This document shows, in pieces, positions 1 through 64,000 of a stretch of DNA of 64,000 nt (position 1 is the stretch's first letter; every line of letters begins with the position of its first letter). The notes beneath the pieces were generated by a model that did no database searches, had not been told where the DNA came from, and was given only the letters and a program-made list of their open reading frames with translations. Made by a program: the position numbers and the translations under genes. Source of the stretch: SAR202 cluster bacterium (lineage in GTDB: Bacteria; Chloroflexota; Dehalococcoidia; Lucifugimonadales; VGZR01); assembly GCA_016872515.1 (NCBI GenBank), contig VGZR01000008.1, positions 4,112-68,111 on the forward strand, written 5' to 3'.

Positions 1-1653
1 GAGGAAGTCCATCTTGAGTAGGCCCAGTGTGGCGATGGGGTCCATCGCGTACTGGGTCATGGTGACCGACTGGTCGTCGCCCTTGACCGGCCGTTGGAGC
101 GGGACGTACTCGTCCAGCGGCTCCTTGGAGATGACGACGCCTGCCGCATGGGTGCTCGAGTGGCGGACGAGGCCCTCCAGCCCGCGGGCGGTGTCCACCA
201 GCTTGCGGATGATTTCGTCGGCCTGGTACATCTCGGCCAGTTCGGGTGTCGTGGCGATGGCGTCCTCTAGGGTGATGTGCAGCCGGAAAGGCACCAGTTT
301 GGCGACGCGGTCCACATCGGCGTACGGCATCGCCAGCGCGCGGCCCACGTCGCGGATGGAGGCGCGGGCGCCCAGGGTGCCGAAGGTGATGATTTGGGCA
401 ACGTGGTCGCGACCGTACTTGGCCGTGACGTAGTTGATGACCTCGTCGCGCCGGTCGTCCTGGAAGTCCATGTCGATATCGGGCATCTCTCGCCGCTCGA
501 CATTCAGGAACCGCTCGAAGACCAGGCGGTACGGCAGCGGGTTCACATCGGTGACGCCGAGGCAGTACAACACCAGGCTAGCGGCGGCGCTCCCGCGGAC
601 GGCGAAGTAGATCTCGCGCTCTCGGACGAACCGCGCGATGTCCCATACGACGAGGAAATAGTTAGCGAAACGGGTCTGCCTGATGACCTCCAGTTCATAG
701 GCGAGCCGCTTCTCCTCCTCGGATGTGACGCCGGACAGGCGGCGCCGCAGGCCCTCCCAGCACAGCTTGGCGAGGTATTCGTCTGCGGTCATCCCTGCGG
801 GTACTGGGTACTCGGGAAGCCGCTGGGACAGGTCGAGGGTGATGTCGCACATGTCGGCCACGGCCTGGGTGTTGCGCACCGCCTCGGGCAGGTCGGCGTA
901 TAGCTCGGCCATCTCTTGCGGACTCTTGAGGTAGTACGAGTCCTCCTCCATCCGCAGCCGTTTCTCGTCCAGGATGTTCGTGTTGGTATGGATACAGATG
1001 AGGATGTCTTGGAGTCCCGCATCCTCGCGGCGGACATAGTGGGCGTCGTTCGTGGCAACGAGGGGCAACTTGGTCTCTTGGTGCAGACGCATCAACCCTT
1101 CGTTGATGGCGGGCAGCTCGGGGACACCGCCGTGGCGCATGACCTCCAGGTAGTACCCGTCGAACCGCTCACGGTACCAGGTTGCAGCAGCCTTTGCCTC
1201 CTCGATACGTCCCGACGCCACAAGATGCGGCACCTCGGCACTGGGGCAGCCCGACAGGACGATGAGGCCCTCGTGGTACTGTTCCAACAGTTCGCGGTCC
1301 ACCCGTGGCTTGTAGTAGAACCCCTCCAGGTGGGCCTTCGTGACCAGCTTGACGAGGTTCTTGTAGCCCTTCTCATTGCGGGCCAGGACGGTGAGGTGAT
1401 ACGGGTTCTTCGCCTCGCTGGTGCGCGCGTGACGGCTGGCCTGGGCGACATACATCTCGCAGCCGATGATGGGCTTGATACCTGCGGCTTTGGCGGCCTG
1501 GTAGAAAGTTACGGCACCATACAGACCGCCGTGGTCAGTGATGGCCAGCGCCTCCATACCCAGTTCCTTGGCGCGCTGCACCATCGGCTCGATGCGGCAC
1601 AGCCCGTCCAGCAGGCTGTACTCGGTGTGGACATGTAGGTGGGTGAACAACAC
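1..1653 (-). CDS. dnaE: DNA polymerase III alpha subunit, N-terminal 551 codons (gene continues past window start)
   Basis: Absent from the ORF track because it runs off the edge. My minus-strand translation from GTG 1653 (or TTG 1650) reads LFTHLHVHTEYSLLDGLCRIEPMVQRAKELGMEALAITDHGGLYG (PHP domain) ... MPDIDMDFQDDRRDEVINYV ... with no stop down to nt 1. Confidence 0.9.
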   Translation of the reverse strand, partial: MLFTHLHVHTEYSLLDGLCRIEPMVQRAKELGMEALAITDHGGLYGAVTFYQAAKAAGIKPIIGCEMYVAQASRHARTSEAKNPYHLTVLARNEKGYKNLVKLVTKAHLEGFYYKPRVDRELLEQYHEGLIVLSGCPSAEVPHLVASGRIEEAKAAATWYRERFDGYYLEVMRHGGVPELPAINEGLMRLHQETKLPLVATNDAHYVRREDAGLQDILICIHTNTNILDEKRLRMEEDSYYLKSPQEMAELYADLPEAVRNTQAVADMCDITLDLSQRLPEYPVPAGMTADEYLAKLCWEGLRRRLSGVTSEEEKRLAYELEVIRQTRFANYFLVVWDIARFVREREIYFAVRGSAAASLVLYCLGVTDVNPLPYRLVFERFLNVERREMPDIDMDFQDDRRDEVINYVTAKYGRDHVAQIITFGTLGARASIRDVGRALAMPYADVDRVAKLVPFRLHITLEDAIATTPELAEMYQADEIIRKLVDTARGLEGLVRHSSTHAAGVVISKEPLDEYVPLQRPVKGDDQSVTMTQYAMDPIATLGLLKMDFL

Positions 1654-1742
1654 GGCTCCCGGCGCGATAACGGCGTGGGGGTATTATAGGACGCCGCAAG
1701 GCTGACGCTTCAAGGTTCCGGAGAAGGAGTTGAAGGGAAAAC

Positions 1743-1778
1743 AGAGGGGGCGTCCCAACAAGTTGGGACGCCCCCTCT
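1743..1778 (-). terminator. Hairpin downstream of groEL, probable intrinsic terminator
   Basis: 17-nt inverted repeat AGAGGGGGCGTCCCAAC (1743-1759) / GTTGGGACGCCCCCTCT (1762-1778), about 22 nt past the groEL stop. On the minus strand it is followed by GTTTTCCCTT. Confidence 0.6.
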
Positions 1779-1800
1779 AACTAGCTGCTGTTTGCTTGGC

Positions 1801-3426
<1,626 letters not shown>

Positions 3427-3453
3427 TCATTCGTTCACTGGTGTAGGTGCGGA

Positions 3454-3768
3454 CTACCGCTTGAACAGGATATCGTCCTCGCGAACGACCAGGTACTCGA
3501 TGTCGCCTTCCTTGTACTCGGTACCCGCGAATTTGGAGAATACGACCGTGTCGCCCACGGCGACCTCCATCGGCGTGCGGGTGCCGTCATCGTTGAGCTT
3601 ACCGGGGCCGACGGCGACCACAGTGCCTTCCTGGGGCTTTTCCTTCGCCGTGTCAGGGATATAGATGCCACCAGCGCTCACCTGCTCCTTCTGCTCGTTG
3701 GGGCGGATGACCACGCGGTTGCCCATAGGCTTGAAGCCAGTCTTAGCTTCCTTCTTTGCTACCGCCAT
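3454..3768 (-). CDS. groES: Co-chaperonin GroES (Cpn10)
   Basis: ATG at 3768 preceded by GAAAGGAGGG. Reads MAVAKKEAKTGFKPMGNRVVIRPNEQKEQVSAGGIYIPDTAKEKPQEGTVVAVGPG... The track ORF reaching 3834 is an upstream over-extension. Confidence 0.95.
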   Translation of the reverse strand: MAVAKKEAKTGFKPMGNRVVIRPNEQKEQVSAGGIYIPDTAKEKPQEGTVVAVGPGKLNDDGTRTPMEVAVGDTVVFSKFAGTEYKEGDIEYLVVREDDILFKR

Positions 3769-3837
3769 CGGTTGAGACCCTCCTTTCAACGTTCCGCGGC
3801 ATGGACATGGCGCGATGCGCATTTCGACGGGCAAGAG

Positions 3838-3864
3838 TTAGCAGTCCTTTTTCAAGACTGCTAA
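3838..3864. promoter_or_regulatory. CIRCE-type inverted repeat (HrcA operator) upstream of groES
   Basis: TTAGCAGTC (3838-3846) - 9 nt - GACTGCTAA (3856-3864), a perfect 9-N9-9 palindrome 70 nt upstream of the groES start. CIRCE consensus as I know it is TTAGCACTC-N9-GAGTGCTAA. Confidence 0.8.
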
Positions 3865-3867
3865 CTC

Positions 3868-3897
3868 ATGGTAAGGGACGCTCCATGCCCTTGTCAA
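3868..3897 (-). promoter_or_regulatory. Putative sigma-70-type promoter of groES-groEL
   Basis: Minus strand reads TTGACA (3897-3892) - 18 nt - TACCAT (3873-3868), immediately followed by the CIRCE repeat. Confidence 0.5.
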
Positions 3898-3958
3898 CGG
3901 CACAAAACGACCCAAGCTTGATTGACCCCTTCCCCCAAACGGCCTTATCATCGTCTTC

Positions 3959-4900
3959 ATGGAGCGTGAAGCCGGTCAGGTAGCGGAACCGGCCCTTTTG
4001 AGCACGGTCAAAGCAGTCGTCGAGGGCATCCGTCCCAAACAGTGGACGAAGAACCTCATCGTCTATTTCGCCCTCTTCTTCACCATCCAGGAGGCATGGG
4101 ACCTCAGCGAGCCTACAGCGTTCCTTCCACTGCTTGGCCGGGCGACGCTGGCGTTCCTCCTGTTCTCCGCGCTGACCGGGGCCGTGTATCTCGTCAATGA
4201 CGTGTTCGACGCTGACAAGGACCGGGCGCACCCCAAGAAGCGCCGACGGCCCATCGCGTCGGGACGGCTGGCCCCGTCGCTGGCCCTGGTTGTCGCGGGC
4301 CTCCTGGTGGCCGGAAGCCTCGCCCTGTCATTCCTTCTCTCGCCTTCCTTCGGCGGTGTGGCAGCAGGCTACCTCGCGTTGATGTTGGCCTACACAGTAT
4401 GGCTGAAACGCCTAGTGCTGCTCGATGTCTTCTCCATCAGCGGCGGCTTCGTGCTGAGGGCGGTGGCCGGCGCGGCGGTGCTCGCGGTGCCCATCTCGCC
4501 GTGGCTCTATATCGTCACGGGACTGGGGGCGCTCCTCATCGCCCTGGGGAAGCGGCGCAGCGAGCTAGAAAGGGCGGGGGACGAGGCTGCGGGCCAGCGG
4601 GAGTCGCTGGAACACTACACCAAGAGCCTGGTTGACCAGTTCATCGCCGTCGTCGCGCCCTCAACGCTGGTGGCCTACACGCTCTACACCTTCACCGCGC
4701 CGAACCTCCCCGGCAACCACGCCATGATGCTCACCATCCCCTTCGTCGTCTATGGTCTTTTCCGCTACCTATACCTCGTTCATGCCCGCAACCTGGGCGA
4801 GAACCCCGAGGACATCGTCGTGACGGACCTGCCCCTCATCGTGTGCATCCTCGGCTGGCTGGCCACGGCCGCGACCATCCTCGTCGTGTCCCGCGGCTAG
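3959..4900 (+). CDS. UbiA-family membrane transferase, decaprenyl-phosphate phosphoribosyltransferase-like
   Basis: 313-aa polytopic ORF with NDVFDADKDRAHPKKRRRPIASG (NDxxDxxxD motif). It resembles the Rv3806c type from memory. Confidence 0.8.
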   Translation: MEREAGQVAEPALLSTVKAVVEGIRPKQWTKNLIVYFALFFTIQEAWDLSEPTAFLPLLGRATLAFLLFSALTGAVYLVNDVFDADKDRAHPKKRRRPIASGRLAPSLALVVAGLLVAGSLALSFLLSPSFGGVAAGYLALMLAYTVWLKRLVLLDVFSISGGFVLRAVAGAAVLAVPISPWLYIVTGLGALLIALGKRRSELERAGDEAAGQRESLEHYTKSLVDQFIAVVAPSTLVAYTLYTFTAPNLPGNHAMMLTIPFVVYGLFRYLYLVHARNLGENPEDIVVTDLPLIVCILGWLATAATILVVSRG

Positions 4901-4906
4901 CCGCGG

Positions 4907-6940
4907 ATGGCACCGCCGGAAAACCTGTTCGGAGCCCTCCCCGTCTGGGTCGGCGCGTACGTTCTGTCTGCGCTGGCATTCACGGCGGCAGGTATCGTCC
5001 TGTACCAGCGTGCAGTCAGGCTGATTCTGCTGGGGAGACCATCCATTCGGTTCGACCAGCCCTTGAAGCGGCTCGTCGGCGCTTTGCCGTCAGTGTTCGG
5101 CCAGCGGAAGGTGCTCCAGAGCGTCTCACTACGGGACAGGGCCGGCTTGGCCCACTTCTTCATCTTCTGGGGCTTCATCTCCTTCTTCCTCAGCTACCTC
5201 ATCTTCATCTACGGCGACTCGGCTTGGCATCCCTTCTCGTCCAAGCTCCTCTCCCCGACCGGCGTGAAGGTCTTCGTCTGGTATCTGGAAGTCCTGGTGG
5301 CCGCGTTCCTGGCAGTGCTGGCCTGGGCGGCGGCGCGGCGGTGGGTGGCAAGACCACGCCGGCTGCGCTTCGACCTCACCCAACGGCCCGAGGCCGCCGT
5401 CATCCTCCTCCTCATCGCCTCGCTGATGGTGGCCACGCTGCTGGCTGGGGCGTTCCACGTCGCGGCAGGCGGCACCGGCCCCGAGGCAGCGTCACCCATC
5501 GGCGGGGCCATCGGCCGGCTGATGGCCGAGGCGGGCTTGCCACGGGACATCGCCAACGGGCTGCATGGCCTGTTCTGGTGGCTCCACCTCGGCATCATCC
5601 TGGGCTTCGCCATCTATATCCCGCTGTCCAAACACATGCACATCCTGGGAGCGCCCGTCAGCTTCTTCATGCGCCCGCTGGAACCGCGGGGGGCGCTGAG
5701 CACACCCACAGACCTGGAGACGGCGGAGCAGTTCGGCGCGTCGCGGGTCCAGGACTTCACCTGGAAGGAGCTGCTAGACGGCTACGCCTGCGCCGTCTGC
5801 GGCCGCTGCACCGAAGCCTGCCCCGCCAGCCTGAGCGGAAAGATCCTTTCTCCCATGCACATCGTCGAGAACCTGAAGGAGCACTTATTAGAGACCGGTC
5901 CGGCCCTGGCGAAGGGCCGCGACGAGCAGGAGGCAAAGCCTCTGCTGGGCCGCTGGGTCCAGCCGGAGGCGGTCTGGGACTGTCTGACCTGCGGCGCATG
6001 CGTCCAGGAGTGCCCGGTGGGGGTGGAGCATGTGCAGACCATCGTGGACGTACGCCGTCACCTCGTGATGGACAAGGCGGAAATGCCCGACTCAGCCCGC
6101 AGCGCGTTGCAGAGCATGGAGCAGCGCGGCCACCCCTGGCGGGGTACTACCTTCACCCGCACCACTTGGGCCGAAGGCCTTGGCGTCAATACCCTGGCGG
6201 AACACCCCCAGGCCGGGGTGCTCCTCTGGGTCGGGTGCACCGCTGCGTTGGAGAAGCGCAGCCAGGCCGTCGCGCGCTCCATGGCGCGGGTGCTCCAGCG
6301 GGCCGGAGTGGACTTCGCCATCCTGGGCGACGAGGAGGGCTGCACCGGCGACCCAGCGCGGCGCATGGGCAACGAATACCTCTACCAGATTATGGCCAAG
6401 CAGAACATCGAGACCCTCCGACGGTACAATGTCCGGAAAGTGCTGACCCTCTGCCCTCACTGCTTCAACGTGATGAAGAACGAGTACCCCCACCTGGGCG
6501 GCCTGTTCGAGGTCGTCCACTACAGCGAGTTCGTGGCGGAACTGATAGGCCAGGGCAAGCTCAAGCCCGCCGTCCCTGTCGAGGCCGCAGTCGCCTACCA
6601 CGACTCCTGCTACCTCGGCCGGCAGAACGGCGTGTACGACGCCCCGCGCCGCATCGCGTCCGCCATCCCTGGCGTGCGGCTCGTAGAGATGGAGCGGCGG
6701 CGCGAGCGCGGCTTCTGCTGCGGTGCTGGCGGAGGCCACATGTGGGTCGAAGAGAGCCGCGGCACGCGGGTGAACCACATGCGCACCGGCCAGTTCCTCG
6801 AAACGGACGCCGACACCGTCGGCGTGTCCTGTCCATTCTGCTTGCAAATGTTCACCGAGGGCATCGGCAGCAAGGGATTGGAGGGCAAGAAGCAGGCCCG
6901 TGACCTGCTCGAAGTGCTCGACGAGAGCCTGGGGACCTGA
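4907..6940 (+). CDS. Membrane-anchored Fe-S oxidoreductase (HdrD/GlpC/DsrK-like, CCG-domain protein)
   Basis: 677 aa. N-terminal multi-TM region, then two 4Fe-4S motifs (CAVCGRCTEACP, CLTCGACVQECP), then Cys-rich CCG-type segments (CPHCFNVMK, CCGAGGGHMW, CPFC). Confidence 0.8.
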   Translation: MAPPENLFGALPVWVGAYVLSALAFTAAGIVLYQRAVRLILLGRPSIRFDQPLKRLVGALPSVFGQRKVLQSVSLRDRAGLAHFFIFWGFISFFLSYLIFIYGDSAWHPFSSKLLSPTGVKVFVWYLEVLVAAFLAVLAWAAARRWVARPRRLRFDLTQRPEAAVILLLIASLMVATLLAGAFHVAAGGTGPEAASPIGGAIGRLMAEAGLPRDIANGLHGLFWWLHLGIILGFAIYIPLSKHMHILGAPVSFFMRPLEPRGALSTPTDLETAEQFGASRVQDFTWKELLDGYACAVCGRCTEACPASLSGKILSPMHIVENLKEHLLETGPALAKGRDEQEAKPLLGRWVQPEAVWDCLTCGACVQECPVGVEHVQTIVDVRRHLVMDKAEMPDSARSALQSMEQRGHPWRGTTFTRTTWAEGLGVNTLAEHPQAGVLLWVGCTAALEKRSQAVARSMARVLQRAGVDFAILGDEEGCTGDPARRMGNEYLYQIMAKQNIETLRRYNVRKVLTLCPHCFNVMKNEYPHLGGLFEVVHYSEFVAELIGQGKLKPAVPVEAAVAYHDSCYLGRQNGVYDAPRRIASAIPGVRLVEMERRRERGFCCGAGGGHMWVEESRGTRVNHMRTGQFLETDADTVGVSCPFCLQMFTEGIGSKGLEGKKQARDLLEVLDESLGT

Positions 6941-6963
6941 GCTTACTGTATTGGAGGGAAAGT

Positions 6964-7849
6964 ATGCTGAAGAAGCTTGCCAAGAAAGCCTGGTACAAAG
7001 TGTCCAAGCATCCGCCAGCGATAGTAAGAGCTAACATCTTAGTTGGTTTACTACCCAAGCCACTTGCCGTACGGATATGGGCGCCTTTATTGACAGGGAG
7101 CAAGTCACCCTCGCACTGGCGAAGGTTTTGGTCCAGGCAACTCAATCTTTACTACTACTCAAGGTCGGAAGAGCAGATCAGGCAACTCAATCGAGAGCTA
7201 GTCTGGGGTAGTATTGCCGGCAGAAAGTGGCACCAGCTAAGATCGAGTCTATACACCGACTCGAAGACGCTTCTCACCAACAGAGGCCATTTTGTGTCGG
7301 AGGTCTCTAAGTTCTCAGACAAGCATCCGCAGTCTAGGGAGGTAGTCGAAATTGGAACTGGCCATGGACTATTTCTTGAACTCTTTTACTCGAAACTGTC
7401 TCGAATAGAAAGATTCATCGGCCTCGACATAAACGCTGTCCAGATTGACAACAACAGAGAGAGAGAGAACACCTGGCCGAAGCCTGGAGTATGTATGTGC
7501 CGAAGTGCATGAATGGCTCAGTCAGCACTTAGAAAATGGCACTATTTTGATATCGTGGGGTACTTTTGAATACTTCACACAAAAAGAGCTAACTAGTCTA
7601 CTGATACTGGTGCGCGACAAAAACCGTCAGGCTGCCTTCGCTATAGCTGAGCCCGTCAACATGGATCTGGATAGAGAAACTGAGTCGCGCCCGAGGGGCA
7701 ATACTGCCTTCAGTCATAATTACCCTCACTTGTTTAGGACCACAGGCTACGAGCTTCTATTCACCCGCGTCGAACCCGTAAACCCCGACGTTCCGTTCTA
7801 CAGCAACGTAATGGTAATAGCCACGACGGGCCTGCGTGATGAGCGTTGA
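6964..7849 (+). pseudogene. Class I SAM-dependent methyltransferase, disrupted by a frameshift in an (AG)6A tract
   Basis: ORF 6964-7512 carries VVEIGTGHGLF (motif I) and FIGLDIN. ORF 7445-7849, in the next frame, continues with LEYVCAEVHEWL...GTILISWGTFEYF. The frames switch inside AGAGAGAGAGAGA (7456-7468). Region is about 45-50% GC versus about 63% in the flanks. Confidence 0.75.
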
Positions 7850-9320
7850 AAGCGTCTTTCGTTCGATGACGGCCGAGGGCGTCACGCCCCGCATCAAGGC
7901 CGACGACGTCGAGAAGTTCGTCTCATCGCCAGTCACCTACTGGTGCGACTTGTTCGCGCCAGAGACGGCCATGGACCCCATGAACGACTTCCAGCAACTC
8001 TTACTCAACTACGGCCACAGCCACCAGAGCGATGTGACCTCGCGGCTCGTCGGCCGGGCTGCGCAGGAGGTGTTCGCCAACGAGCTGGAGGGCTTCCGGA
8101 AGACGCTGGCGCTGATGGCGAAGGGAACATCGGCCATGGCCAACATGCCCCTGCTCTGCTGGCCGCTGGGCATCCAGGGACGGCCCGACCTGCTGGTGCG
8201 GGTGGACGGTGTGCCATCCACGTTCGGGGACTACTCCTACCAGGTCGTGGAGATCAAATCGGCCAAGAACATCAAGCGTTCGCACCGGCTCCAGGCAGCA
8301 CTCTATAACCGGCTCTTAGGCCGGGTACAGGGCTATGAGCCTGCCGAGTTCGCCATCGTTAACCGAGACTTCCAGACGGAGCGGGTCGCCATGGCAGACG
8401 TGGAGACCCCGCTAGCAGCCACGTTAGCCTCCATGCGGGCTATCGCTCACGGAGAGCGGATCGTCCCGTGCTACGGCGCGGCCAAGTGGCCGTGGGAGGG
8501 CTACGTGAACGGCCTGGCGCTCGCGGCCAACGACGTGTCGCTTGTTTCGGGGGTCGGCGACAGCACCCGCGCGCTGCTGGCCGCCGTCGGCATCGACACG
8601 GTGGCAGACCTAGCATCGGCGGATGAGGAGCGCTTGAACCGCATCAAGGGCATCGGGGACGCGAAGGCAAGGCGGTTCCTGACTTCGGCCAGGGCTCTCG
8701 TGAGCGGCGCCGTGGTGCCGCGCGGGCCGATGCCGAGAGTGTCCGCCGGCCGGACTCAGGTGTTCCTCGACCTTGAAGGCTCACTACCGGAGATGGCGGA
8801 CGGGGGGCCGGATATCGTGAACTACCTCATCGGCAACGTGGTGCGGGAGAACGACGCGCCCAGCTTCGTCCCCTTCTTCGCCGATGGGCCGGACGGCGAA
8901 GGCCAGAATCTCCGCGAGTTCTTCGACTGGGCTGCTTCCCTGGACGACGCCGTGTTCTATCACTGGAGCGACTACGAACGCATCCATCTGAGCAAGATGG
9001 CCCTGAAGTACGAGGTGGACGAAACCAGGCAGTCGGACGTGTTCGGAAGGCTGGTTGATTTGCGGAAGGTGGCGACGGGCGCCTTCGCGTTCCCCACGCA
9101 AGGCGAGGGGTTGAAGCCCATCGCACGGCATCTGGGGTTCGCGTGGCGCCAGGATGACGTGGACGCGATGGCATCGGTGGCGCTGTACTCGCGCTACACC
9201 GGCTCCGGCGGTGCGGACGACGAGGCAAAGCAGAAGATCCTGACCTACAACGAGGACGACTGCCGCGCCACCATGCACGTCCTCGACTGGCTGACCGGCC
9301 GGGGCGCCAAGGCCGCCTAG
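7836..9320 (+). CDS. TM0106-family RecB/Cas4-like putative nuclease (PD-(D/E)xK N-domain, HhH middle, RNase H-like C-domain)
   Basis: 494 aa. GRPDLLVRVDG...YQVVEIKSAK (D...ExK), GIGDAKARRFL (HhH), C-terminal FLDLEG...YNEDDCRATMHVLDWL (DEDD-like). The start overlaps the methyltransferase 3' end. Confidence 0.75.
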   Translation: MMSVESVFRSMTAEGVTPRIKADDVEKFVSSPVTYWCDLFAPETAMDPMNDFQQLLLNYGHSHQSDVTSRLVGRAAQEVFANELEGFRKTLALMAKGTSAMANMPLLCWPLGIQGRPDLLVRVDGVPSTFGDYSYQVVEIKSAKNIKRSHRLQAALYNRLLGRVQGYEPAEFAIVNRDFQTERVAMADVETPLAATLASMRAIAHGERIVPCYGAAKWPWEGYVNGLALAANDVSLVSGVGDSTRALLAAVGIDTVADLASADEERLNRIKGIGDAKARRFLTSARALVSGAVVPRGPMPRVSAGRTQVFLDLEGSLPEMADGGPDIVNYLIGNVVRENDAPSFVPFFADGPDGEGQNLREFFDWAASLDDAVFYHWSDYERIHLSKMALKYEVDETRQSDVFGRLVDLRKVATGAFAFPTQGEGLKPIARHLGFAWRQDDVDAMASVALYSRYTGSGGADDEAKQKILTYNEDDCRATMHVLDWLTGRGAKAA

Positions 9321-9676
9321 CCCGGCTTCAACACCTTTGCCAGGTCCTTATTGAACTGGTTCTTGGAAAGGACCTGGTCACAGCCCAGAGCCCTCGCCTC
9401 TTCAAGCAGCGCCACGTCAGCGTGCGGGCCGAAGGCGATGACCTTGGTGACGGCCTTCCTCTCGGGCTTCAGTCCAGAGACCACTTTCGTCCACAGGCCC
9501 TTCTCCCCCTCCAGGTCCACCAGGATGAGCGACACGTCGCCTTCGGCGTAGGCCTTCCAAAAGTCGGCCTCGCTGGTGGTCATCCTCAGGCCCAGGCCAT
9601 TGGCCGCCGCCGCGCCGTGGATGCGTGGCACGAAGAAGAGATTCGTGCTGACGAGGAGGACTCTACCCTGTCCCAT
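9317..9676 (-). CDS. Single-domain receiver (CheY)-like protein with degenerate acidic pocket
   Basis: 119 aa. RVLLVSTNLFF (ST in place of the DD pair), SLILVDLEG (Asp retained), KVIAFGPH, VLSKNQF. AAGGAAAGA lies before the ATG. Overlaps the aquaporin stop by 14 nt. Confidence 0.6.
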   Translation of the reverse strand: MGQGRVLLVSTNLFFVPRIHGAAAANGLGLRMTTSEADFWKAYAEGDVSLILVDLEGEKGLWTKVVSGLKPERKAVTKVIAFGPHADVALLEEARALGCDQVLSKNQFNKDLAKVLKPG

Positions 9677-10394
9677 TCTTTCCTTTTCGTGGACTGAGAA
9701 GGAACTGGTGCACCAGGCCAGCCAGAGTCGCGCCGATGAGCGGCCCGACCCAGTAGATCCAGTGGTCCGCCCACGCGCCCGCGGCCACGGCGGGGCCGAG
9801 GCTGCGCGCCGGGTTGACGCCCGCGCCGGTCAAGGGAACGGCAACAAGGTGGATGACCAGGATGGAGAAGCCGATGGCCAACGGCGCCAGGTTGCCGGCG
9901 CCCCTGCGGTCCACGGCGGTCATGAAGACCGTGAAGACGAGGACGAAGGTCAGGATGATCTCGACGAGGAGGCCCATGGCTGCCGTGATGCCGTTCCCGA
10001 GCCCATGAGCGCCGAGGTTGCCTTCCACCGCATCGGGAGAAACGACCATGAGGAGCAGCGCGCCGATGATGGCCCCCGTAAGCTGGGCCGCGACGTACAT
10101 GGCCCCCTTAGTCATGCTGATCTTGCGGGTGACGACCATGGAGAAGGTGACCGCGGGGTTGATGTGGCCCCCGGAGACGTTCGCCGTCGCGAAGACCAGC
10201 AAGGCGATGGCGAGGCCATGCGCGAGGGCGATGGCGACCAGCCGGCCCGTATCCAGAGCACCGCCGCTGGCGATGCCGCTGGCGACCACCGCACCGCCGC
10301 CGATGAAGATGAACAGCAGCGTCACGATGAACTCAGCCAGGGAGTGCTGCCACGCTTCGACGTTGAACAGGTCGCTTCCAGCCTTCGTCGTCAT
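9663..10394 (-). CDS. MIP-family channel (aquaporin/glycerol facilitator)
   Basis: 243 aa with two NPA boxes (GGHINPAVTF, GAGVNPARSLG). AGGAGG lies before the ATG. Confidence 0.92.
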   Translation of the reverse strand: MTTKAGSDLFNVEAWQHSLAEFIVTLLFIFIGGGAVVASGIASGGALDTGRLVAIALAHGLAIALLVFATANVSGGHINPAVTFSMVVTRKISMTKGAMYVAAQLTGAIIGALLLMVVSPDAVEGNLGAHGLGNGITAAMGLLVEIILTFVLVFTVFMTAVDRRGAGNLAPLAIGFSILVIHLVAVPLTGAGVNPARSLGPAVAAGAWADHWIYWVGPLIGATLAGLVHQFLLSPRKGKNGTG

Positions 10395-10484
10395 CCAGTG
10401 CCTCCTAGGACGATGTCAATGGCCGCTTCGGTGGATGCCTCCACTCCCGCGGCAGCACATGGTACCCACGCCGTCTGCGGCGTG

Positions 10485-11363
10485 TCAACGGCTCGGCCGG
10501 CCCTCCGCTAGGTCGCGGAGCCACTCCCGCACACTCGGGGCTACGTCCTTGCGCTGCATCGCCACATGAGCAGACGCCTTCAGCAGCCCGGCGGGCACCC
10601 CGACATCGAAGTGCATACCGGGGAACCGGTACGCGTAGGCCCCCTGACTGCGCGCCACGGCGTCCAGGGCGTCGGTGAGCTGTATCTCCCCTATCGCGCC
10701 GGGCCTGCCGCGGGCCAGTTCGTCGAAGACCTGAGGCGTCAGCACGTACCGCCCGACGATTCCCAGGTTGGACGGCGCATCCTCTGGCTTCGGCTTCTCC
10801 ACCATCCGCCGGATGCGGTAGAGCCGGTCGCCCGCCGGCTCCGGGTCTATGACGCCCAGGCTCGATACCTGCTCCCTCGGCACTTCGCGGACCGCGATGA
10901 CGCTCGCCCCCACCCGTTCGAAGACCTCGATCATACTGCCGATGGTCGGCTTCTCGCTCCAGATAAGGTCGTCGGGGAGAAAGACCGCGAACGGCTCGTC
11001 GCCGACGATGTCCCTGGCCGTTGACACGGCATGCCCCAGCCCGAGGGGTTGCATCTGGTGCACGTAGCGGATGGTCGCCATGTCGGGGATGGCCTCCATG
11101 CGCTGAAGCAATTCGGTCTGGCCGCGCTTGCGAAGGGCGTTCTCCAGCTTCGGCATCCGTCGGAAGTAGCGGGAGATGGCCTCCTGCCCCTCGGAGATGA
11201 CCATGATGATCTCCACGATGCCCGCGAGGGCCGCCTCCTGCACGATGTAGTGCACCGAGGGCGTGTCGAGGATGGGAAGGAGGACCTTGGGGACGGACCG
11301 GGTGACGGGCAGGAAGCGGGTGCCGAATCCGGCGGCGGGGACGACGGCCTTGCGTACCTTCAT
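10485..11363 (-). CDS. galU: UTP--glucose-1-phosphate uridylyltransferase
   Basis: MKVRKAVVPAAGFGTRFLPVTRSVPKVLLPI...VEKPKPEDAPSNL, 292 aa. Confidence 0.9.
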   Translation of the reverse strand: MKVRKAVVPAAGFGTRFLPVTRSVPKVLLPILDTPSVHYIVQEAALAGIVEIIMVISEGQEAISRYFRRMPKLENALRKRGQTELLQRMEAIPDMATIRYVHQMQPLGLGHAVSTARDIVGDEPFAVFLPDDLIWSEKPTIGSMIEVFERVGASVIAVREVPREQVSSLGVIDPEPAGDRLYRIRRMVEKPKPEDAPSNLGIVGRYVLTPQVFDELARGRPGAIGEIQLTDALDAVARSQGAYAYRFPGMHFDVGVPAGLLKASAHVAMQRKDVAPSVREWLRDLAEGRPSR

Positions 11364-11369
11364 GAGGAG

Positions 11370-12668
11370 CTAGGCGGCGGCGACCTCGCCGGTGCGATAG
11401 ACACGGCGCAGGATAGGTTGAGCCAGTACGAGGCTAAGCAGGATGGCCAGGAAGGCTACCGAGGTGGCGTAGAAGATTACCGGGGCATTCACGGTGTCGG
11501 CCAGGAAGCCGTAGCCAAGATTGGCGAAGGCCATGATGCCGCCGGCATGGAGCACATACAGGCTGGCGATGCGGCCCCGGAGCCTGTCCGGCGAGATGGA
11601 GAGGACATAGGCGTTCGTGATGGCCATGAAGGTGGCCTGGGCCGCACCCATCGCCGCCGCGAAGAAGACCGCCGGAACGATATTGCCCATCGTAGCGAGC
11701 AGGATGGGGGCGATGCCGCTGGCAAGCCCAGTCCAGACCATCAGCTGGCCCTTCAGCTTCTCCGCTCGCACACCCGCGACGAGCAGGGTGCCAATGAGCG
11801 ACCCTGCGCCGAACCCCATGACGAGGTACCCGAGGAAGGAACCGTCGGTGGCGCCGAGCTGCTCACGGGAGAAGATGGGCGTGACCGAGTCGTAGGACAT
11901 GACGAGGGCGCAGTGGAAGGCCACGACGAGGATGAAGATGGCGATGATCTGGTTGCTATAGATATACTTCAGCCCCTCCACCATGCCTTGCAACGGAGAT
12001 TGCTGTGTCCTGCCGTCGCCGCTCGAAATGGTAAGGCCGCGCATCATGAAGAAGGCGGCGCAGGCGTACAGGACGGCGCTGAATACCAGAACACCCTCCA
12101 CGCCTACGGAGTCCCAGGCTAGAAGTGGTGATGCGATCAGCAACCCGAAGAAACGGGCGCCGTGGCGGGTCATGGCGAAGAGGGTGATGGCGTTGAGCAA
12201 GTTGTGCTGCGGGACCTGGTTGGGGATGAGGGCCTGGACCGACGGCTCCGACGTGCTCCGGAACGCCCCAGCCACGAAGGCGAGTATGGCAACGTGCCAG
12301 ATCTCGACGGCGCCGGTCAACACCAGGGCGGCCAGCGTTGCGGCCACGGCCGCCTCTCCGGTGAAGCATATCGCGGCAAGGTTTCGCCGGTTCAGCCGGT
12401 CGGCCAGCAGTCCCGCGACCGGCGACACGACCAGAAAGGGCAGCATCGCAGCGAAGGTCGTCACGCCGACCCAGCCGGACGAGTCCGAATCGTTCAGCGT
12501 CCACCAGGAGACGGCCACCAGCAGCGCCCACATGCCCGCGCCCGCGAACATATTGCCTATCCACGTGTAGCGGAAGTCGCGGTACTGGAGGGACGCGAGG
12601 TGCGGAATGCCTGTGAGTTGCTTGAGGGACGAAGGGCCTACCAAGAGCGGAACGCTTTCACGACACAA
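11370..12668 (-). CDS. MFS transporter
   Basis: 432 aa, about 12 predicted TM helices, with DRLNRRN between TM2 and TM3 (MFS signature position). Confidence 0.8.
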   Translation of the reverse strand: MCRESVPLLVGPSSLKQLTGIPHLASLQYRDFRYTWIGNMFAGAGMWALLVAVSWWTLNDSDSSGWVGVTTFAAMLPFLVVSPVAGLLADRLNRRNLAAICFTGEAAVAATLAALVLTGAVEIWHVAILAFVAGAFRSTSEPSVQALIPNQVPQHNLLNAITLFAMTRHGARFFGLLIASPLLAWDSVGVEGVLVFSAVLYACAAFFMMRGLTISSGDGRTQQSPLQGMVEGLKYIYSNQIIAIFILVVAFHCALVMSYDSVTPIFSREQLGATDGSFLGYLVMGFGAGSLIGTLLVAGVRAEKLKGQLMVWTGLASGIAPILLATMGNIVPAVFFAAAMGAAQATFMAITNAYVLSISPDRLRGRIASLYVLHAGGIMAFANLGYGFLADTVNAPVIFYATSVAFLAILLSLVLAQPILRRVYRTGEVAAA

Positions 12669-12734
12669 TCGGAACGCATAGCCGCGATTATAGCAGGCGG
12701 CATAGAGGGAGCGACAGCATGCCGCGTGCCCGGC

Positions 12735-13742
12735 CTACTTCGGCGTGGGCGCCTGCTCGGGGATGAGGTCCTCGTGCTTCAACTCGGCCCACAGATCGCG
12801 TGGGATAGGGTGCTGCACCATACGCACGTTGTCCTCCACCTCATCTGGCGTCCTTGCGCCGGGGATGGTCGCGGCCACCGCAGGGTGGGCCAGACCGAAC
12901 TGGAGCGCCGCCGCCTTGAGCGGCACGCGGTAGCGGTCGCAGACCGCCTTGATGCGCTGCGCCTTGGCGAGCACGTGGTACGGCGCGTTGAGGTAGTGGA
13001 ACTTGGCCCCCTCGGACAGGTCCGAAGCTAGCACACCGCTGTTGTACGGCCCGCCGAGGATGACGCTGATGCCCTTCTTCTGGCAGAGCGGCAACACGTC
13101 CCACAAGGCCGAGTGCTCCAGCAATGTGTAGCGCCCCGCGATAAGGAAGCAGTCGAACTCCCCGTCCCGTATGAACGGCTCGGCGTCCCCCGCGTGGTTC
13201 AGGCCGCACCCGATGGCCTTCACCTTGCTCTGGGAGCGCAGCTCCGCCAGCGTCGGATACGCTTCCCCGATGATCCGGTCATACTGGTGCCACCGCTCGT
13301 TGGGGTCGTGGATGAGCACGATGTCGGCTCTGTCCAGCTTGAGCCGCTTGAGACTGTCGTCCAGGGACTTGAGCACCCCTTTCCGGGTGTCGTCGAAGCG
13401 CGGCTGGAACGGAGGCAGGTTCTTGAACGTGTCGTCCGCGTAGGTACGGGTACGCTTGCCTCGCACCGGCTCCAGCACTCTGCCCACCTTGGTCGAGATG
13501 ACGAAGCTGTCCCGTTTGACCCCGCGCAGCGCCTCGCCGATGAACATCTCGCTCTTGCCATACCCGTACTGCGGCGCTGTGTCTATGTAGCGTATCCCCA
13601 GGTCCAGCGCCCGGCGCACCGAGTCGGAGGCTGCCTTGGCGGGCACGTCGGCGTACAGTCCGCCAAGGGCGGCTCCGCCCAGGCCGAGCACCGTCACCTT
13701 CAGGCCGGTCTTCCCTATCTGTCGGGTCTCCAGCGGCTTCAT
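12735..13742 (-). CDS. Aldo/keto reductase
   Basis: ATG 13742 preceded by GAGGTGAG. MKPLETRQIGKTGLKVTVLGLGGAALGG...IRYIDTAPQYGYGKSE. The track ORF start (13784) is probably an over-extension. Confidence 0.85.
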   Translation of the reverse strand: MKPLETRQIGKTGLKVTVLGLGGAALGGLYADVPAKAASDSVRRALDLGIRYIDTAPQYGYGKSEMFIGEALRGVKRDSFVISTKVGRVLEPVRGKRTRTYADDTFKNLPPFQPRFDDTRKGVLKSLDDSLKRLKLDRADIVLIHDPNERWHQYDRIIGEAYPTLAELRSQSKVKAIGCGLNHAGDAEPFIRDGEFDCFLIAGRYTLLEHSALWDVLPLCQKKGISVILGGPYNSGVLASDLSEGAKFHYLNAPYHVLAKAQRIKAVCDRYRVPLKAAALQFGLAHPAVAATIPGARTPDEVEDNVRMVQHPIPRDLWAELKHEDLIPEQAPTPK

Positions 13743-13829
13743 CGCTCTCACCTCTCGCTCAACGGCATGGGCAGATGGCCCCATATGCTACCATGCCTCC
13801 CGAGCGCGACCCTCGGAAGGAGGCCAACG

Positions 13830-14183
13830 ATGCGACTGGTGAAGCAAAAGTGCGTGGCATGTCGCGCAGGCTCCCCGCGGGTGACTCCCGAGGAGGTCGC
13901 CGAGTTCCGGCCGCAGGTGCCCGAGTGGGCCATCACCCAGGCCGACGGCATTGACCGGCTGGAGCGCACTTTCCGCCTCGACGATTTCGCCTCCGCCCTG
14001 GCATTCGCCAACGAGGTCGGCGCGCTGGCGGAGGAAGAAGACCATCACCCCATGCTCGTGGTCGAATGGGGCCGCGTCCGCGTCGTGTGGTGGACCCACA
14101 AGATCAAGGGGCTGCACCGCAACGACTTCGTCATGGCCGCCAAGACCGACGAGGCCTTCAAGAGCCTATCCGGGCCAGCCTAG
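13830..14183 (+). CDS. Pterin-4-alpha-carbinolamine dehydratase
   Basis: ATG 13830 after GGAAGGAGG. 117 aa. ...FASALAFANEVGALAEEEDHHPMLVVEWGRVRVVWWTHK... (DHHP motif). This is the 3' part of track ORF 13113-14183. Confidence 0.85.
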   Translation: MRLVKQKCVACRAGSPRVTPEEVAEFRPQVPEWAITQADGIDRLERTFRLDDFASALAFANEVGALAEEEDHHPMLVVEWGRVRVVWWTHKIKGLHRNDFVMAAKTDEAFKSLSGPA

Positions 14184-14983
14184 AATACCAGCAGCCGCCG
14201 GACGTCGGCGGGGGTCAGCAACCTGCCCTCCGTCACCACCCCAACGAACATCTCCAGCGGCACCTCTTCGTACCCCGCCTCCGCCGGTACGTCCCGAATG
14301 AGTTTGACCGACTCACACACCGCGTACATCGGGAACCTCCCCTGGGCGGCCTTCGCCAGCTCTAGGCTCGGCGTGCCGTTGACGACGTACTTGGTCGTCA
14401 CTGCATCGGCGCCGATGAAGCCAGCTTGGATGCCGCCTGCAGCAGCCAACCCTGCCGCGTCCACGACCTCGGTGGAGACACCCCTCTCGCCAAGCTCCAC
14501 CGCCAGCCGCCGTCCGTAGGCCGCTGGCTCAGGATTCGTTTCCAACACCACGATGCGCGGCTGTTTTCTGGCCTCCACCGCATGCTTGCACAACCTCATT
14601 ATCGCCGAGCCGTAGCTGCATGTCGCCACCACGGCGCCAACCTTCACCAGCCCCGCCGCGCGGCGCGCTGCCCCCTCCGAGGCCTCGCGCAGCGTCAGCA
14701 CGTGCTCCTGCGCGACCCACCGCGCGGACCTCTTCCCTGCATCCGGCCCGAGCCCTATCAGCTCCGATGCCAGCCGCTCGACCCCGTTGCCCAGCCCTGC
14801 CATCACCGGCTTCGCGCCCGAGATCCGACCCGCCAGCGATTCAAGCTGTTCCGCCCACCCTTCTTCTGCGCCCATCTCAGCCGCAATCTCGCCCAGCAGC
14901 ATGAGGCCCTCGGCCGTCAGCCACGCCGACCCGTGCTCGCGGTCTAGCCTTATCGCCTCGATGCGGGCTTCAACGTCTTGCAT
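14180..14983 (-). CDS. eIF-2B alpha/beta/delta-like family protein (short form)
   Basis: 267 aa. MQDVEARIEAIRLDREHGSAWL...VVLETNPEPAAYGRRLAVEL...IGADAVTTKYVVNGTPS. Family assignment made by eye. Confidence 0.6.
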   Translation of the reverse strand: MQDVEARIEAIRLDREHGSAWLTAEGLMLLGEIAAEMGAEEGWAEQLESLAGRISGAKPVMAGLGNGVERLASELIGLGPDAGKRSARWVAQEHVLTLREASEGAARRAAGLVKVGAVVATCSYGSAIMRLCKHAVEARKQPRIVVLETNPEPAAYGRRLAVELGERGVSTEVVDAAGLAAAGGIQAGFIGADAVTTKYVVNGTPSLELAKAAQGRFPMYAVCESVKLIRDVPAEAGYEEVPLEMFVGVVTEGRLLTPADVRRLLVF

Positions 14984-15094
14984 AGGTATTCATCCGCCTC
15001 CTTGAGCGTAGGCGGCCGTCGTGCCAGAGGAAACACGTGACCGCTTTTCGCGTCTCGTTCATGTTGCAGCTATGTGCGCTGGTGAGGTACTATC

Positions 15095-16378
15095 GTGCCT
15101 CGGCATTCCATCCTCTCGCTACCTGGGAGCCACCTTCGCGTGTTGTACGACGCTATCGTAGTCGGCGCAGGCCCCGCTGGGAACCTGGCGGCCCTCCGGC
15201 TGGCCGAAGCAGGCCACCGGGCATGTGTCGTTGATTGGCGGCAGAACATCGGCGACAAACTCTGCACCGGCATCGTCGGCCGCGAGTGCATGGCCCGCTA
15301 TCCCGTGAACCCCGGCGACATCTACCGCGCTGCCAATTCTGCCACACTGGTCTCTCCATCGGGGAAGCGTTTCAAGCTCGCGAAGACGCGCCCCCAAGCC
15401 TACATCGTCAACCGCGTCTCTTTCGTCTCCTCCATCGCCGCTCAGGCCCAACAAGCGGGCGCCACCTACCTCCTTGGTCCCAAGGTGACGGGCATCCAGC
15501 TCAGCGACAGGGGCGTCGCCATCCAGACCGAATACCAAGCCAGCCGCGACGTGCTTCAGGGCCGTCTGCTCATCCTCGCCAGCGGCTTCGCCTCCCCATT
15601 GGTGAAGATGGCCGGCCTGGCGGGCGGCGGCCACGGCAACGCGATGATTGGCTCCCAGGTCGAAGTGGAGACAGCAGGCGTCGAGGAGACCGAGGTCTAT
15701 CTCGGCAATGCCGTCGCGCCGGGGTCGTTCGGCTGGCTCGTGCCGCTGGCCGACTCCCGCGCGCTCGTCGGCATCGCGACCCGCAAGAAACTGAACGGCC
15801 ACTTGCCGGAGTTCGTGTCCAGTCTTCAGAAGTCGGGCAAGGTGCGCGCGGCCGTCAAGAAGCCACAGAATTGGGGCATCCCGGTCAGGCCGCTGCCGAA
15901 GACCTACGCGGAGCGCGTGCTGGTCGTCGGCGACGCCGCAGGCCTGGCCAAGCCGACCACCGGCGGCGGCATCTACTACGCCCTCCTGTCCGGCGAGATC
16001 GCCGTCAAGACCGCGGGCGGCGCCATCGCCCGCGGCGACTTCTCGGCCCGCATGCTGAGGGAGTATGAGAAGGGCTGGAAGGCCGTCCTGGGCAAGGAGC
16101 TGCGCATCGGCTACCTGGCCAGGGTGCTCTATGAGGTGCTCGGCGACCGCCAGATAGACTCCCTGCTTGAGAGCGTACTGGCGAAGGATGTCCAGGAGGA
16201 CTTCCTGGCCTCGGAAGACTTCTCCTTCGACTGGCACAGCGTCCTCATCAAGAAGGCCGTGAACCACCGCGTGGCGGGCCGGGTCATCGCCTCATTCGGC
16301 CCCGACTCGTCAGGGTTGGCCCGTGCCGTCCCGATGAGTCGGGACGAGGCGGTCCAGCCTTTTGTGCCTCAGCCCTAA
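15095..16378 (+). CDS. Geranylgeranyl reductase-family FAD-dependent oxidoreductase (paralogue 1)
   Basis: YDAIVVGAGPAGNLAALRLAEAGHRACVVD (dinucleotide fold) ...VVGDAAGLAKPTTGGGIYYA. The true start may be GTG 15140. Confidence 0.8.
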   Translation: MPRHSILSLPGSHLRVLYDAIVVGAGPAGNLAALRLAEAGHRACVVDWRQNIGDKLCTGIVGRECMARYPVNPGDIYRAANSATLVSPSGKRFKLAKTRPQAYIVNRVSFVSSIAAQAQQAGATYLLGPKVTGIQLSDRGVAIQTEYQASRDVLQGRLLILASGFASPLVKMAGLAGGGHGNAMIGSQVEVETAGVEETEVYLGNAVAPGSFGWLVPLADSRALVGIATRKKLNGHLPEFVSSLQKSGKVRAAVKKPQNWGIPVRPLPKTYAERVLVVGDAAGLAKPTTGGGIYYALLSGEIAVKTAGGAIARGDFSARMLREYEKGWKAVLGKELRIGYLARVLYEVLGDRQIDSLLESVLAKDVQEDFLASEDFSFDWHSVLIKKAVNHRVAGRVIASFGPDSSGLARAVPMSRDEAVQPFVPQP

Positions 16379-17286
16379 CCCAGCACCTGCTTCAGCAGCG
16401 CCATCCGGACCACCAACGCGTTCTCCGACTGCCGGTAGAACGCCAGCCGCTTGTCCTGCACCTCCACGATGAAGTCGCCGCTGCGCTGCATCGGGTCCAG
16501 GATGATGCAGTGCGGCTGCAGGACGGACATGAACTTCGCGTCTATCCGCAGGTTGAAGGCGTTGCGCGATCGGAGCAACTGTACGTGGGCGATGGTGCGC
16601 GGGCTGTTGAGGTAGATGGCGTCGGCATCGCGCAGCGCCTCATGTCCCTCAGCTCTGGCGAATTTCATGCCTCGCCCCTCGCAGTACTGGACCACCGCAG
16701 GGTCCACGTCGCCGCTGAACGGCACCAGCGTCACCTTCACGTCTTGGAACGTCGCTAGGCCGGTCAGCAGCGCTGCCACGTTCCGGTGCTCCATCCGCCC
16801 CATGATGGCCACGTGCGCGCCGTCCACCTTGCCAAGCTCGCGGGAGATGGTCAGGATGTCCGCCAGCGCCTGCGTCGGGTGGTCGTCCAGGCTGCCCCCG
16901 TTGACGATAGGCAGCGCGTCGGCGGCCTCGGCCCGGTCCATCACCCCACGCTCGCTGCTCCGCAGAACAACCACATCCACCCTCAGGCTCGCCAGCACCC
17001 CGATGACGTTGTCTATGAAGTTGGGCGTCGTCACAGGGAAGAACTGGGACGCGTCCTCGGTATGGTACCACTGCCCGCCCAGCAGACCCATCGCCCGCTC
17101 GAAGGACGTCCTCGTGATGAAGCTTGGCTCGTAGAAGAGGCAGTAGAGCGCGCGGCCACGTAGCTCCTGGCCTGGGACGCGGCGCTTGTCGAACTCGTGG
17201 CACAGCGGAAACAGCTCTCTCTCGATCCAGTCCCGTGTGATCTGCTTCGTGCTGGTCATGTGGCGGATCGCGGGCATCAATTCCAC
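16375..17286 (-). CDS. Aspartate/ornithine carbamoyltransferase-family protein, divergent active-site motifs
   Basis: 303 aa. Has YEPSFITRTSFE where STRTR is expected, retains DDHPTQALADI, and has ILDPMQR where HPLPR is expected. Confidence 0.65.
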   Translation of the reverse strand: MELMPAIRHMTSTKQITRDWIERELFPLCHEFDKRRVPGQELRGRALYCLFYEPSFITRTSFERAMGLLGGQWYHTEDASQFFPVTTPNFIDNVIGVLASLRVDVVVLRSSERGVMDRAEAADALPIVNGGSLDDHPTQALADILTISRELGKVDGAHVAIMGRMEHRNVAALLTGLATFQDVKVTLVPFSGDVDPAVVQYCEGRGMKFARAEGHEALRDADAIYLNSPRTIAHVQLLRSRNAFNLRIDAKFMSVLQPHCIILDPMQRSGDFIVEVQDKRLAFYRQSENALVVRMALLKQVLG

Positions 17287-17353
17287 CTTGCTGCATCATA
17301 TAGTTGCGCTAACGTGTCGTAGGCGCCAACTCAAGAGTTTACACTAAGACCCT

Positions 17354-17827
17354 ATGTGCCCACCCCGAATGACCAAGTCACCCATGAACATCAGGACAGC
17401 CGTGGCCATCCTCGCCTGGCTTCCCGTGCTGCTGTGGATGGCCGCCATCTTCATCATGTCCAGCTTCCCGGGCGTCGAGGTGGAGCGGAGGGCATCCAGG
17501 ATCGAGGAGTTGGTGCCGGTGGCCGGCAAGGCCGTTGTCCATCCGGCGACGTTCCATGTGGCCGTCTACGCCCTCCTCGCTGCCTTTACTTTCGTTTGGG
17601 CACGTTTCCAAAAGGGCCCCGTGCTAAGTTCCGGTTTGACCGCGGTGGTAGTCACCATCGTCTATGGCGGCACCGACGAGCTCCACCAGGCCTTCGTCCC
17701 TGGCCGCTCGTGCTCGGCGGCGGACGTCGGCTACGACGCTATGGGTGCCCTGCTCGGCGTGCTCGCCTGCTGGCTGGCTGTTCGAGCGGCGGCATGGCGG
17801 GCGCGCGCAAAGAATACCCCGCACTGA
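17354..17827 (+). CDS. VanZ-family membrane protein
   Basis: 157 aa, 4 TM segments, GGTDELHQAFVPGRSCSAADVGYDAMGA. The start may be one of the downstream ATGs (17369 or 17384). Confidence 0.7.
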   Translation: MCPPRMTKSPMNIRTAVAILAWLPVLLWMAAIFIMSSFPGVEVERRASRIEELVPVAGKAVVHPATFHVAVYALLAAFTFVWARFQKGPVLSSGLTAVVVTIVYGGTDELHQAFVPGRSCSAADVGYDAMGALLGVLACWLAVRAAAWRARAKNTPH

Positions 17828-17842
17828 AAAACCCTTGTCCTA

Positions 17843-17851
17843 TGCTATAAT
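17843..17851 (+). promoter_or_regulatory. Extended -10 element upstream of tRNA-Ala
   Basis: TGcTATAAT, ending 20 nt before the tRNA 5' end. No convincing -35. Confidence 0.4.
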
Positions 17852-17871
17852 CGGGACGAGACGGCGAGCGT

Positions 17872-17947
17872 GGGGATATAGCTCAACTGGGAGAGCACGG
17901 CGTTCGCAATGCCGGGGTTGGGGGTTCGACTCCCCCTATCTCCACCA
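17872..17947 (+). tRNA. tRNA-Ala (anticodon CGC), CCA encoded
   Basis: Hand-folded cloverleaf. Acceptor GGGGATA/TATCTCC with the G3:U70 Ala identity pair. D arm GCTC-AACTGGGA-GAGC. Anticodon arm CGGCG-TTCGCAA-TGCCG. T arm GGGGG-TTCGACT-CCCCC. Discriminator A plus CCA. Confidence 0.93.
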
Positions 17948-18002
17948 ACCTCTTCCCTCTTCCACGCCAGGCTCACCGCAATCCACCACCCGAGGGCCGT
18001 AT

Positions 18003-18230
18003 TTGCCCAACCGAGTCCTCATCTACACCCACCCGGAATGCACCTACTCCGCGGCGCTCAAGGACGACCTGAACACCGCCGGGACGAAGTACGAAGAGGT
18101 TGACCTTGCCCTGCACCCAGAGGCCTGGGCCGAGGTCGAGCAGTTCACCGGCGGAGACCGCATCACCCCTGTCATGCTCGAAGACGGCAAGGTCACCGTC
18201 GGCTACTACGGGGTTGGGTGAACCTTCTGA
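18003..18230 (+). CDS. Glutaredoxin-like small protein, candidate C-terminal U-x-x-stop selenoprotein (TGA 18219-18221 read as Sec)
   Basis: TTG 18003 with GAGGG 8 nt upstream. (M)PNRVLIYTHPECTYSAALKDDLNTAGTKYEEVDL...DRITPVMLEDGKVTVGYYGVG-TGA-ACC-TTC-TGA. Without recoding the CDS ends at 18221. Confidence 0.6.
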
Positions 18231-18233
18231 CCC

Positions 18234-18252
18234 GCGGGGCCGTCGGCCCCGC
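18234..18252 (+). promoter_or_regulatory. SECIS-like hairpin after TGA 18219
   Basis: GCGGGGCC (18234-18241), loop GUC, GGCCCCGC (18245-18252). Starts 12 nt after the TGA. No U-tract follows. Confidence 0.5.
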
Positions 18253-18277
18253 CGTAACCCAAGTCCAGGAGGACGAT

Positions 18278-18988
18278 GTGGTGAAACAAGTTACCGGCAA
18301 GGTCACCGTTGGCGAACCCGCCCCGGAGTTCACCCTGCCTGCCCTCGAAGGCAGAACGGTGCGCCTCGCAGACTACCGCGGCAAACGGCTCATTCTGTTC
18401 ATGTGGGCTTCGTGGTGAGCCTGCAGAGGCCAGTTGCCAGGTTGGCAGCAGTTCTACCAGAAGCACAGGGCCAGCGGCATCGAACTCCTCTCGGTCGCCC
18501 TGGACGCCCATGGCGCGGGCAGGGCCGAGCCATACCTGCGGCAGGCGAAGGCCGAGTTCGTGACCGTCGTGGACGAGCAGAACCTGCTGGGAGACCTCTA
18601 CGGCTTCAAGGCCATCCCCAACGGCTTCCTGATCGACGAGCAGGGCATCCTCAGGTACGGGGAACTGGGCACCTTCGACGTCCGCAAGCCAAAGACCCGA
18701 GCGCTGCTCGACCAGTGGGTCGCGGGCAAGGGTACCGGGGTGGCGCGATCAGCGGAGGCGCCCGGCAATCGCCACGCCCAGGCCAACGCCCACTTCCGTG
18801 CTGGAGAGGCTCTCTACCGCCAGGGCAAGGTGGACGAGGCCGTCGCCGAGTGGCGCAGGGCCGTCGCCCTGGAACCCGACAACTACATCATTCGTAAGCA
18901 GATTTGGGCCGTCCAGAACCCGGACAAGTTCTACGACGGCGACGTGGACTACGACTGGCAGGACGAACAACTGAAGAAGGGGTTATAG
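18278..18988 (+). CDS. TlpA/redoxin-like thiol-disulfide oxidoreductase with C-terminal TPR, candidate selenoprotein (TGA 18416-18418 read as Sec)
   Basis: Track ORFs 18218-18418 and 18434-18988 share a frame and are separated only by the TGA. Read-through gives ...RLILFMWASW-U-ACRGQLPGWQQFYQKHRASGIELLSVALD... Start GTG 18278 lies 5 nt after AGGAGG (18267-18272). Confidence 0.7.
18433..18449 (+). promoter_or_regulatory. SECIS-like hairpin after TGA 18416
   Basis: GTTGCCA (18433-18439), loop GGT, TGGCAGC (18443-18449). Seven bp including one G-U. Starts 14 nt after the TGA. Confidence 0.5.
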
Positions 18989-18989
18989 C

Positions 18990-19775
18990 GTGAAGGTCCA
19001 GGACCTGTTCAACATGACGGGCCGCGTGGCGGTCGTCACCGGCGGCGGGACCCATCTGGGCAAGGCGATGGCCGAGTCGCTGGCCGAACTGGGCGCCACC
19101 GTCGTCATCGCCAGCCGCCGCAAGGAGTTGTGCGAGGAGGTCGCCTCCGAGTTCCGCCAGCGGGGCCTGAAGTGCGAGGCGACGGGCTGCGACGTGACCG
19201 TCGAGGCCCAGGTCAACGACCTAGTGGACGCCATCGTGAAGCGCCATGGCCGCCTCGACGCCTTCATCTGCAACGCCGGCGGCAGCGTCCCCGCCGAAAA
19301 CACCCCCGACAGCTCGGTGGACGCCTTCTGGAAGACGGTCGAGATGAACGTCCTGAGCACCTTCATCTGCGTCCAGGCCGCCGCCAGGGTCATGGTCAAG
19401 CAGGGCCACGGACGCATCGTCACCGTCGGCTCCATCCACGGCTCCATGGGCACCGATAAGCGGATGTACACCCCCGGCCACAAGCGCTCGTCCATCGGCT
19501 ACTTCGCCGCCAAGGGCGGCGTCGTCAACCTGACCCGCGACCTGGCCGCAGAGCTCGGCGAGTACGGCATCACCGTCAACTGCCTCAGCCCGGGCCAGAT
19601 ACCCAAGCCGGGCGTCAACCCCGTCCTCTTGGAGCGGCTGGAGCAGCGCACGCCCCTGCGGCGCAACGGCGTCCCCGAAGACCTCAAGGGCGCCATCGCC
19701 CTCCTTGCCTCTCCGGCAGGCGCCTGGATCAGCGGCCAAGACCTGCGCGTGGACGGCGCCTGGAGCGTCTGGTAG
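18990..19775 (+). CDS. SDR-family oxidoreductase
   Basis: GRVAVVTGGGTHLGKAM (TGxxxxG) ...NAGG...YFAAKGG (YxxxK), 261 aa. Confidence 0.88.
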   Translation: MKVQDLFNMTGRVAVVTGGGTHLGKAMAESLAELGATVVIASRRKELCEEVASEFRQRGLKCEATGCDVTVEAQVNDLVDAIVKRHGRLDAFICNAGGSVPAENTPDSSVDAFWKTVEMNVLSTFICVQAAARVMVKQGHGRIVTVGSIHGSMGTDKRMYTPGHKRSSIGYFAAKGGVVNLTRDLAAELGEYGITVNCLSPGQIPKPGVNPVLLERLEQRTPLRRNGVPEDLKGAIALLASPAGAWISGQDLRVDGAWSVW

Positions 19776-20004
19776 CAGGGTGAGGCTCCTTCGGGCAGAA
19801 GACCACTGACCGGCGGGTTGACCAGGGGTAGCGGCCGTTTCAGGAGCGGCTTCCCTCCTCGCAGCACCTGCTGACACTCGCGATGGCAGCGGCAAGCGAG
19901 GAAACCCCTGCATCTACCGTCATCCCACAGCTACCGTGATTCTCCCTTTCTCCCTTGAACTAGGTCCTGAAGGGACCAAGGCAGAAACGTTTTCTCACGA
20001 ACGG

Positions 20005-20173
20005 ATGGCGGTATGACGCCATGTATTCTCCCTTGAGGAGTTTTCTATGAACTTGGCCCAGAACACCACCACGGACGCGATGCTCCCTTTCTACCTTGAA
20101 ATGGTAGGAAAAGGGAGAAATGTTTACGGCTCTCCGCTTGCTGTACGAAGCGGCGTATTCTCCCTTGAGGAGT
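20005..20173. repeat. Two hairpin + 19-nt motif units, plus a long bulged hairpin, in a non-coding convergent spacer
   Basis: Unit 1: ATGGCG-GTATGA-CGCCAT (20005-20022) followed directly by GTATTCTCCCTTGAGGAGT (20023-20041). Unit 2: CCGCTT-N8-AAGCGG (20134-20153) followed 1 nt later by the identical 19-mer (20155-20173). Between them lies a 13-bp bulged hairpin (20083-20117). Confidence 0.6.
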
Positions 20174-20232
20174 CCCAGGGATCCGCGCAGGCTTGAAGCA
20201 TCTGGCGAGGGGCTGTGCCGCAAGCCTCACCC

Positions 20233-20282
20233 CTTCAGGCCGAGCAGGCCGGCCTGAAGTCCCTCCCCCGTGTTCGGGGGAG
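20233..20282 (-). terminator. Two tandem hairpins downstream of the 2-hydroxyacid dehydrogenase gene
   Basis: CTCCCCCG-TGTT-CGGGGGAG (20263-20282) and CTTCAGGCC-N9-GGCCTGAAG (20233-20259), just past the stop at 20288. No clear U-tract. Confidence 0.45.
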
Positions 20283-20287
20283 AGCCC

Positions 20288-21262
20288 CTACACCACCACG
20301 TTCTGCGGCCGGCCCTCCAGGAAGGCGATGACGTTGTCCACGACACCCTCGTTGAGCAGCTCGACCCCTTCCGGGGTCATATCGGCGATGTGCGGCGTCA
20401 GCACCACCTGCTCGCACCTCAGGATGGGGTGGTCCGGCGGCAGCGGCTCCTTGTCGAACACATCCAGCGCCGCCCCCATCAGGTGTCCCGACACCAGCGA
20501 CTCCACCAGCGCCGCCGTGTCCACCAGGTCGCCGCGCGCCACGTTCACCAGCAGCGCCCCGGGCTTCATCATCGCCAGCTCCCGCCTGCCGAGCATCCCC
20601 TTGCTTTCGGGCGTGAGCCGCACGTGGAGGCTGACCACGTCGGACTGGCGGAGCAACTCTTCCAGCGTAACGAACCGCACACCCAGCTTGGCCGCCCGCT
20701 CCGGCGTCGGGTGGTACGTCCATGCGATGACCTTCATGCCGATGGCGTTGCCCAGCCGTGCCATCTCCGAGCCGATAGCGCCAGTGCCCACGATGCCCAG
20801 CGTCTTGCCCTGGATGAAAACGTTGTCGGCGCGGGCCCACCGGCCCTGTTTGAGCTGCGCCGTCTGGTAGGCCACCCGTTTCGCTGCGGCGAACATCAGC
20901 GCAAAGCCGTGCTCGGCCACAATCTTGGCCGTCCGCCCCGGTTGGTTGCAGATGGTGATACCCAACTCCTTCGCCGTCTTGAGGTCGAGCATATCGGTGC
21001 CGATGGAGCAGGTGGCGATGAGCCGCAGCTTCGGCAATTGCCGCAACGCCTCGCCCGGCCACTTCACCGCGCCCCGCGTGTTCAGGATGACGTCCGCGTC
21101 CGTGACCCGCGCCAGCTTCTCCGCGTCCGTGGCGGGCCGGTTGGTGTACAGCACGACCTCGCCGTAGGGCTTCAGCCGCTCCAGGTGGGCCGACCCCTGG
21201 ATCTGCGGCGGGTCGTCTCCCGGAACGACGAAGCGTAGCTTCCCCTGCCGTGTCTGTTTCAT
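20288..21262 (-). CDS. D-isomer-specific 2-hydroxyacid dehydrogenase family protein
   Basis: ATG 21262 after AGGGGGT. MKQTRQGKLRFVVPGDD...GKTLGIVGTGAIGSEMARL (NAD fold) ...RGDLVD...LTPHIA. Confidence 0.88.
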   Translation of the reverse strand: MKQTRQGKLRFVVPGDDPPQIQGSAHLERLKPYGEVVLYTNRPATDAEKLARVTDADVILNTRGAVKWPGEALRQLPKLRLIATCSIGTDMLDLKTAKELGITICNQPGRTAKIVAEHGFALMFAAAKRVAYQTAQLKQGRWARADNVFIQGKTLGIVGTGAIGSEMARLGNAIGMKVIAWTYHPTPERAAKLGVRFVTLEELLRQSDVVSLHVRLTPESKGMLGRRELAMMKPGALLVNVARGDLVDTAALVESLVSGHLMGAALDVFDKEPLPPDHPILRCEQVVLTPHIADMTPEGVELLNEGVVDNVIAFLEGRPQNVVV

Positions 21263-21385
21263 GCCTACCCCCTGCGTTCCATGCGCCTGCGCTCGGTCGA
21301 AGGGGAGACTAAGGCGCGACGGCGCGAAAGTCAATCAGGGCCTGCTGGTTGTCAAGGGTATTGACTTGGGCTAGAGTGGAGAATC

Positions 21386-23359
21386 GTGATTTTGATTAGA
21401 AGGTTTTGGGCCGTCGTCCTGGCGGTCGTTTTCTTCATCCTGCTGGTAGGCACACTCGTTCTGTTCCGGGTTATGCAGACTGCCTTGGAGCCGGACTTTT
21501 ACAAAGAACAGCTCGTCAAAGCCGACATCTATAACTTCGCCCTCAACGACCTCCTGACCTCCTCGATCAACGACGCCCGCAACCTCCCGCCCGAAAAGTT
21601 CCCGGGCTCCCAAAAGTCCAACGCCCTCGTCGCCTCCGGCCTGACCACCGAACAGATCACCGCTTCCATGAGCCGCGCTGTGCCCGCCGACTGGCTGCAG
21701 AGCGAGGCGGAGATGGTCGTGGACCAGCTGGGTGTCTATATCGTTGGCAAGCGCGACGAGTTCGAACTGAAGCCACAGTTAGGCGACCGGGCCGCTATCA
21801 TCGTGGACGAGGCCCAGAGCCTGCTGCGTCAGTCCAACACCTATGACCTCGTCTTCACCGAGTTCGTTGACCCGTTCGTGGAGGAGGCCGCGGGTGGCCA
21901 GCTTCTCCTGGGGATACGGGCCAGCCCCGAGCGGCTTTCCGAGGCGGTGCGCGCGGTGTTTCCGCCCGAGTGGATATCGGCCCAAGTTGACGTACTGATA
22001 GACGGGGCATCTCCTTACCTCACCGGCCAGCAGCCAAGCTTCTCCATCACCATCAACCTCTCGGACCGAGTGCCGCTCCTGTTGGAAGAGGTGAAGGGCA
22101 TCCTCCGCGAGTCCGACGCCTACGACCTTCTCTACACACAGGTCGTCGAGCCGCGCGTCACCGAGACCCTCCAGAGCCAGGTCGCCTTGCCCGCAGGCAT
22201 CACCCTCACCCGCGAGGAGATCCTGGACGCTCTGCGGCGCGTCGCTCCGCCGGAGTGGGTAGAGGCGCAGGTGGAGGCGTTCATAGGTTCGACAGGCGGC
22301 TACCTGGTTGGTACGTCAGACACCATCGGCATCCAGGTGGACCTGCGTGAGAACAAGCAGGAGGCAGCCGTCGTTCTGGGGGAGATTGCGGACCGCAGGC
22401 TGGAGGGAATCGTCTCCGGCCTGCCCGTTTGCACGGCCCAGGAGTCTCTCGACCTAGCCGCCGATATCGCAGCGGGCCGGTTCACGGAGATGCCCTCGTG
22501 CCGGCCCTCTTTCCTGACTCCTGAGACGTTGAAGCCTCTCCTCGACCTCGACCTCAGCGGCGCCATCAGCGCCACGGTGCTCTCGAATATCCCCGACACC
22601 GTCGAGTTCAACGAGTCGTTCCTCCGGCAGGCTGTCGCCTCGGACGGCGGCGGCGCAGAAGACGCGCTGGAACGCCTCGACCAGGTACGCGACTGGACGA
22701 AGAACGGCATCACCTTTACCGACAACGACCTGCGCGAGCGGCTCGGCGACAACGCCGCACGACTTGATGACCTGACTTCCTTCATGGCCGACTCGTTCAC
22801 TTATACCCATGAGGACTTCCGCGAGGACCTGAGCGCCCAGAGCGGCACCGAGGCTCTCGATACTATTGACACCGTGCGGGATGCGCTCAAGCGGGTGCGC
22901 AGCCTGCTGTGGCTCGCCTACCTCGTCCTGGCGCTTCTGCTGGTGGCCATCGGCTTCCTCGGAGGGCGGAACTGGCGCAGCCGGGTCATGTGGGCGGCGG
23001 CGCCTGTCATTATCTCCGGCCTAATCCTCGTCATAGTCTCCGGCCCGGTGTACAGCGGCGTGGTCGGTGGCAGGATTGACACCGCCCGTACCAACGCCAT
23101 CTCCGATCTCGACCAAGCGGACGGCTTCTATAACACTGAGGTGTTGCTCATCAATAAGGGGTTCGAGGTCGTTGAGAACGTCCCTGGCGAGTTCGTGGGC
23201 GGCATCCTCACCTCGGGCGTGTGGTTGCTGGTCATCGGCATCGCCGTCATCCTCGGCGCCGCTTTCTGGCCGCAGCTACGGCAGCGCGTGGCGGGGATGC
23301 GTGGTGGCGGCGCCGCAGAGCCGCCTGCCACAAGCCCGCCCTCACCGCCGAAACAGTAG
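21386..23359 (+). CDS. Hypothetical membrane protein with three tandem ~95-aa repeats
   Basis: 657 aa. N-terminal TM helix, then repeats marked by AVPADWLQSEAEMVVDQLGVYIVG / VFPPEWISAQVDVLIDGASPYLTG / VAPPEWVEAQVEAFIGSTGGYLVG. C-terminal TM cluster and Pro-rich tail. Confidence 0.7.
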   Translation: MILIRRFWAVVLAVVFFILLVGTLVLFRVMQTALEPDFYKEQLVKADIYNFALNDLLTSSINDARNLPPEKFPGSQKSNALVASGLTTEQITASMSRAVPADWLQSEAEMVVDQLGVYIVGKRDEFELKPQLGDRAAIIVDEAQSLLRQSNTYDLVFTEFVDPFVEEAAGGQLLLGIRASPERLSEAVRAVFPPEWISAQVDVLIDGASPYLTGQQPSFSITINLSDRVPLLLEEVKGILRESDAYDLLYTQVVEPRVTETLQSQVALPAGITLTREEILDALRRVAPPEWVEAQVEAFIGSTGGYLVGTSDTIGIQVDLRENKQEAAVVLGEIADRRLEGIVSGLPVCTAQESLDLAADIAAGRFTEMPSCRPSFLTPETLKPLLDLDLSGAISATVLSNIPDTVEFNESFLRQAVASDGGGAEDALERLDQVRDWTKNGITFTDNDLRERLGDNAARLDDLTSFMADSFTYTHEDFREDLSAQSGTEALDTIDTVRDALKRVRSLLWLAYLVLALLLVAIGFLGGRNWRSRVMWAAAPVIISGLILVIVSGPVYSGVVGGRIDTARTNAISDLDQADGFYNTEVLLINKGFEVVENVPGEFVGGILTSGVWLLVIGIAVILGAAFWPQLRQRVAGMRGGGAAEPPATSPPSPPKQ

Positions 23360-23368
23360 CAACGGGCG

Positions 23369-24037
23369 CTAGGGCCTCACCGGACGCGCCACCAGCAGCC
23401 CGCTCTCACGGGACACTGCGATGGCGAATTCCAGGGAGTCCACGCCCAGGGCGATGTCGCGGTCCTTGGGATGGAAGTGCGGCGTCGCAGGGTCGCCGTA
23501 CTTCTGCGACTCCGCCCCGGCTAAGATAAGGCGACGCACCGCGTCAACGTCGGGCGCCCGGCCCTCCAAGCGGTTCTTGAGGAGCATGGCGCACTGCTCG
23601 TCCTCGTCGGAGCGGACGAGGCCCGACGCGCCCATGGCAACGATGGTGACGAGGCTGGGCTTGGCGGCGCGGACGGCGCGGACGGTGGGCCCGGCATTGA
23701 CAAGCGAGGCGGCGAAACAACGCTCGGCCTTGGCCGCGCTGGCGACGCCCACCGTACCCGCGCGCGTGGACTGTACCAGCGTGCGGCCTGCGACGTCGGC
23801 CTGGGAAAGCTCATAGGGCGAGTTGCCGAAGTCGAAACCCTGCGGGCGCTTCCCGTCCACCTCGCCCATGCACAGGCCGGCCACGCCCTTACGCCGCAGC
23901 TCCAAGGCCTCCTCCACCCCCGCCACCATGATGACCTTCTCCGCCCCGCGCGAGAACGCGACGGCGGCCGTGGTGAACGCGCGGAAGACGTCCACGATGA
24001 CCACTGTGCCCTCCGCGGCGCGCGCGCCGGGTATCAA
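23369..24037 (-). CDS. 2-phosphosulfolactate phosphatase (ComB)-family protein
   Basis: 222 aa. TVVIVDVFRAFTTAAVAFSRGAEKV. Family assignment made by eye. Confidence 0.65.
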   Translation of the reverse strand: MIPGARAAEGTVVIVDVFRAFTTAAVAFSRGAEKVIMVAGVEEALELRRKGVAGLCMGEVDGKRPQGFDFGNSPYELSQADVAGRTLVQSTRAGTVGVASAAKAERCFAASLVNAGPTVRAVRAAKPSLVTIVAMGASGLVRSDEDEQCAMLLKNRLEGRAPDVDAVRRLILAGAESQKYGDPATPHFHPKDRDIALGVDSLEFAIAVSRESGLLVARPVRP

Positions 24038-24080
24038 ACTCTCGATGCGGACGTTCAGGGCGGCGCCTCGCTAGACATGC

Positions 24081-25316
24081 TCACGCCGGCGTGCGTAGTC
24101 GGCCCAGCAGCCCGCGCTGGCCCTGCCCGTGTGCACCACCGTAGGCGGCCTCGCGTCGGAGGGATGTTACCAGGTACGTCACGGCGGCGATTAGGGCGGC
24201 CAGGTGCCACCCGAGGCCGAGCCGGCGCCGCACGTCCAGATAGCTCCGCTCTCCCCGCAGGAGCTTGCACACCGCCTGCCACACCTTCGGGCTTCGCCGC
24301 TGCAACCGCACATACATGCGCGGGCTCAGGTGGAATAGTGTGTGAAGCGTCCGGCCCGCGTCCAACTCGGGCAAAAGGGTCTCCCGCAGCTCGTCTTCGT
24401 ATCCCGCGAGGCTCGGCGCAGCGCCGGACAGGTATGCGGCTAGATGCTCGGAGGCCGTTTGGCCGCTGAAGATGGCGGCGTATATGCCTTCTCCCGTGAG
24501 GGGGTCGAGCAGCCCGGCGGCGTCGCCCACGGCGAGCGCGTTGCCTTCGGTGAGGCACGAGGCGCCCGTGCGCACCGGCAGGTAGTGGCCGCGCAGACCC
24601 CATAACTGGCCTGGCTCGAAGCCATAGTACCGCACTAGGCGGTCGAGACGCCGGCGCAGCGTCGGACCGGCAGTCCTCCAGCCGCCGACTCCGACGTTGA
24701 CGTGGTCTCCCTTGGGGAAGAGCCATCCGTAGCCGCCTGGGACGTCGCCCAGGTCGAAGCCCATCGTCGCGTTCCAACGCTGCAGGACACCTTCCTTGGG
24801 CGTAATGTTGCCTTCCAAGGCCACTCCCAGGGAGAGCCGCGCTGGGATGCCCGCCAGCCTGGCGGCGATGCCGTTGGCGCCGTCGGCGGCCACCAAGGTG
24901 CGGCCCTGGTGCCACACGGCCCCAGCAAGCACTTCAACTCCACTCTTGGCGCGCCGGATGTCCTTGACCTGGGCATGGGGGACGAAAGCTACCCCTACAT
25001 CAACCGCCTTCTGCAAGAGGAACGCATCGAGTCGGCTGCGCTGGGTGAGGTACGTGACCGGCTGGGGGTAGTCGCGTCCGAAGTCGCCGGATTGGCGCCA
25101 GGAAAAGCGTATCCAGGAAATCGTACGCTCGACGACCGGCGATAGGTCGAAGGGCAGGAGCTTGGCCGAACGGATGCTGACCCCGCCGCCGCAGGGCTTG
25201 TCTCTGGGGAACTTAGCCCTGTCCAAAATGAGCACGGACGCGCCACGACGGCCGCACTCGAAGGCTGTCGTGCTGCCCGCTGGACCCGCGCCGACGACGA
25301 TCACATCGTGTTGCAT
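24081..25316 (-). CDS. Geranylgeranyl reductase-family FAD-dependent oxidoreductase (paralogue 2)
   Basis: MQHDVIVVGAGPAGSTTAFECGRRGASVLILDRAKFPRDKPCGGGVS...VGDAAGLLDPLTGEGIYAA. Confidence 0.85.
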   Translation of the reverse strand: MQHDVIVVGAGPAGSTTAFECGRRGASVLILDRAKFPRDKPCGGGVSIRSAKLLPFDLSPVVERTISWIRFSWRQSGDFGRDYPQPVTYLTQRSRLDAFLLQKAVDVGVAFVPHAQVKDIRRAKSGVEVLAGAVWHQGRTLVAADGANGIAARLAGIPARLSLGVALEGNITPKEGVLQRWNATMGFDLGDVPGGYGWLFPKGDHVNVGVGGWRTAGPTLRRRLDRLVRYYGFEPGQLWGLRGHYLPVRTGASCLTEGNALAVGDAAGLLDPLTGEGIYAAIFSGQTASEHLAAYLSGAAPSLAGYEDELRETLLPELDAGRTLHTLFHLSPRMYVRLQRRSPKVWQAVCKLLRGERSYLDVRRRLGLGWHLAALIAAVTYLVTSLRREAAYGGAHGQGQRGLLGRLRTPA

Positions 25317-25406
25317 CGGTCGGGCCAGAAAGTCTGTATCATGCGGCGCGTCACTTTTTAGACCATCTGCCGGCCCAGGCCCTGGACTTTTCGGACGGCT
25401 TTCGCG

Positions 25407-26300
25407 TCAACGGATGCGATCGAGCACCGAGATGCCTGAAACCTTCAACTTGGAGACGTACACCGCTGGGGGTGTCGTGATGAACAACAGCTTGCAGTCC
25501 CAGCCGTAGAAGGCGAGGTTAGTGCACACGTTCGGCACCCTCAGGATGCCGAGGGCTTTGCCGGTCTTGTCGGCGACCCACACACCACCCGGGCCAGTGA
25601 CGTAGGCGTTGCCCAGGGTGTCCACCTTCATCCCGTCACCGATGCCTTCTAGGTTGTGCTTCATCGCCAGCCAGAGGCGCTTGTTGGCGACGGCCCCGTC
25701 CGCTTGGACGTCGAAGGCGTACACGCAGTTGTCGGCGGAGTTGACGACGTAGAGCAGCTTCTCGTCAGAGGAGAAGGCGAGGCCGTTGGGCTTGGCGATG
25801 TCGCCGATTAGCCTATCGAGGCGCCCGGTGACGGAGAGGCGATAGACGCCGCAGGTGTCCTGGGATGCCAACGACGGCGCTAGCCACTGCTCTTCCGGCC
25901 CCATGAAGTAGGGGTCGGTGAAATAGATAGAGCCGTCGGACTTGATGACGACGTCGTTGGGCGCGTTGAGGGGCCGTCCGTTGTAGCTGTCGGCCAGGAC
26001 GGTGATGGAGCCGTCGTGTTCCCTGCGGGTCAGTCGTTTGAGGGTTCCTTCGCAGCTGATGAGGCGGCCCTGGAGGTCGAGCGTGTTGCCGTTAGCGCCG
26101 CCCGTATTGGTCCGCTCTTTGCCGAACCAGAACGGCGGGCAGTAGCGGATGATCTCCTCGCGCAGGATATCGCTGAAGATGATGTAGCCGGTGGGGAGGA
26201 ACAGCGGGCCTTCGGTGAAGCCGAAGCCGTCGCCCGCCTTCCAGAGCTCCTGTTTGTCCACCAGGTCATGGAACCGCTTGTCGAAGACGATGTCTTCCAC
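25407..26300 (-). CDS. SMP-30/gluconolactonase/LRE-family protein
   Basis: 297 aa. FTEGPLFLPTG...NGNTLDLQGRLISCE...PNDVVIKSDGSIYFTDP...PNGLAFS (beta-propeller repeats). Confidence 0.85.
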   Translation of the reverse strand: MEDIVFDKRFHDLVDKQELWKAGDGFGFTEGPLFLPTGYIIFSDILREEIIRYCPPFWFGKERTNTGGANGNTLDLQGRLISCEGTLKRLTRREHDGSITVLADSYNGRPLNAPNDVVIKSDGSIYFTDPYFMGPEEQWLAPSLASQDTCGVYRLSVTGRLDRLIGDIAKPNGLAFSSDEKLLYVVNSADNCVYAFDVQADGAVANKRLWLAMKHNLEGIGDGMKVDTLGNAYVTGPGGVWVADKTGKALGILRVPNVCTNLAFYGWDCKLLFITTPPAVYVSKLKVSGISVLDRIR

Positions 26301-26326
26301 GCTGCCCTCCGGCTAGAGATATGCTG

Positions 26327-27226
26327 TTACCTAAGTTCTTGGGGAAGGACGAAGGTCACGTCCTCCTCGACACCCTCGATGGGGACGACCTCCTGAGGGC
26401 CGAGGGCCTTGATGACAGCCTCCACCAGTTGCTCCGGAGTGGAGGCCCCGGAGGTGATGCCGACGGTGTCCACGCCCTTCAGCCAGGCGGGCTTCAGCTC
26501 CTCCGGCCCGTTGATGAGGAACGCCGGCACGCCCTGAGCCTCGGCCACCTCGCGGAGGCGGTTGCAGTTGGAACTGTTGGGCGCGCCGATGACCAGCACC
26601 AGATCCACACGCTTGCACAGCTCCTTGACCGCCGCCTGGCGGTTCGTGGTGGCGTAGCAAAGGTCGTTCCGAACCATGACGTTGGTGAACCGCCCCTTGA
26701 TCTCGTCTATGGAGTGTTGGGTATCGTCCACGGAGAGCGTGGTCTGGGTGAGGACGGCGATAGAGGTGTTGGAGTCCCACTCTGGGAACTGGATGGGCTC
26801 GCGGTCGTCCACCAAGTGCATGGAGTGAACGCCCATGGTGCCCTTGACCTCCTGGTGGCCGCGGTGGCCAACGAGGACGAGTTTCTTCCCTTGCTTGGCG
26901 TACTTACGGGCCTCGTTATGGACCTTGGTCACGAGCGGGCAGGTGGCGTCTATGACGTGGAGCTTCCTTTGCTTGGCCTTGTCGAAGTCTTCAGGCGGGG
27001 AGCCATGGGCCGAGAACACGACACGGGAGCCTTCGGGGATCTCCTCCACGTCTTCCACGGTGATGGCGCCCTTGTCCTCCAGCGAGCGGACAACGTAGGG
27101 GTTGTGGACGATCTGGTGTTTGACATAGACCGGAGGGCCAAACTTCTTCAGAGCTAGCTCAACCACGTCTATAGCCCTGACGACGCCCGCGCAGAACCCG
27201 CGCGGCAGCCCTAGGTACACTTTCAT
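26327..27226 (-). CDS. ispH: 4-hydroxy-3-methylbut-2-enyl diphosphate reductase
   Basis: ATG 27226 after GGAGG. MKVYLGLPRGFCAGVVRAIDVVE...HQIVHN...ATCPLVTKVH. Possible TGgTAGAAT -10 element at 27273-27265. Confidence 0.93.
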   Translation of the reverse strand: MKVYLGLPRGFCAGVVRAIDVVELALKKFGPPVYVKHQIVHNPYVVRSLEDKGAITVEDVEEIPEGSRVVFSAHGSPPEDFDKAKQRKLHVIDATCPLVTKVHNEARKYAKQGKKLVLVGHRGHQEVKGTMGVHSMHLVDDREPIQFPEWDSNTSIAVLTQTTLSVDDTQHSIDEIKGRFTNVMVRNDLCYATTNRQAAVKELCKRVDLVLVIGAPNSSNCNRLREVAEAQGVPAFLINGPEELKPAWLKGVDTVGITSGASTPEQLVEAVIKALGPQEVVPIEGVEEDVTFVLPQELR

Positions 27227-27363
27227 CGGTTGCCTCCGACCCGATCCAGTCCAACAGCTTTCGGATTCTACCACAAACGCCTTTCCGCAAGGCTGACGCT
27301 GCGCCGTTCGCCATGCGGCTTGTCGGGTATAATAGCCAGGGATTTTTCACAAGGGAGCGGCAG

Positions 27364-28533
27364 ATGAAGCTGGCATCGAGGATGGATCGCCTGGGGACCG
27401 AGACGGCGTTCCTGGTCCTGGCCAAGGCGAGGCAGCTAGAGGCCCAGGGCAAGGACATCGTCCACCTGGAGATCGGCGAGCCAGATTTCGACACGCCGTC
27501 CAACATCATCGAGGCGGCGACGAAGGCGCTCCACAACGGCTACACCCACTACGGGCCATCGCCGGGTCTGCCGGAGCTGCGCAAGCGCATCGCCGAGGAC
27601 GTGGCGGTCACGCGGGACATTCCGGTGACGTCGGACAACGTGGTGGTGACGCCTGGTGGCAAGCCCATCATGTTCTTCGCAATCCTGGCGCTGGTGGACC
27701 ACGGTGACGAGGTGCTCTACCCCAACCCCGGGTTCCCCATCTACGAGTCTATGATCCGGTTCGCAGGCGGCGTGCCGGTGCCGATGCAGCTCCACGAGTC
27801 CAAGGACTTCAACGTGAACGTGGACGCGGTGGCCAAGCAGGTAACGTCCAAGACGAAGATGATGATCATCAACTCGCCGAACAACCCCTGCGGCAGCATC
27901 ATCCCCAAGGCCGACCTCAAGGCGCTGGCCGGCATCGCCCGGAAGCACGACCTCATCGTGTTGGCCGACGAGATCTACAAGCGGTTCCTCTTCGAGGGCG
28001 AGCACCACAGCATCACCCAGTTCCCGGGGCTGGTGGAGCGCACCATCATCCTGGATGGGTTCTCCAAGACATACGCGATGACTGGCTGGCGCATCGGGTA
28101 CGGTGTCATGCCGCAGGCGCTGGTCGAGCCGATATCGCGTCTGGTGACCAACAGCGTGTCCTGCACCGCCAGCGCCATCCAGATGGGTGCGTTAGAGGCG
28201 TTGAACGGGCCGCAAGAGGACGCCTACGCGATGGTGGCGGAGTTCAAGAGGCGGCGCGACCTCATCGTCAACGGCCTGAACCGCGTCCCAGGCATCCGGT
28301 GCGCCAATCCCAAGGGGGCGTTCTATGTGTTCCCCAATGTGGAGGGCACGGGCATGACGAGCCGCCAGTTCGCCGATGGGCTGCTGCAAGAAGGCGGCGT
28401 GGCGTGCCTGGCCGGCGAAGCCTTCGGCGAGTATGGGAAGGGGTACGTCCGGTTCTCGTTCGCCAACTCGGCGGAGAACCTCAAGAAAGCGTTGGGCCGC
28501 ATGGAAGGCTTCGTGAAGAGTAAGAAGCGGTAG
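27364..28533 (+). CDS. Class I/II pyridoxal-phosphate-dependent aminotransferase (aspartate aminotransferase-like)
   Basis: ATG 27364 after AAGGGAG. ...IINSPNNPCGS...DEIY...GFSKTYAMTGWRIGY (PLP lysine context). Confidence 0.9.
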   Translation: MKLASRMDRLGTETAFLVLAKARQLEAQGKDIVHLEIGEPDFDTPSNIIEAATKALHNGYTHYGPSPGLPELRKRIAEDVAVTRDIPVTSDNVVVTPGGKPIMFFAILALVDHGDEVLYPNPGFPIYESMIRFAGGVPVPMQLHESKDFNVNVDAVAKQVTSKTKMMIINSPNNPCGSIIPKADLKALAGIARKHDLIVLADEIYKRFLFEGEHHSITQFPGLVERTIILDGFSKTYAMTGWRIGYGVMPQALVEPISRLVTNSVSCTASAIQMGALEALNGPQEDAYAMVAEFKRRRDLIVNGLNRVPGIRCANPKGAFYVFPNVEGTGMTSRQFADGLLQEGGVACLAGEAFGEYGKGYVRFSFANSAENLKKALGRMEGFVKSKKR

Positions 28534-28542
28534 CGCGCCATC

Positions 28543-30279
28543 ATGCGCACGTTCCGGCTGGCGATGGCCCAGGTCAACGTTACTGTTGGTGACCTGGACG
28601 GCAACACGAAGAAGGTCATCGAGTACATCCAGCGGGCGCGCGCCCTCCACGCCGACCTGGTCGCCTTCCCTGAGCTGGCCATCCCCGGTTATCCGCCGGA
28701 GGACCTCGTCTTCAAGACCCAGTTCATCCACGAGAACCAGGAGCGGATGCGTCAGGTGGCGAAGGCCTCCACTGGCATCGCCGTGGTGGTGGGCTTCGTG
28801 GATGCCGACTCGGACGCGTACAACGCCGCCGCCGTCGCCTACGATGGCAAGCTCGTCGGCGCCTATCACAAGATGTACCTGCCGAACTACGGCGTGTTCG
28901 ACGAAGACCGCTACTTCAAGGCGGGAACCACGTGCCCGGTGTACGTCTTCAACGGCACCACGGTGGGCGTCAACATCTGTGAGGACATCTGGTATGCGAC
29001 GGGGCCAACGACGGCGCAGCGGCGAGCGGGGGCCGAGGTCATCGTCAATATCAACGGCTCGCCGTTCCACATGGGCAAGCGGGCGCTGCGCGAGAAGATG
29101 CTGGCGACGCGGGCGATGGATAACGGTGCGTATGTGGCCTACGTGAACCTCGTCGGCGGGCAGGATGAGCTGGTGTTCGACGGCGGCAGCGTGGTGATGA
29201 ACCCACAGGGCGAGGTGGCCGCCCGCGGGCCGCAGTTCGAAGAGGGGCTGGTGGTGGCGGACCTGGGCGTGGAGGCGGTGCTGCGCTCGCGGCTGCGAGA
29301 CTCGCGGCCCCGGAAGGAGCGTGCCGCTCATGCCCACGAGGAGCACCCAGCGCCGGTCGTGCGCGTCTCGGAGTACTCACCGAACTCGCAGAGGCCCCAC
29401 GTCGCGCCCGTTCTGCATCCCATCTCGGACGACGTCGCGGAGGTGTACGAGGCGTTGGTGACGGGCACCCGCGACTACGTCCACAAGTGTGGTTTCAAGA
29501 AGGTCCTCATCGGGCTTTCAGGAGGCATAGACTCCAGCCTCGTGGCTGTCATCGCCGCAGACGCACTGGGCAAGGAGAACGTCGTCGGCGTGGCGATGCC
29601 GTCGCGGTTCTCGTCGGACGACAGCATGACGGACGCCAAAGAACTGGCGCAGAACCTGGGCATCGAGTTCCGGGCCATGTCCATAGAGCCTGCCTTCTCT
29701 GCCTACTTGGACACGCTGTCGCCCCACTTCGAGGGTACGCCGTTCGGGTTGGCCGAGGAGAACCTGCAGGCGCGGACGCGCGGCAACCTCATCATGGCCC
29801 TGTCCAACAAGTTCGGCTGGCTGGTGCTGACGACCGGGAACAAGAGCGAGATGGCAACCGGCTATGCGACGCTATATGGCGACATGGCGGGCGGCCTCGC
29901 CGTTATCAAGGACGTGCCAAAGACCCTGGTGTACAAACTGGTGGATTACCGCAATGCCCAAGGGCCGGAGCCAGTGGTGCCGCGCAGCGTCATCGAGAAG
30001 GCGCCCACAGCAGAGCTGCGCCCGAACCAGAAGGACGAGGACAGCCTGCCGCCATATGCGGTGCTGGATCCCATCCTGAAGGCATACGTGGAGGAGGACA
30101 AGACCCTCGAGGAAATCGTAGGGCTTGGATACCCACAGGAGACCGTGCGGCGTGTCATAGACCTGGTGGACAGGAGCGAGTACAAGCGGCGCCAGGCACC
30201 GCCAGGGGTCAAGATCACGCCACGCAATTTCGGCCGCGACCGCCGTATGCCCATCGCGAACAAGTACAGGCCCTATTGA
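28543..30279 (+). CDS. nadE: Glutamine-dependent NAD+ synthetase
   Basis: 578 aa. N-terminal CN-hydrolase domain (FPELAIPGYPPEDL...NICEDIW) plus C-terminal synthetase domain (IGLSGGIDSS). Confidence 0.93.
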   Translation: MRTFRLAMAQVNVTVGDLDGNTKKVIEYIQRARALHADLVAFPELAIPGYPPEDLVFKTQFIHENQERMRQVAKASTGIAVVVGFVDADSDAYNAAAVAYDGKLVGAYHKMYLPNYGVFDEDRYFKAGTTCPVYVFNGTTVGVNICEDIWYATGPTTAQRRAGAEVIVNINGSPFHMGKRALREKMLATRAMDNGAYVAYVNLVGGQDELVFDGGSVVMNPQGEVAARGPQFEEGLVVADLGVEAVLRSRLRDSRPRKERAAHAHEEHPAPVVRVSEYSPNSQRPHVAPVLHPISDDVAEVYEALVTGTRDYVHKCGFKKVLIGLSGGIDSSLVAVIAADALGKENVVGVAMPSRFSSDDSMTDAKELAQNLGIEFRAMSIEPAFSAYLDTLSPHFEGTPFGLAEENLQARTRGNLIMALSNKFGWLVLTTGNKSEMATGYATLYGDMAGGLAVIKDVPKTLVYKLVDYRNAQGPEPVVPRSVIEKAPTAELRPNQKDEDSLPPYAVLDPILKAYVEEDKTLEEIVGLGYPQETVRRVIDLVDRSEYKRRQAPPGVKITPRNFGRDRRMPIANKYRPY

Positions 30280-30286
30280 GGCATAT

Positions 30287-31159
30287 ATGAAGATTGGAGC
30301 GGTGTTCCCACAGACGGAGATAGGCGCCGACGTGGGCGCGGTACGGGCCTTCGCGCAGGCGGCCGAGACGCTGGGGTTCGACCATCTGGTCGTGTATGAC
30401 CACGTGCTGGGGGCTGACTTCTCCAACAGGCCTGAGCGAACGGGGTTCTACAACTACAAGGACACTTTCCACGAGGTCTTCGTGCTGTTCGGCTACCTCA
30501 CTGGAGCGACCCAGCGTCTGGGCCTAACGACGGGTGTGCTCGTCCTCCCTCAGCGGCAGACGGCGCTGGTCGCCAAGCAAGCGGCGGAGATAGACGTGCT
30601 GAGCAAGGGCCGCTTGCGGCTGGGCATCGGCATCGGGTGGAACGACGTCGAGTTCGAGGCGCTGGGAGAGGACTTCCACAGCCGCGGGCTGCGCTCCGAA
30701 GAGCAGGTGCGGGTGCTGAAGCTGCTGTGGACGCGCGAGCTGGTGAGCTTCGAGGGCCGCTGGCACAAGATCACCGACGCGGGGATAAACCCCCTGCCCG
30801 TTCAGCGGCCCATCCCCGTCTGGTTCGGCGGGGGTGCGGAGCAGGTGCTGCAGCGCATCGCGAAGCTGGGCGACGGGTGGTTCTACCCTGGGTACACCAA
30901 GTACCCCGACGACGAATCGAGGCACCGACTCGAGCTACTGCACGAGTTCACCCGTGCCGAGGGGCGCGACCCCGCCTCCATCGGCATCGAGAAGATCGTG
31001 AAGGCACTGGAGCCTGCGAATGAACTGAAAAAGATGCGGCGGGCGTGGCAGCAGGTGGGTGCAACGCACTTCTCGGCCAGCACGATGGGGCTGGGGCTGA
31101 AGACGCCGGATGAGCACATCGCGGCGATACGGCAGTTCAAGCAGAACGTGACTGGTTGA
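30287..31159 (+). CDS. LLM-class (luciferase-like) probable F420-dependent oxidoreductase
   Basis: 290 aa. MKIGAVFPQTEIGADVGAVRAFAQAAETLGFDHLVVYDHVLG...LGIGIGWNDVEFEALG. Confidence 0.8.
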   Translation: MKIGAVFPQTEIGADVGAVRAFAQAAETLGFDHLVVYDHVLGADFSNRPERTGFYNYKDTFHEVFVLFGYLTGATQRLGLTTGVLVLPQRQTALVAKQAAEIDVLSKGRLRLGIGIGWNDVEFEALGEDFHSRGLRSEEQVRVLKLLWTRELVSFEGRWHKITDAGINPLPVQRPIPVWFGGGAEQVLQRIAKLGDGWFYPGYTKYPDDESRHRLELLHEFTRAEGRDPASIGIEKIVKALEPANELKKMRRAWQQVGATHFSASTMGLGLKTPDEHIAAIRQFKQNVTG

Positions 31160-32274
31160 GACAAGCGATGGTAGGCGAAGCCAACCTCAAACGAACGCCT
31201 CTCTACGGAACCCACGTCGGCCTGGGCGGGCGGATGGTGCCCTTCGGGGGCTGGGAGATGCCTGTCCAGTACACGAGCATCCTGGACGAGGCGCGGGCCG
31301 TGCGCATGAAGGCGGGGCTGTTCGATGTGTCGCACATGGGCCGCGTCACCATCGAGGGGGCCGGGGCGGCCACGCTCCTAAGCCGCGTGTTCAGCTCCAG
31401 CCCGACGGCGGTGAAAGTCGGCCGTGGGCGCTATGGGGTGATTTGCACACCGGAGGGCGGCATCCTCGACGACTGCATCCTCTACAGGCGAGCCGAGCAG
31501 CGGTTCCTCCTCGTGCCCAACGCATCGAACGCCGACCCAGTGGTCGAGTGGCTGCGCCGCTGGGGGAGCGGCGTCAGCGATGCCCGCATCGCAGTCATCA
31601 CCCCCTCGCTGGCGATGGTCGCGCTCCAGGGTCCTGTAGCGGCTTCCATGCTGCAAGGCCTCACATCCGCAGACCTCTCGACGCTAAGGACGTTCAGCTT
31701 CGTCGAGGAAAAAGACAAAGGTGCGGACTCCATCGTGGCGCGCACCGGCTACACCGGCGAGGATGGATTTGAGCTGATGGTGCCGAGCGGCAACGTCGCC
31801 GGGGTTTGGAAGGTGCTCATGGAACGGGGAGCGACGCCGTGCGGTTTGGGGGCCAGGGACGTGCTCCGGCTGGAGGCAGGGTTGCCGCTCCACGGCAACG
31901 ATATCGGCCTGACCACGAACCCATATGAGGCAGGGCTGGAGAGGTTCGTGGACCCGGACCGCGAAGGGTATGTCGCAGGGACGGGACTCAGGCAGATCCG
32001 AGATACCGGCCCAAGCCGCAAGCTGGTGGGGTTCAAGCTGCTGGGCCGAAGCGGCATCACTAGGCATGGCTATCCCATCATGGACGGCTCCAAGCCCATC
32101 GGCGAAGTGACCAGCGGCGGGTACTCGCCCACCCTTGACATGAACATAGGCATGGGCTATGTTCCTAAGAGCTACGCGGCCCCAGGCACCCGCTTCGCGG
32201 TGGATGTACGGGGCCGCTTGGCCGAGGCCGAGGTTGCCCCCCTCCCCTTCTATCATCGCAGGAGAGATCCGTGA
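31156..32274 (+). CDS. gcvT: Glycine cleavage system T protein (aminomethyltransferase)
   Basis: LKRTPLYGTHVGLGGRMVPFGGWEMPVQYTSILDEARAVRMKAGLFDVSHMG. Overlaps the upstream stop. The start may be ATG 31168. Confidence 0.93.
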   Translation: MRQAMVGEANLKRTPLYGTHVGLGGRMVPFGGWEMPVQYTSILDEARAVRMKAGLFDVSHMGRVTIEGAGAATLLSRVFSSSPTAVKVGRGRYGVICTPEGGILDDCILYRRAEQRFLLVPNASNADPVVEWLRRWGSGVSDARIAVITPSLAMVALQGPVAASMLQGLTSADLSTLRTFSFVEEKDKGADSIVARTGYTGEDGFELMVPSGNVAGVWKVLMERGATPCGLGARDVLRLEAGLPLHGNDIGLTTNPYEAGLERFVDPDREGYVAGTGLRQIRDTGPSRKLVGFKLLGRSGITRHGYPIMDGSKPIGEVTSGGYSPTLDMNIGMGYVPKSYAAPGTRFAVDVRGRLAEAEVAPLPFYHRRRDP

Positions 32275-32663
32275 ATCCGCCTGATCTACGCTACTCCAAA
32301 GAACACGAGTGGGTCCGCTTAGCCAGCGACGGCACTGTACTCATCGGCATCACCAGGTTCGCAGCGGAAAGCCTGGGCGACGTGGTGTTCATAGACATCC
32401 CCGAAGCCGGGAGACAGCTTGACCAGTTCAAGAAGCTGGGTGAAATCGAGTCGGTTAAAGCTGTATCTGACCTATTCTCTCCCGTCAGCGGGCAGGTGGT
32501 GGAACGAAACCAGGCGGCACTGGACAACCCCCAACTGGTGAACGACTCGCCTTACGACAAGGGCTGGCTCCTCAAGGCTTCGCTTCGCAACCAGGCGGAG
32601 TTGGACACGCTGATGACCGCCCAGCAATACGAACAGTATCTGTCCTCGGAAGGCAGCCATTAG
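32271..32663 (+). CDS. gcvH: Glycine cleavage system H protein
   Basis: YSKEHEWVRL...LGEIESVKAVSDLFSPVSG (lipoyl-Lys context), 130 aa. Confidence 0.95.
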   Translation: MNPPDLRYSKEHEWVRLASDGTVLIGITRFAAESLGDVVFIDIPEAGRQLDQFKKLGEIESVKAVSDLFSPVSGQVVERNQAALDNPQLVNDSPYDKGWLLKASLRNQAELDTLMTAQQYEQYLSSEGSH

Positions 32664-32670
32664 CCGGTAG

Positions 32671-33999
32671 ATGGAAAGTCACGGGTTCACATCCCCTTAT
32701 ACGCCCAATACCGACGCTGAACGCAGTGAGATGCTGAACGCTATCGGCGCCGGCTCGGTGGACGAACTGTTCAAAGACATACCCCAACAGCACCGCAACC
32801 CGAAGCTCAATCTGCCCCCGCCGCTCTCTGAACTGGAGCTGCGCCGCGATATAGAAGCGCTGGCCAGGATGAACGCCGTCCCGGGCGACTACGCCTGCTT
32901 CCTGGGAGGCGGCGCATACCGGCACCACGTGCCAGCGGTCGTGCGGCAGCTCGTCAGCCGCAGCGAATTCATGACCAGCTACACGCCGTACCAGCCGGAG
33001 GTGTCACAAGGCACGCTCCAGGCGCACTTCGAGTTCCAGTCGCTCATCTGCCAACTCACGGGCATGGAGGTGGCGAATGCCGGCATGTACGACGGGGCCA
33101 CATCGTTGGCGGAGGGGTGCCTCATGGCCGCCCGCGTGACGAAGCGCAACAAGGTCATGGTGCTGGACACGGTATCGCCGGCCTACCGCGCGGTCGTGAA
33201 GACGTTTGTGGAGGCGCCCCAACTCGAAGAAATCGTGGTGGCGCCTGCCCAGGCAAACCCGACGAACGAATTCGCCTGTGTGGTGGTGCAGCAGCCGAAC
33301 TTCTTCGGCTACCTGGAGGACGTCGAGGCGCTCGCCCGGCGGACCCACTCGGTGGGCGCGCTACTTGTGGTTGCGGTGGACCTGGTGTCCCTGGGGATGT
33401 TCAAGCCGCCGGGGGAGTACGGCGCCGATATCGTGGTCGGCGAGGGGCAGTCTCTGGGTGTGGCGCCTACCTTCGGCGGGCCGTATGTGGGAATCTTCGC
33501 ATGCAAGGAGCAGTACATCCGCCAGATGCCTGGGCGCATCGTCGGCAGGACGGTGGACACGCGAGGGCGCACCGGCTACGTGTTGACACTCCAGACGCGC
33601 GAGCAGCACATCCGGCGGGAACGGGCCACCTCCAACATCTGCACCTCGGTCGGCCTCATCGCCCTCATGGCGACCATCTATATGGCCGCCAACGGCAGGC
33701 GCGGGCTGCGGCACGTGGCGGAACTGTGCTACCACAAGGCGCACTACGCCGCGTCCCTCGTCTCCAAGATTCCCGGCTACTCCCTGCCCGCCCAGGGCAC
33801 GTTCTTCCGTGAGTTCGTCATACAGTGCCCCAGGCCGCCTGCCGAAATCAACAGGAAGCTGCTTGAGCGGCGCATCATCGGCGGTCTGGACGTGAGCGAC
33901 CGCTATCCCAACGGGATGCTTCTCTGCTGCACCGAGGTCAACTCGCGGGAGGAGATCGAGACGCTGGCGAAGGCGCTGGCGGAGGTTGGCAAGGCGTAA
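32671..33999 (+). CDS. gcvPA: Glycine dehydrogenase (decarboxylating) subunit 1
   Basis: 442 aa. ...FMTSYTPYQPEVSQGTLQAHFEFQSLICQLTGMEVANA... Confidence 0.93.
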   Translation: MESHGFTSPYTPNTDAERSEMLNAIGAGSVDELFKDIPQQHRNPKLNLPPPLSELELRRDIEALARMNAVPGDYACFLGGGAYRHHVPAVVRQLVSRSEFMTSYTPYQPEVSQGTLQAHFEFQSLICQLTGMEVANAGMYDGATSLAEGCLMAARVTKRNKVMVLDTVSPAYRAVVKTFVEAPQLEEIVVAPAQANPTNEFACVVVQQPNFFGYLEDVEALARRTHSVGALLVVAVDLVSLGMFKPPGEYGADIVVGEGQSLGVAPTFGGPYVGIFACKEQYIRQMPGRIVGRTVDTRGRTGYVLTLQTREQHIRRERATSNICTSVGLIALMATIYMAANGRRGLRHVAELCYHKAHYAASLVSKIPGYSLPAQGTFFREFVIQCPRPPAEINRKLLERRIIGGLDVSDRYPNGMLLCCTEVNSREEIETLAKALAEVGKA

Positions 34000-35480
34000 T
34001 GGCCACCCCGGACGTGACGATGGACGGCCGCCGAAAGCTGCTGATGGACCGGAGCGTCCCCGGCAGGATGGGCACGACGTTGCCACCGCTCGACGTGCCG
34101 GCGCAGCCGCTGCCCTCGAAGGGCCTCTTGCGGGACGACCTGCCGATGCCGGAGGTCAGCGAGAGCGAGTTGGTGCGGTATTTCAGCCAGATAAGCCAGT
34201 TCAATTTCTCCATAGACCACAACTTCTACCCGCTTGGGAGTTGCACGATGAAGTACAACCCCAAGGTGAACGACGAGATGGCGGGGATGCCAGGCATGGC
34301 TGAGATCCACCCGAACCAGCCGCCGGAGACGGTGCAGGGGGCGCTCAAGCTGATGCATCGCCTTCAGGGCTACCTTGCCGAGGCTACGGGCATGGCCGGG
34401 GCGAGCCTGGCGCCGATGGCGGGCGCGGAGGGAGAGCTGACGGGCCTGCTGATGGCCCGCGCCTATCACCTCTCGCGGGGCGACGCGAAACGCAAGAAGG
34501 TGCTGATACCGGACAGCGCACATGGGACGAATCCCGCGTCGGCGGCGATGGCTGGGTTCCAGGTGCTAGCGCTGCCGACAGACACCAACGGCAACACCGA
34601 CGCGGAGGCGCTGAAGGCATCGGTGGGCGACGACTTGGCGGCCTTCATGATCACCCAGCCAAGCACCCTCGGCCTGTTCGATGCGAATCTCCTCGAACTG
34701 GTCCACATCGTCCGCGAGGCGGGCGGCATCGTATATGGCGATGGTGCCAACTTGAACGCGCTGCTGGGGCGGGTAAAGCTGGGCGACCTGGGGTTCGATG
34801 TCGTCCACTCGAACCTGCACAAGACGTTCACGCAGCCGCACGGCGGCGGCGGCCCCGGTGCGGGCGCCGTGATGGTCAGCCGGCGGCTGCTGCCCTTCCT
34901 GCCGACGCCTTTGGTAGAGCAACGCAAGGGGCCAGACGGCAAAGAACAGTACGTCCTGGCGACCCCGCCGAAGACCATCGGCAAGATGGGCGCCTTCCAT
35001 GGGAACTTCGGGGCCTTGGTGCGCGCCTACTCCTACATCCGGACGCTGGGGGACGCCGGTGTCGCCGAGGTGAGCCGGGATGCAGTCATCAACGCGAACT
35101 ACATCCTCAGCCAGCTCAAAGGCCACTACGACCTGCCCTACGACCGCAGGTGCATGCACGAGGCGGTGTTCTCGGCGAGGAACCTGAGACACAAGCACGG
35201 CGTCTCCGCGCTGGACGTGGCGAAGCGGCTCATAGACTACGGCGTACACCCACCCACGATGTATTTCCCGCTCATCGTGGAGGAGGCGCTGATGATCGAG
35301 CCGACCGAGACCGAATCGAAGGAGACGCTTGACCAGTTCATCGCCACGATGAAGGCCATCGCCAGGGAGGCCGCCGAGAACCCGAAGCTGCTGCATGATG
35401 CGCCGCACAACACGCCCAACACCCGGCTCGACGAGGCCCGTGCGGCGCGGCAGCCGGACCTGCGGTGGCGGAAGGCCTAG
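33999..35480 (+). CDS. gcvPB: Glycine dehydrogenase (decarboxylating) subunit 2
   Basis: 493 aa. ...YPLGSCTMKYNPK...VHSNLHKTFTQPHGGGGPGAG (PLP Lys context). Confidence 0.93.
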   Translation: MATPDVTMDGRRKLLMDRSVPGRMGTTLPPLDVPAQPLPSKGLLRDDLPMPEVSESELVRYFSQISQFNFSIDHNFYPLGSCTMKYNPKVNDEMAGMPGMAEIHPNQPPETVQGALKLMHRLQGYLAEATGMAGASLAPMAGAEGELTGLLMARAYHLSRGDAKRKKVLIPDSAHGTNPASAAMAGFQVLALPTDTNGNTDAEALKASVGDDLAAFMITQPSTLGLFDANLLELVHIVREAGGIVYGDGANLNALLGRVKLGDLGFDVVHSNLHKTFTQPHGGGGPGAGAVMVSRRLLPFLPTPLVEQRKGPDGKEQYVLATPPKTIGKMGAFHGNFGALVRAYSYIRTLGDAGVAEVSRDAVINANYILSQLKGHYDLPYDRRCMHEAVFSARNLRHKHGVSALDVAKRLIDYGVHPPTMYFPLIVEEALMIEPTETESKETLDQFIATMKAIAREAAENPKLLHDAPHNTPNTRLDEARAARQPDLRWRKA

Positions 35481-35484
35481 ACCC

Positions 35485-35493
35485 TGGTATAAT
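35485..35493 (+). promoter_or_regulatory. Extended -10 element upstream of the peroxiredoxin gene
   Basis: TGgTATAAT, 5 nt after the gcvPB stop and 26 nt before ATG 35519. AAGGAG RBS at 35505-35510. Confidence 0.4.
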
Positions 35494-35518
35494 CTCCACC
35501 CTGAAAGGAGACCCAGCT

Positions 35519-35983
35519 ATGGTTGATGTTGGACAAGCGGCTCTAGACTTCACCGTGATGGACCACAACCAGCAGCAGGTGACGCTGAGCCAGTTCAAGG
35601 GCAAGAAAAATGTCATCCTCTCTTGCCACGTTTTCTCGTTCACCAGTGGGTGAACAGACCAGGTCTCCTCGTTCCGCCAGAATCTCAAGGTGTTCGAGGA
35701 GAAAGATACCCAGGTCTTGGGTATCAGCACTGACGCAAGGGCAACACAGACCGCCTACGCGACCTCGTTGGGCGGCGTGCCGTTCCCCATCCTGACGGAC
35801 TTCCACCCCCACGGGAAGATCGCCCAGGCGTACGGCATCTTCAACGACGCCAACGGCGCCTTCCGCCGGGCCGTCATCGTCATTGATAAGCATGGCATCG
35901 TACGCTTCAAGAAGACGTACACGACGGCGGCCGACCTGAAGGTGGCCGACATCATGGCCGAGGTGGACAAGCTGCCGAAGTAG
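35519..35983 (+). CDS. Peroxiredoxin (AhpC/TSA family), candidate selenoprotein (TGA 35651-35653 read as Sec45)
   Basis: Track ORFs 35465-35653 and 35690-35983 share a frame. Read-through gives MVDVGQAALDFTVMDHNQQQVTLSQFKGKKNVILSCHVFSFTSG-U-TDQVSSFRQNLKVFEEKDTQVLGISTD... The TGA sits at the Cys of the T-x-x-C peroxidatic motif. Confidence 0.75.
35665..35701 (+). promoter_or_regulatory. Stem-loop after TGA 35651 (possible SECIS)
   Basis: CTCCTCG (35665-35671) pairs with CGAGGAG (35695-35701), starting 11 nt after the TGA. An inner CGCC/GGTG helix closes a 10-nt loop. Less canonical than the two hairpins near 18.2-18.4 kb. Confidence 0.35.
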
Positions 35984-36011
35984 CCGTGATCCGCCGGGAA
36001 AGGTAATCGAA

Positions 36012-36057
36012 AAGGCGCACCGGTGACCCCTGGATCGGAACGGTGCGCCTTAGTTTT
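36012..36057 (+). terminator. Intrinsic terminator after the peroxiredoxin gene
   Basis: AAGGCGCACCG (36012-36022) / CGGTGCGCCTT (36041-36051), an 11-bp stem followed by AGTTTT. Confidence 0.6.
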
Positions 36058-36079
36058 AGGACAAGGTGAACGGACCCGC

Positions 36080-36946
36080 ATGAGCGGCATGACCGAGGGG
36101 AAACCAACGGAGCACGTGTTCCACGAGAGCAACTACGCCCTGTTCGTGGACCGCAGGGGGCGGCAGTACCTTGTCCGCCTCGAAGCGGGCAAGGCCTTCA
36201 GTTCGCACCTCGGGGGCCTCTTGCACGCGGATGTCATCGGCAAGGAGCCAGGCGCCCGACTGAAGACGAACCGGGGGCACCGGCTGCTGGCGGTCAGGCC
36301 GACGATGGCAGACTTCACACGGCTCATGCCGCGGACGGCGACGGTTATCTATCCCAAGGACTTGGGCGCCATCCTGGTGCTGGGCGACATCTTCCCCGGG
36401 GCCAGGGTGTTGGAAGCAGGGGCCGGCTCAGGGGCGCTCACCATCGCGCTGGCCAGGGCCGTGGGAGAACGCGGCTCGGTGGTCAGTTACGACGTGCGAG
36501 CCGACATGCTGGAGCGGGCGGGCGGCAATCTGGCGGCGGCCTTACCGGGCTGGTCCAACGTCACCTTCAAGCAGGGCGATGTCTGCGCGGCCATCGAGGA
36601 GACTGGGTTGGACCGCATCGTTCTCGACCTTCCGGAGCCCTGGCGCGCCGTACCGCACATCGAGGGCGCCCTTGCCCGCGGCGGCATCCTATTGAGCTAT
36701 CTACCCACGATTCTGCAGGTCCATGAGCTGTGCAGAACGTTGCGAGACCAGCGCACCTTCGACCTACTCGAAACGATGGAGGTGCTGGTGCGGCCATGGG
36801 AGGTGGGCAACCGCAGCGTCCGGCCCGGGCACCGGATGGTAGCGCACACTGGGTTCATAACCACGGCCCGGCGGTGCGAGGCGAAGCCCCCCGACGAGGG
36901 CGAGGACAACGAGCGGGCCGACGTTCCCGAAGAAGACCCGGCCTGA
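36080..36946 (+). CDS. trmI: tRNA (adenine58-N1)-methyltransferase
   Basis: ...YLVRLEAGKAFSSHLGGLLHADVIG...RTATVIYPKDLGAIL...VLEAGAGSGALTIALARAVG...DLPEPW. Confidence 0.85.
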   Translation: MSGMTEGKPTEHVFHESNYALFVDRRGRQYLVRLEAGKAFSSHLGGLLHADVIGKEPGARLKTNRGHRLLAVRPTMADFTRLMPRTATVIYPKDLGAILVLGDIFPGARVLEAGAGSGALTIALARAVGERGSVVSYDVRADMLERAGGNLAAALPGWSNVTFKQGDVCAAIEETGLDRIVLDLPEPWRAVPHIEGALARGGILLSYLPTILQVHELCRTLRDQRTFDLLETMEVLVRPWEVGNRSVRPGHRMVAHTGFITTARRCEAKPPDEGEDNERADVPEEDPA

Positions 36947-36967
36947 TCCTCCCCTAGCCACTGACAC

Positions 36968-38221
36968 TCACCTGCCTGATGCCTCTTCATCCTCTTGCCA
37001 GAAGGAGTCCGGCTGCCAGGCAGCGTGGGGGTATCCGCCTTCCAAGAGCGGGGTGTGCGCAGGGTCCAGAAGTGGTAGCGGCAGCGAGGCGGTCAAATCT
37101 TGCGCAAGCGGGCCATCCTGGGAGAGAAGGTGAGCCGCATCGCCAACGCCTGTCGCCTTCTCTTGGATCAAGACCTTGAAGTCGCCGAGGCCACCGGGTT
37201 TGGCCAGAGAGCGCATCCCCGCCAAGTTCGCCTCGCGCTCCTGCGCAGGTAGGGCTTCGGAGCGCATCCGCGCGATGAGCGCGTCGAGTCCAAGGCGTCG
37301 TAGGAAGTCGGCTTGGGAGAGGAGCGCCAGAGGGCGGAGTCCATACCGCTCACCCTCCGACATCACCGCTGCGAAATCCACGTGTGCGGTGATGTCCTGG
37401 CGGCCGATCCTCTGGTAGGGACTGCCGGCGGAGACATGGTGAAAGTAGGTCTGAAGGGTACCCGATGGCCGCAGAGACGCGTTGTGCTTTTGCGCTTCGT
37501 ACCCGTAGTCTATGGTAAGCACGAAGCCGCGCGCCAAGGCCTGCGAAACCTCGTTCAGCCACGGGCCGATGGCCAAGTTGATCTCGCCACGGAATCCTTC
37601 CAGCAGGTTTGGCGGAAGAGAATCCAAGACTCCTGAGAGGTCGGAAGACGAAGGCATATCCAGGGTCTCGGTGAGCCGTCCCTGACCATCAAGTCTGACA
37701 TAGACCTCGTATGGTCTGCCGCCTTTCACATGAAACCTGTGCACCGGAAAAGCATCGAGGAGTTCGTTGGAGAGCACGCATCCGGTCAGCCCTCTGAAAG
37801 GCACTCTCGGCGAAACCACGCCATCCGAGAGACTTCGCCGGTCTCCACGCATCGCCACATCTACAGACACGTAGCGGAAGTCTCTTTCGGCAAACCCGAG
37901 CCTTTTCAGGTAGTCGAGGATGTCGTGGGCCAGGAGGCCATCCCCTGCGCCGAGCTCTACCACCCAGAAGGGCGATGGCTTCCCCAGCGATTCTCGCATC
38001 CGCGCCAGCAGCACAGCCAAGAGAGCGCCGAACACCGGGTGTGCGCCGGGGCTGGTGAAGAAGTCTCCCTGTGCTCCTATCTCTGGAGCCTTCGCGTAGT
38101 ACCCTCCGGTAGGGTGGTAAAGGGCCAGTTTCATGAACTCGGCGAACGTTATTTTTCCGTGGCGGCGTATGCGCGCCCTTATCTCGGCCTCGGCAGGATT
38201 TTGGTCTGGTTTAGAGGTCAT
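36968..38221 (-). CDS. MidA/NDUFAF7-family SAM-dependent methyltransferase (DUF185)
   Basis: ...GKITFAEFMKLALYHPTGGYYA...GDFFTSPGAHPVFG...VVELGAGDGLLAHDIL. Start uncertain (ATG 38221 or 38287); neither has a clear RBS. Confidence 0.75.
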   Translation of the reverse strand: MTSKPDQNPAEAEIRARIRRHGKITFAEFMKLALYHPTGGYYAKAPEIGAQGDFFTSPGAHPVFGALLAVLLARMRESLGKPSPFWVVELGAGDGLLAHDILDYLKRLGFAERDFRYVSVDVAMRGDRRSLSDGVVSPRVPFRGLTGCVLSNELLDAFPVHRFHVKGGRPYEVYVRLDGQGRLTETLDMPSSSDLSGVLDSLPPNLLEGFRGEINLAIGPWLNEVSQALARGFVLTIDYGYEAQKHNASLRPSGTLQTYFHHVSAGSPYQRIGRQDITAHVDFAAVMSEGERYGLRPLALLSQADFLRRLGLDALIARMRSEALPAQEREANLAGMRSLAKPGGLGDFKVLIQEKATGVGDAAHLLSQDGPLAQDLTASLPLPLLDPAHTPLLEGGYPHAAWQPDSFWQEDEEASGR

Positions 38222-38311
38222 GGACAGTGTTAAGTAGACAGATAAGGGCGCCCCCGCTTGTCGGGACGCCCTTACACCGATCTGCATCGGATTGGATAAA
38301 ACGGGTACTAC

Positions 38312-38500
38312 CTAACGCGCTGCCTGCCGCGCCCGTTTTGCCTGCGGGTTCTCACGGTCCCAGCCGGAACTCTGCATCGAATTGCGGAACTCCCCATGTT
38401 GTCCGCAATTTTTGCACACGCCTATGCTGACCGGTCCGTTAGGACTGTCTATCAGCCAATGGTGCTGACACTGCCTTGTGGTCTTCTGCCTCGTTGTCAC
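38312..38500 (-). CDS. Small hypothetical protein with CxHH...CxxC zinc-ribbon-like motif
   Basis: 62 aa. GTG 38500 lies 6 nt after AGGAGGGGG. MTTRQKTTRQCQHHWLIDSPNGPVSIGVCKNCGQHGEFRN... Confidence 0.55.
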   Translation of the reverse strand: MTTRQKTTRQCQHHWLIDSPNGPVSIGVCKNCGQHGEFRNSMQSSGWDRENPQAKRARQAAR

Positions 38501-38590
38501 GGCCTGCCCCCTCCTGACTGACCGCTCTGCGTCTTCCTAGTACCCCTCGAAACCCACGGTATCCAAGCAGAATACGGGTTGCTCTGCGAC

Positions 38591-39733
38591 TTACCCTCGC
38601 TTCTCGATCGGCACATACGGAAGGTCCATCGGCCCTTCATAGGCCAACATGGGCCGGAGCAGGATATTGTTTTCTGCTTGCTCCATGACTTGGGCCGTCC
38701 AGCCCGGAATCCGGCCCATGGCGAAGATACAGATGAACAGGTCTGTCGGGATTCCGAGAAGGTGGTAGATGGCGCCTGACCAGAAGTCCACGTTCTGGCA
38801 GATACCTCGCTTGGCGTATGGTTCCATCGCGTTGCTCACGGCCTGCAAGATAGCAAACCACTCTGGGTGGCCCTTGCGCTCTCCCAGCCGCCTGGCGTCT
38901 TCGCGGAGGTGGACGGCTCTCGGGTCTGTGGTCTTATAGACGCGGTGGCCGAAGCCGACGATGCGCCCACCGCTCTTGAGGCGGTTCTGGACGTAGGCCG
39001 CCGCGTTCTCGGCCGAGCCTATCTCCTCGGCCATGTGCATGACACTCTCGGCGGCGCCGCCATGTGCAGGGCCTTTCAACACCGCAACGCCCGTGGTGAT
39101 GGCGCAGTGGAGGTCGGCCTCGGTGGACGCTGCCACCCGTGCGGCGAATGCGGAGGCGTTGATGCCATGCTCGGCATGGAGTACGAAGTCTTTGTCCATC
39201 AACGACGCGTCTTCGGGATGGGGTACCTGGCCGGTGTGCATATACAAGAAGTTCCCGGCGTGGCCGAGCTCTGGGTTCGGTTCAACCGGCTTCTTGCCCG
39301 CACAGATCCGGGCATGGGTCGCCACGATAGTCGGCGCGGCGGCTGTGAGCCTGATGCCCTTGCGGAGAATCGCCTCCCGGGAGTTATCCCGGATATTCGA
39401 ATCGGTCGTGGAGAGGGCTGAAATGGCGGTGCGCAGCACATCCATGGGATGCGCGTTCTTGGTGATGCGGATAACCTCCGACACCTCTGGGGGGAGCTTC
39501 CTGCTGGCTTTGAGCTCCCCATCTATCTGGTCGAGTTGGGCTCTCGTAGGGAGCACACCATAGAGAAGGAGGTAAACAATCTCTTCAAACGTGGAGTTCT
39601 CCGCGAGGTCGTGGATGTTGTAGCCACGGTAAAGGAGCTTTCCCTCTCTGCCGTCTATGAAGCTGGTCCGGGTGCGGTCGATGTAAACGTCACGCAGCCC
39701 TCTGTGTAGCTGAATCTTCTCTGCTTCGACCAT
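38591..39733 (-). CDS. Citrate synthase family enzyme (citrate/2-methylcitrate synthase)
   Basis: ATG 39733 after GAAGGAG. ...SFIDGREGKLLYRGYNIHDL...HAEHGINASAFAARV...GFGHRVYKTTDPR. Confidence 0.9.
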   Translation of the reverse strand: MVEAEKIQLHRGLRDVYIDRTRTSFIDGREGKLLYRGYNIHDLAENSTFEEIVYLLLYGVLPTRAQLDQIDGELKASRKLPPEVSEVIRITKNAHPMDVLRTAISALSTTDSNIRDNSREAILRKGIRLTAAAPTIVATHARICAGKKPVEPNPELGHAGNFLYMHTGQVPHPEDASLMDKDFVLHAEHGINASAFAARVAASTEADLHCAITTGVAVLKGPAHGGAAESVMHMAEEIGSAENAAAYVQNRLKSGGRIVGFGHRVYKTTDPRAVHLREDARRLGERKGHPEWFAILQAVSNAMEPYAKRGICQNVDFWSGAIYHLLGIPTDLFICIFAMGRIPGWTAQVMEQAENNILLRPMLAYEGPMDLPYVPIEKRG

Positions 39734-39967
39734 TGGCTCCTTCCTAACGGCGAGCGCTCGTAGGACGTCCACAAAAGGGGAAGGTAGTAAAAGGCAAAGC
39801 TCAGCCAGGGATCAGGTGGATATCCGACCCAAGAACCCATTAGCCTGCTTGCGCCTCGTACACAAGCGGGGGAATTCTAGCACCGCAGCTTTGGGGTGTC
39901 AAGAAACCGGAACTGGCACAGGCGGAGACGCAGCCGTCCACGCGGTAGTTCGCGTGGTCACAAGCGT

Positions 39968-39996
39968 TTGACGCATGCCGACGGGGTAAGTACAAT
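39968..39996 (+). promoter_or_regulatory. Putative promoter of rex
   Basis: TTGACG (39968-39973) - 17 nt - TACAAT (39991-39996), 50 nt upstream of ATG 40047. Confidence 0.45.
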
Positions 39997-40046
39997 GGCT
40001 CGACCGTCAATCTGAGTTTTTCGCCGGAATAACTATCAAAAACCCG

Positions 40047-40739
40047 ATGAGTTCTCCACAAGTCCCAGAAGTCGTCGTGCTCAGGCTGCCCCTGTATGTG
40101 CGCGCCCTTAGCCAACTCCAGGCTGAGGGCACCGACGTGGTCAGCTCGCATCAACTCGGCAAGCGGCTCCAGATGACCCCTGCACAGATCCGAAAGGACC
40201 TCAGCTACTTCGGAAGGTTTGGAAAGCAAGGCCGTGGGTATAAGGTCCAGTTCCTGTTGCAGGAGCTAGGCGAGATCCTTGGGCTCGACATACGTTGGAA
40301 CACCTGCCTCATCGGCGTAGGCCGCCTTGGGCGCGCCATCATCAACTATCCTGGCTTTGCGCCTGAAGGCTTCAACATCCTGGCCGCCTTCGACAGCGAC
40401 CCAGGCCAGGTCGGCACCCCGATACGGAACCTTAGCGTCCAGCCGATGAAGGACCTGGAAAAGACGGTTACGGACAGAGAGATCGTCATCGCCATCGTGG
40501 CGGTGCCTGCGGCCCAGGCACAGATGGTGATTGACCAGCTCGTGAAGTGCCGTATCCGCGGCATCCTCAACTATGCGCCGGTCGCCCCGCAGGTACCGAT
40601 GGACGTGGTGCTCCGGAACATAGACCCCGTCCTCTCACTCCAGTCTATGACCTACTACCTTCGCGATCAAACGGAAGCTGAACAGGCATCCGTCAAGACG
40701 ACGGGGCGAGGCAAAGGACCCCAACCCGCCAGGAGGTAA
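40047..40739 (+). CDS. rex: Redox-sensing transcriptional repressor Rex
   Basis: VPEVVVLRLPLYVRALSQLQAEGTDVVSSHQLGKRLQMTPAQIRKDLSYFGRFGKQGRGY...LIGVGRLGRAI (Rossmann). Confidence 0.92.
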   Translation: MSSPQVPEVVVLRLPLYVRALSQLQAEGTDVVSSHQLGKRLQMTPAQIRKDLSYFGRFGKQGRGYKVQFLLQELGEILGLDIRWNTCLIGVGRLGRAIINYPGFAPEGFNILAAFDSDPGQVGTPIRNLSVQPMKDLEKTVTDREIVIAIVAVPAAQAQMVIDQLVKCRIRGILNYAPVAPQVPMDVVLRNIDPVLSLQSMTYYLRDQTEAEQASVKTTGRGKGPQPARR

Positions 40740-40740
40740 C

Positions 40741-40783
40741 AATCACGAAGGCCGGAGCGATTCTCGCTCCGGCCTTCGTGATT
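40741..40783. terminator. Bidirectional terminator hairpin between rex and atpC
   Basis: AATCACGAAGGCCGGAGCG / CGCTCCGGCCTTCGTGATT, a perfect 19-20 bp stem with a 3-5 nt loop. It fills the 62-nt convergent spacer. Confidence 0.75.
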
Positions 40784-40801
40784 ACGGTCCTGAGAGTATG
40801 G

Positions 40802-41236
40802 CTAGCCTGGACGGGTCGGCCCTGCAGTGGTGCCGCGGCGACGGCGCGCGACCTTCAGCCGCGCCTCCGCACGCCGCATCGAGGACAAAGCATGTTCCAG
40901 GTTCAGGTCGGCCCCACGGGCAACGATCCTCTCCTTCGCTCTCTTCAGAGCTTCCTCGGCCCGAGCGAGGTCAATCTCGCTGTCGCGCTCGGCGGCGTCG
41001 GCCAAGACAACCACTTTGTTTTCAAAGACCTCCATGAAGCCTCCAGTGACCGCCATCAACGTCTCCTGGCCGTCTTTGCGGATGCGCAACTCACCGGGCT
41101 TGAGCAAGGTGAGCAGGGGGGCGTGATGCGGTAGGATGCCCAACTCGCCATCGAAGCCCGGGGCCACGACGCTGCTGACCTCCTCGGAATAGACGAGGCG
41201 CTCGGCTGTCACGATTTCTAGACGCATGGTGGCCAT
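40802..41236 (-). CDS. atpC: F1 ATP synthase epsilon subunit
   Basis: MATMRLEIVTAERLVYSEEVSSVVAPGFDGELGILPHHAPLLT. Last gene of the operon. Confidence 0.92.
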   Translation of the reverse strand: MATMRLEIVTAERLVYSEEVSSVVAPGFDGELGILPHHAPLLTLLKPGELRIRKDGQETLMAVTGGFMEVFENKVVVLADAAERDSEIDLARAEEALKRAKERIVARGADLNLEHALSSMRRAEARLKVARRRRGTTAGPTRPG

Positions 41237-41265
41237 GTGAAGACCCCTTCTCTTCCCGCGTCTCC

Positions 41266-43567
<2,302 letters not shown>

Positions 43568-43584
43568 GGAATGGCTCGCTTCGG

Positions 43585-45093
43585 TTAGTGGGGTGTCTTC
43601 TTGAACTCTTCGATGGCAGCCTTGAGCTTCGGCTCAATCTCAGGGGTGAGTTCTTTTTTCTGTGCAATCTCTTTGAGGACGCCTGGGTGATTGGAGGTCA
43701 TGAACCTATGGAGCGCTGTCTCGAACGGCCGCATCTTGGGAATCTCCACATCGTCCAAGAGACCATTGACGAGGGCATACATGATGGTGACCTGCTGCTC
43801 CAGTGAAAGAGGGACGTTCTGGCCCTGCTTGAGGACTTCGACCGCGCGCTGGCCACGTTCCAACTGCATTCGGGATGCCCTGTCCAGGTCAGCGGTGCCG
43901 AACTGAGCAAAGGCGGCCAGGTTGCGGAACTGGGCCAGGTCGAGACGGAGCCGGCCCGCGACACGGCGCATGGCGCGGGTCTGGGCCGAGCCGCCGACCC
44001 GGGACACCGAGAGGCCCGCGTTCACTGCCGGGCGGACGCCGGAGTTGAAGAGTTCCGGCTCAAGGTAGATCTGCCCGTCGGTGATGGAGATGACGTTTGT
44101 GGGAACGTAGGCGGACACGTCGCCGGCAAGGGTCTCGATGATTGGCAGCGCCGTGAGTGAACCGCCACCGTGGGCCTCGTCCAGCTTGGCCGCTCTCTCC
44201 AAAAGGCGGCTGTGCAGGTAGAACACGTCGCCGGGGTAAGCTTCGCGGCCAGGCGGGCGGCGCAGCAGCAGCGACATCTGGCGGTAGGCCCAGGCGTGCT
44301 TCGAGAGGTCGTCATAGACGATGAGGGCATCCTTGCCCTTCATCATGAAGTACTCGCCCATGGCGCAACCGGCGTAGGGGGCGAGATACTGCATCGGCGC
44401 CGGGTCCGAGGAGTTGGCGGCCACGACGATGGTATGCTCCATCGCCCCGTGCTGCTCCAACAGCGCGACGGTCTGCGCCACGCGCCCGACCTTCTGGCCG
44501 ATGGCGACGTAGATGCAGAACAGGTCGCCGCCCTTCTGGTTGATGATGGTGTCTATGGCCAGGGTCGTCTTGCCTGTCGAGCGGTCACCGATGATAAGTT
44601 CGCGTTGGCCGCGGCCGATGGGAATCATCCCGTCGATAGCCTTGATACCGGTCTGCACCGGCGTGTTTACGGACTTGCGCGTGGAGACGTCAGGAGCCAC
44701 GATTTCCACAGCCCGGTTCTGTTTGGTCCGGACAGGCCCTTTACCGTCTATCGGCTGCCCGAGGGCGTTCACGACGCGTCCCAACATCTCGTCGCCCACA
44801 GGCACCTCGACGATGCGGCCGGTGCTCCGCACCTCGCTGCCTTCCTTCACCGCCCGGTCGTCACCCATAATCACGGCACCGACACTGTCTTCCTCGAGGT
44901 TGAGGGCTATGCCGATGGTGCCGCCAGAGAACTCGAGCAGCTCGCTGTAGGCTACGCCGGACAGGCCGTGGACGCGGGCGATGCCGTCGCCTACCTCGAC
45001 CACGACGCCGACGTTCACCATCGAAAGGTCGCGGCCGAACTCCTGGATCTGGCGCTTGATGACTGACGCTATATCCTGTCCCCTGACTGCCAT
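43585..45093 (-). CDS. atpA: F1 ATP synthase alpha subunit
   Basis: ...[18 protein letters not shown] (P-loop)..., 502 aa. Confidence 0.97.
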
Positions 45094-45132
45094 GCCTTCC
45101 TCCGTAAGTGCGGGGCAGCGAACGCCCCCGAA

Positions 45133-45675
45133 TCACGCTACCCCTGACGCCAGACTCCGCCGCATCTGTTCCAGCTTGGTCTTGGCGCTGCCGTCCAACA
45201 CGCGGTCGCCGACTTTGGCGATGAAGCCGCCGAGCACCCCTGGGTCAACCCTGGCCGTCACCCTGACCTGCCGCCCAACGACCTCCGAAAGCCGCGTCGC
45301 GATGGCATCGAGTTGCTGGGGTTCCAGGGGGACCGCTGAGATGACTTCGCCCAGTACGATTCCCCTGTGGGCGTACAGTAGCCCTTCGTACTCGTCGAGG
45401 ATGTCCGGTACGAGTCGAACGTAGTTACGGGACGCGAGTAAAAAGATGAGGTTGAGCGGCAGAGGGCCGACGGCTTTGCCAAGCGCATCATTGATGAGCT
45501 TGCGTTTCTGCACTGGAGATAAGTGGGGCGAATCCAGCAAGGCAACAAACTCGGCGTTCTCGATGGCGCGCGCCAGCGCGGCGAGGTCGTCCGCCCAGCC
45601 ATCGAGGTTCTTTCCCTCGACGGCGAGTTGGAAAACCGCTTGAGCATACCTTCTAGCCGAAGGTGCCCTTGCCAT
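45133..45675 (-). CDS. atpH: F1 ATP synthase delta subunit
   Basis: RRYAQAVFQLAVEGKNLDGWADDL..., 180 aa, positioned between atpF and atpA. Confidence 0.88.
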   Translation of the reverse strand: MARAPSARRYAQAVFQLAVEGKNLDGWADDLAALARAIENAEFVALLDSPHLSPVQKRKLINDALGKAVGPLPLNLIFLLASRNYVRLVPDILDEYEGLLYAHRGIVLGEVISAVPLEPQQLDAIATRLSEVVGRQVRVTARVDPGVLGGFIAKVGDRVLDGSAKTKLEQMRRSLASGVA

Positions 45676-45777
45676 GTTTGCTCCGCATCACCTCTTCAGA
45701 TTTGTGGTGAGACTCCTAGAGCCTCGGCAAACTCTTGATTCTAGATACCCTGCGAAGACGGACTTGTCGGAAGAGGT

Positions 45778-46278
45778 CTAACTCCGCCGGACCGTTGAGC
45801 TTTCCTTCAGGACCTTGTCTATCAGGTCCTTGTGGGTATTCTTGTCTAACGACCGCTCAACGATCTTCTCCGCGGCCGACACAGCCATGCCGGCAAACTC
45901 GCGCCGCAGGTCCTCGATGGCCGCATCGCGCTCCCGCTTGATGTCAGCCTCAGCCCGGACGCGGGCCGCCTGGATCTCAGTCCTGGCCTTGGCCAGTTCC
46001 TCGTCACGGAAACGGTCGGCCACTTCCCTTGCCTGGGCGATGAGGGCCTGGCCTTCCGTGCGGGCAGCATCTATCTGCTTCTGCATGTCCGCCTTCGACT
46101 TCGCAGATTCCTCCCTCACCTTCTCAGCCGTCTCCAGGCTCTCTTTGATCTTGGCCGAGCGTTGGTCCAGCATGCGGGTGATGGGCCTGTAGAGCACCAT
46201 CCACAGCAAGCCGAAAAGGATGAGGAAGCTGACGATCTGCGTTATCAGACCGGGCAGGTTGATCCCTAATGCTTCCAT
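45778..46278 (-). CDS. atpF: Fo ATP synthase subunit b
   Basis: N-terminal TM helix followed by a long charged helix (ERSAKIKESLETAEKVREESAKSKADMQKQ...), 166 aa. Confidence 0.88.
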   Translation of the reverse strand: MEALGINLPGLITQIVSFLILFGLLWMVLYRPITRMLDQRSAKIKESLETAEKVREESAKSKADMQKQIDAARTEGQALIAQAREVADRFRDEELAKARTEIQAARVRAEADIKRERDAAIEDLRREFAGMAVSAAEKIVERSLDKNTHKDLIDKVLKESSTVRRS

Positions 46279-46301
46279 TAGCCCTCCTCTACCCTGCTCC
46301 T

Positions 46302-46343
46302 GTCAGCCATTCCGCCCGTTCAACAACAGGCGGAACGGCTGAC
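46302..46343 (-). other. Intercistronic stem-loop between atpE and atpF
   Basis: GTCAGCC-A-TTCCGCC (46302-46316) / GGCGGAA-C-GGCTGAC (46329-46343). Two 7-bp helices around one mismatch, with a 12-nt loop. Confidence 0.5.
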
Positions 46344-46366
46344 TCGGGGACGCGGGTCGAGTCCGA

Positions 46367-47715
<1,349 letters not shown>

Positions 47716-47721
47716 TGCCCT

Positions 47722-47955
47722 CTACCTTGTCTTCCTATCGCCTCGGGTACTCTCGAGGAGCTTCAGCAGCATCGTGTACATACCAACCACCGCGACCATT
47801 ACTCCGAGCAAGACCCCAACAATAGTCAACCATGGACCCGTGTCCAACCACCGGTCGAGCCCGAAGCCCGCGAACGCTCCTCCGGCGATGCAGATGGCGA
47901 CGTACCACCCGATGCCCAGCAGCCTGAGAACGAAGCCGTTTTTGCGGTCGTTCAT
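47722..47955 (-). CDS. AtpZ/AtpI-like small membrane protein, first gene of the atp operon
   Basis: ATG 47955 after GAAGGGGG. MNDRKNGFVLRLLGIGWYVAICIAGGAFAGFGLDRWL... with two TM helices. The track start 47979 would lie inside the predicted promoter. Confidence 0.7.
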   Translation of the reverse strand: MNDRKNGFVLRLLGIGWYVAICIAGGAFAGFGLDRWLDTGPWLTIVGVLLGVMVAVVGMYTMLLKLLESTRGDRKTR

Positions 47956-47973
47956 AAGGCCCCCTTCGGCGGA

Positions 47974-48009
47974 TTGCAAATATTATCACAATCTTTTCGA
48001 GAAGGTCAA
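47974..48009 (-). promoter_or_regulatory. Putative atp operon promoter with overlapping Rex-box-like palindrome
   Basis: Minus strand: TTGACC (48009-48004) - 18 nt - TGaTAATAT (extended -10). The 18-mer TTGTGA-TAATAT-TTGCAA (47991-47974) matches the Rex operator consensus TTGTGAAnnnnTTCACAA perfectly in one half and 4/6 in the other. Confidence 0.45.
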
Positions 48010-48043
48010 CATGCCCCCTGGAGTGCTCTGCAACCGCGTCCGA

Positions 48044-49384
48044 TTACGGAAGTTGACGCACCGCGCGGAATCGGACGGCTATGAACACGATGAATGCTAC
48101 CAATAATGCCGACGCGATCAGGGTGGCATTGGGCGCCCCCAGACTTCTAGCCAGGAGGCCCGCCAGGATAGAGCCGAAAATCATGAAACCCCATGTAGCC
48201 ATCAGCACGCCTGAAACGCCGCCACGGAGATCGTCGCGTACATTGCTCTGGATCAGCGCGCTGGATAAGGTTTGGGTGAGTGTGAAGCACACACCCACGA
48301 TGACGAAGATCGGCAGCGCAGCCCAGTAGTAGGGGATGTGGGAGACCGCAGCCATCGTCAATGCCGAGAAGAAGATGACGAAGAACAGAAGGCGTCCCTG
48401 ACGTTTCGCACTTGCGAAAGAGGCCATCAGGACCCCACCGATAATCGAACCTGCTCCAATCGCCGCCAACAGCCAACCCAACTCTTTCTGGCCAACCTCA
48501 AACTCCTCGACCTGGTAAACCGGCATCAGGCTGCTCGTGAACGGCACGACAAGCAAGGGACTGACGATGCCGCAGAGGAGCAGTCCGGATATGAGGGGAG
48601 TGGCGCGGGCATAGACCGCCACTCGTTTCAGCCCAACCCATACCCCCTTGAGATTCGCCGGCGTCTTGGGTTGGGCCTGGGGCCCCATCAAGAACGCCAT
48701 CAGGCTGGCACTCAATTGGAACCCCCCTTCGAGCAGAAGTGTCGGCCCAGCTCCGAACACCGCCAGTAATACCCCGCCAATGGCGGGCCCGATAAGGCGC
48801 GTGACGCTGAAGGCAAGCTGGGTGAGTGAATAAGCGTTGATGAGGTTCTTGCGAGGTACGATGAGGGGGGTGAGCGCCATCCTGGACGGTTCGATAAGGG
48901 CCCACGAGAGTCCCATCAGGACCACGAATCCGATGACGTGCCACGGCCCGACAAGGTCGAGCAGGACGAGCACGCCAAAACCGATGGAAACAGTGGCCTG
49001 GTACATCGGCAGGAGGATCAGGAGCTTCCTCCGGTCCCAGGCATCCACCAAGACGCCTCCGATGGGGCCGGCCACGAGCTGCGGCATGGAGTCCAGGCCC
49101 AGAGCTATGGCTGTCCAGAAGGGTGACTTGGTCAAGTCGTACATCAACCACCCGACGACGACCTGCTGAAGAAAATAACCTCCGCTTGTCCCGCAACTCG
49201 CTACCCAGAGCATTCGGAACTTGCTGTACTGGAAGGACTCGAACGTGCGTATTCTGTACAGGAAGCCGACTACCCCGGAGGCAGAGGTCCCGCGAGGCTG
49301 GTCCACCTGTGGTGAATCAGCCTGGGCGCCCGCGGCTTGCACAGGATTAGGACTCCGACCTTCAGTTTTCTGCTGTGTGCCCAA
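48044..49384 (-). CDS. MFS transporter
   Basis: 446 aa, about 12 TM helices, GGVLVDAWDRRKLL between TM2 and TM3. Confidence 0.8.
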   Translation of the reverse strand: MGTQQKTEGRSPNPVQAAGAQADSPQVDQPRGTSASGVVGFLYRIRTFESFQYSKFRMLWVASCGTSGGYFLQQVVVGWLMYDLTKSPFWTAIALGLDSMPQLVAGPIGGVLVDAWDRRKLLILLPMYQATVSIGFGVLVLLDLVGPWHVIGFVVLMGLSWALIEPSRMALTPLIVPRKNLINAYSLTQLAFSVTRLIGPAIGGVLLAVFGAGPTLLLEGGFQLSASLMAFLMGPQAQPKTPANLKGVWVGLKRVAVYARATPLISGLLLCGIVSPLLVVPFTSSLMPVYQVEEFEVGQKELGWLLAAIGAGSIIGGVLMASFASAKRQGRLLFFVIFFSALTMAAVSHIPYYWAALPIFVIVGVCFTLTQTLSSALIQSNVRDDLRGGVSGVLMATWGFMIFGSILAGLLARSLGAPNATLIASALLVAFIVFIAVRFRAVRQLP

Positions 49385-49459
49385 GAGTGTTCAGTAGCCG
49401 TCGCGCCTGTGCGTCGGCCACACAGTCCTTTCACATCCACACGAGGGGGCCTGCTTACG

Positions 49460-49483
49460 AAAAAGCCCCGCACTGGGCGGGGC
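49460..49483 (-). terminator. Intrinsic terminator downstream of the bifunctional-nuclease gene
   Basis: Minus strand GCCCCGC-CCAGT-GCGGGGC followed by TTTTT (plus strand AAAAA 49460-49464, stems 49465-49471 / 49477-49483). Confidence 0.7.
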
Positions 49484-49529
49484 AAGGACTACCGGCTGCC
49501 AAGACTGGATAGCCGGTTACGCGACGTTC

Positions 49530-50213
49530 TTATTTGCCCGGCGAAGGCTTCTTGGTCTTCCCTTCGCCCAGGTCATCCAGGTCAAGCGTGGAGATAAACT
49601 CACTGAAGGCGGAGAGGCTGCGCAACTCCTCGTCGCGCAATGGCCTGGGCTGGGCCGAGCCATCCGTCGCGACGATGGGCTTGCCCGTCTCCTCGTCCAT
49701 CTCCACCCCTGCCTTTTCGAGCACGGAATCCTCGGCGAAGATGGGCGAGACGGGCCTTATCACCGGCTCGAGCTCCTTGTGCGTCTTCTTGAGTTGTTCG
49801 ATGTACGCCTGAGCGCTGCCGATGGTCTCAAACACGTGCCGCCCACCCTTGGGGTCGAGGACGTAGTACCCCTGCCGCACCGCCAAGGCGATCGCATCGC
49901 TTGGCCGGGAGTCTATCTCCATTGTGCTCCCGTTGCCTTGAATGACAATCTTCGCGTAGAAGGTGTCGTTGTTCAAGTCCGATACCACAATCTTGTTGAC
50001 GGTAGCACCGAGCGAAGTGATGACGTTGCCGAGAAGGTCATGCGTCAGCGGGCGTGGAACAGTGACGTCTTGGAGCCTGACCGCGATGGCATCAGCTTCA
50101 TTCGGGCCGATCCAAATAGGCAGGTAGCGGTTGGAGTCCTTGACCCGCAGAATCACGACCCTGTGATAGTTCATCAGGCTAACGCGGATGCTGTCGATCA
50201 CCATCTCCAACAT
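49530..50213 (-). CDS. Bifunctional nuclease (DUF151/BFN) family protein with C-terminal extension
   Basis: MLEMVIDSIRVSLMNYHRVVILRVKDSNRYLPIWIGPNEADAIAVRLQDVTVPRPLTHDLL... Confidence 0.75.
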   Translation of the reverse strand: MLEMVIDSIRVSLMNYHRVVILRVKDSNRYLPIWIGPNEADAIAVRLQDVTVPRPLTHDLLGNVITSLGATVNKIVVSDLNNDTFYAKIVIQGNGSTMEIDSRPSDAIALAVRQGYYVLDPKGGRHVFETIGSAQAYIEQLKKTHKELEPVIRPVSPIFAEDSVLEKAGVEMDEETGKPIVATDGSAQPRPLRDEELRSLSAFSEFISTLDLDDLGEGKTKKPSPGK

Positions 50214-50244
50214 GGGCCGCTCCTCCTTGAGACCCCTCGAGCAA

Positions 50245-50273
50245 TTCTATGCCCGCCTAGGATAGGTGTCAAC
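50245..50273 (-). promoter_or_regulatory. Putative promoter of the BFN-family gene
   Basis: Minus strand TTGACA (50273-50268) - 17 nt - TAGAAT (50250-50245), about 30 nt upstream of ATG 50213, which is preceded by AAGGAGGAG. Confidence 0.55.
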
Positions 50274-50368
50274 GACGGCACCCACCTTGCGAGGTGTGCA
50301 CACTGGGTCTGCCATCAGCCCATCTGCGGCGTCGCACCCACGTTCATCAACAGGTGCACCCGCGTGAT

Positions 50369-50581
50369 TCACTTGGTATTGCCAACCGGACGAGGTTCAG
50401 CGGGCCTGACCGAACGCACCCGCTTTTCGAGCTCAGACCGCGCCAGCAGGATCCTGCGGTGACACGTGGTGCACTGAAGCCCGATGTCCGCGCCAAGCCT
50501 CACGACACGCCATTCGCGGCCCCCGCACGGGTGCTGCTTCTTCAGCACCACCACATCGCCCAGCCCCAGCTCCGCTACCAC
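50369..50581 (-). CDS. DUF951-family small protein
   Basis: 70 aa. LGDVVVLKKQHPCGGREWRVVRLGADIGLQCTTCHRRILLARSELEKRV. Confidence 0.7.
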   Translation of the reverse strand: MVAELGLGDVVVLKKQHPCGGREWRVVRLGADIGLQCTTCHRRILLARSELEKRVRSVRPAEPRPVGNTK

Positions 50582-51420
50582 TCCTTGCCCTCAGCGTCGA
50601 GGATGCCGTTGATGCTGTCGCGCAGGTCTTTGGCGGCAGACCTGGCCGCGGTTGCGTACCCTGTTGTGCTTCGGGATGCGTAGATGATGCCTCGCGAGGA
50701 GCTCACCAGGAGGCCACGTCCCTTCCAATCCACACCGGCCTTCACCGATGCCTCCAGGTCTCCTCCCTGAGCACCCACGCCAGGGAGAAGGATGGGCATG
50801 TCTGGGCACAGACGCCGCACCGCCGTCAATTCGGCGGGATACGTAGCCCCCACGACTAGGCCGATGTTGCCATGTTTGTCCCATGACCGCGCGGACTCTG
50901 CGATACGCTCGTACAGCCGTCCGCCTACAGTCTGGGCCACACCCTGAAACTCAGCCGCGCCCGGATTGGAGGAGCGGCACCACACGAACGCTCCTTTGTC
51001 GGGCCGCTCGAAGAAGGGGGCAAGAGACTCACCGCCGCCGGAGGCATTCACCGTCGCCGCGTCGAAACCCCACACGTCGAACATCGCCTGCGCGTATCTA
51101 CTACTTGCATGTCCGACATCACCCCGTTTGCCGTCGCCGATAATCAGCACGCGAGGGGCCACGGCGCGGATGTGCGCCACCGTGCCCTCCAACGCCTTTA
51201 ACCCTGGAATCCCCAGGGCTTCGTAGAAAGCGAGGTTGGGCTTGTAGGCGCAGACAAGGTTTTTCGTCGCGTCCACGATGCCCTTGTTGAAGGCAAGCAC
51301 GTCGGCGACTGGCATGAGGGCCGGATCGGGGTCCAGCCCAATGCACACGAGGCTCTTCGCTGCGTCCATGGCCTCGTTCAGCCGTTGGGTGAACCCTTTC
51401 ATTTCCGCCTCGGTTTCCAC
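50575..51420 (-). CDS. pyrF: Orotidine 5'-phosphate decarboxylase (long, type 2)
   Basis: ...SLVCIGLDPDPALMP...CAYKPNLAFYEALG...IIGDGKRGDVGHAS. The start may be ATG 51402. Confidence 0.88.
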   Translation of the reverse strand: METEAEMKGFTQRLNEAMDAAKSLVCIGLDPDPALMPVADVLAFNKGIVDATKNLVCAYKPNLAFYEALGIPGLKALEGTVAHIRAVAPRVLIIGDGKRGDVGHASSRYAQAMFDVWGFDAATVNASGGGESLAPFFERPDKGAFVWCRSSNPGAAEFQGVAQTVGGRLYERIAESARSWDKHGNIGLVVGATYPAELTAVRRLCPDMPILLPGVGAQGGDLEASVKAGVDWKGRGLLVSSSRGIIYASRSTTGYATAARSAAKDLRDSINGILDAEGKEW

Positions 51421-51497
51421 AGATTGGATGAGTCCTGCATACTTTACAACGTCCTGTAGACGTTCAGAAGGCCGCGTGAAAATATCCTACAGAACCC

Positions 51498-52193
51498 ATG
51501 AAGTTGCCAAAGGGGTTGAAACAGGGACACTTCGTCAGCCGCGTGAACCGCTTCCTGGCGGTAGCCACCTGCGAGGGCCGGGAGGTGGCTGTCCATGTGG
51601 CCAATTCCGGCCGTATGGCCGAGCTGTTCCAGCCAGGAAACCGCGTCATCCTGCGGCCCGAGGAGGGGGTGGCCGGGCGCAAGACCCGATACGATCTGGT
51701 CTTGGTGGAGGCGAACGGGACCCTCGTCTCAGCCGATGCCAGGCTGCCAAGCACGCTGTTGCGCGAAGCGATAGAGGCAGGGCGGCTGCCCGAGTTCTCT
51801 GGCTTCGAGCGGGTCGAGAGCGAGGTAACCCTGGGAGATAGCCGCATAGACCTTCTGCGCTCCAGTAGGTCAGGCCGTTGCTATGTGGAAGCCAAGTCCG
51901 TGACCCTTGTTGTTGGTGGCGCCGCCCTGTTTCCCGACGCACCGACGGCGTGCGGCCAAAAGCACCTGCGCTCACTAATCTCGGCTGTATCGCGGGGGCA
52001 CCGTGCGGCAGTTGCGTTCGTCGTCCAGCGCCCCGACGCCGACGTCTTCTCCCCCAACCAGGCAGCCGACCCAGAGTTCTGTGGCGTCCTAGAGAATGCC
52101 GTCCGAAAGGGCGTCGAGGCCTATGCCTACACATGCAGCGGCACTACAAAGAAGGTGGCGATTACTGGCAACATCCCTGTTGTGCTAAGTTAA
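51498..52193 (+). CDS. sfsA: SfsA-family nuclease / sugar fermentation stimulation protein
   Basis: GHFVSRVNRFLAVATCEGREVAVHVANSGRM...CYVEAKSVTL...ALFPDAPTACGQKHLRSL. Confidence 0.85.
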   Translation: MKLPKGLKQGHFVSRVNRFLAVATCEGREVAVHVANSGRMAELFQPGNRVILRPEEGVAGRKTRYDLVLVEANGTLVSADARLPSTLLREAIEAGRLPEFSGFERVESEVTLGDSRIDLLRSSRSGRCYVEAKSVTLVVGGAALFPDAPTACGQKHLRSLISAVSRGHRAAVAFVVQRPDADVFSPNQAADPEFCGVLENAVRKGVEAYAYTCSGTTKKVAITGNIPVVLS

Positions 52194-52203
52194 GGAAGAG
52201 GCC

Positions 52204-52908
52204 ATGAGCAGCCCAGGCCGTCGGCGTCAGCTCGGCGCTAAACTGCTCACCATCTACCGCCTCCTCTTCGACCACTATGGGACCCAGGGCTGGTGGCCGG
52301 CGGACGGCCCCTTCGAGGTCATGGTAGGAGCGGTCCTTGCCCAGTCCGCTGCGTGGACGAACGTGGAAAAGGCTATCGCGAACCTCAAGACGGCCAATGC
52401 CATGTCGCCACAAGCCATCCGGGGCCTTCCCGATGAGCGGCTGGCCGAACTGGTCAGACCAAGCGGCTACTACAACGTCAAGGCGCGCAAGCTCAAGGCC
52501 CTGGCGCACTTCTTCAACGAGGCCTATGGCGACGACATCGCCGCGATGCGGGCCGAGGATGGCAAAGTGTTGCGGGAAAAACTCTTGCGTGTTTACGGCA
52601 TCGGCGAGGAGACCGCAGACGACATCGCCTTGTATGCGGCGGACATCCCCACTTTTGTGATAGATGCTTACACCAAGCGCCTCTTCGCCCGGCTCGGGCT
52701 GGCGCCTCAAGAGGCGCCCTACGCAGCCCACCGCGCCATGTTCATGGACAACCTCCCCGCAGAAAGCGGCCTCTACAACGAATACCATGCGCTCATCGTC
52801 CGCCACGCCAAAGACATCTGCCGGAAAACCCGGCCGCTCTGCGAGAGGTGCGTTCTGGTTGACCTTTGCCCAACAGGAAAGAGCGTCGTCAGGGGAGGCA
52901 CGGAATAG
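52204..52908 (+). CDS. Endonuclease III-related HhH-GPD protein with Fe-S cluster loop
   Basis: ...LRVYGIGEETADDIALY (HhH-GPD) ... CRKTRPLCERCVLVDLC (C-x6-C-x2-C-x5-C). Confidence 0.8.
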   Translation: MSSPGRRRQLGAKLLTIYRLLFDHYGTQGWWPADGPFEVMVGAVLAQSAAWTNVEKAIANLKTANAMSPQAIRGLPDERLAELVRPSGYYNVKARKLKALAHFFNEAYGDDIAAMRAEDGKVLREKLLRVYGIGEETADDIALYAADIPTFVIDAYTKRLFARLGLAPQEAPYAAHRAMFMDNLPAESGLYNEYHALIVRHAKDICRKTRPLCERCVLVDLCPTGKSVVRGGTE

Positions 52909-53016
52909 CCGAGAACCACCGGGACTGCGGCCCTACCCGCCTCCCGACACCTCTTGTACACCGGTCGCCGCCGTGCTATACTGCCAGTAACAGCTTCTCC
53001 TCCGTTCGCTTTGCTT

Positions 53017-53042
53017 GAAAAGTGGGGTCTTCCCCACTTTTC
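53017..53042 (+). terminator. Intrinsic terminator upstream of nusA
   Basis: GAAAAGTGGGG-TCTT-CCCCACTTTTC (11-bp stem) followed by TTGTT. Confidence 0.7.
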
Positions 53043-53086
53043 TTGTTAGAGGGAGGTTGTGATGGACTCAAGGGGGTGGCAGAAGC

Positions 53087-54613
53087 ATGAAGAGCGATTT
53101 CCTGATTGCTTTGACTCAACTAGCCGCCGAGCGCAATCTGCCGAAAGAAATCGTGCTGTCAGCCATCGAGGCTGCCCTCGTATCCGCATACCGGAAGGAC
53201 AGCCTCTCCGCCGGTCAAAACATCTCGGTCAAACTCGACCCTGGCTCCGGCGATGTCAGCGTCTATCTGCTCAAGACGGCTGTCGAGGCGGTCGCCGACC
53301 CACAACTTGAGATAAGCCTTCAAGACGCGAGGAAAATCAAGCCCGACGTCAAAGTCGGCGACGGGGTTCCCACCGAGACCTTGAGCCACAGCGCGGGCCG
53401 CGTCGCCGCCCAGACCGCCAAACAGGTGGTCCTCCAGCGTCTGCGGGAGGCCGAGCGCGAGTTGGTGTTCGAGGAGTACGCCCACAAGGAGGGCGAGGTC
53501 TTCACCGTCACCATCCAACGCATCGAGCCAAAACAGATCACCGTTGAACTCGGCAGGGCCGAGGCCATCCTGCCCACCTCGGAGCAGGTCTATTTCGAGC
53601 GGTACCGGGTAGGCCAGAAGCTCAAGATCCTCCTCCAGTCCGTCCGCAAGTCCACCAAGGGCCCGGAGTTGATCGTCTCCAGGGCCGACAAGCAGTTGCT
53701 CAAGCGCCTGTTCGAGATGGAGGTGCCGGAGATCTTCAACGGCGCCGTCGAGATCAAGGCCATCGCCCGCGAGCCGGGCGCGCGGAGCAAGGTAGCCGTC
53801 TGGGCCCGGCAAGAGGGAGTCGACCCCGTCGGGTCGTGCGTAGGGCTAAGGGGCATCCGCATCCAGAATATCGTGAACGAACTCCACGGCGAGAAGATTG
53901 ACGTGGTGGCCTGGGACAAAGAGCCGGCCATCTTCGTCGCCCATGCCCTCAGCCCGGCGCAGGTCTTGGGCGTGGACCTGAACCACGAGACTGGCACGGC
54001 CGCGGCCACCGTGCCCGACCGGGTACTCTCGCTGGCCATCGGCAAGGAAGGCCAAAACGCGAGGCTGGCTGCCAAACTGACCGGCTGGAAGGTGGACATC
54101 AAGAGCGACGTCGAGGCTGCCGCGGCCCAGCCGGCCAAGGGGCCATCCAAGCAAGCGGCCGCCGTCGCTGAGCGGTCCGCCGAGGCCAAACCGGCCAAGG
54201 CTGAGGTGAAGGCGCCCGTCGTGGCCGCTGCCAAACAAGAGGCTCTGGTACCCGCCGCGGAGTTGGCGGCTGCCCCGGCGTCCAGTACGGAAGGTGCACA
54301 GGCCCCCCCTGAAGCAGCCGAGGGCGAAGCGCAGAAGCAGCCCGACGCGCTCGATGCAGACCTGCTCAAGCTCCTCGAAGGGGAAGGGCAAGCAGAAGAG
54401 CAGGAGACTGCCCCCGTGCAGGAGCAGTCTGCTTCCTTGAGCGAGCTTCCCCCGGATATCTGGTCGGTCCGCAGGGCAGGAGCCGCGCCCGAGCCGGGAC
54501 GCATCCGCTTCGCAGAAGACATTGTGGAGCTCCGCGCCGGCCCAGGCCGCGGGAAGCGCGGCGACGACTCCAAGGCCGGGAAGCGTAAGTCCAAGACGGG
54601 CAAGTGGCGCTAG
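53087..54613 (+). CDS. nusA: Transcription termination/antitermination factor NusA
   Basis: MKSDFLIALTQLAAERNLPKEIVLSAIEAALVSAYRK...S1 and KH domains... Ala/Glu/Lys-rich C-terminal tail, 508 aa. No rimP upstream. Confidence 0.93.
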   Translation: MKSDFLIALTQLAAERNLPKEIVLSAIEAALVSAYRKDSLSAGQNISVKLDPGSGDVSVYLLKTAVEAVADPQLEISLQDARKIKPDVKVGDGVPTETLSHSAGRVAAQTAKQVVLQRLREAERELVFEEYAHKEGEVFTVTIQRIEPKQITVELGRAEAILPTSEQVYFERYRVGQKLKILLQSVRKSTKGPELIVSRADKQLLKRLFEMEVPEIFNGAVEIKAIAREPGARSKVAVWARQEGVDPVGSCVGLRGIRIQNIVNELHGEKIDVVAWDKEPAIFVAHALSPAQVLGVDLNHETGTAAATVPDRVLSLAIGKEGQNARLAAKLTGWKVDIKSDVEAAAAQPAKGPSKQAAAVAERSAEAKPAKAEVKAPVVAAAKQEALVPAAELAAAPASSTEGAQAPPEAAEGEAQKQPDALDADLLKLLEGEGQAEEQETAPVQEQSASLSELPPDIWSVRRAGAAPEPGRIRFAEDIVELRAGPGRGKRGDDSKAGKRKSKTGKWR

Positions 54614-54912
54614 CCCGAAGGGCAGGCCAAAAGGCAAGCCGCGGTCACGTCCCAGAGCGAACGTGCATCCTCTGCGGAACCAAGGCCGCCAAGCGGGACC
54701 TGGTGCGGATCGTGGCGATGCCGGACGGCGCCATCCGTCTCGACCACGAAGGCAAGGCCCCTGGACGCGGCGCGTACGTCTGCCGCCGGCCAGAATGCAA
54801 ACGCGATAACCTGAAGATGCAGCGCCTCAGCCACGTGCTGAGGGCGAAGGTGCCGGAAAGCGACTGGGCCGCGCTGGTGGGTTCTCTTGAGGCGGACAAG
54901 GCTTCAGGCTGA
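54604..54912 (+). CDS. YlxR/DUF448-family RNA-binding protein
   Basis: RTCILCGTKAAKRDLVRIV...GRGAYVC. Canonical position between nusA and infB. Start uncertain. Confidence 0.8.
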   Translation: MALARRAGQKASRGHVPERTCILCGTKAAKRDLVRIVAMPDGAIRLDHEGKAPGRGAYVCRRPECKRDNLKMQRLSHVLRAKVPESDWAALVGSLEADKASG

Positions 54913-54969
54913 TCCGCGCCGTGGTAGTATGTGGGGCCGGAGTCCTTGAAATCCGACCCGTAGGTTCTG

Positions 54970-56820
54970 ATGACCAGCAAGACCGAAAAGACGAACGTAC
55001 CTGCGCAGCCGACCGCCGCGACCGCCGTGGCGGTTGCCAAGGCACGCGGCGCGCAGAAACCTGCTCCGCCAGCCCCCAAGCCGCTGGACATCCCCCAAGC
55101 CATCGCGGTCGGCGAGTTGGCCAAGGTGATGAAGGTCACCCCCATCGAAGTCATCAAACAACTCATGCGCCAGGGCCACATGTTCTCGGTCAACGAGATC
55201 ATCAACCACGACGTGGCCGCTGAGATTGCCACGGACTTCGGCTTCACCGTTTCCCAGACGGCTGAAAAGGCCGAGTCTGCCCGGCTGACGGTCTCTACCG
55301 AAGGCGAAGACCCCGCGCAGCTTCAGCCACGCTCGCCGGTGGTTACCATCCTTGGCCATGTTGACCATGGCAAGACCACCTTGCTCGATGCCATCCGGAA
55401 CACCCGGGTGGCCGCAGGCGAGGCCGGCGGCATCACTCAGCACATCGGCGCCTACCAGGTCGAGTACAAAGGCAACCGCATCACCTTCCTGGACACCCCC
55501 GGCCATGCGGCCTTCACTGCCATGCGGGCCAGGGGCGCCAAGGTCACCGACATCGCGGTCTTGGTCGTGGCCGCCGACGACGGCATCATGCCCCAGACCA
55601 TCGAGGCCATAGACCACGCCAAAGCCGCTGGCGTGCCCATTGTCGTCGCCATCAACAAGATGGACAAACCCGGCGCCAACCCGGACAAGGTGAAGCAACA
55701 GCTTTCGGAGCACGCCCTCGTCGTCGAGGAGTGGGGCGGCGATGTCATCGCCGTACCGGTGTCGGCCTTGAAGGGTCAGGGCATCCCCGACCTCCTGGAG
55801 AACCTCCTGGTGGTCGCGGAAGTCGCGGAGCTTAAGGCCAACCCGAACCGTAGCGCCAAAGGCATCGTCGTCGAGGCCCGCATAGACAAAAGCCGCGGCC
55901 CCGTGGCGACCGTCCTCGTCCAGACCGGCACGCTCCGAGTCGGCGACTACCTGGCAGCCGGACCGCACAAGGGCCGCGTCAAGGCCATGCTCGACGACAG
56001 TGCCAAGCGGATCAAAGAAGCAGGCCCCTCCGCTCCTGTGGAGATACTGGGCATGGAGACGCTGCCAGAGGCCGGCGAAAAGTTTGAGACAGTCGCGGAC
56101 GAGAAGACCGCGCGGCAGATGACCGAGGCCAAAGCTCAGGAACGGCAGGCCCGCAGCGGGGCCGGGGTGACCCTGGAAGATGTGTACACCCGGATCGAGG
56201 CGGGCGAGGTCAAAGCCCTCAACCTCATCCTGAAGACCGACGTCCAAGGCAGCGTCGAGGCTATCCGTAAGGCGCTGGAGCGCCTGAACACCGAGCGCAC
56301 GCGGGTGAACGTCATCCATGCCGCCGCAGGGAGCATCACCGAGAGCGACGTGTTGTTGGCGGTGGCTTCCAAAGCAATCATCGTAGGTTTCAACAGCCAG
56401 CCCGAGCCTGGAGCGCGCACCCTGGGCAACCAGGTCAGCGTGAACATCCGCCACTACAACATCATCTACTCCCTGGTTGACGACATCGAGCGCGCCCTTA
56501 AGGGCCTGCTCGAGCCGGTGTACAAGGACATCATCGAGGGCCAAGCCACCATCAGGGCTGTGTTCTCGCTGGGCCGCGGCACCACGGTCGCCGGGTTCTA
56601 CGTCAACAGCGGCAAGATTGCCCGCGACGCGGAGATACGCGTGTTCAGGGGCGGCAAGCAGGTCTTCGCCGGCCAGATCGGGAGCCTGAAGCACTTCAAG
56701 GACGACGTCCGCGAGGTCAACACAGGCCTAGAGGGCGGTATCACCTTAGAAGGTTTCAAGGACTACCAGACCGGCGACGTACTGGAAGCCCATCGCCGCC
56801 AGCAGGTCGGGGTCGGCTAA
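54970..56820 (+). CDS. infB: Translation initiation factor IF-2
   Basis: ...[20 protein letters not shown]...DTPGHAAF...NKMD..., 616 aa. Confidence 0.96.
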
Positions 56821-56861
56821 AGAACTCCCCGCGCCAATCTCTTCTCGAGGTCCGCGCCCAC

Positions 56862-57224
56862 ATGACCCGCCGAATGGACCGCATCAACGTGCTCATGCTT
56901 CAGGAGATCAGCCGCATCCTGAGCCTCGAACTTCGGGACCCCAGGCTCGCCACCGTGGTCAGCATCACCAAGGTGGAGACCTCTCCCGACTTGAAGAACG
57001 CCAGAGTCCTCGTCAGCGTTCTGGGGGACAAGGATGAGAAGAGGAAGAGCCTGCAGGCGCTGAAGTCCGCGTCTGGCTTCATCCACCATCACCTTCGGGA
57101 GAACCTCTCGCTGCGCATCATCCCGCGGCTGGAGTTCGAACTCGATCTCTCCATCGAACGTGGTGCTGAGATGCTCGAACTCATCAGGCAAGTCACCTCA
57201 GGGGAGTCGCCGGAAAAGAAGTGA
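56862..57224 (+). CDS. rbfA: Ribosome-binding factor A
   Basis: RINVLMLQEISRILSLELRDPRLATVVSITKVETSPDLKNARVLVSV. Confidence 0.92.
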   Translation: MTRRMDRINVLMLQEISRILSLELRDPRLATVVSITKVETSPDLKNARVLVSVLGDKDEKRKSLQALKSASGFIHHHLRENLSLRIIPRLEFELDLSIERGAEMLELIRQVTSGESPEKK

Positions 57225-58204
57225 ACCAGCCTTCCACCCGCCCACCGCCACGGCCTCAGCCCTTCGAAGCCGATGGAGCCATAGACGGCATCCTAAATGT
57301 TGATAAGCCGGCCGGCATCACTTCGATGGACGTCGTCCGCCGAATCAAGCGCGCCAGCAGGCAGAAACGGGTAGGCCACGGCGGCACGCTCGACCCGTTC
57401 GCGACCGGCGTGATCCCGGTCTGCATGGGCCAAGCCACACGTATGATGGAGTACCTCATCGAGGGCGGGAAGGAGTACCGCGGAGTCGTCGAACTCGGCG
57501 TCGAGACCGACACCTACGACTCAACAGGCGAGGCCGTCGCCAGTGCAGACACTAGCGGTATCACCCAAGACCAGGTGACAGCCACATTGGCTGGCTTCGA
57601 TGGCACCATCGAGCAGGTGCCGCCTATGTACAGCGCCCTCAAGCGGCAGGGCCAGCGGCTGTACACGTTGGCCAGAGCCGGCATCGAGGTGGAGCGGGAA
57701 CCGAGAAAGGTCGAGGTCTTCCGCGCCGTGCTGGAGGATTGGATGCCGCCGCTGGCGACCATCTATGTGAGCTGCAGCCGCGGCCTCTACATGCGCTCGT
57801 TGGCCCACGACCTAGGCCAGAAACTCGGCTGCGGCGGGCACCTGAAGAGCCTCGTGCGCCTACGGAGCGGCCCGTTCAAAATCGAGGAGTCTGTCACCCT
57901 TGACGAGGCCGAGCGCGCCTTCGCCAGCGCTTCCTGGGGGCAACTGCTCCACCCGCCAGACGCCGTCCTTTCGGACCTGCGGGCCGTTGTAGTCAACCGC
58001 AAGATAGAGGAGCGGGTCCGCCAGGGGCAAGCGTTGCCTGTAGGGCTCCGTATGGCCCCCTCCCAGCCCGAAGAGCCGGCGCGGGTGTATTCCGCTGAGG
58101 GAAGGTTCCTTGCGGTCATAGCATTCAACGCCGCTTCCGGACAGTGGCAACCCACGAAGGTTTTCGATATCAGGCATATTGACAGCGCCCTAGTTAGGGC
58201 ATAA
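57221..58204 (+). CDS. truB: tRNA pseudouridine(55) synthase
   Basis: GILNVDKPAGITSMDVV...VGHGGTLDPFATGVIPVCMG (catalytic Asp)... Confidence 0.93.
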   Translation: MNQPSTRPPPRPQPFEADGAIDGILNVDKPAGITSMDVVRRIKRASRQKRVGHGGTLDPFATGVIPVCMGQATRMMEYLIEGGKEYRGVVELGVETDTYDSTGEAVASADTSGITQDQVTATLAGFDGTIEQVPPMYSALKRQGQRLYTLARAGIEVEREPRKVEVFRAVLEDWMPPLATIYVSCSRGLYMRSLAHDLGQKLGCGGHLKSLVRLRSGPFKIEESVTLDEAERAFASASWGQLLHPPDAVLSDLRAVVVNRKIEERVRQGQALPVGLRMAPSQPEEPARVYSAEGRFLAVIAFNAASGQWQPTKVFDIRHIDSALVRA

Positions 58205-58237
58205 TGTGTCTAGCTACAAAATCAAGGAGGGGCAGCA

Positions 58238-58378
58238 ATGGAGGCTTATTGTTTCAAGTGCCGGGCAAAGCGTGACATCAAGAACGCACAGCCGGTGAAG
58301 CTGAAGAACGGCCGCCCGGCCACCCAGGGCACCTGCCCGGTCTGCAAGACGAAGGTCTTCCGGATCGGCCGCGGCTAG
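58238..58378 (+). CDS. 46-aa zinc-ribbon protein (DUF5679-like), below the ORF-track size cutoff
   Basis: ATG 58238, 7 nt after AAGGAGG. MEAYCFKCRAKRDIKNAQPVKLKNGRPATQGTCPVCKTKVFRIGRG, stop TAG 58376-58378. Confidence 0.7.
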   Translation: MEAYCFKCRAKRDIKNAQPVKLKNGRPATQGTCPVCKTKVFRIGRG

Positions 58379-58478
58379 AAGCCCACAACAACCGACCAAC
58401 GTAAGCGGGAACGACTCCCTCGTCAAGGCGGTGCCAGAAGTCCGCGCGGGGAGTCGCTCGCATCGTGTGTGGAGTTCC

Positions 58479-58507
58479 TTGACCCCGCCCGTCTCCCCTC
58501 GTACAAT
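58479..58507 (+). promoter_or_regulatory. Putative promoter of rplU-rpmA-rpmE
   Basis: TTGACC (58479-58484) - 17 nt - TACAAT (58502-58507), about 33 nt upstream of the rplU start. Confidence 0.55.
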
Positions 58508-58540
58508 GGAACTTCGGGTTGAAATCGAAAGGTGATTAAC

Positions 58541-58858
58541 GTGGCGACTTACGCAGTCGTTCAGACGGGCAGCAAACAGTACCTGGTGAGGGAGGGCGAC
58601 ACGATACGTGTCGAGTCCCTTCCACACGAGCAGGGCGAGACCATCGAACTCAAAGATGTTCGTGTCCTTTCGCACGAAGGCAAGGTCACTGTCGGCAATC
58701 CGACCGTGCCCGGGGCCAAGGTGACGGCGAAGGTAGCCGCCAACGGCTTGGGCGAAAAGGTCGTCATCTTCAAGTACAAGTCCAAGACCCGCAACCGCCG
58801 CAAGACGGGCCACCGACAAGGCTTCACCGAACTTAAAGTCACCTCTATCAAGGCCTAG
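58541..58858 (+). CDS. rplU: 50S ribosomal protein L21
   Basis: GTG 58541, 6 nt after GAAAGGTGA. (M)ATYAVVQTGSKQYLVREGDTIRVE...FKYKSKTRNRRKTGHRQ. The track start 58532 is also possible. Confidence 0.93.
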   Translation: MATYAVVQTGSKQYLVREGDTIRVESLPHEQGETIELKDVRVLSHEGKVTVGNPTVPGAKVTAKVAANGLGEKVVIFKYKSKTRNRRKTGHRQGFTELKVTSIKA

Positions 58859-58870
58859 GGGGCAGTCCAA

Positions 58871-59125
58871 ATGGCACACAAGAAGGGCGCAGGCAGCACA
58901 CGCAACGGCCGGGACAGCAGCGGCAAGCGGCTCGGCGTCAAGCGCTACGACACACAGACCATCCGCGCGGGCACCATCATCGTCCGGCAGCGGGGCACGA
59001 AGATTCAGCCCGGCACCAATGTCGGGATGGGCAGAGATTACACCCTCTACGCCCTCGTGGACGGCAAGGTCAAGTTCGAGCACGCCACCCGCGAGCGCAG
59101 GCGGGTCAGCGTCTATCCCAGCTAA
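58871..59125 (+). CDS. rpmA: 50S ribosomal protein L27
   Basis: [27 protein letters not shown]...[17 protein letters not shown]. Confidence 0.97.
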
Positions 59126-59137
59126 AGGCGATATCCC

Positions 59138-59341
59138 ATGAAACAAGGCATCCATCCCAAGTACTATCCTGAAGCACGGGTCATGTGCTCCTGCGGCAAC
59201 TCCTATACCACCGGCTCCACCAAGCAGCAGTTGCGCGTCGAGCTCTGCAACGTGTGCCACCCCTTCTTCACGGGCGAGCAGCGCATCGTGGACACCGAAG
59301 GGCGTGTGGACAGGATGAAGCGCAAATACAAGCTCCAGTAA
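59138..59341 (+). CDS. rpmE: 50S ribosomal protein L31 (Zn-binding type)
   Basis: MKQGIHPKYYPEARVMCSCGNSYTTGSTKQQLRVELCNVCHPFFTG. Confidence 0.95.
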   Translation: MKQGIHPKYYPEARVMCSCGNSYTTGSTKQQLRVELCNVCHPFFTGEQRIVDTEGRVDRMKRKYKLQ

Positions 59342-59367
59342 CTGCTACGTTTGCTGAACGCACGAGC

Positions 59368-59401
59368 CAGGGGTGAGAAAACTCACCCCTGCTTTGTTGT
59401 T
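59368..59401 (+). terminator. Intrinsic terminator after rpmE
   Basis: CAGGGGTGAG-AAAA-CTCACCCCTG (59368-59391) followed by CTTTGTTGTT. Confidence 0.75.
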
Positions 59402-59431
59402 GCGGGGAAACAGCGAGGATAACCCTCTCCG

Positions 59432-60358
59432 ATGAAGCCCGAAGCCAAGCCGGTCTATGGGGGCCAGGCGGTCCTCGAAGGCGTGATGATCCGCGGGCAG
59501 CGGCAAGCGGCGGTGGCCGTGCGCCGCCCCGACGGCGCCATCGTCCTGCGGACTTTCGACATCAGCCCGGTCTTCAGCGGCAAGCTCCGCCGCGTCCCGC
59601 TGGTGCGCGGCGTGCTCGTCCTAGCCGAGACCCTTGCCCTGGGGATGCGCGCTCTTACCCACTCAGCCAACGTCGGTATGGGGAAAGAGGGCGAGGAGAT
59701 GAGCAAGGGGTCCGTCGCAGGGGTCATCACGGTGTCCCTGCTCCTCGCTATCGGCATCTTCTTCTTGCTGCCTGTCTTCGCCAGCAGGGGGTTGGAGGGT
59801 TTCCTCGGCTCCGGCATCCTCAGCAATCTTGCCGAGGGCGCCATCCGGCTGGCTATCTTCTTGGCCTACATCGCTCTCATCGGCCGGATGCAGGAGATAA
59901 AGCGCGTGTTCATGTACCACGGCGCCGAGCACATGACGGTGCACGCGCTGGAGAAGGGTGACCCGCTGGAGGTCGAGGCGGTGCGCAAGTACTCAACGGC
60001 CCACCCGCGCTGCGGCACCGCGTTCCTGCTGACCGTGATGGTCGTCGCCATCGTGGTCTTCGCCTTCACTGGGCGCGACCCGCTCTGGTGGCTCATCGCC
60101 TCGCGTGTGGTGCTTGTGCCCGTGATAGCCGCAGTGAGCTACGAGGTCATCCGGTTCAGTGGCCGCCACACGGGCAACGCCCTGGTGAAGGCCACGGCGG
60201 CGCCGGGCATCCTGCTCCAGGGGCTGACCACGCGCAAGCCGGACGACGCTCAAATCGAGGTGGCCATCGCGGCGATGAAGCTCGCCATCGAGGCCGACCA
60301 GAAGGCGATGGTCAGCGGCGCCGCTCCCGCAGTTGCCGCCACACGGCCTCAGGCTTGA
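59432..60358 (+). CDS. DUF1385-family membrane protein
   Basis: VYGGQAVLEGVMIRG...YHGAEHMTVHALE...HPRCGTAFLL, 308 aa. Confidence 0.8.
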   Translation: MKPEAKPVYGGQAVLEGVMIRGQRQAAVAVRRPDGAIVLRTFDISPVFSGKLRRVPLVRGVLVLAETLALGMRALTHSANVGMGKEGEEMSKGSVAGVITVSLLLAIGIFFLLPVFASRGLEGFLGSGILSNLAEGAIRLAIFLAYIALIGRMQEIKRVFMYHGAEHMTVHALEKGDPLEVEAVRKYSTAHPRCGTAFLLTVMVVAIVVFAFTGRDPLWWLIASRVVLVPVIAAVSYEVIRFSGRHTGNALVKATAAPGILLQGLTTRKPDDAQIEVAIAAMKLAIEADQKAMVSGAAPAVAATRPQA

Positions 60359-60932
60359 CGCCCGAGGCCGCCATCAGCACCAGGGTGTGGTACAACAGGT
60401 CGGCGACCTCCTCGGTCAGCCGTCCCTTGTCTCCTTTGACTCCGGCGATGGCCGTCTCGCCTGCCTCCTCCACCACCTTCTGGCTGATGCGGTCCACGCC
60501 CTCCGCCAGCAGCCTCGCGGTATAGCTGCCCTCCGGCTTGTCGCGCTTGCGGCCCTGGATAACGCCGTACAGCTCCTCCAGCACACCCGGCCCCTTGTCG
60601 GCGTGCTCGAACGATGGCAGCGCCTCCAGCGGCGTGAAGAAGCACGTGCGGTTCCCGGTATGGCAGATGGGGCCGCCGGGTTCCACCTTGACGAGGATGA
60701 CGTCTCCATCACAGTCCAGGGTTGCTGACTTGACGTGCATGAAGTTGCCTGAGATCTCGCCCTTGTGCCAGAAGTCGGCGCGGCTACGGCTGTAGAACCA
60801 CACGTCGCCGCCTTCCAGTGTCCGCCTCAGGGAGCCGGGGCTCATGTACCCGAGCATGATGACCTCGCCGGTGGAGGCGTTCTGCGCTATGGCGGGGATG
60901 AGACCCTTCTCGTCGAGTATGGCCATGACCAT
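60312..60932 (-). CDS. hisI: Bifunctional phosphoribosyl-AMP cyclohydrolase / phosphoribosyl-ATP diphosphatase
   Basis: ATG 60932, 5 nt after GGAAGGTG. MVMAILDEKGLIPAIAQNASTGEVIMLGYM...FYSRSRADFWHKGEISGN...CDGD (HisI), then ...VVEEAGETAIA... (HisE). The track ORF to 61079 is an over-extension into hisF. Confidence 0.9.
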   Translation of the reverse strand: MVMAILDEKGLIPAIAQNASTGEVIMLGYMSPGSLRRTLEGGDVWFYSRSRADFWHKGEISGNFMHVKSATLDCDGDVILVKVEPGGPICHTGNRTCFFTPLEALPSFEHADKGPGVLEELYGVIQGRKRDKPEGSYTARLLAEGVDRISQKVVEEAGETAIAGVKGDKGRLTEEVADLLYHTLVLMAASGVKPEAVWRQLRERRR

Positions 60933-60960
60933 GGCTGCACCTTCCATCAGGATTGAGTGT

Positions 60961-61782
60961 CTATGCCGCGGCTTTCTGGCGTACCGGGATGCCCCGTCCG
61001 GCCAGGTAGTGCTTGGCTTGTTCGATGCGAAACGTCCCGTAGTGAAAGATGCTGGCGGCGAGCACCGCGTCGGCTTCACCGGCCACCAGCGCCTCGTACA
61101 GGTGCTCCAGGGTGCCCGCGCCGCCGCTAGCGATGACCGGCACGGAGACCTGCTCCGAGATGGCCCGCAACAGCTCCAGGTCGTAGCCGGCCTTCCGCCC
61201 GTCCGCGTCCATGCTCGTGACGAGAAGCTCGCCAGCGCCGAGTTCGGCCGACCGCGCCGCCCACTTCACCGCGTCTATGCCGGTCGGCGTGCGCCCTCCG
61301 TGGGTGAATACTTCCCACCGCGACGCCTCGCCGAGGGCCAGGCCCGCGGGCACCGAGGGCGGCGCTACCCTGCCCACCTCGACCCGCTTCGCGTCAATGG
61401 CCACCACGATGCACTGGCTGCCGAAGAAGTCGGCAGCCTCTTTGATGACACCTGGGTTCTGGACGGCGGTGGTGTTGAGCGAGGCCTTGTCGGCTCCCGC
61501 TTCGAGCATCTTGCGGACATGCTCGACCTTGCGGATGCCGCCGCCGACGGTGAGGGGGATGAAGACCTTTTCGGAGACCTTCCTGACCACGTCCACCATC
61601 GTCTCCCGCGACTCAGCGGACGCGGTGATGTCGAGGAAGACCAATTCGTCGGCGCCTTCGCGGTCGTAGAAGGAGGCCATCGCGGCCGGGTCACCCGCAT
61701 CCCGCAGGTTGATGAAGCTGACGCCCTTGACGACCCGCCCACGGTCAACATCCAGGCATGGGATGATGCGCTTGGAGAGCAT
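60961..61782 (-). CDS. hisF: Imidazole glycerol phosphate synthase cyclase subunit
   Basis: [32 protein letters not shown]...LDITAS...GGGI..., 273 aa. Confidence 0.95.
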
Positions 61783-61791
61783 AGCAGCGCG

Positions 61792-62361
61792 CTACTTGCG
61801 CAGGAGCAGCATGTACTGGGCGTCGTTGAGGTGGTAGCGGCCGGTGAAGCGGAAACCGAGCTTCTCCGCTATCTGGCGCAGCGCATCCTCGCCGACGCGC
61901 CGATCAACTGGAGGGCCATCCCCGCTCTCCTTCGTGTTCCACTCGAGGGCAGCCAGCCAGCCGCCCCGGCGGAGGACGCGGTGTGCGTCCTTGAGCAGTT
62001 TTTTGGGGTCGTCCACATTACTGAAGGCGAACGGCGCGAGGATGCCGTCGAGGCTGTCGTCCTCGAGGTTGAGCTTGCGCTCCTTGGTCAGGACTGTTTC
62101 GACGTTGGTGAGGCGCAGCTTTTCCACGGCCTGTTTGGTGGCGTCCAGGGCGTCCTGCTGGGTGTCCACGGCGTAGATCCTGCCGTCGAACACGTACTTG
62201 GCGAGGGGAACAGTGAAGTAACCCGTGCCGCAGGCGATGTCGGCCACGGTGTGGTAGGGCATGACAGGGATGAGGGACATGACGCGGTGGGTGTCCAACG
62301 TTTCCAGCCGCTGAGGAGTGAGGGCGGTTTCTCTGTTCTTGGTTTCGGCCTTTATGGGCAT
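61792..62361 (-). CDS. Class I SAM-dependent methyltransferase embedded in the his operon
   Basis: ...VADIACGTGYFTVPLAKYV (motif I) ...RVLRRGGWLAALEW. ATG 62361 after GAGG. GTG 62376, overlapping the hisA stop, is the alternative. Confidence 0.8.
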   Translation of the reverse strand: MPIKAETKNRETALTPQRLETLDTHRVMSLIPVMPYHTVADIACGTGYFTVPLAKYVFDGRIYAVDTQQDALDATKQAVEKLRLTNVETVLTKERKLNLEDDSLDGILAPFAFSNVDDPKKLLKDAHRVLRRGGWLAALEWNTKESGDGPPVDRRVGEDALRQIAEKLGFRFTGRYHLNDAQYMLLLRK

Positions 62362-62372
62362 CGTTCGAGACC

Positions 62373-63110
62373 TCACACTCTTTTTGCTGAGATGGCACCG
62401 GTTTCACGGATAGCGCTGCGCAGGTCAACCCCACCAGTATACAAGGCTTTGCCGACGATGGCGGCCTCGGCCCCAAGCAGCGCGAGGCGTTTCAGGTGGC
62501 CTATGGAAGAGATGCCGCCCGCCGCCATGGCAGCTAGGCCTGACCCGTCCACCAGTTGCTGGACCCCTTCGAAGTTCGGCTCGGTCAGCGTCCCGTCCCG
62601 CGACACGTCGGTGTACATGATGCGCAGGACGCCCCAACCCGCCACTCGTTTGGCCAAGGACAGGGCCGTCGTACGGCTGGCCTGCTCCCATCCGCGCACG
62701 ACGACGTAGCCATCCTTGGCGTCAACGCTGACGATGACGCGGCCGGAGCCCAGCATGCCGCACACCTCTTTCACCAGGTCGGGCGTCTCCAAGGCGGCGG
62801 TGCCCAGGATGACTCTGTCCACGCCACGGTCTGCAACGGCCTTGGCCGACTCCAACGTCCTGATGCCACCGCCAAGTTGGATGGGGACGCCTGCGGCGGC
62901 GGCAATCTTTGCAACCGCATCCAGGTTGGCGGGCACGCCAGCGCGCGCTCCGTCCAGGTCCACGACGTGGAGCCTGGTAGCGCCCTCCTCGACCCAGCGC
63001 AAGGCCACGGCCACAGGGTCGCCGGAGTACAACGTCTCGCGGGAGTAGTCCCCCTGGTACAGCCGCACGCACCTGCCGCCGCGCAGGTCTATCGCGGGGA
63101 CTACCTCCAT
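62373..63110 (-). CDS. hisA: 1-(5-phosphoribosyl)-5-[(5-phosphoribosylamino)methylideneamino]imidazole-4-carboxamide isomerase
   Basis: ATG 63110. MEVVPAIDLRGGRCVRLYQGDYSRETLYSGDPVAVALRW...HVVDLDGA. The track ORF to 63587 is an over-extension through hisH. Confidence 0.93.
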   Translation of the reverse strand: MEVVPAIDLRGGRCVRLYQGDYSRETLYSGDPVAVALRWVEEGATRLHVVDLDGARAGVPANLDAVAKIAAAAGVPIQLGGGIRTLESAKAVADRGVDRVILGTAALETPDLVKEVCGMLGSGRVIVSVDAKDGYVVVRGWEQASRTTALSLAKRVAGWGVLRIMYTDVSRDGTLTEPNFEGVQQLVDGSGLAAMAAGGISSIGHLKRLALLGAEAAIVGKALYTGGVDLRSAIRETGAISAKRV

Positions 63111-63742
63111 GCGGCTTGAGTGGGGGCGGACTTCACAAGGCGCACGAAGTTCTCGTACAGCTTCAGGCCGTTCTCGCCGCTCTTCTCCGGGTGGAACTGG
63201 ACGGCGATGACGTTCTCCCAGGCCGCTACGCTGCAGAACTCGACGCCGTAGTCGGTGACGCCCGCCACGACCGAGCGGTCGTCTGGGTCGGCGTAGTAGC
63301 TGTGCACGAAGTAGAAGTTGGAGCCGTCGGGCACGCCCTCGAGGACGGGGTGGCCCTTCAGCAGTTTGACCTGGTTCCAGCCCATGTGGGGGATCTTGAG
63401 ACCGTCCGGCAGACGCCGCACGCGGCCCTTCAGAATGCCCAACCCCGGCTCGACGCCCTCGTCGGAGCCTTCGAGAAGGAGTTGGAGGCCGAGGCAGACA
63501 CCGAAGAAGGGCCGCCCACTGCGGATGAACGCCTTGATAGGCTCGACCAAGTCGTGTTCTCGCAGGTGGCGCATGGAGGAGTCGCACGCGCCCTGGCCGG
63601 GGAACACCAGCGCGTCGGCGGACTTGATGACGCGCTCGTCCGAGGTGATGGCGGCTTGCGCCCCAGAGCGCTCCAGCGCCTTCTGGACGCTGCGGAGGTT
63701 GCCCGCCTGGTAGTCCACGATGACGATGTTGAGGCCAGCCAT
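63101..63742 (-). CDS. hisH: Imidazole glycerol phosphate synthase glutamine amidotransferase subunit
   Basis: MAGLNIVIVDYQAGNLRSVQKALE...PGQGA...GVCLGLQLL (catalytic Cys)...HSY. Confidence 0.95.
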   Translation of the reverse strand: MAGLNIVIVDYQAGNLRSVQKALERSGAQAAITSDERVIKSADALVFPGQGACDSSMRHLREHDLVEPIKAFIRSGRPFFGVCLGLQLLLEGSDEGVEPGLGILKGRVRRLPDGLKIPHMGWNQVKLLKGHPVLEGVPDGSNFYFVHSYYADPDDRSVVAGVTDYGVEFCSVAAWENVIAVQFHPEKSGENGLKLYENFVRLVKSAPTQAAWR

Positions 63743-63751
63743 CGGAGGGCG

Positions 63752-64000
63752 TCAGGCCTTGCGGCCGGTGACCAGTTCGTAGGGAAGCGCCCTGTCCTCA
63801 AGCCTGGCGAGCATGAAGAGCAGGTCGGACAGGCGGTTGACGTACCGCAAAACCTCCGGGTTCGGCACCAGTCCGTCGTCGCGCAGCGCCACGATGCGAC
63901 GCTCCGCCCGCCGGAGCACTGTGCGGGCCACATCGAGCGCGCCTGACCCGGCGGACGCGCCTGGGACGATGAACGAGGCCGGCAGGGAGATGGCGGCGTC
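63752..64000 (-). CDS. PduO-type ATP:cob(I)alamin adenosyltransferase, C-terminal 82 codons (gene starts beyond window end)
   Basis: My translation of the minus strand: ...[30 protein letters not shown]...[33 protein letters not shown], stop TGA at 63754-63752. Confidence 0.75.

What the first reader, a model, noticed from the sequence alone, without database searches (positions are those of the whole stretch)
35519..35983. Peroxiredoxin with in-frame TGA at the peroxidatic cysteine position (T-S-G-U)
Track ORFs 35465-35653 and 35690-35983 are in the same frame, separated by TGA 35651-35653. From ATG 35519 (AAGGAG RBS, TGgTATAAT upstream) the read-through protein is MVDVGQAALDFTVMDHNQQQVTLSQFKGKKNVILSCHVFSFTSG-U-TDQVSSFRQNLKVFEEKDTQVLGISTD...RAVIVIDKHGIVRF... 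This is a 154-aa AhpC/TSA-type fold in which the TGA replaces the Cys of the universal T-x-x-C motif. Sec-containing peroxiredoxins are known in some bacteria, so this is a plausible third Sec site and independent support for Sec decoding in this genome. The downstream structure (7-bp stem 35665-35671/35695-35701 plus an inner helix) is less canonical than at the other two sites.
Basis: partly seen in the sequence, partly recalled or inferred. Interest (0 to 1): 0.7.

Follow-up and report, generated by a model that had tools for sequence, protein, structure and literature searches.

The report
Selenocysteine peroxiredoxin gene, mis-annotated as truncated
This is a real gene for a small peroxide-destroying enzyme whose catalytic cysteine is replaced by selenocysteine, encoded by an in-frame TGA; this kind of enzyme is already known, but this version is shared by hundreds of Chloroflexota species and public databases routinely cut it in two.

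Summary
ATG 35519 to TAG 35983 is one 154-codon frame with a single TGA (35651-35653).

- **Protein.** The product is an AhpE-type 1-Cys peroxiredoxin (Pfam AhpC-TSA E 8e-30; M. tuberculosis AhpE E 2e-31; predicted fold TM 0.93). The TGA falls exactly on the peroxidatic Cys45.
- **Comparison.** In 80 species-representative Dehalococcoidia/Chloroflexota genomes, all 79 scored copies, three of them second paralogues, have TGA at this codon. Both flanks are equally conserved (57% and 60%). One 95%-identical sibling has TGC.
- **RNA.** A hairpin directly after the TGA shows compensatory changes at synonymous sites. It is far more stable than synonymous recodings of the same sequence.
- **Genetic code.** TGA ends 16 of 60 other genes called in the window, so the code is standard.
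- **Gaps.** selA/B/C/D were not found in the DNA I could reach. Sec decoding is documented for the class only from the literature.
- **Verdict.** This is a new member of the known TxxU selenoprotein peroxiredoxin kind.

Four features stand out:
- The "universal" active-site Pro is Ile/Val/Leu in every Sec form.
- A Prx6-like His is invariant at U-8.
- The gene follows gcvT-H-PA-PB in most relatives.
- A second, fdhF-like CAGGUnCUG hairpin lies 60 nt after the UGA.

The parts
31156..35480 (+). gcvT (31156-32274), gcvH (32271-32663), gcvPA (32671-33999) and gcvPB (33999-35480): the glycine cleavage operon immediately upstream. This is conserved context, not part of the gene.
   Evidence: All four pass NCBIfam equivalog or subfamily cut-offs. 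gcvPB lies upstream on the same strand in 54-57 of 76 sources (75 loci plus the window), with a median gap of 70 nt.
35485..35493 (+). TGGTATAAT, an extended -10-like sequence in the 38-nt gap after gcvPB.
   Evidence: Read from the sequence. The sigma-70 scan found no -35/-10 pair. The motif is not conserved in relatives, so its function is doubtful.
35505..35510 (+). AAGGAG ribosome-binding site, 8 nt before the ATG.
   Evidence: Read from the sequence.
35519..35983 (+). Coding sequence of the 154-residue AhpE-type peroxiredoxin with Sec at residue 45. Key residues are T42, U45, R117, H37, V38 and C36.
   Evidence: Pfam AhpC-TSA 103.8 bits. M. tuberculosis AhpE E 2e-31 over residues 1-132. 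AlphaFold pLDDT 95.7, and Foldseek TM 0.90-0.93 to AhpE. The start matches the MVDVGQ starts of homologues.
35651..35653 (+). UGA read as selenocysteine (the peroxidatic residue).
   Evidence: TGA at this codon in all 79 scored copies. TGC in the 95%-identical L081. Aligns with Cys45 of AhpE.
35664..35702 (+). Hairpin 1, at the SECIS position. Lower stem 35664-35671 with 35695-35702; inner helix 35675-35678 with 35689-35692; loop 35679-35688.
   Evidence: Lower stem is 91% paired across the family. It has 41 two-sided changes against 8.7 in shuffles, reached by 0 of 500 shuffles. Synonymous-recoding z is -3.03 for the family and -3.63 for the window. The loop lies 22-32 nt from the UGA in 79 of 79.
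35705..35725 (+). Hairpin 2: GAUACCCA-GGUCU-UGGGUAUC, encoded by D-T-Q-V-L-G-I. Its loop resembles that of E. coli fdhF.
   Evidence: Pair 58:72 is A-U in 43 sequences and G-C in 29. Pair 63:67 is G-C in 63 and A-U in 6. Recoding z is -2.66 for the family and -3.3 for the window, with controls near 0. The hairpin is absent from three Cys-type genes with the same peptide motif.
36012..36060 (+). Terminator-like hairpin (11-bp stem 36012-36022 with 36041-36051) followed by AGUUUUAGG. It lies between the peroxiredoxin gene and the trmI-like gene.
   Evidence: strand folding. The shuffle z-score is only -0.98 and the pattern scan missed it because of its 18-nt loop, so the evidence is weak.

Best explanation
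The gene 35519-35983 encodes a 154-residue, AhpE-type, 1-'Cys' peroxiredoxin whose peroxidatic residue is selenocysteine.

**Recoding (inferred).** The ribosome reaches UGA 35651-35653. A structured mRNA segment directly downstream recruits SelB carrying Sec-tRNA(Sec), and Sec is inserted instead of termination. The segment is hairpin 1 at 35664-35702, probably helped by hairpin 2 at 35705-35725.

**Catalysis (inferred).** The selenolate of U45 is activated by T42 and R117. It attacks a hydroperoxide and becomes a selenenic acid. An external reductant, not identified here, then recycles it. The family has no conserved resolving Cys.

**What is shown:**
- the frame, the fold and the family;
- the alignment of UGA with the catalytic Cys;
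- conservation of the UGA across about 80 species;
- selection for both hairpins;
- normal use of TGA as a stop elsewhere in the window.

**What is inferred:** actual Sec insertion, the presence of selA/B/C/D in this genome, the peroxidase activity and the reductant.
For: **Family and active site**
- Pfam AhpC-TSA E 7.8e-30, 103.8 bits against a cut-off of 26.
- M. tuberculosis AhpE E 2e-31, residues 1-132; U45 pairs with Cys45, T42 with Thr42, R117 with Arg116.
- AlphaFold pLDDT 95.7. The top 12 Foldseek PDB hits are all AhpE, TM 0.88-0.93.

**Comparative**
- The genome scan found 586 or more related loci. The best 80 are all Dehalococcoidia, Chloroflexota or SAR202.
- All 79 scored copies have TGA at this codon.
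- Identity to the window protein is 57% before and 60% after the TGA, and no copy has another internal stop.
- L081 is 95% identical in DNA to L005 but has TGC.
- The closest relatives (85%, 73% and 72% identical) also have TGA.
- In the protein database, close homologues are either 93-103-residue fragments that start after the TGA, or full-length with W at that site.

**RNA**
- Lower-stem covariation: 0 of 500 shuffles reach the observed value.
- A structure signal appears only in the sliding windows that begin at or just after the TGA.
- Hairpin 1 z is -3.03 and hairpin 2 z is -2.66 against synonymous recodings.

**Genetic code and lineage**
- TGA ends 16 of 60 called genes.
- gcvP, nadE and other neighbours match full-length models without interruption.
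- A second Sec-type site lies at 18416.
- Dehalococcoidia MAGs rank among the most selenoprotein-rich bacteria (PMC13326102).
- Dehalogenimonas has selC, a Sec-specific elongation factor and Sec-synthesis genes, plus a Sec-containing selenophosphate synthase (PMC4918011).
Against: - No tRNA-Sec, selA, selB or selD was found in the 64-kb window. None was found in about 6 kb to the left and 9 kb to the right of it, or in 1.6 Mb of related loci. The machinery is therefore unverified for this genome.
- Hairpin 1 fits the published bSECIS consensus only partly. The window's loop is 10 nt, against 3-9 in the consensus. [quoted passage not shown]
- The window's inner helix is weak: z -0.66, and 32% of recodings are as stable.
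- The Pro of the PxxxTxxC/U motif is missing.
- There is no experimental evidence of selenium incorporation.
Confidence: 0.9

Rival explanations
1. Pseudogene: a peroxiredoxin gene inactivated by a nonsense mutation at the catalytic Cys codon (TGC or TGT changed to TGA).
For: Gene callers treat it this way and produce 44-residue and 97-residue fragments. GenBank MCH8184838.1 is a 99-residue fragment of a relative.
Against: The same TGA occurs in all 79 scored copies, three of them second paralogues, from species-representative genomes that are only 50-63% identical in protein. Both halves are equally conserved and no copy has another lesion. Synonymous sites are selected to form hairpins right after the TGA.
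Confidence: 0.01
2. TGA is read as a standard amino acid (Trp or Gly, as in genetic codes 4 or 25, or Cys by near-cognate read-through) and no selenium is involved.
For: Several database entries translate the codon as W. No Sec machinery was found in the accessible DNA.
Against: - TGA ends 16 of 60 genes in the window.
- Long conserved genes contain no in-frame TGA.
- The TGA sits only at a redox Cys position and alternates with TGC.
- A conserved hairpin follows the TGA. General reassignment would not need one.
- The host class is documented as Sec-rich (PMC13326102).
Confidence: 0.04
3. The gene is a genuine Sec gene in the family, but this particular copy is poorly decoded because its inner SECIS helix has decayed. 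It would then yield mostly the 44-residue termination product.
For: The window's inner helix is 4 bp with one G-U pair and a 10-nt loop. Its z is -0.66, and 32% of synonymous recodings are as stable. The family mean for the same region is -1.65.
Against: Hairpin 1 as a whole is highly non-random in the window copy: z -3.63, with 0 of 150 recodings as stable. The same holds for hairpin 2: z -3.3. The 85%-identical relative keeps the same architecture, with G-U changed to G-C. The coding sequence is intact.
Confidence: 0.05

Closest known systems
Sec-containing peroxiredoxin selenoprotein family, 'Prx (TxxU)'. PrxU of Eubacterium acidaminophilum (Sohling et al. 2001) is the founding member, listed in PMC13188914. 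It was the second most abundant known selenoprotein family in the Sargasso Sea (43 genes, PMC1088965) and was found in 78 organisms in PMC5029168.
   Same: It has the AhpC/TSA fold, with Sec replacing the peroxidatic Cys in a T-x-x-U motif. The UGA is followed by a coding-region hairpin. Sec/Cys pairs exist with homologues.
   Different: - It scores only 59 bits on NCBIfam peroxi_PrxU (cut-off 270, profile length 233), so it is not that equivalog.
- It belongs to the short, roughly 153-residue AhpE subfamily.
- The review describes a conserved PxxxTxxU motif. Here the Pro is Ile, Val or Leu in every Sec form.
- I could not check whether BSepDB already lists these genes.
Mycobacterium tuberculosis AhpE (Rv2238c), a 1-Cys peroxiredoxin (PDB 1xxu, 1xvw, 4x0x, 5c04).
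   Same: Length matches (154 against 153 residues). The sequence match is E 2e-31, at 36-37% identity. The predicted fold gives TM 0.93 and rmsd 1.6-1.7 A. The catalytic residue is at the same position, 45, and Thr42 and Arg116/117 are kept. There is no family-wide resolving Cys.
   Different: - Sec replaces Cys45.
- Pro38 is replaced by Val (Ile or Leu in relatives).
- Phe37 is replaced by His. The best PDB match is in fact the engineered F37H mutant, 5c04.
- The mycothiol/mycoredoxin reductant described for AhpE (my own knowledge) is an actinobacterial system and was not examined here.
Prx6-type 1-Cys peroxiredoxins (human PrxVI, PfPrx6).
   Same: A His lies eight residues before the peroxidatic residue, and there is no resolving Cys. 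The His is H39 against C47 in Prx6 and H37 against U45 here. [quoted passage not shown] AhpE-type enzymes normally have Tyr or Phe there (bioRxiv 10.1101/2025.02.13.638076).
   Different: Overall sequence and fold are closer to AhpE. The protein lacks the C-terminal extension of Prx6 enzymes. The role of the His next to a selenenic acid was not tested.
E. coli fdhF-type bacterial SECIS and the published bSECIS consensus (PMC13188914, Fig. 2A).
   Same: Hairpin 1 starts about 10 nt after the UGA. Its apical loop lies 22-32 nt from the UGA (consensus 16-37), and its free energy is well below -7.5 kcal/mol. Hairpin 2 carries a CA-GGUn-CUG top, like the CA-GGUC-UG of fdhF (my own memory of the fdhF sequence).
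   Different: Hairpin 1 usually has no G in the first two loop positions (19 of 79 do). The hairpin that does carry the G-U loop lies 60 nt from the UGA, outside the consensus spacing. I know of no tandem arrangement in the bacterial SECIS literature that I read.
Eukaryotic Sec redefinition elements (SRE): hairpins next to some Sec-UGA codons that assist a distant SECIS
   Same: The layout is similar: a structured element directly after the UGA, plus a second element further downstream.
   Different: It belongs to a different domain of life with different machinery (SBP2/eEFSec and a 3'-UTR SECIS). This is an analogy only.

Membership tests
Peroxiredoxin (Pfam PF00578 AhpC-TSA) | Scores above the Pfam gathering threshold over the whole domain | tested here: met
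   103.8 bits against a cut-off of 26; residues 4-130 cover profile positions 1-123 of 124.
Peroxiredoxin (Pfam PF00578 AhpC-TSA) | Peroxidatic Cys/Sec in a T/S-x-x-C/U motif at the start of helix 2, plus a conserved Arg | tested here: met
   T42-S-G-U45 aligns with Thr42/Cys45 of AhpE, and R117 with Arg116. T at U-3 in 77 of 77 and R117 invariant. The model places helix 47-54 directly after residue 45.
Peroxiredoxin (Pfam PF00578 AhpC-TSA) | Conserved Pro of the PxxxTxxC/U active-site motif | tested here: not met
   The window has V38. Position U-7 is I, V or L in 77 of 77 genomic copies and in all 8 W-translated database entries. All 27 Cys homologues parsed have Pro, apart from the recent TGC sibling P0002, which has Ile.
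Peroxiredoxin (Pfam PF00578 AhpC-TSA) | Hydroperoxide reductase activity | not testable with these tools
   Needs an enzyme assay.
AhpE subfamily of peroxiredoxins | Closest in sequence and structure to M. tuberculosis AhpE; about 150 residues | tested here: met
   The top seven PDB sequence hits are all AhpE, at E 2e-31 to 3e-29; the next hit is at 2.5e-15. The top 12 Foldseek hits are all AhpE, TM 0.88-0.93.
AhpE subfamily of peroxiredoxins | 1-Cys type: no conserved resolving Cys | tested here: met
   No second Cys column is conserved in alignments A1 and A2. The window's own sub-clade does keep a Cys at U-9, whose role is unknown.
AhpE subfamily of peroxiredoxins | Tyr or Phe at the position eight residues before the peroxidatic residue (per bioRxiv 10.1101/2025.02.13.638076) | tested here: not met
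   His in 77 of 77 copies, as in Prx6-type enzymes.
Bacterial selenoprotein (Sec-UGA gene) | In-frame UGA aligned with Cys of homologues (Sec/Cys pair) | tested here: met
   U45 against Cys in 27 or more homologues. TGA against TGC between 95%-identical genes.
Bacterial selenoprotein (Sec-UGA gene) | UGA and both flanks conserved in orthologues of other organisms | tested here: met
   TGA in all 79 scored copies. Identity to the window protein is 57% upstream and 60% downstream of the TGA.
Bacterial selenoprotein (Sec-UGA gene) | bSECIS: hairpin directly downstream, loop 16-37 nt from the UGA, free energy of -7.5 kcal/mol or lower | tested here: met
   Loop at 22-32 nt in 79 of 79; mean free energy -18.5 kcal/mol. 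Covariation and recoding tests support it.
Bacterial selenoprotein (Sec-UGA gene) | bSECIS: 3-9-nt apical loop with G in its first two positions | tested here: inconclusive
   The window's loop is 10 nt with G at position 2. Only 19 of 79 minimum-energy folds have the G. Hairpin 2 has the GGU loop, but 60 nt from the UGA.
Bacterial selenoprotein (Sec-UGA gene) | selA, selB, selC and selD present in the same genome | not testable with these tools
   They are absent from the window, from about 15 kb of extra flank and from the related loci. The literature documents Sec use in the class (PMC4918011, PMC13326102).
Bacterial selenoprotein (Sec-UGA gene) | Selenium found in the protein | not testable with these tools
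   Needs 75Se labelling or mass spectrometry.
PrxU equivalog (NCBIfam NF040737) | Scores above the curated cut-off | tested here: not met
   59.2 bits against a cut-off of 270. No NCBIfam model reaches its cut-off for this protein.

The most novel reading that the evidence does not exclude
The recoding signal may be bipartite.
- **Hairpin 1.** This lineage-specific 39-nt hairpin occupies the usual SECIS position but mostly lacks the loop G that SelB recognises.
- **Hairpin 2.** Directly after it comes an fdhF-like CA-GGUn-CUG hairpin that is the real SelB-binding site. It comes within reach of the UGA only while hairpin 1 stays folded. Removing the 39 nt of hairpin 1 would put G64/U65 at +25/+26, close to G23/U24 of fdhF.

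A weaker, separate idea: the enzyme is the fifth gene of the glycine cleavage operon, and dihydrolipoyl-GcvH recycles it.
Probability: 0.2. Interest if true: 0.6.

Novelty: new member of a known kind. Interest (0 to 1): 0.4.

Why it matters
Selenocysteine peroxiredoxins have been known since 2001, so the headline is not new. Three practical points follow from this work.

1. **Annotation.** This AhpE-type Sec clade occurs in at least several hundred species-level Chloroflexota genomes, including SAR202. Every database entry I saw is wrong: either a fragment of roughly 60-100 residues or a Trp mistranslation. No NCBIfam model reaches its cut-off for it. A dedicated model would correct many records and raise selenoprotein counts for an abundant aquatic lineage.
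2. **Enzymology.** Every Sec form has lost the 'universal' active-site Pro, and every one has a Prx6-like His. This natural experiment bears on why Sec is used and how the selenenic acid is handled.
3. **Recoding.** The two selected hairpins give a testable case for how far bacterial SECIS architecture can depart from the fdhF model. BSepDB reports that about 13% of bacterial selenoprotein genes lack a canonical SECIS.

Tried and rejected
**Searches that found nothing**
- **Sec machinery.**
  - ARAGORN and Rfam on the window found only tRNA-Ala.
  - ARAGORN on all loci found no tRNA-Sec.
  - tblastn with an E. coli SelD sequence recalled from memory found nothing in the window or in 1.6 Mb of loci.
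  - The large GTPase at 54970-56820 is IF-2, not SelB.
  - Walking about 9 kb to the right (L084) and about 6 kb to the left (L087) gave no sel genes.
  - One look-up failed because my chosen start codon was wrong.
- **Rfam at E up to 10** on 35600-35760 gave only chance hits.
- **The sigma-70 scan** found no promoter. The extended -10 is not conserved.
- **Third Sec site.** Two scans for in-frame TGA with coding signal on both sides found only 18416 and 35651.
- **Site 18416** has no orthologues in the fetched loci, so its conservation could not be tested.
- **Literature.** A search for SAR202 plus selenoprotein gave no papers. A search for 'PrxU' gave nothing useful.

**Approaches that did not work**
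- Fixed-column covariation for the inner helix of hairpin 1 is not possible, because its register differs between lineages. I used per-sequence folds and synonymous recoding instead.
- My first motif regex and one reading frame were wrong, and I redid them.

**Explanations rejected**
- Pseudogene, reassigned genetic code, sequencing error (three independent contigs carry the same TGA), and membership of the PrxU family.
Full report
**1.

The window sequence and its translation show one reading frame from ATG 35519 to TAG 35981-35983. A single TGA at 35651-35653 interrupts it. The ORF listing reports the two halves as 35465-35653 and 35690-35983 in the same frame. AAGGAG lies at 35505-35510 and TGGTATAAT at 35485-35493.

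The read-through product is 154 residues and carries ...FSFTSG-U-TDQVSSFR... Public gene calls on three independent contigs with the identical gene split it into 44-residue and 97-residue pieces.

**2. What the protein is**

With Cys substituted for the stop, the product matches Pfam AhpC-TSA end to end (103.8 bits, cut-off 26).

- Against all PDB sequences, the seven best hits are all M. tuberculosis AhpE (Rv2238c), at E 2e-31 to 3e-29. The next hit is at 2.5e-15.
- In that alignment, residue 45 pairs with Cys45 of AhpE, T42 with Thr42 and R117 with Arg116. That Cys45 is the peroxidatic residue of AhpE is my own knowledge of that enzyme.
- An AlphaFold model built on alignment A1 is confident (pLDDT 95.7, pTM 0.90).
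- Its 12 best structural matches in the PDB are all AhpE chains (TM 0.88-0.93, rmsd 1.6-2.0 A).
- The NCBIfam model for the classical selenoprotein PrxU gives only 59 bits against a cut-off of 270. No NCBIfam model reaches its cut-off.

The protein is therefore an AhpE-type peroxiredoxin, not a PrxU-type one.

**3. Is the TGA a Sec codon?**

The comparative evidence is strong.

*Protein database.* The search returned two kinds of close homologue. One kind is 93-103-residue fragments that begin just after the TGA position. The other is full-length proteins with Trp at that position, meaning the TGA was translated under another genetic code.

*Species-representative genomes.* A scan of these genomes found at least 586 related loci. 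The best 80 are all Dehalococcoidia, Chloroflexota or SAR202 MAGs.
- All 79 scored copies, three of them second paralogues in the same loci, have TGA at exactly this codon.
- The 44 residues before the TGA average 57% identity to the window protein, and the 60 residues after it average 60%.
- No copy has another internal stop.
- The three closest metagenomic relatives (85%, 73% and 72% identical) also carry TGA.

*Sec/Cys pair.* The only full-length Cys form among the close relatives is P0002 (locus L081). Its DNA is 95% identical to the TGA gene of L005 and reads TGC where L005 reads TGA. This is a Sec/Cys pair that differs by one base.

*Genetic code.* TGA ends 16 of the 60 genes I called in the window. 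Long conserved neighbours (gcvT, H, PA and PB; nadE) match their models without interruption. General reassignment of TGA is therefore excluded.

**4. RNA structure after the TGA**

*Hairpin 1.* Every family member folds into a two-tier hairpin that starts 10-13 nt after the UGA. The apical loop lies 22-32 nt from the UGA.
- The lower stem (alignment columns 14-21 with 45-52; window 35664-35671 with 35695-35702) is paired in 91% of cells.
- It has 41 two-sided changes against 8.7 in shuffles. None of 500 shuffles reaches the observed values, and all slid registers score much lower.
- Most of the compensatory changes lie at third codon positions (GUC/GUU with GAG/GAA; UCC/UCU with GAG/GAA).

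*Synonymous recoding test.* I compared each sequence with recodings that keep the protein and the family's codon usage.
- Only the sliding windows that begin at or just after the TGA stand out: mean z -2.3 to -2.5, and 66-71% of sequences below -2. Other sliding windows average +0.6 to -1.2.
- With exact bounds, hairpin 1 gives a family mean z of -3.03. The window's own copy gives -3.63, and none of 150 recodings is as stable.
- The inner helix differs in sequence and register between lineages but is usually present (mean z -1.65; 92% below zero).
- In the window copy the inner helix is weak: 4 bp, a 10-nt loop and z -0.66.

*Fit to the published bSECIS consensus* (PMC13188914, Fig. 2A). Hairpin 1 meets the spacing and energy rules. 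A G in the first two loop positions appears in only 19 of 79 minimum-energy folds. The window has the G at position 2, but its loop is one nucleotide too long.

**5.

Columns 55-75 (window 35705-35725, GAUACCCA-GGUCU-UGGGUAUC) are encoded by D-T-Q-V-L-G-I. They form a 7-8-bp stem.
- Pair 58:72 is A-U in 43 distinct sequences and G-C in 29. A Thr-to-Ala change (ACC to GCC) goes together with a synonymous Gly change (GGU to GGC).
- Pair 63:67 is G-C in 63 sequences and A-U in 6.
- Recoding z is -2.66 for the family and -3.3 for the window. Eleven control segments of 21 nt average between -0.28 and +0.19.
- Three Cys-type genes that encode the same or a similar peptide motif lack both hairpins (-1.8 to -2.4 against -10.6 kcal/mol). 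They come from low-GC genomes, so this control is weak.

The top of hairpin 2 reads CAGGUnCUG in 65 of 79 copies. It resembles two known Sec hairpins. One follows the window's other Sec site (UUGCCA-GGU-UGGCAG, loop at +25 to +27). The other is the E. coli fdhF apical loop, from my memory of that sequence. Its loop, however, is 60 nt from the UGA.

A distant Sec lineage (P0047/L096, TGA confirmed) has a single canonical hairpin with a GGC loop at +27 to +29 and no hairpin 2.

Which hairpin binds SelB cannot be decided here. I record the bipartite model as a hypothesis.

**6. Features of the clade**

- **Lost Pro.** The Pro of the PxxxTxxC/U motif, seven residues before the catalytic residue, is Ile, Val or Leu in all 77 genomic copies examined. 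The same holds for all eight W-translated database entries. All 27 Cys homologues I could parse keep Pro, apart from the recent TGC sibling P0002, which has Ile.
- **Invariant His.** The residue eight positions before U is always His. This is the position of the Prx6-specific active-site His. AhpE-type enzymes normally have Tyr or Phe there (bioRxiv 10.1101/2025.02.13.638076).
- **No family-wide resolving Cys.** The window's own sub-clade keeps a Cys at U-9.

**7. Genomic context**

The order is gcvT-gcvH-gcvPA-gcvPB, then prx, then a TrmI-like methyltransferase. On the opposite strand follow a Methyltransf_28 gene and citrate synthase, and then rex.
- This order is conserved among the 76 sources compared (75 loci plus the window): the trmI-like gene lies downstream in 73 and gcvPB upstream in 54-57.
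- The gap between gcvPB and prx has a median of 70 nt.
- Co-transcription with the gcv operon is plausible but untested.
- The whole block is syntenic, so adjacency alone does not show a functional link.
- A terminator-like hairpin follows the gene at 36012-36060, with weak statistics.

**8. Sec machinery**

I found no selA, selB, selC or selD in the window, in about 15 kb of extra flank, or in 1.6 Mb of related loci. The rest of the genome is out of reach.

Indirect support:
- A second in-frame TGA at 18416 sits in a ResA-like protein with WASW-U-AC. It is the best match to NCBI's model of the WAxxUGC selenoprotein family (164 bits, below the cut-off of 300). A canonical GGU-loop hairpin follows it.
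- Two Dehalococcoidia MAGs are among the ten most selenoprotein-rich bacteria in BSepDB (PMC13326102).
- The cultured Dehalogenimonas alkenigignens has selC, a Sec-specific elongation factor and Sec-synthesis genes, plus a Sec-containing selenophosphate synthase (PMC4918011).

**9. Comparison with what is known**

Sec-containing peroxiredoxins with a TxxU motif are a long-established family.
- PrxU dates from 2001.
- 43 genes were found in the Sargasso Sea (PMC1088965).
- Five independent Cys-to-Sec conversions were inferred in PMC1794560.
- 78 organisms carried one in PMC5029168.

The present gene is a new, mis-annotated member of that kind, in the AhpE subfamily. I found no paper that links AhpE-type enzymes or SAR202 with Sec. 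I could not query BSepDB, which may already list these genes.

**10. Verdict**

Interest is moderate to low for the headline claim. The lost Pro, the invariant His, the gcv-operon position, the scale of the mis-annotation and the tandem hairpins raise it somewhat.

Noticed in passing
window 18416-18418 (ORF about 18284-18988, + strand): A second in-frame TGA lies in a ResA/TlpA-like thiol-disulfide oxidoreductase with the motif WASW-U-AC and a TPR-like tail. It is the best match to NCBIfam NF041054, 'ResA-like WAxxUGC motif-containing protein' (164 bits, below the cut-off of 300). A hairpin UUGCCA-GGU-UGGCAG follows it, with its loop at +25 to +27.
   Followed up: partly
window 35705-35725: A second selected hairpin (CA-GGUn-CUG top) lies directly after the SECIS-position hairpin. 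It shows covariation between a Thr/Ala codon and a synonymous Gly codon. Its role is unknown.
   Followed up: partly
L081:521-979 compared with L005:5391-5846: Two genes are 95% identical in DNA. One has TGC (Cys) and the other TGA at the catalytic codon, and the first base of hairpin 1 also differs (G to C). This is either a very recent Sec/Cys switch or an assembly variant.
   Followed up: partly
L010:11376, L038:10895, L041:10823: A second paralogue lies 0.7-1.2 kb downstream of the first. It also has TGA at the catalytic codon, with the motif FTDG-U-RDQILSF.
   Followed up: no
window 35624-35626 (Cys36); also L090, L091, L092: The window copy and its three closest relatives have Cys at U-9 (LSCH[VI]FSFTSG-U). 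The rest of the family has Phe, Trp or Val there. It could be a resolving residue, but this was not tested.
   Followed up: no
protein database entries P0001-P0056; GenBank MCH8184838.1: Every public entry for this clade is wrong. Each is either a C-terminal fragment of roughly 60-100 residues or a full-length protein with Trp at the Sec position. JGI names include 'alkyl hydroperoxide reductase subunit AhpC' and 'mycoredoxin-dependent peroxiredoxin'.
   Followed up: yes
window 31156-40739 and 76 sources (75 loci plus the window): The block gcvT-H-PA-PB, prx, trmI-like, Methyltransf_28 (opposite strand), citrate synthase (opposite strand) and rex is syntenic across Dehalococcoidia.
   Followed up: partly
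window 4907-6940 (+): This gene encodes a CCG-domain plus 4Fe-4S protein (GlpC/HdrD-like Fe-S oxidoreductase). The family has known Sec members, but I saw no in-frame TGA here.
   Followed up: no
protein P0046: A homologue reads ...FHALANTRWCTAQ... If its W is a mistranslated TGA, this would be a different arrangement (T-R-U-C). Its DNA was not fetched.
   Followed up: no
L096:301-885: A distant Sec form (44% identity) has a signal-peptide-like N-terminus. It has TGA at the catalytic codon, Val in place of the motif Pro, and a single canonical hairpin with a GGC loop.
   Followed up: partly
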